In this document: positions 1-44,914 of the stretch, one piece after another
Position numbering within the stretch: the stretch's first letter is position 1
How the letters are laid out: every line of letters starts with the position of its first letter
Source: Chiloscyllium plagiosum
Taxonomy: Eukaryota
Direction of reading: 5' to 3'
DNA: 44,914 bases
Assembly (NCBI RefSeq): GCF_004010195.1
Contig: NC_057756.1
Location: 8,620,208 to 8,665,121, forward strand
Notes under the pieces: generated by a model
Databases searched by the model: none
Told to the model about the DNA's origin: nothing
What the model saw: only the letters and a program-made list of their open reading frames with translations
Position numbers and translations under genes: made by a program

Positions 1-372
1 TTATAGAGGTTTACAAAATTATGAGGGGCATGGATAGGATAAATAGACAAAGTCTTTTCCCTGGGGTCGGGGAGTCCAGAACTAGAGGGCATAGGTTTAG
101 GGTGAGAGGGGAAAGATATAAAAGAGACCTAAGGGGCAACTTTTTCATGCAGAGGGTGGTACGTGTATGGAATGAGCTGCCAGAGGATGTGGTGGAGGCT
201 GGTACAATTGCAACACTTAAGAGGCATCCGGATGGGTAGATGAAGAGGAAGGGTTTAGAGGGATATGAGCCGGGTGCTGGCAGGTGGGACTAGATTGGGT
301 TGGGATATCTGATCGGCATGGACGGGTTGGACCGAAGGGTCTGTTTCCATGCTGTACATCTCTATGACTCTA
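1..372 (+). mobile_element. CR1/HER1-type LINE 3' end (RT C-terminus and 3' UTR)
   Basis: Translates to TRGHRFRVRGERYKRDLRGNFFMQRVVRVWNELP, the typical CR1 ORF2 C-terminus. Ends in a CTCTATGACTCTA tail. Near-identical inverted copy at 44578-44914. Confidence 0.9.
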
Positions 373-389
373 ACACTCACAGCACTGAC

Positions 390-447
390 CTGAAACAGCA
401 GAAATAGCATTGAGCAGTGCGAGCAGTACTCCCCATTGGATGTATCT
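390..447 (-). pseudogene. Signal-peptide exon of a paralogous B7-like IgV gene (copy A); rest of the gene would lie left of the window
   Basis: ttacag|AGATACATCC...GTTTCAG|gtcagt, 58 nt, RYIQWGVLLALLNAISAVS. It differs from 35245-35302 by two substitutions. Its ATG exon is missing (see findings), so functional status is uncertain. Confidence 0.7.
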
Positions 448-526
448 CTGTAACAAGAAAACACAGTTAAACCCTTCACAACAGATTGTTGCTGGCACCT
501 CTTTGCTTCGCCACCTTCCCCAGATT

Positions 527-1370
527 CTAGATTGGAGTGGTGCTGGAAAAGCACAGCAGGTCAGGCAGCATCCGAGGAGCAGGAAAATCGATGTTTCGGG
601 CAAAAGCCCTTCATCAGGAACGAGGCTGGGAGTGCAGGTTTTGTAATTCAAAACCTGCGCCCACACCTCGTCCCTCACCCCCATCCAAGGCCCCAAAGGA
701 GCCTTCCACATCCATCAAAGTTTCATCTGCACATCCACCAATGTCATTTATTGTATCCGCTGCTCCCGATGCGGTCGATACATTAGGGAAACTGGACGCC
801 TCCTCGCAGAGCGCTTTAGGGAACATCTCTAATCAACCCCACTGCTCCATGGCCCAACATTTCAACTCTCCCTCCCACTCTGCCCAGGACATGCAGGTTC
901 TGGACCTCCTCCACCACTGCTCCCTCACCACCCGACGCCCGGGGGAAGAACGCCTCATGTTCCGCCTCAGAACACTTCAACCCCATGGCATCAATGTGGA
1001 CTTCACCAGTTTCCTCATTTCCACTCCTCCCACCTTACCCCAGTTCCAACCTGCCAGCTCAGCACTATCCTCATGACCTGTCAGACCTGCCAATCTTCCT
1101 TCCCACTTATCCATTCCACCCTCCTCTCCGACCTATCACCTTTACCCCACCTCCAGCCACCTATTGCACTCTTTGCTACCTTCTACCCAGCACCACCCCC
1201 CTCCCATTTATCTCTCCACCCCAGAGGCTCCCTGCCTCATTCCTGATGAAGGGCTCTTGTGCGAAACATCGACTTTCCTGCTTCTCGATGCTGCCTGGCC
1301 TGCTGTGCTTTTTCAGCACCACTCTAATCTTGACTCTGATATCCAGCATCTGCAGTATCCACTTTCACCT
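527..1370 (+). mobile_element. Penelope-like retroelement fragment (GIY-YIG end plus terminal repeat, with an inverted terminal piece at ~527-618)
   Basis: Decayed FHIHQSFICTSTNVIYCIRCSRC...YI(G)ETGR GIY-YIG motif. The terminal repeat (CCTGATGAAGGGC...GAAACATCGA...GCTGCCTG) is present in both orientations. Confidence 0.85.
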
Positions 1371-1487
1371 ACATGATTATTTTAAGACTGCCTGAACTGC
1401 AACCGAACAGATGACGAGCAACGAATGTATACATGTGAGGTGCAGAGTCCGCTCCTCACAGCAACAACAACTCCTCAGCCTGAAACC

Positions 1488-1498
1488 AGTTTCACTTT
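1488..1498. promoter_or_regulatory. ISRE/IRF-like motif AGTTTCACTTT in the copy A promoter region
   Basis: Matches the ISRE core AGTTTCNNTTT. Conserved in copy B at 36432-36442, just upstream of exon 1. Confidence 0.45.
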
Positions 1499-1944
1499 GG
1501 GATGCCGTTTATCATCAGTCAGTTTTCAGGCTGACTCACATTTTATAGAGGGGTAGTAGGGGATAGATCAGTCTATGTACCTTCTCCCTCTCCCGGGAGG
1601 CTTTTCCCGACAGGGGCTGCACCCGGATTCCTAATCCCGGCTCTCCGTGAGAGATTGGGAAAGTCCAGACTATCCTGAGTCACAGTAACCTTTAAACAGA
1701 GGGAAAAACCAGGCGGTCACACCCTGGTTATCAGTTATTGCCCGAGGGCACTTTATATCTGGACCGACGTGTCCTGACCAGTAGAGCAATGAACGTTTCT
1801 TCCATAAACAAATTTGATCAACAAATAGACCTCACAAATTAACTAAAACGAGTCATTTCCGTTTGTAAAGGAAATAAGAACAGGGGTAGGGTGGCACATA
1901 GATTTAGTGATGTGCAAATGAATTAATGATGTTGTGAGGGGAAA

Positions 1945-2070
1945 CCAAACGGAAATCGCTGGAGAAACTCAGCAGGTCTGGCAGCATCTGTGGTGAAAGA
2001 GCAGAGTTAACATTCTGAACGCAGCTTCCTCTCCCTGGATGCTGCCAGACTTGCTGTTTCTCCAGAGATT
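1945..2070. mobile_element. Short non-autonomous inverted-repeat element (probably Penelope terminal-repeat derived)
   Basis: GCTGGAGAAACTCAGCAGGTCTGGCAGCATC ... GATGCTGCCAGACTTGCTGTTTCTCCAG hairpin. Related copies at 12580-12775 and ~38360-38445. Confidence 0.6.
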
Positions 2071-4257
2071 TATTTTACTTGCTTGTAAGAAGTGGGTGTC
2101 GCAGGCTGGCCAGAATTTATTGTCTGTCCTGAGTTACTTTATTTTGTTTGTTTCAGATCTCCAGTTCCACAGTTCTTTGTTTTGTTTGTGAGTTTTTGAC
2201 GCAGCAAGTAGTTCGGGTGAGCAGTTTCAACTGCGGTTGAACTGCCAAGGCGGTTTCAACTGAGGCAAGCAAGAGGGCATGGGATTGATCACCTCTTTGC
2301 TCAGGGAAGTGCATAAAACAGGGTATGTGGGTCCTATTAACAGGGTTAAAATTCATCAGGGATGGAATGCAGGGATGGGGAAAAGGCAGGAGACTGGGTC
2401 AATAGTGCGAATAGCACCATAATTCTTGACATTTAGCATCCTGCTGTCGGCTCAGTAACCAATCGACAGGAAATCAAATGTTCAGTAACATTTCCCCAAC
2501 ACTCGTGATCACATTATCTTGATAGTTTCAGTTCACTAAATTGAATCTTCAACCTTTCCCTGTCTCGATAGCAGCTCCATTTCTGCTGAACACAGTGTCC
2601 CCAAATCCTGGTCACACAGCACCCATTCCCATCCTCCCCCGTCCCAGCTTCCACATTCCTGTTGATCTCCCACATTTTTAACATCCAAACGTGGGGACTG
2701 GGCATTGTTGACTAGGTGCCCATCCCATGTGGACAAGAGGGCAGTTCACAGTCAATCATACTGTTGTGGCATATGGAATCACATGTAAGCCAGACTGGGT
2801 AAGAACAGCAGATCTCCCCACTGCCAGTATGCCAACCACCCCTTCCCGCTCCAACCCCCCCACCTCCATCCCCATCCACCTCAACACTCCCCTCCCCCTT
2901 TTCTCAGACTGATGAAATCTTGCTATTTGGAAACAACAAATATGCTTGGGGTTGTTTGGGAGCTCCTGAGCAACTTCTCTGGTTAATTTTGCAATTTCCT
3001 CACATTGTGCTAAAAGCTGCTTCTCCTTGGAAGGGATTGGAGTAAAAGAACAATGTAAGTGCATGCTTCCAACAAACTGGTGATCCAGTACTAAGACTGG
3101 GAGAGGGGGAAGGGACAGGAATTAAGACCCCCCTCTGGACAATGTGGGTCTTTCTGCATCTTGACCTGGCTCCCGGTTCTGGGAGATGACCTGCAGACAC
3201 TTACTGTCAATGTTTTCCACCCAGGGACGGGATGGGGTGGGGGGTGCTCTTGGGGAAACTCACTGTCATCATTCCTAACACTCACCTCTTTGCTTAGGGA
3301 AATGCATATAACAGGGTAATTAGTCCTATTAACAGGGGTTACAATTCATCAGTGTATGGGATTGAGGAAAAAAGAGAGAGGATAGGAAAACAAGATGGGC
3401 AAAGTAGGGGAGAGAGACAGGAAAATGGAGGGATAGAGAATGGGGGCAAAGATGGGCTTGCGAGGTGGTTTGAATGGATGCAGATTGTAGACTGGACCAC
3501 AGGTGGAAAGAATGGTTGGAACATAGCAAGAAGTGTGTTAGGGATGTGAGGGGACAAAGCACAGTGGAAGGAAGGAGATTGCCTGGGACAGCATGGAAGG
3601 ATGGTAGGGTCTGGCTGGAAAAGATACAGAGATATTAATTTTGCTTTCTGCTAGAAATGGTACGTTTTATTCCTGGTCTGTGTGGGGGAACAGCTGCTGA
3701 TTATAGTCTTGGAATTCTCTTATCGTCCTAGTGTTTCTCCTTGTGGTTTCATTTTTCCCGCACACTGACAGACATGGTCTCTCTCTTATTAAGGACAATG
3801 AACCCTCGACTCATATTTCCTCTTAAAAATTTCCATATTATTTCTCTGATAAGTATAATGACTGAAGACACTCTGCTGGATGATGTTCCTATCTCTTCCT
3901 TTCCATTGCAGTGTTTGGTTTGTTTCTGTAAACTGTTAATTGTTGAATGAAGTTCCTGGAAATAGCATGCACTCTGTGCCGTATTTGAACAGGGAGCCAG
4001 TGAGAAACCACAATATACAAAATCATGCCACTTTTGGAAACTTGGCACACCTTGCAGGACTGCCAAACACCTGAACTGTAAGATAAATGGATCATATCTT
4101 ATTTGATTGAATATCCAACTGATTCTTAAGCTGGTTATAAACATTGTGCACACATTTAAAGTAGAATAGTCATGTTGTAACTGTCTCTGATATTCTATCA
4201 CACAGTATTCATTTCTATAATGTAATTTAAATTGATTGTTACAATAAACATTCACAA

Positions 4258-4670
4258 GCAATTTAGAAAAGCTGGGGCTTTTTTCCCTGGAGCACTGGAG
4301 GCTGAGGGGTGACCAAGTAGAGGTTTACATAGAGTCATGAAGGACATGGATAGGGTGAATAGCCAATGCCTTTTCGTAGGGGGAAGAAGTCCAAAACTAA
4401 AGGACATGGGTTTAAGGTAAGAGGGGAAAGATTTAAAAATAACTTGAGGGGTAACCTTTTCATCAGAGAGTGGTGCATGCATGGTATGAGCTGCCAAAGG
4501 AAGTGGTGGAGACTGCTACAATTACAACATTTAAAAGGAATCCAGTTGAGTACATGAATAGGAAAGGTTTAGAAGGATATGGGCCAAATGCAGGCAAATG
4601 AGGCTGGGTTATATTCGGACGGCTGGTCAGTGTGGACGAAGAGTCTGTTTCCATGCTGTGTGACTCTATG
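4258..4670 (+). mobile_element. CR1-type LINE 3' fragment
   Basis: LEKLGLFSLE...RLRGD and TKGHGFKVRGERFKNNLRGN motifs. Counterpart in copy B at 42538-42850. Confidence 0.85.
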
Positions 4671-4879
4671 TCCCTATAACTAATTACTCTGCCCCAAATG
4701 CACCCTTCTCATTTGATTCCAGTCCAATTTAACCATTCACTGGAACAACACATCACTTGCCAGATACCCTAGAATAGCCAGGGATCACTGTCACTGGTGC
4801 AATCCTTAAATGTCCATTGTGCTCCCAGACATCAGTTTGGAACTGCTGACCACGGTAGCTGATATGTTCCTCAAATGTG

Positions 4880-5455
4880 GCACCAAGGGAAAAATGGTGC
4901 ACCACTCTGTGGACAGGGACTTGGAGGTCCTGGTGGATGAGCCAATGCAGAAGATGAATGTCCTCATCTCCAGGACTGCCAGAGGACATCATCATACCAG
5001 ACCATGCCAGACTGGTCCAAGATCGCCACTGAGTCAGTGCCATCTCAGCTATCTGGAAGAATACCCAGAAATGTCGGAAGAAGGTCAGTAACCTGCTTCA
5101 TTCTGCCAGGAAGTGTCACCATCAGTTCAGTCTCACTATTGTCTCTCCATCTGTACCCATCTGCCAGCCAAGATCCATACTTTACCCCTCTCACTCTTGC
5201 ATGCAGCATCTTTCTTCACTTTCATCCACCTAAACCCTCCGCATGACTAACCATGCACACCTTCTTACTCACTCCCATGCTAACACCTCTTTGCCATTTC
5301 TCCCATCAACACCAACTTGAACAGCTGTGCCAACCACTAACATCTCTCTTAACACCTCCTTCATTCCAGGAGCAAACAGCCCTGAATAGAGAATAAATAG
5401 AAAAGATGGGAATGGACTGGCCAACATTTGCCCTTATGAGGAGTATGTCCTAAAG
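4880..5455 (+). mobile_element. Decayed Myb/SANT-like (NAIF1/MSANTD-type) ORF of a PIF/Harbinger transposon
   Basis: Frameshifted pieces DRDLEVLVDE, PDWSKIAT, VSAISAIWKNTQKCRKKVSNLLHSAR, then a second exon-like block after ttccag (~5370) ending in PYEE. Confidence 0.6.
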
Positions 5456-5660
5456 ATATTATTAAATGAGTTGAAATGAATGGTTGAAAATATAATTGAA
5501 GGACTGAGTTTGTGAAGGGGTATTATTGAAGCAGTGATGATATTATAGAAATGAGATGATACTATTGAAGGAGATTAAGTGATGATGACATTATTGGAGG
5601 GGGTATTATTAAAGAATGATGATACTATTAAGAAATTATTATTGAAGGGATAATGATTTA
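5456..5660. repeat. AT-rich degenerate tandem repeat, unit like TATTATTGAAGG(A/G)
   Basis: Repeated TATTATTGAAG / ATACTATTGAAG units. The same array resumes at 9010-9295 and 10555-11010. Confidence 0.8.
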
Positions 5661-5661
5661 G

Positions 5662-8600
5662 TTTTATTCCCTTGTGGGATGTGGGTGATACTGTGTCAAC
5701 CAGCATTTATCGGTGAGCTGCCTTCTTGATCCGCTGCAATCCATAGACTATCAGTTAACTTACAATGCCCTTAGGGAGGGAACTCAAGTATTTTCTCTCA
5801 GCAACACTGAAGGAACAGCGATATATATCCAGGATGGCTTGGAATGGAACTTGCAGGTGTATTTGCTGCCCTTGTCCTTCTGGATGGAAGTGATGGACGT
5901 TGTCATGTGTTTGGAAGATGCTGTTTCAGAAGCCTTGGTGAATTTCTGTAATATCTTGGAAATAGTACACACTGCTGCTACTGAGTGTTGGTGGTGGAGG
6001 GACTGGAAGCTTGTGGATATGATGCCAATCAAGCATATTGCTTTATCCTGGATGGTGTCAAGCTTGAGTGTGGTTGGAGCTGTACTAATCCAGTCAAGTG
6101 GGGAGTATTCCATCATACTCCTGATTTATGTGTTGTAGATGGTGGATAGGCTTTGTGGAGTCAGGAAGTGAGTTAATTGTTACAGTATTTCTAGCCTTTT
6201 TAACAGCTCTTGTAGCCATTATGTTCATATGACAAGTTCAGTTGAATATCTGATCAATTGTAACCCCAAGGATTTTGATAGTGGGGGAATTCAGTGATGT
6301 AACACCATTGAATGTCATAAGATTACATTACAGTGTGGAAACAGGCCCTTCGGCCCAAAAAGTCCACACCGACCCGCCGAAGCGCAACCCACCCATACCC
6401 CTACATTTACCCCTTACCTAACACTACGGGCAATTTAGCATGGCCAATTCACCTAACCTGCACATCTTTGCACTGTGGGAGGAAACTGGAGCACCCGGAG
6501 GAAACCCACGCAGACACGGGGAGAACGTGCAAACTCCATACAGTCAGTTGCCTGAGGCGGGAATTGAACCCGGGTCTCTGGCGCTGTGAGGCAGCAATGC
6601 TAACCACTGTGCCACTGTGCCGTCCACGGTGGTTAGACTGTCTCTCATTGGAGATAGTTATTGCATGGCATTTGTGTGCTGCGAATGTTACTTTCCACTT
6701 GTCAGCTCAAGCCTGGATAATGTCCGGTCATGCTGTATTTGAACATGGACTGCTTCAGTATCTGAGGGACCATAAGTGGTACTGAACATTGTGTAATCAT
6801 CCCCACTTCTGAATTGAGGAAATTTGAGACCATGAGGTTGCATATTGTGCTGGAGTACAATTCTGCTGTTGATAGCCCACAGTGCCTCATGGATGCCCAA
6901 TCCTGAGTTGCTAGAATTTGAAGGCGGGACTTGGTCTCCACAAGGAACATGCAGTGGTCACTCTTAAAGATACTGTCAAAGACAACTGCATCTGCAGCCG
7001 GTAGATTAGTAAGGATGATGTCAAGTATGCTTTTCCATCTTGTTGATTCACTCACCACCTACAGCAGACCTAGTCTAGCAGCTATGTGACCTTGTGATAG
7101 AGGGAAGGTCATTGATGAAGCAGCTGTTGGGCTGAGGACATTATTCTGAGGAACTCCCGCAGAGATGATCCTGGAGCTGTGATGACTGGTCTCCAACAAC
7201 CATGACCATTTTCCATATGCCAGGTATGACTGTAACCAGCAGCGAGTTTGCCCCGACACTCATTGATTGCAGCTTTGCTAAGACCCCTTGATATCACGCT
7301 CAGTTGAACGCAGCCTTCATGTCATCTCACCTCTGGAATTCAGCTCTACTGTCCATGTTTGAACCTAAGCTGTAATGAGATCAGGAGCTGAGTGGCCCTG
7401 GCAGAACCTAAACTGGAGTCACTGACCGGTAATTGCTTAGCAGGTGCTGCTTGATACCACTGTTGATGGTACTGTCCATGATTTTATTGATGATCAAAAC
7501 TGATGGAGCAGACCGGTTGGATTCATCCTGCTTTTTGTATACAGGACATACTTGGCCAATTTTCCACATTATCCAGTAGATGCCAGAGTTGTAGCTGTAT
7601 TGGAACAGCTTGGCTAGGGGAGTAGCAAGTTTTGAAACACAAGTCTTCAGTACTGTTGTTGGAATGTTGTCAGGGCCCTTAAACTTTGCAGTATCCAGTG
7701 TCTCCAACCATTTCTTGATATCACGTGGAGTGAATTGAATTAGCTGAAGACTGACATCTGTGATTTTGGAGACCACTGGTTCGTTAATGTTCTTTAAGGA
7801 AGGAAATTGCTGTCCTTAACTGATCTGGCCTACATACAACTCCAGACCCACAGCAATGTGGTTGACACTTAATTGCCCTCTGGATGATTAGGGATGGATA
7901 ATAAATACTGGTAATGGTTCGGTAGAGGATATTTGAGACTGTGAGGTTGCATATTGTGCTGGAGTACAATTCTGCTGCTGTTGATAGCCCACAATGCCTC
8001 ATAGATGCCCAATCCTGAGTTGCTAGAATTTAAAGGCAGGGCTTGGTCTCCACAAGGACCATGCAGTTGTCACTCTTAAAGATACTGTCAAAGACAACTG
8101 CATCTGCAGCCGGCAGATTAGTAAGGATGATGTCAAGTATGCTTTTGCATCTTGTAGAGTCACTCACCACCTATGACAGACCTAGTCTAGCAGCTATGTG
8201 CTTTAGGATAAGACCAGCTCCATCAGTAGGGTTCCTGCCGAGCCACACTTGATGGTGGACATTGAAATTCTTCTTCCACAGTTTTGTACATTTGTGCTCT
8301 TGCCATCTTCTGTGCTTCCTCCTCAGTGTTTTTCAATATGGTGGTGTAGACTCATCAACTGAGAGGATACATGGTGGTTTCCTTGCCCATGTTTAAGCTG
8401 AAGCATGAGAAGTAAGGGATCTGGAGTCAAAGTTGAGGACTTCCAGGGCAACTCCCTCCAAACCGTGTGCCGCCACTTCTGCTGGGTCTGTTCTGTAGGT
8501 GGGACAGGACATATCCAGGGATCGTGCTGGTGATGTCTGGACATTGTCTGTAAAGCATGATTCCGTGCGGCTGTTGCTTGACCAGTGTGTGAGACAGCTC

Positions 8601-9005
8601 TCCCAGTTTTGGCACTGTTTGCAAGGTTGACCAGACTGTTTCTGCCATTGTCTTTTCCGGTGTGTAGCTCAATGCCTACTTCTTTGCAGCGATTGCTGCA
8701 ACTGAGTGGCTTGCTTGGCTATTTCAGAGAAGAGTTGAGGGTCAACCACTTTGCTGTGGGTTGGGAGTAACATTTTGGCCAGAGCAGATGAGGATGACAG
8801 ACTTCCTTCTCTGAAGGGCATTAGTGAGCCCATTTATCCAAACAATTGAAAATGGTTTCATGGTCATCAATAGATTCTTAGTTCCAAAATTTTTTATTGA
8901 ATACTAATTTCACCATGTGCCTTGACAGTTTTAACCTGGGTCCCAGAACATGAGATGAGTTTCTGAATTAAGAGTCGAGCAATAATACCACAAGGCCATC
9001 ACTTC
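5662..9005 (-). mobile_element. L2/CR1-clade LINE, decayed and internally rearranged (AP endonuclease + RT)
   Basis: Minus-strand ORF pieces: VPKLGELSHTLVKQQP (EN start), LDIILTNLPAADAVVFDSIFKSDH (EN end), LDTAKFKGPDNIP...LATPLAKLFQYSY...VCPVYKK (RT), MEYSPLDW, and a 3' tail near 5662-5730. Confidence 0.85.
6318..6627 (-). mobile_element. HE1-type tRNA-derived SINE (V-SINE) nested in the LINE
   Basis: Minus strand has a tRNA-like head (GTGGCACAGTGGTTAGC...GGGTTCAATTCCC), central GGAGTTTGCACGTTCTCCCCGTG and a CR1-like tail GGGCCGAAGGGCCTGTTTCCACACTG. Confidence 0.9.
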
Positions 9006-9009
9006 GTTA

Positions 9010-9295
9010 GTATTGCAGGGACGATGATATTATTGAAGCAGTTATTGTTAAAGAATGGTATTAATGGGGGAGGGGGCGCTATTATAGGAGAGATTATTAT
9101 TGAAAGTATAATGATATTATTGAATGAGCTATTGCAGAAGGATAATGATATTGAAGGGGTTATAATTCAAGGGAATTATATTATTGTGTTGTTTATTATT
9201 GAAAGATAATGAAAAAAATCAAGTGGTTTTCAAAGGATGATATTACTGAACAGCTGATTATTGAAGGATGATAGTATTATTGAGGGGTTTTTTTT
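9010..9295. repeat. AT-rich degenerate tandem repeat, second block
   Basis: Same TATTATTGAAGG-like units. Confidence 0.8.
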
Positions 9296-10555
9296 TCAAG
9301 GGATGTAGGCATTGCTGGCTGGTCAGCATTTATTGCCCTTCCCTCATTGCCCTTGAGAAGATGGTGGTGAACTGCCTCCTTGAACCACTACAGTCCACTT
9401 CTGTGGGTTGATCCACAATGCCAAGATAGGAAGGGAATTCCAGGATTTTGGCCCAGTAACACTGAAGGAACGACGATATATTTCCAAATCAGGGTGGTGT
9501 ATGGCTTAGATGGGAACTTGAAGCTGGTGGTGTTCCCATGTATCTGCTGTCCTTGTCCTTCTACATGGAAGTGGTCACAAGTTTGGAAGGTGCTGTCTGA
9601 GGATGATACACACTGCTGCTTCTGAGCATCGATGTTGGAGGGAGGCGGATGTTTGTGGATGCGATGCCAATCAGGTCTGCTGCTTTATCCTGGTCGGCGT
9701 CAAGTTTCTTGAGTGTTTTTGGAGATGGATACATCTCCATGACACTCCTGACATGTGCCTTGTAGATGGTGGACAGGCTTTGGGGAGTCAGGAGGTGAGT
9801 TACTTGTTGTAATATTCGTAGTCTGTGAACTGCTCTTGTAGCCACCGTGTTTATTTGAAGAGTCCAGTTGAGTTTCTGGTCAATGTAACCCTCAGGATGT
9901 TGATAATGGGGGAATTCAGTGATGGTAGCACCATTTAATATTAAGGACCACTTCTATTGGTGATAGTCATAGCCTAGCATTTGTGTGGTGTGAATGATCA
10001 CTTGCCACTTGTCAGTCCAAGCCTTGATATATCGAGATCTTGTTGCATTTGAACCTGCACAGCTTCAATACCTGAGTCACCACAAATGGTGCTGAACATA
10101 TTGCAATCATCGAAAAACATCTCCACTTCTGATCTTATGATGGAGGGAAGATCATTGATGCAGTAGCTGAAGATGGTTGGGCCTAGGACACTACGCTGAG
10201 GAGCCTCTACAGAGATGTCCTGGAGTCACAATGACTGAACTCGAACAACTAACTTCCTACTTGTCAGGTATGACTCCAATCAATGGAAATTTTTGTCCCC
10301 TGATACCCATTGATTCCAGTTTTACTAGGGCTCCTTGATGCCACATTTGGTCAAATGCAAACTTGATGTCAAGGGCTGACACTCTGACCTCATCTCTGGT
10401 ATTCAGTACATTTATACATATTTGAAGGAAGGCTGTAATGAGGTCAGGAGCTGAGTGGTGCTCGCTAAACCCAAACTGGGCGTCACTGAGCAGGTTGTTG
10501 CTGAGCAGGTGCTGCTTGACAGCATTGTTGATGACATCTTCCATCATTTTACTAA
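9296..10555 (-). mobile_element. L2/CR1-clade LINE 3' portion (RT C-terminal half)
   Basis: LLSDAQFGF...SAPDLITA...ALDIKFAFDQMWHQGALVKLESMGIRG and LSTIYKAHVRSVME. Confidence 0.85.
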
Positions 10556-11010
10556 TTTATATTATTGTGGAGTTTATTAATGAAGGACAATGATATTATT
10601 AAAGGGCTAATTATTGAAGGCGTTATTATTGAAGGATGATGAAATTATTGAAGGGGTTATTATTGAAGATAGATGATAATTATTGAAGGGGCTATTACTG
10701 AAGGGTTATTATTGAAGGATGATGATATTATTAAGGGGTTTATTTTTGAGGGATATTAATATTGTTGAAGGTGTTTTATTGAAAGGATAACACTATTGAA
10801 GGTGTTCTTATTGAAAGACAATGAAATTATTGAAGGTGTTATTACTGAAGGATGGAAATATTACTGAAGGTATTATTATTTGAAGGATAATATTATTGAA
10901 GGGGTTATTATTGAAGAAAGCGGATACTTCATTGAAGGATGGTGATACTATTGAGGGGGTTATTATTAAAGGGGCTATTATTGAAAGTTGGTGACATTAT
11001 TAATATGATT
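10555..11010. repeat. AT-rich degenerate tandem repeat, third block
   Basis: Dense TTATTATTGAAGG(G/A) array. Confidence 0.85.
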
Positions 11011-11039
11011 TTTTACTCATGTTTGGATCACTTTTAGCT

Positions 11040-11295
11040 GCTCACCCGATGCTCCGCTCACGTGGTCCTTCACCTGGCGGTTTTTTTCCGTTACTCTGAT
11101 CGGGATTTGAAAATCTGAACGGTGCGCAGGCGTAGAGCCGGAGCCGGGTGCCGGCCGGAGCTCTGCGCTTGCGCAGGAGGCGCGTTAGTGACGCGCTGTG
11201 CGTCTCGTTTGACCGAGCAAGGCGGGAAAACGGCGAAGGAAGAGGTGAATGTGGTGAAAAGGAGAAGAAGGAGGAGGTGGCGGCGGACAGGTAGG
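11040..11295. promoter_or_regulatory. CpG-rich promoter / first exon, possibly bidirectional
   Basis: Strongly CpG-dense patch. Contains E-box CACGTG 11059-11064, CHR-like TTTGAA 11106-11111, NRF1-like TGCGCAGGCGTA 11123-11134 and TGCGCTTGCGCA 11164-11175, and E2F-like GGCGGGAAA 11221-11229. Plus-strand donor CAG|gtagga at 11290/11291; minus-strand donor CGG|gtgagc at 11046/11045. Confidence 0.7.
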
Positions 11296-11660
11296 AAGGG
11301 TTAGAGGTGCACTTAGAGAGACAGAGGAGGAAAGAATAGAGAGATGGAAAGACAGATAGAAGGAGGGAACCAAGACCAGAAAGATGGGGGTTGGCCGGGA
11401 GGGGTGGGGGACTGGGAGGGACAAACAAACATGGATGAGGTATTTAGAGACAGATGTAGGGAACAGAGAATGGGAGAGATATAGGGGCAAATAGGGAAAG
11501 GAACAGATGAGGGTAAATAGGTAGACATGAAGGGGACAAATAGGGATAGAGAGCTGGGGGTGTGAATATGGAATGGTAGGGATCATGGACAGAGAAGGAG
11601 TTAGTGGGGAGAAAGTGCTGGGATGAACAGGGAGAGAGCTAAGGGACAGGTTTACGGACA
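11296..11660. repeat. Purine-rich low-complexity tract
   Basis: GA-rich (GGAGAGA/GGGA) sequence right after the + donor. Confidence 0.7.
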
Positions 11661-11835
11661 TTGGAGTAAACCTCAGGAAGTTCAGCTGCTTTGAGATATT
11701 GATGGCGTTACAGTGCTAGGAACGTGTTACATAAGGTGAAAAGAGCCTGTGGCATTTGTGCTTGTGGGCATTGCCTGGCAATGGTTGATTCTACTGAAGA
11801 TTTTCGTTCAAATAGTCGGCTTTTTTTCCCAAGTC

Positions 11836-11924
11836 ACGGAGGACGTGGCCACGAAGCTGAAGGAATGGGCAGTCATGCTGGGAATCCCTGATCAGAACAT
11901 GCCCACTGACACTGCATTCTGAAA
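11836..11924 (+). pseudogene. HAUS5: Disabled first coding exon of a HAUS augmin-like complex subunit 5-like gene
   Basis: (ACG)EDVATKLKEWAVMLGIPDQNMPTDTAF*K resembles the HAUS5 N-terminus as I recall it (..EL..WAVEEMGVP....P.STLRR). The start appears mutated ATG>ACG in a gtcNNNg context, there is an in-frame TGA at 11920-11922, and the donor reads gcaagg. No convincing downstream exons were found. Confidence 0.5.
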
Positions 11925-12079
11925 GCAAGGGTAGTTTATATCATTGAATCATTGCAAACGCTAAGATATCACTGTCTGTTGACTGACGGCGCAGTCCTAC
12001 CCAATGTTTGCATATGATCCTTGTACCAAAATGTTCTGATGATCAGGAAAGAAAGAACTGGACAGGCCATGGACTGTGT

Positions 12080-12310
12080 TCTGTACAAATGAGAAGGCAG
12101 AGGGGTGGCCTGATCCAAGTTGTAAAATTAGGCAGGGACTTTGATCAGTTAGACATAGAGAAGATGTTTCCATTATTTGTATGAGATCAGAACTAGAGTG
12201 TGGTGATAGAAAACAGTCGGTAATAAATCTAATGGAGAATTCAGGCGAAATGTCTTCCCCCAGAGAGTGAATAAAAATGTGTAACTCATTCCTGCAGGGC
12301 GTGGTAGAGA
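12080..12310 (+). mobile_element. Old CR1-type LINE fragment
   Basis: Decayed GAGAAGGCAGAGGGG...ACTAGAG...TCTTCCCCCAGAGAGTG...AACTCATTCCTGCAG 3' ORF2 signature. Confidence 0.6.
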
Positions 12311-12579
12311 TAAATTGTGTTGAAGGCTGAAATCGGGGCCACAGACATTTTGTGGTGTTATGTGTTTCTGAAAACTGGAGATGCTTTGCTGTATATATCA
12401 CATACTTTGTTTATATTATGTGCTTGTTTATATCGCAGTCACAAGAACAGCAAATTTCGAAGGCCGTGGTATAAATTGTTGAAAATGTTTCAAGTTTGTC
12501 ATTCTTGTGTTGGTCCTGATGAGAAGTGTTGACAACATTGATAATAAAACTGAGAACTGTGGGTGTGGAGATATGAAAC

Positions 12580-12775
12580 AAAAGCAGAAATTGCTGGAGA
12601 AGCTCAGCAGGTATGGGAGCATCTGTAGATGGAAACCAGAGTTAACATTTTGTTTAGTGACCCTTCTTCAGGACTGTTCTGTCTGTTCTCAGTTTGAAGA
12701 AGCATCTCAGGATTCGAATTGTTAACTCTGCTTTCTCTCCATAGGTCTGCCAGACCCACTGAGTTTCTCCAGCAG
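12580..12775. mobile_element. Short inverted-repeat element (Penelope terminal-repeat derived)
   Basis: GCTGGAGAAGCTCAGCAGG...GAGTTAAC...CCCTTCTTCAG arm and inverted GTTAACTC...CTGAGTTTCTCCAGCA arm. Confidence 0.6.
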
Positions 12776-13099
12776 TGACTGCATGCTGCTGTTGTGTTGG
12801 TACCTTATCAAGGACATTGGCCAGAGAGAATGGTGGTTTCCCGTGAGGAAGTGCCTGAGAATGTCACGGCTAAGTGAGGCTGATGTTTGTGACTTGGCGA
12901 TATGTTTGTCATTTTGTTTTTACAAATAATTGCTCAAATGTAGTTGTTGCTGGAGGAGTCTGGGCACAGCAAGTTCCACAGCAAATTCCAACAAGATAAT
13001 GTCCAGATTGTGTTGTTTTTAATGTTGCTGATGAGATAAACATTGGACACCAGGAAGAAATCCATCACTGGTTTTCTTTAATACAGTTGCCCTGATAAC

Positions 13100-13290
13100 T
13101 ATGGAATTGACCTGAGCTTGGAGAGAGGACATTGCTTTAAGATCTTGTTCAAGGGGACGTATCTCTGACAGTGCAACGCTCCATCAGCAGCGAACTGCCA
13201 ACAGTATGGCACTCCCTCAGCACTGTACACTCTCAGACAGCGTGGTACTGTCTCAGCAATGACCTCCCCATGGTGCGTTGCTCCCTCGGC
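13100..13290 (-). mobile_element. Deu-domain SINE (SacSINE1/AmnSINE-like) relic with a tandemly amplified internal unit
   Basis: About four decayed copies of ACAGTGCAGCACTCCCTCAGCACTG-like units. Confidence 0.45.
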
Positions 13291-13318
13291 ATGGGCCCTA
13301 GTGCGGTGACCTTTGACA

Positions 13319-13937
13319 TGTGACGATGCTGCCCCTTTAACAAGGTTATGTTGTCCTTGTTTTTTTTCCAGAGAGGTTGTAAAAGACACAGATTCTGAAA
13401 AGTCGAAGTTGATGGAAGTTTAGGGCCAGTCGAAGTTTAGGGCCAGTTTGGTTATAGCTAACAGATCAAAGCCTTTTGCCTGTGGCAGTAAGTTTAAAAG
13501 AAACACTTGTACAATGAAAGGGGAGTGGCCAATTCTCCTGGCTCAGTTTTTCTCTAGTATACTATGGTTTAGTTTTAGTAGTAGGGTGGAAAAAGCTGCT
13601 GGACCCCAAAGGAGCAGGTCCAGGCTGATCCTCCTCTCTCTCTGGCTTCTCTCATGGAAGATCCTTGGTTTGAGGTGTTTATGGGGAATTGTTGCAAGTA
13701 TTAAGTTGGGATGATTTGTTTGGTTTTTGGATAGGTTAAGTTATTCTATATGCTGTACTCTTTTGTTTGTGTTTCATTAGATGGTAATGTAAATAAATTC
13801 TGTTTTGTTTAAAACTAAGTGGTTTGACCAATGGCATCTCTCCTGAATATCCACCTTACGCTTGCTCAAAACTAGCAAAGTTAGGGTCCAGGCTACTTTC
13901 TTGAAATGTTTTGAGGGATGTGGCCGGGTCCATAACA
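13319..13937 (+). repeat. 5' LTR of the Gypsy element
   Basis: TG...CA ends (TGTGACGAT...CCATAACA; left end approximate) and internal AATAAA. Followed by the PBS-like TGGGAGCTCATCTGAGAT (13941-13958), close to the tRNA-Pro PBS TGGGGGCTCGTCCGGGAT. Confidence 0.75.
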
Positions 13938-14715
13938 GATTGGGAGCTCATCTGAGATCTATTCTATAGTTCCAAATTGGGATTAGGTTATTGGACTTTA
14001 ACACCTATCACTTGCTGTCTTTAATATCTTTTGTTCTGGTATTGAATTTGTTTGGTTTAAACAGTGCTTGAGATAACAATAGCTGTTTCAGTCACCAAGT
14101 ATTTTCTGGGAGTGAAAGTAGTGACTTCAGGGGTTTTGCAAAAGGTGATTAAGGCCAAGTGCTGGAATGAGAAGAAAAGCTGGAGCTGCCTCCTCCCATG
14201 AGGAAAGGAGAGATAGCTCCCATTTAAATTTGCTGGAAATGCCATCAGAATCTTTAGATGTGGCTAAAATTCAATTGAAAATGAAGCAGCTTGAGTTAGA
14301 GGCAAAAGACAAGGAAAGGGCAACAGAAATAAAACAGTTTGAATTGCTTTAGCAAAAGAAAAAAAGCAAAGAGAGAAATGGAGAAAAGGGAAAGGAAGAA
14401 GGAAGGTGTTTGAACTTCAGAAATTAGCACTTAGACAGGAAAATCAACTTAAAAGGATGGAGATGAGACTGAAGGTAAGTTGAGTGAGGGTGAGCAACCC
14501 TATTGGAGCCAAAGGCCTGGTGAAAATATATTCAAGCATTGCCTAAATTTGATGATCAGGAAGTGGAAGCCTTTTTCATCTCATTTGAAAAGGTGGCTAA
14601 ACAAGTGCGGTGGCCAGTGACCATGTGGGTTTTGTGCTGTTGCAGTATTAGCATTACTATCAGAAGAGGTTTCTTGAGTATATGCAGCGGTGAAGAAAGC
14701 CATCTTAAATGCATG

Positions 14716-14825
14716 ATTTGGAGATGCCGGTGTTGGACTGGGGTGTACAAAGTTAAAAATCACGCAACACCAGGTTATACTCCAACAGGTTTAATTGCTT
14801 CCAACCTGGTGTTGTGTGATTTTTA
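14716..14825. mobile_element. 110-bp hairpin element inserted in gag with a 14-bp target duplication
   Basis: ATCTTAAATGCATG at 14702-14715 and 14826-14839. Internal inverted repeat AAAAATCACGCAACACCAGGTT / AACCTGGTGTTGTGTGATTTTT. Confidence 0.8.
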
Positions 14826-17356
14826 ATCTTAAATGCATGCCAGCTTGTGCCAGAAGCCTACAGACGGTCTTTCTGGAATCTGAGGGACCCTGGTCAAAAC
14901 TACATTCAGTTTGAAAGGATCAAATAGGTGGATAAGGGAATTAAAAATAGATTGGTGCTCTTAGAAGGACAATTATTTTGGAGGAGTTCAAAAACTCACT
15001 TCCTGAAGTAGTGAGAACTTGTGGGAAAGAGCATAGAGTTAAAACGGCAAGATTGAGTTGGTTCATAGGTCAAAGATTGGTTTCCAAAATCAATTTCAAT
15101 CCGTGAGAGATAGGAATTGGGGAAAAGATAATACTCTTGGAAAGGGAAAAGTAGATCTCAGTGAAGATCATAAGGATAACTTACTACTGGGTAAAAAGGA
15201 AACCGTTGAAGGGGAAAGAAGTTTAAATAGCTCTGGTGTTTTCGCTGCAATAAAGTAGGCCACGTGAAATCAGTGTTGGTGGGCTAGGAAAATCACTGGG
15301 AAACCAAATGTAGGAAAACAGGATAAGCCAGTGAATTTTGTTGGAGTGGTAACAAAGCACAGCGGAGGCTAGAAAGCTGCACCAGAATGTACAACCTGGT
15401 CAGAGGTTGGTTAAGGAGGAAATGCCTGATCTTCTTAAACCATATACCTGCTAAGGTAAAGTTTACTCGCATAGACCAGGAACAGCAGGTAAAGAGGTTG
15501 CAATAATAAGAGATACAAGATTCTCTCAATCCTTCATGTTGGAACATGAGAATATATGTACCTCTGAAGGACTATTGCCAGAAAAAGTGCTAGTAACATG
15601 AATTCACAGTGAGACAAGAAGTGCTCAATTATGTCGAGTGAGTTTAGAGTGTACAGAGAAGAGTGGAGAAGTCATGGTAGGCGTACTGGACAAACTCTCT
15701 GCTCCATGCATACCATTTGTCCTTGCCAACAATATAACTGATTCACAGGTAGAAATGCTGTCTACTGTGGTTGAAAAGCCAGTGGAAACTCAAAGTACAG
15801 GAAGCATAGCCTGGGATTTTTCCTGACTGGATGGTAATGAGGTCACAAAGTCACCAATTGAAAAGGAGAGATCAAAGAGTGCAGTTAAGGAAGTTGAAGT
15901 GAAATTAGCAGACTCTATTTGATCAGATGGTTGAGACAAACCAGGAGCAGATAGATGACAAAACAGACATCTTTAGTTCAGAGAAATTAACCAAGATGAG
16001 AAACTAAACCAATTGTCAAAAAAGCATATACAGAAGAAGAATCTAGATGTTTCCATAAATGCTGCTATCTTATGAATGATGTCTTAATGAGGAAATGGAG
16101 ACCATCATGTATTCAGGCAGATGAGAAATGGGCAGAAGTTCATTTAAGTCGTATTGCCAGTGGATTATAGAAAGGTGGTGTTGCAGGTCTTGTAGGAACT
16201 CCCAGTAGGGGTTCATTTAGGGATAAGAAAAACTCAAGTTAAAATATGAAAACATTTTTACTGGCCTGGAGAGCACAAGGATGTAGTTGAATTTTGCCAG
16301 ACATGTCACACATGTCAGGTAATTGGAAAACCACAGGAAGTAATAAAACCCTCACCTTTAATACCTATTCCTGCATTTGAGGCACCTTTTACAAGAGTCT
16401 TAATTGATTGCTTAGGACCTCTACCTAAAACAAAAAGTGGGAATCAGTATTAGTTAATAACACTGGATGTGTCGACTAGATTTACAGAGGCAGCTCCATT
16501 ATGCAGTATTACAGCTAAAAGGATTTTAGAGGAGTTACTCCTTTTTTCACTACCTATGGACTACCCACAGAAATACAATCAGATCAAGGGTCAAACTTTA
16601 CAGCAACATTATTCAAAGAAGTTATGGACAACTCAGGAATAAACCAATTCAAATTGCGTACCAGCCAGAATTGCAAGGACCATTTTTAAGGTGGCATCAG
16701 ACATTAAATGTCACGTTGAGGGCTTGTAATAAAGATTATCCAGATGACTGAGATAAGGGAATTCCGTTTTTGCTTTTTGCAGTCAGAGATGCACCAAATG
16801 AATTGACCAAAATCAGTCCATTTGAATTTATTTTTGGGCATGAAGTGAGAGGACTGCTAAAATTGATTAAGGAGACATTGGTAAGTCAGAATTCATAGTT
16901 TTTGAACTGTGTTAGATTTTAGGGAACAATTAAATAGAGTGAGGGAGTTGGCTAGACGGAATTTGAAAATATCGCAGCATACAATGAAACACTAAAAATC
17001 AAAAACTATCAATTTTGTTATTGGTGATAAGGTGTTAGTATTACTTCCAGTGATAGGTGAACCTTTAAAAGCAAGGTTTACTGGACCTTATCAAGTCAAA
17101 AGGAGATCGAGTGAGGTGATTTATTTGATAAAGACTCTAGACAGAAAGAAACCTGTCATGTGAATATGCTGAAAAGATGTTTTGATAACGATGAAAGCAA
17201 AAGTAGATTGTGTTATTGGTTACAACAGAGTGAAGAACTAAGTTCAGAGGATTCTGAATTGGACAATGAGGAAGTTATCAAAAATTGGAATAAATTATTG
17301 AGAAACCTTCTAGAGGAAAACCAAAAAGCCTAAAAGTTATTACTATCACTTGAGAT

Positions 17357-17655
17357 ATTAGATTACTTAGTGTGGAAACAGGCCCTTCGGCCCAACAAGT
17401 CCACACCGACCCGCCGAAGCGTAATCCACCCATTCCCCTACATTTACCCCTTTACCTAACACTACTGGCAATTTAGCATGGCCAATTCACCTGACCTGCA
17501 CATCTTTGGACTGTGGGAGGAAACCGGAGCACCCGGAGGAAACCCACGCAGACATGGGGAGAATGTGCAAACTCCACACAGTTAGTCACCTGAGTCGGGA
17601 ATTGAACCCGGTCTCTGGCGCTGTGAGGCAGCAGTGCTAACCACTGACCCACCGT
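17357..17655 (-). mobile_element. HE1-type SINE inserted between integrase and RT
   Basis: Near-identical to the SINE at 6318-6627. Confidence 0.9.
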
Positions 17656-18570
17656 GGAAATAAGTTGGGAAGTCTAACCTAACTATACATGATGTAAATC
17701 TAGAAGATGCTGTTCCGATTAAGCAACCTCCTCATAGGCATAACCCTCTAAATTTGGTGCAGGAGATTGAATGCATGCTCCAGGACAACAGTCAAAGTGA
17801 GTGACAGTGACCGAAGCTCACTCTTGTAATGGTGCCAAAACCAGATGGTACCCAACGGTTACCTGTGGACTGTTGCAAAGTAAATGCAGTTACAAAGACT
17901 GGTGCACGTCCGATTTTCCCCATTTAGAAGATCATGTTGAAAAGGTGGGACAAGCAACTTATACTTCTCAGAGGATACTGGCAGGTACCTTTTATCTGAA
18001 AGGGCGAAGCCAATTTTGGCTTTTGTGATGTCAACTGAACTGTATCAGTTCAAAGTCACGCCGTTTGATGTGAAAAATGCGTCAGCCACAATTCAGAGAT
18101 TAAGATTACCCAATTGTTCATACATAAAAAACACCTGGTGATTTTTAATCATGCATAGAAGGAACACTTACCGGACTTGTTCGGCAGGCTTGGTGATAAA
18201 CCTGGTGAAGAGTGAATTGCCAAAGTCCTGGTCAACTTCCTGGGCTATGTTATTGGACTTGGACAAATGGCACCCCATGGAATGCAAAAATAAAGATAAT
18301 TGGGGAGTTTCCCACCCCATTGACAAAAAGAACAGTACTACTATTCCTGGGATTGAATGGATTATATTGGAAATTCGTACCAAATTTTAGCAATGTGGCT
18401 GCTCCATTCACTGAATTACCAAAACAAAAAGGCAAGAAGTTTCAGTGGACATTTGACTGCCTGAAGCTGTTAACCACTGCCCCAGTGTTCACCACCCCTA
18501 ATTACGCAAAGCCATTCAAGGTGGCTGTTGATGTGGGTGTCTGTGCTGTGCTGTTACAGGAAGATGTTGA

Positions 18571-19715
18571 AAAATGTGTTGCTGGAAAAGTGCAGCAGGT
18601 CAGGCAGCATCCAAGGAGCAGGAGAATCGACGTTTTGGGCATTAGCCCTTCTTCAGGAATGAGGAAAGTGTGCGAAGCAGGCTAAGATAAAAGGTAGGGA
18701 GGAGGGACTTGGGGGAGGGGCGTTGGGAAGNNNNNNNNNNNNNNNNNNNNNNNNNNNNNNNNNNNNNNNNNNNNNNNNNNNNNNNNNNNNNNNNNNNNNN
18801 NNNNNNNNNNNNNNNNNNNNNNNNNNNNNNNNNNNNNNNNNNNNNNNNNNNNNNNNNNNNNNNNNNNNNNNNNNNNNNNNNNNNNNNNNNNNNNNNNNNN
18901 NNNNNNNNNNNNNNNNNNNNNNNNNNNNNNNNNNNNNNNNNNNNNNNNNNNNNNNNNNNNNNNNNNNNNNNNNNNNNNNNNNNNNNNNNNNNNNNNNNNN
19001 NNNNNNNNNNNNNNNNNNNNNNNNNNNNNNNNNNNNNNNNNNNNNNNNNNNNNNNNNNNNNNNNNNNNNNNNNNNNNNNNNNNNNNNNNNNNNNNNNNNN
19101 NNNNNNNNNNNNNNNNNNNNNNNNNNNNNNNNNNNNNNNNNNNNNNNNNNNNNNNNNNNNNNNNNNNNNNNNNNNNNNNNNNNNTTGGAGGGGCGGGGTT
19201 CAAGGGCGGAGGAGCGGGAAGTGGAGGAGATGCGGTGGAGAGCATCATCAACCACATCTGAGGGGAAATTGCGGTCTTTGAAGAAGGAGGCCATCTGGGT
19301 TGTTCGGTATTGGAATTGGTCCTCTTGGGAGCAGATGCGGCGGAGGCGAAGGAATTGGGAATATGGGATGGTGTTTTTACAGGGGCAGGGTGGGAGGATG
19401 TGTAATCTAAGTAGCTGTGGGAGTCGGTCGGTTTATAATAAATGTCGGTCGCCCGCGATAGAAATGGAGAGGTCTAGGAAAGGGAGGGAGGAGTCTGAGA
19501 CGGTCCAGGTAAATTTGAGGTTGGGGTGGAAGGTGTTCGTAAAGTGGATGAACTGTTCAACCTCCTCGTGGGAGCACGAGGTAGCGCCAATACAGTCATC
19601 GATGTAGCGGAGAAAAATGTGGGGGGGGGGGTGGTGCCAGTGTAGCTGCGGAAGATGGACTGTTCCACATATTCGACAAAAGGTTTATGCCCTAAATGTC
19701 GATTCTCCTGTACCT
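18571..19715 (-). mobile_element. Penelope-like element spanning the assembly gap
   Basis: Terminal repeat at 18575-18660. Right of the gap the minus strand encodes FLRYIDDCIG and IPYSQFLRLRRICS, typical PLE RT motifs. Confidence 0.85.
18731..19185. other. Assembly gap (455 N)
   Basis: Run of N. Confidence 1.
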
Positions 19716-20059
19716 ACAAAGGGAATGTCCCACTCTCTGATTTACTGGTAATGTGGGGGACACCCAAGAGGGAAATTTTACACAAATCTATCAATGGGGA
19801 CAATGATTTTTAGAGAACAAGATCCATAGTTCAAAAACAGAATAAACCTGTTCAAAGATCAAACGGAATAAATCAAGGAGTCCGTTCTGATCTCTGACCT
19901 CAGGAGGTCAGACCAAGATGTGTATCAGTGTCAGATTTACAGCAGGATGAGGAATCACTTTGGGAGGGAGTTGTTTCAGTCCATGTCAGGGACAGTAGTG
20001 CAGTGGTTATGTTACTATGTCTAAACGTGAATCCAATCCCACATTCACCTGGGGAATAT

Positions 20060-20720
20060 TTAACTGCCTGCTTTAATTGTCTGAGCACATCAATCCATAT
20101 GTACCAAACCCCTCGACAGGAAAATCCACAATAAAACTGAATGGATCGCTGGCTGTGAGCCAGGCATCGAATCAAGACACAGCAATGTCACAGCCAGCCC
20201 AGCTGACCCTGCAAAGTCCCCCTCACTAACATCTGAGGACTGGGGTCCAACTTGGGAGACTGTAGAACATAGTCACACTGACAGAAATAACACAACCCAG
20301 ACTCCCCTATCACTATCCCTGGATATGTCCTTTCCCACTGGAAGGACAGGCCCATCAGAGGTGAGGGCACAATGTGATACACGCTGGAGGGAATCACCCT
20401 GGATTAAAGGCAGTTAAGTGAATATTGACCCACTTGTCCCAGATGGTGTTGAACTACTTGAGTGTTGGAACTGCACTCATCCCCCATGCTCCTGACTTGT
20501 GCCTTGTAGATGGTGGATAAGTTTTGGGGATGCATCACAGGGTGAATATGCCTAGCCTCTGGTCTGCTTGTGTAGCCACTGTTTACAGAGTGGGTTCAGT
20601 TGCTTTTCTGGTTGATGGTAAACACCAGGGTGCTAATAGAGTAATGTCAGTGATGGTGGCATCATTCAATGTTAAGGAATGGTGGTTAGTTTCTCATATT
20701 GGAGATAGTCATCGCCTGGC
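20060..20720. mobile_element. L2/CR1-clade LINE fragments (EN part on +, RT 3' part on -)
   Basis: 20200-20400 matches the reverse complement of ~8450-8640. 20440-20720 resembles ~6045-6310 and ~9690-9980. Confidence 0.65.
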
Positions 20721-20917
20721 ATCTGAGTGTCATTCCATCCCTGCAGTGTAGAAAGAGGTTATTCGGCCCATTGAGGCTGCACCGTCTTTCAAAAAACATC
20801 CCACCCAGAGCAAGCTCTCTTCCCCTCTCCCTGTAACACCCCATTTACTATGGCTAATCCACTTAGTCTACAGATCAATGGATAGTATAGACAATTTGTT
20901 ATGGCCAATCTACAGCC

Positions 20918-21180
20918 AATGGTGGCACAGTGGCTAGCACTGCAGCCTCACAGCGCCAGAGCCCTGGGATCAATTCCTGCCTCAGGCGACTCTGGGTGGA
21001 GTTTGCACATTCTCCCAGTGTCTGTGTGGGTTTCCTCCCACAATCCAAAAATGTGCAGGTTAGGTGAATTGGCTATGCTAAATTGCCCATAGTGTTAGGT
21101 GAAGGGGTAAATGTAGGGGAATGGGTCGGTGTGGACTTGTTGGGCCGAAGGGCCTGTTTCCGCACTAATCTAATCTAAAT
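20918..21180 (+). mobile_element. HE1-type SINE
   Basis: GGTGGCACAGTGGCTAGCACTGCAGCCTCACAGCGCC head and (CTAAT)n tail. Confidence 0.85.
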
Positions 21181-21350
21181 CTACCTAATCTGCACAATGT
21201 TGAAGTGTGAGAGGAAACCGGAGCATTTAGTAGAAACTCGTACAGATATGGAGAATGTATATAAACTCCACACAGACAGTCACCTAAGGGTGGAATTGAG
21301 TCCAGGTCCCTGGAGCTGTGAGGCAGCAGTGCTAACCAGGAGGTGCCATG
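21181..21350 (-). mobile_element. Partial HE1-type SINE
   Basis: GAGGAAACCGGAGCA...AAACTCCACACAGACAGTC...GCTGTGAGGCAGCAGTGCTAACCA. Confidence 0.75.
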
Positions 21351-22145
21351 CACAAATGTTACTTGCCACTTCATCAGTTCAAGACCGGATATGATGCAAA
21401 TCTTGTTGCGTTTGAACACAGACTGCTTCAGTATCTAAGGTGTGAATAGTGCTAAGCATTGAACATTTGATGACTCCACGTCTCCTGCCATCCTTCCCTC
21501 AACTACCAGAATGAGATTCCTACAATCACTGATCCTAGTCTTCAGCAAATTTTCTTCACTCCAAGTCATAGTCAGGGACCTACTGCCTGTAGACAGCAGC
21601 CCCTCTGTTCATGCAGTGACCAGCAGTCATTAAACATCAGACTGTAGACCCCCTAATATCAGCTCTTTAATTACAGCTTGGAGCAAAACGCAGCAAGGCA
21701 AGACAGTGGAAGATGGAAATACATAATCACACTAAAATATTTACAAAACAATCTATACATCAATTGGCAAATACAAGAAGTTGTTTGATTTCAAAAAGAA
21801 ATTTCAAATAAACAAGATATGATTCAAAAGGTTATTGTTGTGTAGTGGTATTATCACTATCTTTGAGTGAGGAATCACACTAAAATCTCATCTGCTGCAG
21901 GGGTGTGAAATAATATCTCTGAACAGGTTGATTAGAAAATATAATTAATGGTTTTTGGCCAACAAACCAGTTGCTGGCAATAATGTAGTTCCTGGCTTTG
22001 TCCAATAGATGCTGCTACAGAGAGTTTCTGAAGCCTCTTCAAACGTTCCCCACTGCAGTAGGTCAAGTTTGCATGAACAATAAATGGGGCCCTTGCAGCA
22101 TCACTCACACTGGGAACAAGTTAGTAATTAAGAATAAGGAAATTA

Positions 22146-22151
22146 TTTATT
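22146..22151 (-). terminator. Candidate polyadenylation signal of the IgV gene
   Basis: First AATAAA I found on the minus strand, about 280 nt after the stop codon. Confidence 0.4.
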
Positions 22152-22433
22152 ATCTCACAGGATCAGTATTGGGGTAGAGTTAGGATTGCAAAGCTATAGG
22201 TGAACCCAGAGACTGGTTTGGACACAGTCTGTAATAACACAGGTACAATATAGTATAAAATACTGTAAAATTTGGTATTTCTCTCCTGAGCAGCTCAATC
22301 TTGGAAATATTTGTGCAAGGTGGCAAGCGATTGTTGATCCCAATTCTGAGCTCAGGCTTTCCACCAGAAATAATCCCCAAAACACTGGGCTGATTTCCCC
22401 CCCTCCCTGAGCCAGGCTCGGTGCAGTGAAAAC

Positions 22434-22599
22434 TCAGTACTGGACAGCCCCGTTCCCCAGAAGCTTTTGTTCTCCAGACGCTCCATCCTGATGCTCAGGC
22501 GCTGTTGGCACAAGGCTCTGTGTACAGATCACCTCTCTCAAAGGATCATCATTTGGTGCTTCTTTTGGAGTGCTGCTGACCTGCTTTTTGTTACAGGTA
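22434..22599 (-). CDS. IgV gene exon 6: cytoplasmic tail and stop
   Basis: Acceptor ttctctatcctag|T in phase 2, matching the TM exon. Open for 55 codons to TGA: RTCNKK...VPTAPE...EQKLLGNGAVQY*. Confidence 0.75.
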
Positions 22600-25500
22600 C
22601 TAGGATAGAGAAACCAACAGATTGCAAATTATATTAACAATATTTAATGTAAATTTAATTAGGCCATTTAGCCCCTCAACTTTGCCTACTATCTTTAGAT
22701 GTTAAGTGACATCACGATAGGCATAAAAATATGTTGAAGACATAAGCAGGTGGCATATCTATGTAGATGGGTTAAGTGAGTGACCAAAAATCTGGCAGAT
22801 GGAATATTACCTGGGAAATTAAGTTATTCATTTTGTCAAGAAGAAAGAAAAAAGTGCAACAGTATTTGCACAGAATGACTGCAGAATTCAGAGGGATATA
22901 GGCATTCTGGTGTAAGTGACAAAAAATTGTTATAGAGACACAGCAAGTAAATTTAATGGGATACTATCTTATGGGACGAAGTGAACATAACATTAATTTT
23001 ATGCTTCAGTTATGCAAGGCATTGGTGCGACCACATGTGGAATACCATGTGCAGTTTTGGTCTCCTCATATTTAAGGATGGATATGTATACATATAATGG
23101 AGGTGATTCAGTAGAAGTTTGGACAGAACTCTTCCAGCAACCCTCACAATCCCTCCTCCCAACTTCTGGAATGTAATAATCGTAACTATCTTTAAGGCAA
23201 CAGATACAGCATGGTTACAGTTCTTCTCAAACTTTTCCCACGGTAGGTACTTGTACATTCCATGCTGCTGAGACTGGGGATTGAGGTGAGATCTTGGGTA
23301 AACTGGGGGAAGTGACCCCCTTGAAGCCAGCTCCACAGGCAAGATTCCTGCAAAATAATTAACGGTAGACTGGACACTGTCTGGATCACTGAAAAGCAGC
23401 TGCCCTGCCAAGTCCTGTTTTCTCAAATGTCAAAAGGGCCAGGGGAGGACATGAAAACTCTGTAAAGAGGACATGAAGACTCTACAAAGACTCCCTTGAA
23501 ATGGTGGCAATGTCTAGGAGAGTTTTGTTACTAATCATTCAGGATGGAGGTAACACCTTAAGATCTGTAGGTCAAGATACTACCTGTTGAGTCATGTGAA
23601 GACCCACGGCAGACTTTACATCTAGAGAGGACATTTCAGAGTGAGTGAGCAGACAATGGTGATCTTTCAGTAACAATATCATTTAGTAAACACCAGCAAA
23701 TATAAGTGCAATTTCCTCTACCTTATCACTGGACAATCCCCACCTATCAGACACCAATCTTCTGAGCCTTTACCAGGCTTTCTCCAATACAAGTATGTAC
23801 TTCCTTGAATATTCAAGATAAAAACTGCAAGTAACTCCAGGTTGTCTCACCAAAGCCTTATCCCAAGACTTGTTCATTCATGTACTACAAGTCCCTTGCA
23901 ATAACAGTCAACATGCTATTTGGTTTCAAAACTGGATAACGTGTGTGCATGCTAACTTTGTCCATCTGACCCCTTGTCTCTGAACAGCTTTGAAATGACG
24001 TTCTTTTATCTTGTTAACCTCATGTTCCCACATTATAGTCTGCCACTTATTTCCCAATCAATTGTAGACATTGTGCTAGAACCTTTGTGTCCTCTTCCCA
24101 GCCTGCACGTCTACCTAACGCAGCCCCATTAAAATTTCATTCACTATCTAGGGGACCAGTGGGTGCCGGGTGCTGCATGGTGATGGAGCACAGACTGTAG
24201 AGGGGAGGAGGCTGAGATGGGAGGCAATGGGCAAGAGCTGGATACTTCACAGGACCGGTGTTGACTGAGGCACCAAACAAATAGAAAAATAACACCTTGC
24301 CTTCAAGATTAGAGATGCTTTGCAGAAAATATCATGCGTTTACTATGGTGTGAAACGAACTACAGAAATGTTTCAGAGACTCAATTAGTCTTTACAGGAA
24401 TAGATCCAGGGAGGGCTTGGGTCAGACTAAAAAACGGGAGGCACGATTCCAAAGGGACTCCATTGTTTTTGAGGGCAAAATAGACATTTTGCAGCATCAT
24501 CCACTAAGCTCAATGTATTGCTGCACATGTTTACAATATAAGATGTAATGAAATAAAACTAGAATTAACAGTAAGAGCTTCAGAATGTTCTATAACTCAC
24601 CGTCTTATTAACGAACTGGCTATGACAGCAACATAAACGCTCATAAAGAAAACTGCAAAAGCAATTGCAGTTTTTTGATCACCAGACAGTCCAGGACCTA
24701 GAAACAGAATGAAGCCATTAACAGACTGGGACACACAAACAAAGCCAACAGCAGAGACCTTCAGCACCTAGTGTTTCAGAGCCAGCCCCAGTACAAACAG
24801 ACCCCTGGTTAATTCTAGTCCTGGAGAGATGTGGGAGGTTAGATCCGAATAATCTCTCACACACCAGACCACCCCACAGCTCGTTGCACACACACATATT
24901 GCCCCACAATGGAATTGATACATGCTTTTCAATAAAGAGAACTGGACACTGACCAGCAGCAGTCTCTGTTCATTTAAACCCAACAGCATTTGGAATTTAG
25001 CTGGAATATTTTTTAAAAATGGCTGCTTGGGAAAGTCATGGGATTGGGTGGAACAGGTTACTCCCACACTAGCATTGTTCCTTACTGCTCCCAATCCCAT
25101 CAGTTTCCTAACAGGAGTGTTCTGTGAAAATTGTACTGTTGTTACTCCCCTCACAGAAATCCAGCAATACTAAGGCTAGTGGGAAATAGGAATCCTCTGT
25201 CACAAAGCTGTTCCTTTTTTCCGAAAAGCTGTTCCTTTTCTCGACGATACTGTGTACCTGGATTTTTTTTTCAGAGGGGTCATTAACAGGCCAGGCTCTG
25301 AAACAGCTGGAAGAGCACAGCAGTTCAGGCAGCATCCGAGGAGCAGTAAAATCGACGTTTCGGGCAAAAGCCCTTCATCAGGAATAAAGGCAGAGAACCT
25401 GAAGCGTGGAGAGATAAGCTAGAGGAGGGTGGGGGTGGGGAGAAAGTAGCAGAGTACAATAGGTGAGGGGGGAGGGGATGAAGGTGATAGGTCAGGGAGG

Positions 25501-28500
25501 AGGGTGGAGTGGATAGGTGGAAAAGAAGATAGACAGGTAGGACAAGTCATGGGGACAGTGCTGAGCTGGAAGTTTGGAACTAGGGTGAGGTGGGGGAAGG
25601 GGAAATGAGGAAACTGTTGAAGCAGATGGGTTTGGTACAGGGATGAAGCCTTTTTGTTTATATGTAAACAGATGAGTCTTTAGGCCAAAGCTTTTAAGTT
25701 TTTAGAAGTAACCTAGGGGATATGGCCAGCTCTCTAGCTGAGCAGTTCAGTCCAGAACTAGTTAGGGAGTTCAGCAGTGAACTGTGTGAAGAAAGGCTCT
25801 CTCCTTCTGCCCTTCTAACTTCGACCTGTAAGCCTTGGTTTCATTTTTACTGTACTTAAGGGATTTGCTTATTGGGACTGTTGTGTATATTTGGAACAGC
25901 ATAACTAAGTCTAGTTTGGATAGACTGAGTTCTGTAGGGGTTCTTTATGTTTCATTGTGTAATTTTGTGAATAAACTTTTGTCTGTTTTAAAACCTGGTA
26001 GCTAAAACCTAGGTAACTTTCACTGTACTCTGTTATGGCCTGGGCTGTCTGCTTAAGAATGTTTTAGGTGGTTTGGCCTCATCCATAACACCTCAGTTAT
26101 AGAGTCCTCCAGGACAGAGACAGGCCCTTTGGCCCAAACTGGTCCATGCCAACCAAAAATGTTCATCCATGCTAACCCCAAATCCCTGCACTTGGCCCTT
26201 ACCTATGGATAGGTAAACCTTACCTATCCATGTATTTATCCAAATGCCTTTTAAATGTTGTTAATGTACCTGTCTCAACCATGGCAGCTCATTCCTTATG
26301 CATACCAACCTCTTAAACTTGTCCCTCAGGTTCCCTTTTATTCTTTCTCCCTAACTTTAATTTTATGCCCTATAGTACTCGATTCCCTGACCCTGGGAAA
26401 AAGACTGAGTGCGTACACCCTACCCATGCCTCTCATGATCTTATACACCTTTCTAAAAAGACCGCCTCAGCATCTTGCAGTCTAAAGGAAAGATGTCCAA
26501 GTTTGTCCTGGCAATATTCTTGTATATTTCTTCTGCATTCTTTCCAGTTTAATAACATCCTTCCAATAGCAAGGTGACTAAACCTGAACACAGTACTCCA
26601 AGTGCAGCCTCACTAATACCCTGCACAACTGCAACATAGCTTCTCAACTTCTATAGCCAATGTTCTGACTGATGAAGGCCAGTGTGCCAAAAGCCTTCTT
26701 CACTGCCCTGTATACCTGTGACTCCACTTTCAGAGAACCATGCATCTGAACTCCCTCTGTTCCACTACACTCCTTAAGGCCCTACCATTCACCATGAAAC
26801 TCCTACCTTGATTTGACTTTCCAAAATGCAAGACCTCACATTTATCTATATTAAACTTCACTTGCCATTTCTTTCCCAGCTGATAAAGGTGCTGCAATTT
26901 CTGATAACCTTCCTCACTATCCACGATACCCCCTATTTTAAATGTCATCTGCAAACTTGTTAATCATGCCTTGTACATTCTCATCCAAATCATTGATATA
27001 GATAACAAACAGCAAAGCACCCAGCACCAACCCGTGAGGAAAAGCACTAGTCACAGGCCTCCAGTCTGACAAACATACTTCCACTGTTACCTTCTGTGTC
27101 CTACCATCAAGCCAATTGTGTATCCAATTTGCCAGCTCCCCCCCCCCGTATTCCATGCAATCTAATCTTCCACAGCAACCTGCTACATGGAACTTTATCA
27201 AAGGCCTTACAGAACTAGTATATATTGATTTCAGTATCGGAGGGACAGGAAGAGGAACCTCAAACCGAAATAACAATTCTAAGGAGTTTAAGCAGCAGTT
27301 CTAGGTAAGTGACCCACACCATTCACTGAATCATTCTTTAGTGAAATATCACAGCATTTCGAACCTTCTAATATTCCACCCTGTCAATCCAGCATGATCC
27401 AATGGAAGAGCTGAAAACACATGCAGTAGTTTAGAAACAGATTTACCTGGTACAGGTGTGTTCAGTCTAGCTGTATCAATTCGCTCTAAAGAAAACATCA
27501 GGTGTTTAGTACAGTGTGCGAAACAAACTGCAGTTATGTTCAGAGACTCTGTCGGGCTTTAGGGAAACACATCCAAGGAGGAATGAGGCTCAGGTCAGAC
27601 TGATCAGGAATGGAATCAGGAGTGAAAATTCCAACAGAATTGGATGTTTTCCAGAGTGACCCTGAGCAGGATCATTCCCAGCAGCTTACATCCCCCTGTG
27701 GAGAGAATCCTCACAGGATCCTGGGCCGACTGGGATACACTTCCAAGGTCAGTGCACTGGGTCTTGGAAAGGCTGCTTGGGAGAGGCTGTGGGTCCCACC
27801 TCCTGCAGCCCAACCTCTGGCGACAGAAGGACCAGGTTTCTGGGGAGGAAGTGCAGGTTCTCGCACTGTTAACCCCTTCCATCACCCAGTTTGGTAGCTC
27901 TGTCCTTCAGGGCTCAGCCAGCTCACTTCATTACTGAGTGACCCTTGGGGATGGACAGGGAAGACCCACTCAGTAGATTCTATGTCTGTGTGACTCTCAG
28001 TGCTTCCCCCAATTGGGGTTGAACATTGTGGGGTACCCATTGATCAGCTGAAGGAGGGCAGTAGTTGAGGGCCTATGTTTCACCTGCGACTAAGGGACTT
28101 CAATGTTGAGGAGTCCCAAGGAAAATCCCACTGGACGGCATACTGCCATTTCTGGTGGGTGAGACAAAGCTTTTACAGGGATGTTGATAGCAGAATCTGG
28201 GATACAAGGCTGATACCACGTCACACAGCTCTCAACTTGGACACCAGTACTTAAATGGCTGGATTTAAAGACAGTATCCTGATTTCTTGCCTAGGTCACA
28301 GTTTAGCGGTTTGACACAAACTGATGTTTAACTGCCCTCTGACCTATTCGGCCAATTCACTCAGCTTAATCAGGGACTGGAGTCACATATAGCCCAGACC
28401 AGGTAAGAACAGCAGGTTTCCTTCCCTAAAGGGACATGAGGGAACCAGTTGGGGTTTTACAACAATCCAACAGCTTCATCATCACTTTTATTGGGACCAA

Positions 28501-31500
28501 CTTTCTATTTCCAGATTTTTATTGAATAAAACTAAATTTAAATTCTGGAAGTGTCATGGTGTGATTGGAACTCAGTCTCTGAATTATTAGTTTTAGGTCT
28601 CTCTGAATTACTCTACTAGTAACATAATCTCTGCATTAATCCATCTGTAAAATTCAGTGATTAAACACAGAGTACCTGACTGAGAAACTGCTTACCTGCT
28701 AGCGAGAGATGGATAAAATCAGCTTGCTCCAGATTATAGCCCACAGTTATTCTCTTGTAAATGTAACACACATATTCATCCTGGTCTGACTCCCTGAGGT
28801 CAGAGATCAGAATTGACCAGTTGCCTTGTTCCAGCTGATCCTTGAATAGATCTGTTCTGTTTCCAAACCGTGCGTCTTGTTCTGTCAAATCATCACTCCC
28901 ATCAATGAACTTCCATAAAATGTCACGCTTTGATATGCCCCACACTACCAGTAAATTGGAGACTGGGACATGTCCTTTGTAGATACAGGGCAGCAAAATC
29001 TGCTCTCCCACGATCCCAATAACTGAGACAGGTGAGTCACCTGGAAAAGATAGGAAGTATTTATCCACAGATAGAACCTCCCTGCTGGTAATTACATTCT
29101 CAAGCCTCTCATGGTTACACTGCAATGCTGGATTTACAAGAAACTCTGATCAGTAACTTATTGTTTCATTTCTGGGGAAAGGTTAAAGCTCCGACACTAA
29201 AGGGACTTCAACTAAAATGCATTTTTAGCTAGATATTTGTAAACACAGTTTTCTATTTTACACATGATGGGAGAACACATCGGGATAGCCATCAGCACCC
29301 TTTGGGAGAAATGTGCAATTTTCATCCCTGTATTTAAGAAAAGGTATACTCGGTAGGATGTACTGTTGGAGGCTGTTCAAAAGAGATTCATAAACAAGAA
29401 CAGCTAAAGAAGTTAGGCCTTTATCCATCAGATTTTAGAAGAATGGAGTACGATCTAATTGAAACAAAGAGGATTCTGAGGGGGCTTGAAAGGGTACATA
29501 ATGAAAAGATGCTTCCACCAGTGAAAGAATAGGCTGCAGAGGGTCATGGAATCATACAGAACAGGTTTTTCAGCCCATTGAATCAGCACTGACCTATCTG
29601 CATTAATCGTATTTTCCAGCACGTGGCCCATACCCCTGAGTATTATGATATGTCAAATGTTCATCCAGTAATTTTGGAGGCTGAGAGATTTTCAGCCTCA
29701 ACTACCCTCCCAAGTGCTGTATTCCAAATTCCCACCACTTGCAGGAAAAATACTTCCAGAAGTTCCCTCAAATCTCTTGCTTTTCACTTTAAAATTATGC
29801 CCTATTGGTACTGCCCCTTTGACTAAGGGGAACAGCTGCTTCCTGTCCATGCCCCTCATTCTTTAACACCTTGATCAGGTCTCCTTCAATCTTCTCTCCA
29901 AAGAAAGGAGTTTGAGCTTATTCAGCATCTTTTCATTGCCAAACTGCTCTATCCCAGGAAATAATTCTGTGACTATCATGGTGAATCTTCTCTGCGCCAC
30001 ATCCTTACTATTGAGATCAGAACTGCACAAAGTACTCCAGCTGTGGCCTAACCAAAGTTTTGTACAGCTGCAACATAATCTCTGCTCTTATATTTTACAT
30101 CGCATATGATAAAGTATGCCTTCTCAAACCATATAAAAGGGATGTCTTCTTCCAGAGGGTAATGAATGTCGAGAATTTATTTTTAGATTCCCTACAGTGT
30201 GGAAACAGGCCTTTTGGCCCAACAAGTCTACACAGACCCTCTGAAGAGTAACCTACCCAGACCCATTTCCCTCTAACTAAAGCACTAACACTACGGGCAA
30301 TTTAGCATGACCGGCACATCTTTGGACTGTGGGAGGAAACCGGAGCACCCAGAGGAAACCCACGCAGACACTGGGAGAATGTGCAAACTCCACACAGTCG
30401 CCCAAGGCTGGAATTGAACCTGGATCCTTGGTGCTGTAAGGCGGCAGTGCTAACCACTGAGCCACCATGCCGCCCCAGGAAGTGTCCCTCATTCACCACA
30501 TTATACTGGAGGAGTATTAGTATTCCACATGGCCTCATCATTTTGCCCTTAAATTATTCTTTTGTTTTCATATTCACTACATGATGTGGGTGTCACTGGC
30601 TGGCCCATCGCTAGTTTCTTTGATAAGTTGATGGGTTGAGCTGCCTTCTTGAACAGCTGCAGTAAATTTGCTTTAGGTACAACCACAATCACAATGCCAT
30701 CAGGGAGAAGTTTCCAAGATTTTGACCCAGCAACACCGAAAGAACGACAATATGTTTCCAAGTTAAAGGTGTTTACTTCCTTCCTCTAGTGTAATGAATG
30801 TGAAATATACAAGAGAGATCTTACTCTACTTCTCACATGTTAAATTTGGATTTAAATCCAAAAGACCAGTTTCAGTTTAAAGACAAGACAACAAAAATAT
30901 TCAGCCAGTCCTGCCTACCAATGTTCACATTACACATCAATGGACAATGGGCATGTATTTAAGGTAAGGGGCAGAAAGTTTAGAGGAGATGTGAGGAAAT
31001 GTGTTTTCAGTCAGAGGGTGGTGGGAATCCGGAACTCACTGCCTGCAAAGGTGCTAGAGGCAGAAACCCCATAACATTTAAGATGTTTTTAGATGTGTAC
31101 TTGCAACACCACAGTGTGCCAGGCCACAGGCCAAGTGCTGGGAAATGGAATTAGAATATTAAGATATTTGACCTGCACAGGCTTTAGGTTGACAGGCCTT
31201 TTTCTGTGCTGTCGATCTCCAACATCGAAAATAAACATGTATGATAGAATCATGAATCAGAATGTTACGGTATGAAAGGAAGCCATTCAACCCATCATGT
31301 CTATACCAGTTCCTGAAAGAATTAATGCCACTCTCCAACTCCATTTCCATAGTTCTCTAACTTCATCCCTTTCAAATATATCCAGCTGTACTTTGAAACC
31401 GCCTATGGAACCTGCCACTATAGAGTCATACAATCATACAGCACAGAAACCAGACCCCTTGGTCTAAGCAGTCCATGCTGAATATAATCCCAAACTAAAC

Positions 31501-34500
31501 TGGTCTCACCTACATTTTCCTGGCTGATGCCCCTCCAAACCTTTCCTATTCATGTATCTATCCAAATGTCTTTTAAACATTGGAACTGTGTGCACATCCA
31601 CCACTTCCTCAGGAAGTTCATTCCACACGCGAACCGCCACTGTGGAAGAAATTTATTCCAATGTCTTTTTTTAAATGTCTCTCCTCTCACCGTAAAAATG
31701 CACCTCCTTGTTTGGAAATCCTCCATCCTAGGGAAAATACACCTATTAACCCTATCTACACTCTTCATTATTATATAAACCTCTATAAAAGGTCATCTTT
31801 CAACCTCCTACTCTCCAGTAAAAAAAGTCCCAACTGTTCTTCATAACTCAAACCTTCATACTCGGGCAAGAATTACATCCTGATAAATCTCTTCTGAATC
31901 CTCTCTAACTTAATAATGTCCTTGACTCTCCTAAATCTAAACAAATCCCAACAACTGAGTAAAGATGTTTCTCCTCATCTCACTCTTATCTCTCTTGCTG
32001 AGGCTCTTGAAATTGTGACCCCTATATGGATAGTTTTCCCCTTGTTAGTTGACCTTGCATACTGAATGCTTCCAATATTGTTAAATGGCTCTACATAATG
32101 ACTGCTTTTCCACCTTATTAACCCATTACCCTTGCCTCCAGCACCCCATTGTTAACTGTAAGTTCTCATCTGGTCTCAGTCACGCTCAACTGAACCACTT
32201 GTTTCACAAAACTCAGAACTCAACTCTTTCCCTATCTGCTCGTACCAGATACATATTCTCATTAGAGTACTGGTTGATCAAGAGGCCCACATAATCAATG
32301 TAAAAACACATAATAACACGTAATATTCGGGGTGTGTATACATCATTGCTAATACTTTATTTACAGCATAAATCACTTAACTAACAATGCAACTTTGCCT
32401 TAAATAAAACTTAGTGGCAGAGAGCCTTTTTAATGGCAACTTCAACTGACTACTTAGATATCGTGGAGATTGCAAATACAGTAAACTTCCAATTATCCGT
32501 TTGCTCACTGAGCTAGTGAGTTTGTTCTCAGACATTTCGTCACCATGCTAGGTAACATCAGTGAGTTTCCGGTGAAGAGTTGTTGTTCTATCTCACTTGC
32601 TATTTACGTGTGTTGGTTTGTTGCGGTATTATCATTTCTAGTTCTGTTTCCGAGAGGTTGGTATGTGGTGTCCAGATCTGTTAGTTAATGAAGTTACAAT
32701 TTGAAAACTATGCCTCTAGGAATTGCCATGTGTCCCCTTCTTTGACCTGTCCTGGGATGGATGCACTGTCCTAATCGAACTGGTGTCCCTCTTTGTCTGT
32801 GTGTACGGAAACTAGTGATAGTTGGTCATGTCTTTTGGTGGCTAGTTTCCTGCCGTTTGTCCAATATAATGTTTGCTGCAGTCCTTGTAGGGTATTTTGT
32901 ATATGACATTCATTCTGCTGGCTGTGAGTATGAGGTCCTTTAACTTCATCAGTAGTTGTTTTAGTGTGGTAATAGGTTTATGGGCTACCATGATGCAGAG
33001 AGGCCAGAGTAGTCTGGTGGCCATCTCTGAAATGTTTGATATATGGTAGTTTTCTATCAGGTGTTTTAGTTTTCGTTGCATCCAAGGCCAAACAAAGACA
33101 CGCGCAGGAATTTCTAGACCCCTGGCATTCAAGACTCAGCCCACTCTATCCACTCCCCCCAGGGATTCCTTAACAGCAAAGAAACCAAGACAGAGGAGAA
33201 CAAGGTAATGATCTACTTTGACACGATAGCACTGTTCACATCAATAAACATCATTCTAGCCAAAGAAACAGTAGCCTCACTGCAAGACAAACCAGTGATA
33301 CAAACACCCAACACCGCCAACTCCATCAGCAAGGACAGCATCTTCAACCTACTGGACTGGTGTCTCACAACCCACTTTACCTTCAACAAGATATGCAAAG
33401 AAACGGACGGGACGCCTATGGGATCACCAATGTCAGGTCTTATCACAGGAGCAGGTATAGAGATGTTAGAACGAACAGCCCTTCCTACAATCCAGCCTAA
33501 GCTTTGGGTCAACTATGTGGATGACAGCTTTGTCATCAAGAAAAGTGGCAAACTTGAAGAAAACCACAAACACAAACAACATCCTCACTGGTAGAAAATT
33601 CACCAAAGAGGAAGAGAACAATAACCAATTCCCCTTCTTGGACGTCATGGTAGAACAAAAAGCTAATGGAGAACTGCAGACCAGTGTTTACAGGAAGGCC
33701 ACACACCGTCCAGATGCTGAACTACAGATGCAACTGGTTGTGGAGGGAAAACACCGGTCTTGGAGTCAGAATCGGGATTCAGTGACAATGACAGTTTATT
33801 GCACAGGGAAATACCGGAGATCCGGGAAGAGAAAGACACCGACAGCACAGTGGTCAGCTGCAAGTCTTCTCTCGATATGGAGCACATGTCAAGAAACTTT
33901 TATCCTTCTTGTGATACAATAGGTCAGTGATGAGATTATTGTCTTTGTAACAAGGTTTGTTTATAGTAATCATTGCAGAATTGTTGATAGTTTTGATAGT
34001 CTTTGTCAGTTCCAGCACAGCTCTATAAGAGGTGTTGGCTGGACCCAGACACTTCAGCTGACAATGTTTGTTACTCATGTATTCTCTCCCCCACCCACCT
34101 TAAACTAATCAACTGGATTGTGAGTGCGTTGTGCTGGCATTCTGGTGGCTCCAGGCAGTGTCTGTATCTGCTCTGTTTCTCTCCATATTATGATCCGGGG
34201 GCCACCTTGTGTATCCGTGTGCCTAGTGTCACCCACAAATGGAGCCGCTTCAGGAAACTATTTAAATGAGCCACAATACAGTGCAGCACCCTGCAACTAC
34301 GAGAAGCTGAGGAGAAACACCCATATAACAGATTCAGGAACAACAGTTTATCCAATAAGTGGAGTCCGCTGATTCCTACACAATGAATCAAAACAGTAAG
34401 ACACAACACGCCCAGAGACTCTAGTGACTATACCATACAAAGATATTTCAGAGACGACCACCAGACTATTCCTAGGCATCGTGGTAGCCCACAAAGCTAC

Positions 34501-36150
34501 AACCACACGAAAACGACTACTGCTGAGGTTTAAGGACCCCATACCAACAGCCAACAGAACAAATGTAATATACAAATACCTTGCAAGGACTCACATTGGA
34601 CAAACCAGCAGGAAACTAGCCACCAGGATACATGAGCGCAAGCTAGCTAACAAAAACATGACCAACTATCACTAGTTTCCATACACACAGATGAAGAGGA
34701 ACACCAGTCGATTGGGACGATGCATCCATCCTGGGACAGGCCAAACAAAGATGTGCGGGGATTCCTTGAGGCCTGGTATTCAAACTGTATTTCCATTAAC
34801 AAACCAGTCTGGACCTGTTTTACTAACCTCTCAGAAACAACTGGAAATGATATCGCTCCCCACAACCATTCAAGACACATTGCAAGCGGGACAGAATACC
34901 AACGTTTCAGCGGAGGTTCACTAAAGTTACCTAGCATGGTGACAAAACAGCGGCAAACAATCCCACCAGCTCAGTGAGCAAACTGAAAACTTGAGTGACA
35001 AACCATCTCCAAAATCTCAAACAGTCAACCTCTTGTCATTTTAGGTATATAATTTTGACAGTTAAGCAAGAGCACCAGTTTACAAGGTGCTGGTTAAATA
35101 AAAAACTTACGATCCTAATTATAGTAATTCAATAACAGGACCCACTCAGTCCACACAGCACCTTAAAGCAAGGTGAACTCCTGATTCCCCCCCACCCCCA
35201 ACCTTTGGTTACAGCTGTAAAGTTCCAACACTCTCAGCACTGACCTGAAACAGCAGAAATAACATTGAGCAGTGCGAGCAGTACTCCCCATTGGATGGAT
35301 CTCTGTAACAAGAAAACACAGTTAACCCCTTCACAACAGATTGTTGCTGGCACCTCTTTGCTTCACCACCTTCCCCAGATACCAAGCCTTTCCTTTTGTG
35401 ACCAGACGTTGGGGTGAGAGTAGCAGAGCAGAGAGGGCTTGGTGACAGGTTCCAGAATCTGTAGGAGCGACTCCTGTTCCTGGAAACAAACTAAAGGGAA
35501 GGGGCAGGATCACAGTGTTCCTTCATCTGCAAACTATTTATTGATAGCGAGCAAAATTGGGTGGAGGATTGATTACCCTCACTGTTAGGGAGACCAGGTC
35601 TATCAGTGCGGAGGAAGGAATGGAACCACAAGGAGAAACAACACGTCAAATCAGTTAATAAAAAGCAGCTAATCCCCAGCACTGCGCAAGTTCACACACA
35701 CACACACACCCCGTCTCCGTTAGGAAAGTGAAATCACTATTTATTTCGGCAGAGCCCCGTTGCCACCCCGGTCTGTCCCTCCCTTCCCTCCATCATAATA
35801 GCCTTCTGCTCTTTTCATTTCCCCACTTCGTGTCTGTTCTCCAACCCCACCAGACATGGGGATGGGAGGAGTGCGGGATAATGGGGAGGAATCAGGAACG
35901 GTCCAGACACCAGTCTGAGAGAAGTTGCTGGGGATGAGGGGTGGTGAAACGTCAGAAACACTATTATTTCTTCTAACAAAACTCGGAACGAACTCGAAAC
36001 GTTAACTCTGTTCTTATCTCTGTAAAGCTTGCTGTGTTTCTGCGGCACTTTCACTTTCCATTTCCGCGAAGCGTTGCTTTTTTTATTCCCCCCCCCCAAC
36101 AACTGCGGTGCTGCCAAGCAAATACATACCTGCATCTGCTTTCCGTCCAT
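22434..36150 (-). CDS. Single-IgV B7/butyrophilin-family-like type I membrane protein (CD276/VTCN1/HHLA2-like V domain); whole gene model, 6 coding exons, 241 aa
   Basis: Exons 36150-36130, 35302-35245, 29040-28696, 27485-27447, 24697-24601, 22599-22434. All introns are GT-AG and phases 0,1,1,1,2 join into one 726-nt ORF: MDGKQMQRSIQWGVLLALLNVISAVSGDSPVSVIGIVGEQILLPCIYKGHVPVSNLLVVWGISKRDILWKFIDGSDDLTEQDARFGNRTDLFKDQLEQGNWSILISDLRESDQDEYVCYIYKRITVGYNLEQADFIHLSLAERIDTARLNTPVPGPGLSGDQKTAIAFAVFFMSVYVAVIASSLIRRTCNKKQVSSTPKEAPNDDPLREVICTQSLVPTAPEHQDGASGEQKLLGNGAVQY*. Confidence 0.8.
22690..23130 (+). mobile_element. Old CR1-type LINE fragment (intronic)
   Basis: TGGCAGATGGAATAT and LVRPHVEYHVQFWSP-like motif. 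Confidence 0.7.
24601..24697 (-). CDS. IgV gene exon 5: transmembrane helix
   Basis: tttctag|GT...AGACG|gtgagt. GPGLSGDQKTAIAFAVFFMSVYVAVIASSLIR is a hydrophobic stretch followed by basic residues. Confidence 0.85.
25306..25622 (-). mobile_element. Young Penelope-like 3' fragment / terminal repeat
   Basis: Reverse complement resembles ~1010-1320; carries an intact hammerhead-like core. Confidence 0.85.
25351..25385 (-). ncRNA. Minimal type I hammerhead ribozyme motif in a Penelope terminal repeat
   Basis: Minus strand ATTC-CTGATGA-AGGGC TTTT GCCC-GAAAC-GTC-GAT: both core boxes, stem II GGGC/GCCC and a GUC triplet. Confidence 0.6.
25623..26090 (+). mobile_element. Solo LTR related to the Gypsy LTR (5' end cut by Penelope)
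   Basis: Ends CCATAACA like 13930-13937 and shares TGGCCA..TCTC..GCT and AATAAA.TT..GT.T..TTAAAAC blocks. No PBS follows. Confidence 0.7.
26098..27215 (-). mobile_element. CR1-type LINE RT and 3' end
   Basis: WIHNWLDGRTQKV...SDWRPVTS..PHGLVLGALLFVIYINDLDE...KFADD and WQVKFNIDKCEVLHFG. Confidence 0.9.
27447..27485 (-). CDS. IgV gene exon 4: 39-nt stalk exon
   Basis: gttttctttag|AG...CCAG|gtaaat, phase 1-1, ERIDTARLNTPVP. Confidence 0.65.
28696..29040 (-). CDS. IgV gene exon 3: immunoglobulin V-set domain, B7/butyrophilin type
   Basis: ttttccag|GT...GCAG|gtaagc, 345 nt, phase 1-1. LPC, C-strand W, QDARFGNRTDLF...GNWSILISDL..SDQDEYVC; N-glycosylation sequons NRT and NWS. Confidence 0.95.
29270..30090. 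mobile_element. Old CR1-type fragments (+ 29270-29545, - 29550-30090)
   Basis: VQFSSLYLRK / FRRMEYDLIET-like on +; TTTAAAATTATGCCCTA and CAGAACTGCACAAAGTACTCCAGCTGTGGCCTAACC on -. Confidence 0.65.
30186..30475 (-). mobile_element. HE1-type SINE
   Basis: Full head-to-tail match to the other copies. Confidence 0.9.
30940..31215 (+). mobile_element. CR1-type 3' fragment
   Basis: FKVRGRKFRGDVRKCVFSQRVVGIRNSLP. Confidence 0.8.
31420..31920 (-). mobile_element. CR1-type 3' fragment
   Basis: MKSVDRVN..IFPRMEDFQTR..FTVRGETFK. Confidence 0.85.
32495..35000 (+). mobile_element. Second Penelope-like family: RT (33190-33720) and GIY-YIG (34280-34990), with an inverted GIY-YIG/terminal copy at 32495-33080
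   Basis: FDTIALFTSI, GTPMGSPMSGL, WVNYVDDSF, FLDVMV..TSVYRKATH; NVIYK...HIGQTSRKLATRIHE; minus-strand NVIYKIPYKDCSKHYIGQT. Interrupted by unrelated sequence at ~33735-34280. Confidence 0.9.
35245..35302 (-). CDS. IgV gene exon 2: signal peptide
   Basis: ttcttgttacag|AGA...TCAG|gtcagt, phase 0-1, RSIQWGVLLALLNVISAVS; in frame with the IgV exon. Confidence 0.85.
35693..35709. repeat. (CA)n microsatellite
   Basis: CACACACACACACACAC. Confidence 0.9.
36130..36150 (-). CDS. IgV gene exon 1, coding part (MDGKQMQ)
   Basis: agaATGG Kozak context and CAG|gtatgt donor in phase 0, within a locally CpG-rich segment. The 5' UTR probably extends to ~36300. Confidence 0.75.
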
Positions 36151-36320
36151 TCTTCCTGGGATTAGGAACACGATTAGCGCCGACGGACAGCACGGACACG
36201 AAACATCTTGAGGCCGCTTGAACTGCAACCGAACAGACGACGAGCAACGAATGTATACATGTGAGGTGCAGAGTCCGCTCCTCACAGCAACAACAACTCC
36301 TCAGCCTGAAACCAGTTTCA

Positions 36321-36423
36321 GCGCTCCGAAAGCAAGTGCTTCCAAATAAACCTGTTAGACTATAACCTAGACTTGTGTGGTTCTTAACTGTGTTCACCCG
36401 AACACCTGCGTCTCCAAATGAGT
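36321..36423 (+). mobile_element. 103-bp Penelope-derived short element with a 15-bp target duplication
   Basis: CTGAAACCAGTTTCA at 36306-36320 and 36424-36438. Copy A has the empty site (1480-1494). Confidence 0.85.
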
Positions 36424-36431
36424 CTGAAACC

Positions 36432-36442
36432 AGTTTCACTTT
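36432..36442. promoter_or_regulatory. ISRE/IRF-like motif AGTTTCACTTT
   Basis: Upstream of exon 1 and conserved in both paralogs. Confidence 0.45.
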
Positions 36443-36844
36443 GGGATGTTGTTTATCATCACTTTGCAGACCGATCCACATTTCATAGAGGGAGGACCAG
36501 TCTAAGTGCCTTCCTCTCTCTTCCCTCCCCCCGGCTCTCCATTCACTGTTGTTAACTGTTTCACCCCCTCGGATCCTTGTCTCAATTCAACCCCTTCAGG
36601 GGGAAAGCAACTTTGACCCAGCTTTTCCCGACGGAGCCTGAACCCGGATTCCTAAACCCACCCCCCCCCCCCTCCCTGTGTGAGAATGGAAAAGTCCGGA
36701 CCCATCCCGGAACACAGTGATCTCTGAACAGAGAGAGAATGCCTGCGTTATTCCCTGGTTAACAGTTATCGCCCGAGGGCGCTTTACAGCACGGAAGAAG
36801 GCAATTTGAACAGTGAAGCAATGAAACATTCTCCGATAACCAAG

Positions 36845-36948
36845 ATTTGGAGATGCCGGTGTTGGATTGGGGTGTCCAAAGTTTTTTTTTTAAAATCACA
36901 CAACACCACGTTATGGTCCAACAATCTGGTGTTGTGAGATTTTTAACT
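36845..36948. mobile_element. Short hairpin element of the same family as 14716-14825
   Basis: ATTTGGAGATGCCGGTGTTGGA...CTGGTGTTGTGAGATTTTTAA flanked by imperfect TCC(G/C)ATAACCAA repeats; absent in copy A. Confidence 0.75.
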
Positions 36949-36969
36949 CCCATAACCAAAGTTGTTCAA

Positions 36970-38360
36970 CCCCTCCAACTGCAACAAGGATAGACCCCAC
37001 CCCCCTTGGTCTTCACCTTCCACCCCACCAATCTTCCGATATAACGCACCATCCACCACCTGTAGTCAGACCCCACCACCAGAGATATATTTCCTTTCCC
37101 TCCCCCATCGGCGTTCTCCAGCGGAGTGGGATCATTCGGCGCAGAACTGGTTTGTAGTTATTCAGTAGTAGTTATTAAACTACTATTATTAAAATAAAAT
37201 ATATTTTGGCGCAGACCCATTTTGCGCAGAACTGGTTTGTAGTTATTCAGTAGTAGTTATTAAACTACTGTTATTAAAATTATTAAAATAAAACATTAAT
37301 ATTCAAATTATTAAAATAAAATAAAACCCGTTAAAATGCCATCAATAATTTTGTATTTGCCTTATTTCTTTCATTTTTATTTTCTTTTTAACATTTTTAC
37401 TGAAGAGGATAAACATTATTTTTCTTTTTATTGCTTTCATTAATGCTTGTAAGCAACCCTGAAAAGGAATAAATAAGAGCTGCGCCAAATCGCTCGTGCC
37501 AAAATGGGTCTGTGCCGAAATGGGTAGCGCCAAACCAGCCGTGCCGAATCGTTCGCGTCAAAGTGGCTGCGCCGAATGGTCCTACACCTGTTCTGCAGAG
37601 ACCATTCCCTCCGCGATTCCCTGGTTCGGTCCATACCCCCACCAACCTACCCTCCACTCCCGTCACCATCCCCTGCCACCACAAGAAGTGTAAAACCTGT
37701 GCCCACATTTCCCCCTCATCTCTATCCGATGCCCCAGAAATCCTTCCACATCCGGCAGAGATTCTCCTGCACATCCAAGTACCTCATCTACTGTGTCCAT
37801 TGCTCTCAATCTGGAGATCATTGGGGAGACAGGATGCCAACTTGTGGAATGTTTTTAGGACACATGCATCAAACAACCCCACCGCCCTATGGCCGGACAC
37901 TTCAACTTCCCCTCCCACTGTGCCAAGAACATGCAAGTCTTGGGCCTCCTCCGAGCCAGCCAATGCCCGGAGGAAGAATACCTCACCTTCCACCTTGGGT
38001 CCCTCTAACCACACAGCATCAATGTCGATTTCACCAATTTCAACTTGTGCCCTCCCCCCCCCACATCATCCCAGATCCAACCCTCCAACTCTGCACCGCC
38101 GTCTTGAACATTTCTATCTGTCCACTCTGACCTATCACCTCCCACCTGCATCTACCAATCACTTTCCCAGCTATCTTCCCCTCTGTTCCAACCCCCTTCC
38201 CCTATTACCTCTCAGGCCCCTCTCCACAATCCTGATGAAGGGCTCATGCCCAAAACATCAATTCTTCTGCAACTTGGATGCTGCCTGACCTGCTGTGCTT
38301 TTCTAACACCACACTTTTTTGACTCTGATCTCCAGCATCTGCAGTCCTCACTCTCTCCTA
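36970..38360 (+). mobile_element. Penelope-like element 3' part (GIY-YIG)
   Basis: SFHIRQRFSCTSKYLIYCVHCSQ; terminal repeat at 38230-38355; interrupted by the MITE. Confidence 0.85.
37122..37589. mobile_element. 468-bp MITE with 23-bp TIRs and a 9-bp TSD (Mutator/MULE-like)
   Basis: TIR CGGAGTGGGATCATTCGGCGCAG (37122-37144) vs reverse complement of 37567-37589 AGGTGTAGGACCATTCGGCGCAG. TSD GTTCTCCAG/GTTCTGCAG. AT-rich core and subterminal G(C/T)GCC(A/G)AA repeats. Confidence 0.8.
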
Positions 38361-39044
38361 TATGGAGAGAAAGCAGTTAACATTTGAATTCAGCTTCCTC
38401 TCCATAGGTGCTGCCAGACCCGCTGATTTTCTCCAGCAATTTTTTTATTCACTTATAAGAAGTGGGTGTCGCAGGCTGGCCAGCATTTATTGTCTGTCCC
38501 GAGCTACTTTCTTTTGTTTGTTTCAGATCTCCAGTTTGTTTTGTTTGTGAATTTTTCACGCAGCAAGTAGTTCGGGTGAGCAGCTCACTGTTGTGGCCGA
38601 GGCAGTTTCAACTGAGACATGCAAGAGGGCATGGGATTGACTTTTGGACAGGAGTGGACTGCAGGGAGGGGAATAGGCAGGAGATTGAGACAACAGGGTG
38701 TGTAGCAACATAATAATTCTTGACATTTAGCATCCTGCTGTCTGCTCAGTAACCAACCAACAGGAAATCGAATGTTTAATAACATTTCCCCTAAACCAGT
38801 GATCACATTATCTTGATAGTTTCAGTTCACTGAATTGAATCTTCAACCATTAACCTTCCCCCTGTCTTGACAGCAGCTCTATTTCTGCTGAAAACAGTGT
38901 CCCCAAATCATGGTCACACAGCACCCATTCCCATCCTTCCCCGTCCCAGCTTCCACACTCTTGCTGATCTCCCATGTTTTAAAACTTCACACAGGGGGGA
39001 ATGGGCATTGTTGGCTAGGTGCCCATCCCGTGTGGCCTGGAATC

Positions 39045-40680
39045 CTAGAATCATACAGAATGGCCCAACCAGTCCATGCTAACCATAATTCAAAACTAAA
39101 CTCTTAAACATTGGAATTGTACCCACATCCACCACATCCTCAGGAAGTTCAATTCCACGTGTGATCCACCCTCTGTGTAAAAAAAATTTGCCTCATGTCT
39201 TTTTTAAGTCTCTCTCCTCTCACCTTAAAAATGTGCCCCCTTGTCATGAAATTTCCCAACTTGGGGAAGAGTCAAGAATGTGTTGCTGGGAACGCACAGC
39301 AGGTCAGGCATCATCCAAGGAGCAGGAGAAAAAACTTTTTCGGCATAAGCTCTTCATCAGGAATTCCTGATGAGGGCTTATGCCCGAAACATCGATTCTC
39401 CTGCTCCTTGGATGCTGCCTGACCTGCTGTGCTTTCCCAGCAACACACTCTCGACTCTGATCTTCAGCATCTACAGTTCTCACTTTCTCCATCTTGGAGA
39501 AAACGCAACTACCATCAATTCCATCTATACTTCATTATTTTATAAACTCTGTCAGGTCACCACTGAACCTCCTATGCTTTAGTGAAAAAAATCTCAACCT
39601 ATTCAGCCTTTCTTTATAACTCAAACCTTCCATACCCGGCAACATCCTGGTAAATCTCTTCTGAACCCTCTCCAGCTTAATAATATCCTTCCTGTAATCG
39701 GGTGACCAGAACTGGACCCAGTAGTCCAGAAGAGGCCTCACTAATGTCCTGTAAAACCTCAACATAATGTCCCAAGTCCTATACTCAAAGGACTGAGAAA
39801 TGAAGGCAAGTGTGCCTTTTTAACAATCCTGACTTTATGTGACACAAATTTTAAAGAATTATATACCTGCATCCCTCAGTTCCTCTATTCTACAACACTG
39901 TCTAAGGCCCCACCGTTAATTGTATGAGCCCGACCCTTGTTAGTTTGTTGTACCGAAATGCAATACCTTGCATTTATCCAGATTGAACTCCATCTGCCAT
40001 TTTTCAGCTCATTGACCCATTTAATCAAGATCCTTTGTAACCTTCTTCACTCTTCATTGTTTTGGTGTCATCTCTGAACTTACTAACCATGCTTTCTATA
40101 TTCTCATCCAAATCATTTGCATTAATGACAAACAAAAGAGGACCCAAAAACCAATCCTTGTGGAACACCACTGGTCACAGGCCTCCAGTCTGAAAAGCAA
40201 CCCTCCACCATTACTCCCTGTCTCCTGCTGTTAAACCAATTATATATCCATTTGGCAAGCTCACCCCTGAATCCCATGCGATCCAACTTTACAAATTAGT
40301 CTACAATGTGGAACCTTGTCAGAGGCTTTACTAAAGTTTAAATGAACATCGTCAGCTTTATTGGTAACTTCCTCAAAAAACTCATTTAAGTTTGTGAGAA
40401 ATGATTTCCCTCGCACAAAAGCCATGTTGACTATCCCTAATCAATTTTTGCCTCTCTAAATGTCCTATCTTTTATAATCACCTCCAACAACTTACCCACA
40501 ACCAAAGTCAGACTCTCAGGTCTGTAGTTCTCAGGTTTCTCCTTACAACCTTTCTTAAACAAAGGTACAACATTAGCAGACTGCCAATGAACAGGCACCG
40601 CACCCATAGTTACAGATGAAAGAAATATTTCTGCAAAGGGATTCATAATTTCTGCCCTTATTTCCCACAAATTGAGGGAT
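39045..40680 (-). mobile_element. CR1-type LINE (RT to 3' end), interrupted by a Penelope hairpin
   Basis: WQSANVVPLFKKG.KEKPENYRP.SLT.VVGKLLE and YRTLVRPLLDYWVQFWSP.YRKDIIKLERVQKRFTRMLPG. Confidence 0.9.
39268..39492. mobile_element. Palindromic pair of Penelope terminal repeats
   Basis: Inverted arms centred on TCATCAGGAATTCCTGATGA (39354-39373). Confidence 0.85.
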
Positions 40681-42537
40681 ACATTAGATCGGGGTGAGAC
40701 AGTTCAGAGTCAACCACGTTGCTATGGGTCTGGAATGACATGTAAGTAAGACTGGTTAAGGACAGCAGACCACTCCCACAATACCCCCACTCCTAACTCC
40801 GGCCTTTCCCCCCTTTATACAGTCCCCCCCCCCCGTTTACTCAGACTGATGAAATCTTTGGAAACAACAAATAAGCTTGGAATTGTTTGGGAGTTCCTGA
40901 GCAACTTCCTCTGGTTAATTTTGGAATTTCCCCACATTGTGCTAAAAGCTGCTTCTCCGTTGAAGGGATTGGAGTAAAACAATAATGTTAAGTGCGTACT
41001 TCCAACAAACTGGTGATCCAGTGCTAAGGCTGGGAGAGGGGGAAGGGACAGGAATTAAGACCCTCCTCTGTACAGTGTGGGTCTCCCTGTGCCCAAGTCT
41101 GATCCTGATCCGGCTCCCGGTTCTGGGAAAGGACCTACAGATACTTACTGTCAATGTCTTCCACCCTGGGAAAGAAAGGGAGGGTGGAAGAGGGAGGGAA
41201 ACTCTCCCTCATCACCTCTTTGCTCAGGGGAATGGATGTGGGTCCTGCTAACAGGAATTACAATTCATCAGCATTTGGGAGTGAGGAAAGATGATGGGAA
41301 AGTAAGTTGGGAAGAGCATGGGAGAGAGCAGAAAGAAAAACTGAGAGTAGGGAGCGATTCAGGAGAGTGGGGGAGGGAGACAGATTGGGGCAGAGATCCG
41401 GGTGGCGAGAGGGGAGAGTGGGTAGGGAGGATAGGAGAAGGATTCAGACTGAAGAGGAGGCAAGAACGGGTTGGCAGATGTTGAGAATGAGAAAGGGATC
41501 AGGGAGAATGGAGAGGCAGAGAGTGGGGATGAAGGTGGGTTTGGGTGTTCAGTAGAACAGCTGCAAATACTGGACTGGACCAGAGATGGAGAGAATAGTT
41601 GAGACAGGGCAGGAAGTGTTTTGGAGATGTGAGGGGAGAAAGCACGTGGAAGGAAGGAAATTGTCTTGGATAACATGAAAACATGGTTGGATCTAGCTGG
41701 AGAAGATAGGGAGATAACAACTTTGCTTTCTACTGGAAATGGTATGTTTTATTCCTGGTCAGTTTGGGGGAATAGCTGCTCAATATAAACCTGGAATTTT
41801 CTGATTTGTCCTTGTGTCTCTCCTTGTGGTTTCATTTCTCCCTCCATACTGACAGGCCTGGTCTCCCTCTCAATAAGGGCAATGAATCCTTGACTTAAAT
41901 TTCCTTATTATTTCTAGATCAGGATAATGACAGAAGACACTCTACTGGATGATATTCCTACCCTTTCCTTCCCACTGCAGTGTTCCGTTTGTTTCTGTAA
42001 ACTGTTAATGGGTGAGTGGAGTTTCTGGAAGTATCATGCACTCCGTGCTGTATTTGAACAGGGAACCAGTGAGAAAACATGATATAGAAAATCATGCAAC
42101 TTTTAGGAACTTGGCACACCTTGCAGCTGGAGGACTGCCAAATATCTGAACTATAAGATAAATGAAAATTAAGAATTTACTTTTAAAAAGCAAGCAGAAA
42201 AGAGGCTTTTTTGAATAATGGAAGACACTGTCACGGAAACAGGAAAAAGTCAAAATAGCAACACATACACAGGGAGAACAGCCATCTTAGAATACAAAAA
42301 GATTGATTTCACCACTAACTCTGTCTGAAAATTTGAGACAAAGACACAAAGTAAGTTGTAAGTACAGTTTTTAAAGTCTTATTTGATTGAATATCCAACT
42401 GATTTTTAAGCTGGTTATAAACATTGTGCACACATTTAAAGTAGAATAGTCATGTTGTAACTGTCTCTGATATTCTATCACACAGTATTCATTTCTATAA
42501 TGTAATTTAAATTGATTGTTACAATAAACATTCACAA

Positions 42538-42850
42538 GCAATTTAGAAAAGCTGGGGCTTTTTTCCCTGGAGTGCTGAAGGCTGGGGGGTGACCAGGTAG
42601 AGGTTTACATAAAATCATGAGGGTCATGAATAGGGTGAATAGCCAAGGCCTTTTTCCTAGGGGGAAGAAGTCCAGAACTAGAGGACATAGGTTAAAGGTG
42701 AGAGGGGAAAAATTTAAAAAGGACTTGAGGGATAACTTTTTCATGAGAGAGTGGTGCATGTATTGAATGAGCTACCAGAGGAAGTGGTTGAGACTGCTAC
42801 AATTACAACATTTAAAAGGAATAGAGTTGGGTGCATGAATAGAAAAGGAA
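42538..42850 (+). mobile_element. CR1-type fragment shared with copy A
   Basis: Collinear with 4258-4565. Confidence 0.85.
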
Positions 42851-42851
42851 T

Positions 42852-43160
42852 AGTGTGGCAAGGTGGCTCAGTGGTTAGCACTGCTGCCTCACAGCACCAG
42901 GGACCTGGGTTTGATTCCCACCTTGGATGACTGCCTGTGTGGAGTTTGCACATTCTCCCCATGTCTGTGTGGGTTTCCTCCCACAATCCAAAAGATGTGC
43001 AGATCAGGTGAATTGGTCATGCTAAATTGCCCATAGTGATAGGTGCATTAGTCAGGGTAAATGTATGAGAATGGGTCTGGGTGGGTTACTCTTCGGAGGG
43101 TTGGTGTGGACTTGTTGGGCCGAAGGGCCTGTTTCAGTACTGTAGGTAATTAATCTAATC
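42852..43160 (+). mobile_element. HE1-type SINE inserted into the CR1 (absent from copy A)
   Basis: GGTGGCTCAGTGGTTAGCACTGCTGCCTCACAGC head and TAATCTAATC tail. Confidence 0.9.
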
Positions 43161-43172
43161 TTTAGAGGAATG

Positions 43173-43497
43173 TAGAATCCCTACAGTGTGATAACAGGCC
43201 CTTCGGCCCTACAAGTCCACACTGGCCCTCTGAAAAGTAACCCAGACCCATTTCCCTATCCTACGTTTTACCCCTGACTAATGTACCTAACCTACACATC
43301 TCAGAACACTGCAGGCAATTTAGTACTGCTGATTCACCTAGTCTTTTGGATTGTGGGAAGAAACCAGAGCACCCGGAGGAAACCCACACAGACATGGAGA
43401 GAATGTGCAAACACCATCTAGACAGTTGCCTGAGGGTGGAATCGAACCCACGTTCCTGGTGCTGTGAGGCTGTAGTGCTAGCTACTGTGCCACCCCA
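43173..43497 (-). mobile_element. HE1-type SINE
   Basis: Inverted, tail-to-tail with the previous SINE. Confidence 0.9.
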
Positions 43498-44577
43498 CAG
43501 ATTTGTCTGCTTTGTTTGAGAGATATGAATCAGAGTCAAATAAGCTGGCACCATATGGGACAAAGTAGACTAATCTGCAAAAATTGGGTAAAGTGCTAAG
43601 AAAACTCAAAAAGAAACTTCCTCTAATCAGAAAGGCATAGGTCCATTCTTGCTGTTCTTCCTTCAGCCTGACTGAAGAACTTTGTGAGGTTGTTATCTGG
43701 CAATTGTAACAGAATACACTACCCATGGATGAGTCATTCATAGTAATCTGGCCTGAGTAAATTTCTGCTAGGCAAATTTAGCAATGAGATGTATCCAAGT
43801 CTATTAAAGACCCCAACATACAGCCTTTTCTGCAGATATTCTTGCTCTTTTCATTTAGCAGGTTGACTTTTTTTTATTTTGATGAGAAGGTCTCTAGTGA
43901 ACCTTGTCATTTTGTTCACTTTATAGAGACAACATATTTCCAAGGCGGACAAACTTTGTGGAAATTTTATCACATAGCAGTTAATTTATTTTCTTCATAC
44001 CTTGGGTATTCCGGGCAAATACGTATAATATGTTTTCTTTACAGGGCAACACAAGCTTCTTGAAAGCTGTAAAAGCTATCGTGATCCTCCATCATCGAAG
44101 GCTAACTATGCTTCTGACATATTACATCTGGCTTTCAACTGCGACAACTTGCTATCATGTGGTATAATGCATATATATCTATAAACAAACATACACAAGA
44201 AAACTGGTTCAGCCAGCTCAAACATTGCTTTTCTGGCCTGATCTCTCTGTGCTGAGTTACATCCTTTCTTTTCAGTCTATTTTAAACCATCAATCCTTCT
44301 CCTTAAATGTCAAGTCAGACTTGAGTAACAAAAGATTCACAGAATTCCATATTTTATTCAATTGTATCAACAATACTAATTAAACTTCGAAAGAGATCAA
44401 TGCACTGATAATTTACATCTCAAACTGTTTTAGAAAACATTGTTTACTTCCTTTGACCGGTTTTGCTTTTGCAATGGCCTCCAGGCTTAATTGTTCGTGT
44501 ACCAAAATGCGAATGGCCTTCAACATTACGAGGTTATGAGCCAAAGGCTGGCAAATGGGATGAAGTCAGATTGGGAT

Positions 44578-44914
44578 GTCAAAGAGTCATAGAGATGTAC
44601 AGCATGGAAACAGACCCTTCGGTCCAACCCGTCCATGCTGACCAGATATCCCAACTGCCAGCACCCGGCCCATATCCCTCCAAACCCTTCCTATTCATAT
44701 ACCCATCCAAATGCCTCTTAAATGTTGCAATTGTACTAGCCTCCACCACATCCTTTGGCAGCACATTCCATACATGTACTAACCTCTGCGTGAAAAAATT
44801 GCCCCTTAGGTCTCTTTTATATCTTTCCCCTCTCATCCTAAACCTATGTCCTCTAGTTTTGGACTCCCTGACCCCAGGGAAAAGACTTTGTCTATTTATC
44901 CTATTCCATGCCCC
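44578..44914 (-). mobile_element. Young CR1/HER1-type LINE 3' end
   Basis: RGERYKRDLRGNFFTQRLVHVWNVLP; near-identical to 1-372. Confidence 0.9.

What the first reader, a model, noticed from the sequence alone, without database searches (positions are those of the whole stretch)
22434..36150. Intact single-IgV B7/butyrophilin-like receptor gene lacking the usual IgC domain
Seen: six GT-AG exons with compatible phases give a 241-aa SP-IgV-stalk-TM-tail protein; the ORF track shows only the V exon. Known: the Q..RF..RT.LF...L..GN.S..I..L...D...Y.C pattern is typical of B7/BTN V domains, and most B7 and BTN proteins are V+C (MOG and VISTA are single-V exceptions). Inference: this is a lineage-specific cartilaginous-fish B7-like immune ligand or receptor in a tandem cluster, with no clear mammalian orthologue. 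I found no IgC or B30.2 exon in the introns.
Basis: partly seen in the sequence, partly recalled or inferred. Interest (0 to 1): 0.7.

Follow-up and report, generated by a model that had tools for sequence, protein, structure and literature searches.

The report
Shark V-only B7-like surface protein
This intact, spliced bamboo-shark gene, already in public gene models, encodes a surface protein with one B7-type variable domain and no constant domain; it is one copy of a clustered family found so far only in sharks and likely acts as a ligand for an immune-cell receptor.

Summary
Six GT-AG exons give 241 aa, identical to RefSeq XP_043539193.1. Spliced contigs from three studies join exon 2 to V, V to stalk and stalk to TM, leaving no room for an IgC exon. 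Lack of IgC is the family plan: 0 of 72 shark homologues has a B7-type C domain. The gene lies in a tandem cluster (7 intact V exons, several broken) between an IRG GTPase and a KCNN channel, near nectin and Siglec genes, resembling human 19q13. The V fold is B7-type: CD86 Z 17.9, ICOSL 17.1, B7-H4 16.3; it does not group with shark butyrophilins. The tail has no tyrosine motif and the TM no charged residue, so ligand is likelier than receptor. Paralogues differ mainly on the predicted front binding face, with dN/dS below 1. C-less B7-like proteins are also common in bony fish, so the architecture is not rare. The scan already reported a two-V member of this cluster (e1-9930591). I found no paper on the family, but two key B7 surveys were unavailable. 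Verdict: real, modestly interesting shark variant; partner unknown.

The parts
36130..36150 (-). Exon 1, coding part (Met1-Gln7); about 210 nt of 5' UTR implied upstream
35245..35302 (-). Exon 2, hydrophobic core of the predicted signal peptide
   Evidence: joined to the V exon in contigs of 4 of 4 runs
28696..29040 (-). Exon 3, B7-type IgV domain (two Cys; N-glycan sites N87 and N100)
   Evidence: covered by spliced contigs
27447..27485 (-). Exon 4, 13-aa stalk
   Evidence: joint 27485-28696 in 3 of 4 runs
24601..24697 (-). Exon 5, single transmembrane helix with no charged residue
   Evidence: hydropathy; joined directly to the stalk exon in 3 of 4 runs
22434..22599 (-). Exon 6, 54-aa cytoplasmic tail and stop; no tyrosine motif; family-conserved acidic dileucine-like stretch near the end
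19703..19958 (+). Broken paralogous V exon (frame change and stops)
369..1494 (-). 5' part of a sister gene: copy of exon 2 (96% over 369-525) and of the 5' region (95% over 1379-1494); the next V exon on this strand, left of the window, is interrupted

Best explanation
This is an expressed six-exon shark gene predicted to make a type I surface glycoprotein with one B7-type V domain on a short stalk, which likely works as a ligand that a partner receptor on immune cells reads through the V domain's front (GFC) face. Shown: exon structure, three splice junctions, absence of IgC, family and cluster membership. Predicted: B7-type fold, signal peptide, one TM helix. Inferred: (1) The front face is the binding site, because paralogues differ there while carpet-shark orthologues keep it. 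(2) Each paralogue therefore has its own partner or affinity, and two-V paralogues hold the binding domain further from the membrane. (3) Signalling happens on the partner cell, since this tail lacks tyrosine motifs. (4) The conserved acidic dileucine-like tail stretch sets surface level by sorting or uptake. The partner is most likely a CD28-family or similar Ig receptor; it is not identified.
For: Fold: AlphaFold model pLDDT 94.5. Against 48,161 chains the top 9 are all B7/BTN domains: CD86 Z 17.9 (rmsd 1.3, 107 aligned), ICOSL 17.1 (2.0, 113; tied), B7-H4 16.3, B7-H3 16.1, PD-L1 16.0. Sequence searches rank CD276, B7-H4 and PD-L1 first, and Foldseek ranks B7-H4 and PD-L1 first. Trees: the 71 family V rows form one clade (SH-aLRT 98). 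In a 47-row tree the family sits with a shark V-C protein whose PDB hits include CD276, CD80, ICOSL and CD86, apart from the BTN-like and the B7-H3/H4/HHLA2-like groups (support 87, long branches). Variation across 71 V domains peaks at positions 34-40 and 87-108, while 58-82 is mostly under 1 bit. Orthologue V identity is 95, 91, 79 and 74%, against 60-67% for five paralogues. The tail has no YxxPhi and the TM no charged residue. This genome has CD28/CTLA4-like and CD28H-like V exons. Neighbours include nectin-like, Siglec/MAG-like and IRG genes. B7 proteins are CD28-family ligands (PMC11599192, passages).
Against: Identity to any human B7 V is only 19-27%. Methods disagree on the nearest B7: CD86/ICOSL by VIA-align, CD276/B7-H4/PD-L1 by HMMER and Foldseek. 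CD4, CAR, JAML, MPZ and sodium-channel beta domains follow within 1.5-4 Z units. The genome holds a separate V-C gene that looks more like CD80/86/ICOSL and could serve the CD28 receptors. Tissue of expression is unknown. The variable segments were chosen after seeing the alignment, and synonymous sites are equally elevated there, so the pattern may reflect gene conversion of the framework rather than selection on a binding face.
Confidence: 0.55

Rival explanations
1. An adhesion or auxiliary-subunit protein, working like MPZ, JAML, MOG or sodium-channel beta subunits: the single V pairs with itself, a paralogue or the neighbouring nectin, or modulates a membrane partner in cis, with no role in lymphocyte co-signalling.
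For: Single V, TM and short tail is the architecture of these proteins (recalled). Sodium-channel beta-4, JAML, MXRA8 and MOG appear in the profile hits at E 4e-10 to 1e-7 and at Z about 14. The D-E back sheet is nearly invariant across 12 species, as a shared interface would be. A nectin-like gene lies about 120 kb away.
Against: All B7 matches outrank these in both sequence and fold searches. Tandem turnover with several broken copies is more typical of immune families (established knowledge).
Confidence: 0.2
2. A pathogen-driven decoy or entry-receptor family: front faces diversify to bind or escape microbial adhesins, as in CEACAM or Siglec clusters.
For: Birth-and-death cluster with 7 intact and at least 4 broken V exons. 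Variation is concentrated on one face. Siglec-like and nectin-like genes are neighbours.
Against: Pooled dN/dS is 0.52 in the variable segments and 0.40 elsewhere, with no pair above 1 over the whole exon. This gene's V is 74-95% conserved across carpet sharks. I saw no activating/inhibitory pairs: no YxxPhi in this tail and no charged TM residue, and none evident in the 18 aligned members.
Confidence: 0.15
3. A signalling receptor in its own right, using the conserved tail stretch, the juxtamembrane Cys or the terminal Tyr to recruit adaptors.
For: The last 23 or so tail residues are conserved across five shark orders, and the tail is 93-94% identical in the two closest orthologues.
Against: No ITIM, ITAM or YxxPhi. 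The terminal Tyr is Leu in whale and zebra shark orthologues and His in most paralogues. Several annotated members lack the tail stretch altogether.
Confidence: 0.08

Closest known systems
CD86 (B7-2; 5YXK), ICOSL (6X4G), CD80 (1I8L)
   Same: Best fold matches (Z 17.9, 17.1, 15.8); weak tree grouping with a shark V-C protein that hits these; type I membrane protein predicted.
   Different: No IgC; about 20-24% identity; multi-copy cluster; neighbours resemble human 19q13, not the CD80/86 or ICOSLG loci (human positions recalled).
B7-H3/CD276, B7-H4/VTCN1, PD-L1
   Same: Best sequence matches (profile E 6e-20, 5e-18, 4e-13) and top Foldseek matches.
   Different: No IgC; other shark V exons, not this family, form the group that looks B7-H3/H4/HHLA2-like; no one-to-one orthology.
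Butyrophilins, MOG and chicken BG
   Same: Related V domain (Z 14-16); MOG and BG are single-V (recalled).
   Different: No B30.2; no second hydrophobic segment or heptad tail; the BTN-like V exons of this genome (mostly on C37) form a separate clade.
RefSeq shark models XP_043539193.1 (identical), XP_072409719.1 and about 70 relatives, auto-named CD276-like, MOG-like, ICOSL-like, CD86-like or SCN4B-like
   Same: Same gene and family.
   Different: The names are automatic and contradictory; none of the paper searches returned a description of the family.
C-less V or multi-V B7-like proteins of bony fish (P0176 Prochilodus, P0186 Triplophysa, P0120 Acanthochromis)
   Same: V-only ectodomains; P0176 and P0186 fall in the same weakly supported group.
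   Different: Best single domains score at most about 70 bits against the family V profile, versus 195 for a full shark member V; orthology not shown.

Membership tests
B7 family | N-terminal V-set domain of B7 type (sequence and fold) | tested here: met
B7 family | [quoted passage not shown] | tested here: not met
   V-stalk-TM spliced directly in 3 of 4 runs; 0 of 123 intron frames hit an Ig family; 0 of 72 family proteins hit a B7-type C profile below E 0.03. Filed as B7-like, not as a canonical member.
B7 family | Signal peptide and single TM helix (type I) | tested here: met
   Hydropathy shows one N-terminal and one TM segment; a prediction, not a localisation
B7 family | Binds a CD28-family receptor and co-signals T cells | not testable with these tools
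   needs a binding or functional assay
B7 family | Orthology to a named B7 gene by tree and synteny | tested here: inconclusive
   Separate long-branch clade with unresolved sister group (AU p 0.36); no human sequences in the trees; neighbours are IRG, nectin, Siglec, KCNN
Butyrophilin / BTNL | Cytoplasmic B30.2 (PRY-SPRY) domain (recalled as usual, not universal) | tested here: not met
Butyrophilin / BTNL | V domain groups with BTN-like V domains | tested here: not met
   the genome's BTN-like V exons (label by resemblance) form a clade at 95-97 support that excludes the family
MOG | Single V plus a second hydrophobic cytoplasmic segment (recalled) | tested here: not met
   single V present; no second hydrophobic segment after the TM
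VISTA (B7-H5) | Single V with extra cysteines and a long C-C' loop (recalled) | tested here: not met
   only the two canonical Cys in the V exon
Paired immune receptors (CD300, TREM, NITR type) | ITIM/ITAM tail or charged TM residue for an adaptor (recalled) | tested here: not met

The most novel reading that the evidence does not exclude
Sharks evolved their own multigene bank of C-less co-stimulatory ligands from the CD80/CD86/ICOSL lineage, placed in a 19q13-like block between IRG and KCNN genes. Gene conversion keeps the V framework uniform while each paralogue, this one included, holds a distinct, long-conserved front face matched to one of the several shark CD28-family receptors.
Probability: 0.2. 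Interest if true: 0.65.

Novelty: new variant of a known kind. Interest (0 to 1): 0.36.

Why it matters
CD80 and CD86 are poorly conserved outside mammals, and other molecules may fill their role (PMC13262535, passages). Sharks have an enlarged CD28 receptor set whose receptor-ligand pairings still need study (PMC11599192, passages). A defined, expressed, shark-wide family of B7-type V-only proteins gives a short list of candidate ligands that can be screened directly. It also corrects about 70 database entries that carry five or more contradictory names. The single-V architecture itself is not surprising.

Tried and rejected
(1) Complex prediction of this V domain with the shark CD28/CTLA4-like V from C7: 'no answer', scores 0.01 and 0.00 against a mark of 0.34; alignments were not used and controls were not folded. 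It is no evidence either way. (2) X-linkage: a passage places X at chr43 in this species (10.1101/2025.02.26.637739); if contig numbers follow chromosome numbers (assumed), C47 is not X. (3) Hidden or decayed IgC exon: a 210-nt open candidate in intron 3 and similar ones in introns 2 and 4 hit no Ig family. Three C-domain queries found nothing below E 0.05 in 645 kb. That test is weak: the C2 exon of the nectin-like gene scored only E 6.1. Low-depth unspliced contigs (depth 2-7, against 50-139 for the spliced form) lie in intron 3 and do not join the exons. (4) Positive selection: not seen. (5) SMG9 as a synteny marker: family PF10220 returned only matches on C28 covering the whole SMG8-length profile, under a stricter first look; uninformative. 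The KCNN exon scores higher with SK2 than with KCNN4 (103 vs 87 bits), so its identity as KCNN4 is not shown. (7) No ray, chimaera or bony-fish member among 71 word-index hits or the best 150 of 4,369 HMMER hits; both lists are truncated, so absence is not proved. (8) Identity of L013 unresolved. (9) Flajnik 2012 (PMC3709836) is not held. (10) Look-ups of earlier findings by sequence and by near place returned nothing.

Full report
Gene model. The six minus-strand exons are 36150-36130, 35302-35245, 29040-28696, 27485-27447, 24697-24601 and 22599-22434. All introns are GT-AG with compatible phases, and the product is 241 aa: predicted signal peptide, V domain, 13-aa stalk exon, one TM helix and a 54-aa tail. 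It is identical to RefSeq XP_043539193.1, 'uncharacterized protein LOC122544203', Chiloscyllium plagiosum. Orthologues of the same build exist in C. punctatum and Hemiscyllium (241 aa each), zebra shark (240 aa) and whale shark (partial model); V identity is 95, 91, 74 and 79%.

Splicing and the IgC question. I laid 4 of the 24 listed runs on 27300-29150. In X1, X5 and X15 (three studies) one contig covers the V exon, skips 1,210 bases with CT..AC ends and covers the stalk exon. Its loose ends match the TM exon and exon 2 exactly. X6 shows exon 2 to V only. So the main transcript runs exon 2-V-stalk-TM with nothing between. Contigs drop rare isoforms. However, 0 of 123 intron frames of 30 aa or more hit an Ig or SPRY family, and three B7-type C queries found nothing below E 0.05 in 645 kb around the gene. 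That last test is weak for distant C domains, and about 10% of the region is N.

Family. Searches returned 71 homologues plus P0209. All named ones are sharks: 12 species in 5 orders; one EukProt entry has no species. Of these, 51 have one full V, 14 have two, and 6 have none or a fragment. None of 72 has a B7-type C domain, and none of 27 scanned with Pfam has a C1-set or CD80-like C2-set hit. In HMMER's search of 1.84 billion representatives, the best non-family domain among the listed hits scores about 69 bits against the family V profile, and the best V exon elsewhere in this genome about 70, versus 195 for a full member. C-less relatives are common: 106 of 131 listed non-family matches lack a C hit (list biased to multi-V proteins), and the ESM Atlas returns many chordate clusters of 206-256-aa V-set proteins.

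Cluster and neighbours. The window is G000:C47:8620208-8665121. Between about 8.58 and 9.00 Mb there are 7 intact V exons, in three single-V and two two-V arrangements, plus at least 4 broken ones. Tail-exon matches number 7 on C47 and 5 on other, high-numbered contigs. On the left lie an IRG GTPase (about 8.567 Mb), a nectin-like V+C2 gene (about 8.52-8.53) and a Siglec/MAG-like V exon (8.427). On the right are a 7TM fragment and a KCNN channel gene (about 9.12 Mb). I scanned only 144 and 148 selected frames out of 1,593 and 857 non-repeat frames, so genes may be missed. Human IRGC is at 19q13.31 (PMC1297648, passage), and the mammalian order is Kcnn4-Smg9-Irgc (10.64898/2026.10.14.758906, passage). 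That Siglec, MAG and nectin-2 genes lie in 19q13 is recalled. The block therefore resembles 19q13, but the KCNN4 identity and SMG9 are not shown.

What the V domain is. The model is confident (pLDDT 94.5). VIA-align ranks CD86 (Z 17.9, rmsd 1.3), ICOSL (17.1), B7-H4 (16.3), B7-H3 (16.1), PD-L1 (16.0), a BTN complex (15.9) and CD80 (15.8); CD4, CAR and others follow from 15.6. HMMER puts CD276, B7-H4 and PD-L1 first, and Foldseek B7-H4 and PD-L1. Quick ML trees (no bootstrap, no human rows; 8 duplicate rows and broken exons dropped) make the family one clade (98-99). This gene groups with its carpet-shark orthologues (96, 87); a link to lamniform V domains (93) is not recovered as such. The family is outside the BTN-like clade. 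It falls, at support 87 with long branches, with a shark V-C protein resembling CD80/86/ICOSL/CD276 and with two C-less fish proteins; an AU test neither rejects nor shows that sister group (p 0.36).

Pattern of change. Over 71 V domains, variation peaks around the C-C' region and the F-G hairpin, and the D-E stretch is nearly fixed. Among the 7 intact V exons of this genome, pN is 0.26 vs 0.07 and pS is 0.42 vs 0.17 in those segments against the rest; 0 of 10,000 codon shuffles reached either gap. Codons with the same residue differ in 132 of 528 vs 118 of 1,155 comparisons. dN/dS is 0.52 and 0.40. The segments were picked after viewing the alignment and the pairs are not independent. The simplest reading is gene conversion of the framework with retention of paralogue-specific front faces; positive selection is not shown.

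Mechanism. The protein is most likely a ligand. The front face would bind an Ig-type receptor on another cell, as B7 proteins do (established knowledge). The two glycan sites fall on the conserved D-E side (inferred from strand assignment). The tail has no tyrosine motif and the TM no charged residue; its conserved acidic dileucine-like end would control sorting (motif recalled). CD28/CTLA4-like and CD28H-like genes are present in this genome, but the partner is unidentified. I put this at 0.55, adhesion or auxiliary subunit at 0.2, pathogen decoy at 0.15 and signalling receptor at 0.08.

Literature. Seven searches on shark B7, butyrophilin and Ig-cluster terms listed no paper on this family. 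I saw passages of PMC11599192, PMC13262535, PMC10751288, PMC6795676, PMC1297648, 10.1101/2025.02.26.637739 and 10.64898/2026.10.14.758906, and passages plus section 11 of PMC7677710, which lists chr47 among fast-evolving, immune-gene-rich chromosomes. Flajnik 2012 and Hansen 2009 I saw only as reference entries. No supplements were read; gene tables there, or those two surveys, could mention the family.

Verdict. A real, expressed, already annotated gene; a B7-like but not canonical B7 protein; one member of an apparently undescribed shark family. New variant of a known kind, interest 0.36.

Noticed in passing
window 19703-19958 (+): Broken paralogous V exon, opposite in orientation to the gene.
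   Followed up: partly
window 369-1494 (-) and G000:C47:8608852-8609226: Recent duplicate of this gene's 5' part (95-96% identical); the next V exon on that strand is interrupted by a short insert with stops, so it is likely a pseudogene.
   Followed up: partly
window 2005-4567 vs 38375-42848: Blocks 75-92% alike in the same orientation and about 36-38 kb apart, probably the unit of the tandem duplication.
   Followed up: no
G000:C47 8.59-8.97 Mb, seven V exons: Synonymous divergence is 2.5-fold lower in the V framework than in the C-C' and F-G segments, and the intron just upstream of the V exon is near-identical in five of seven copies; this suggests gene conversion.
   Followed up: partly
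P0067, P0068, P0070, P0072, P0163, P0168: Annotated family members keep the TM and tail but have no V, or carry a different cysteine-containing ectodomain exon; P0057 has that exon plus a V. The ectodomain looks modular.
   Followed up: no
P0077 (basking shark XP_078389634.1): Model fuses a family V-TM to a PRDM7/9-like protein; probably an annotation join.
   Followed up: no
window 24601-24697: This gene and its carpet-shark orthologues have a glycine-poor TM, unlike the glycine-rich TM of most paralogues (12-34% identity over that exon).
   Followed up: partly
window 36206 and 36260 (-): Two upstream ATGs open short out-of-frame ORFs in the implied 5' UTR.
   Followed up: no
L091, L093 and L011 (G000:C12, 51.9-52.1 Mb): Two CD28H-like V exons lie next to a B7-type V exon that groups with a frog HHLA2-cluster protein, a possible receptor-ligand linkage.
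   Followed up: no
window 10572-10987: AT-rich minisatellite with a 15-16-base unit.
   Followed up: no
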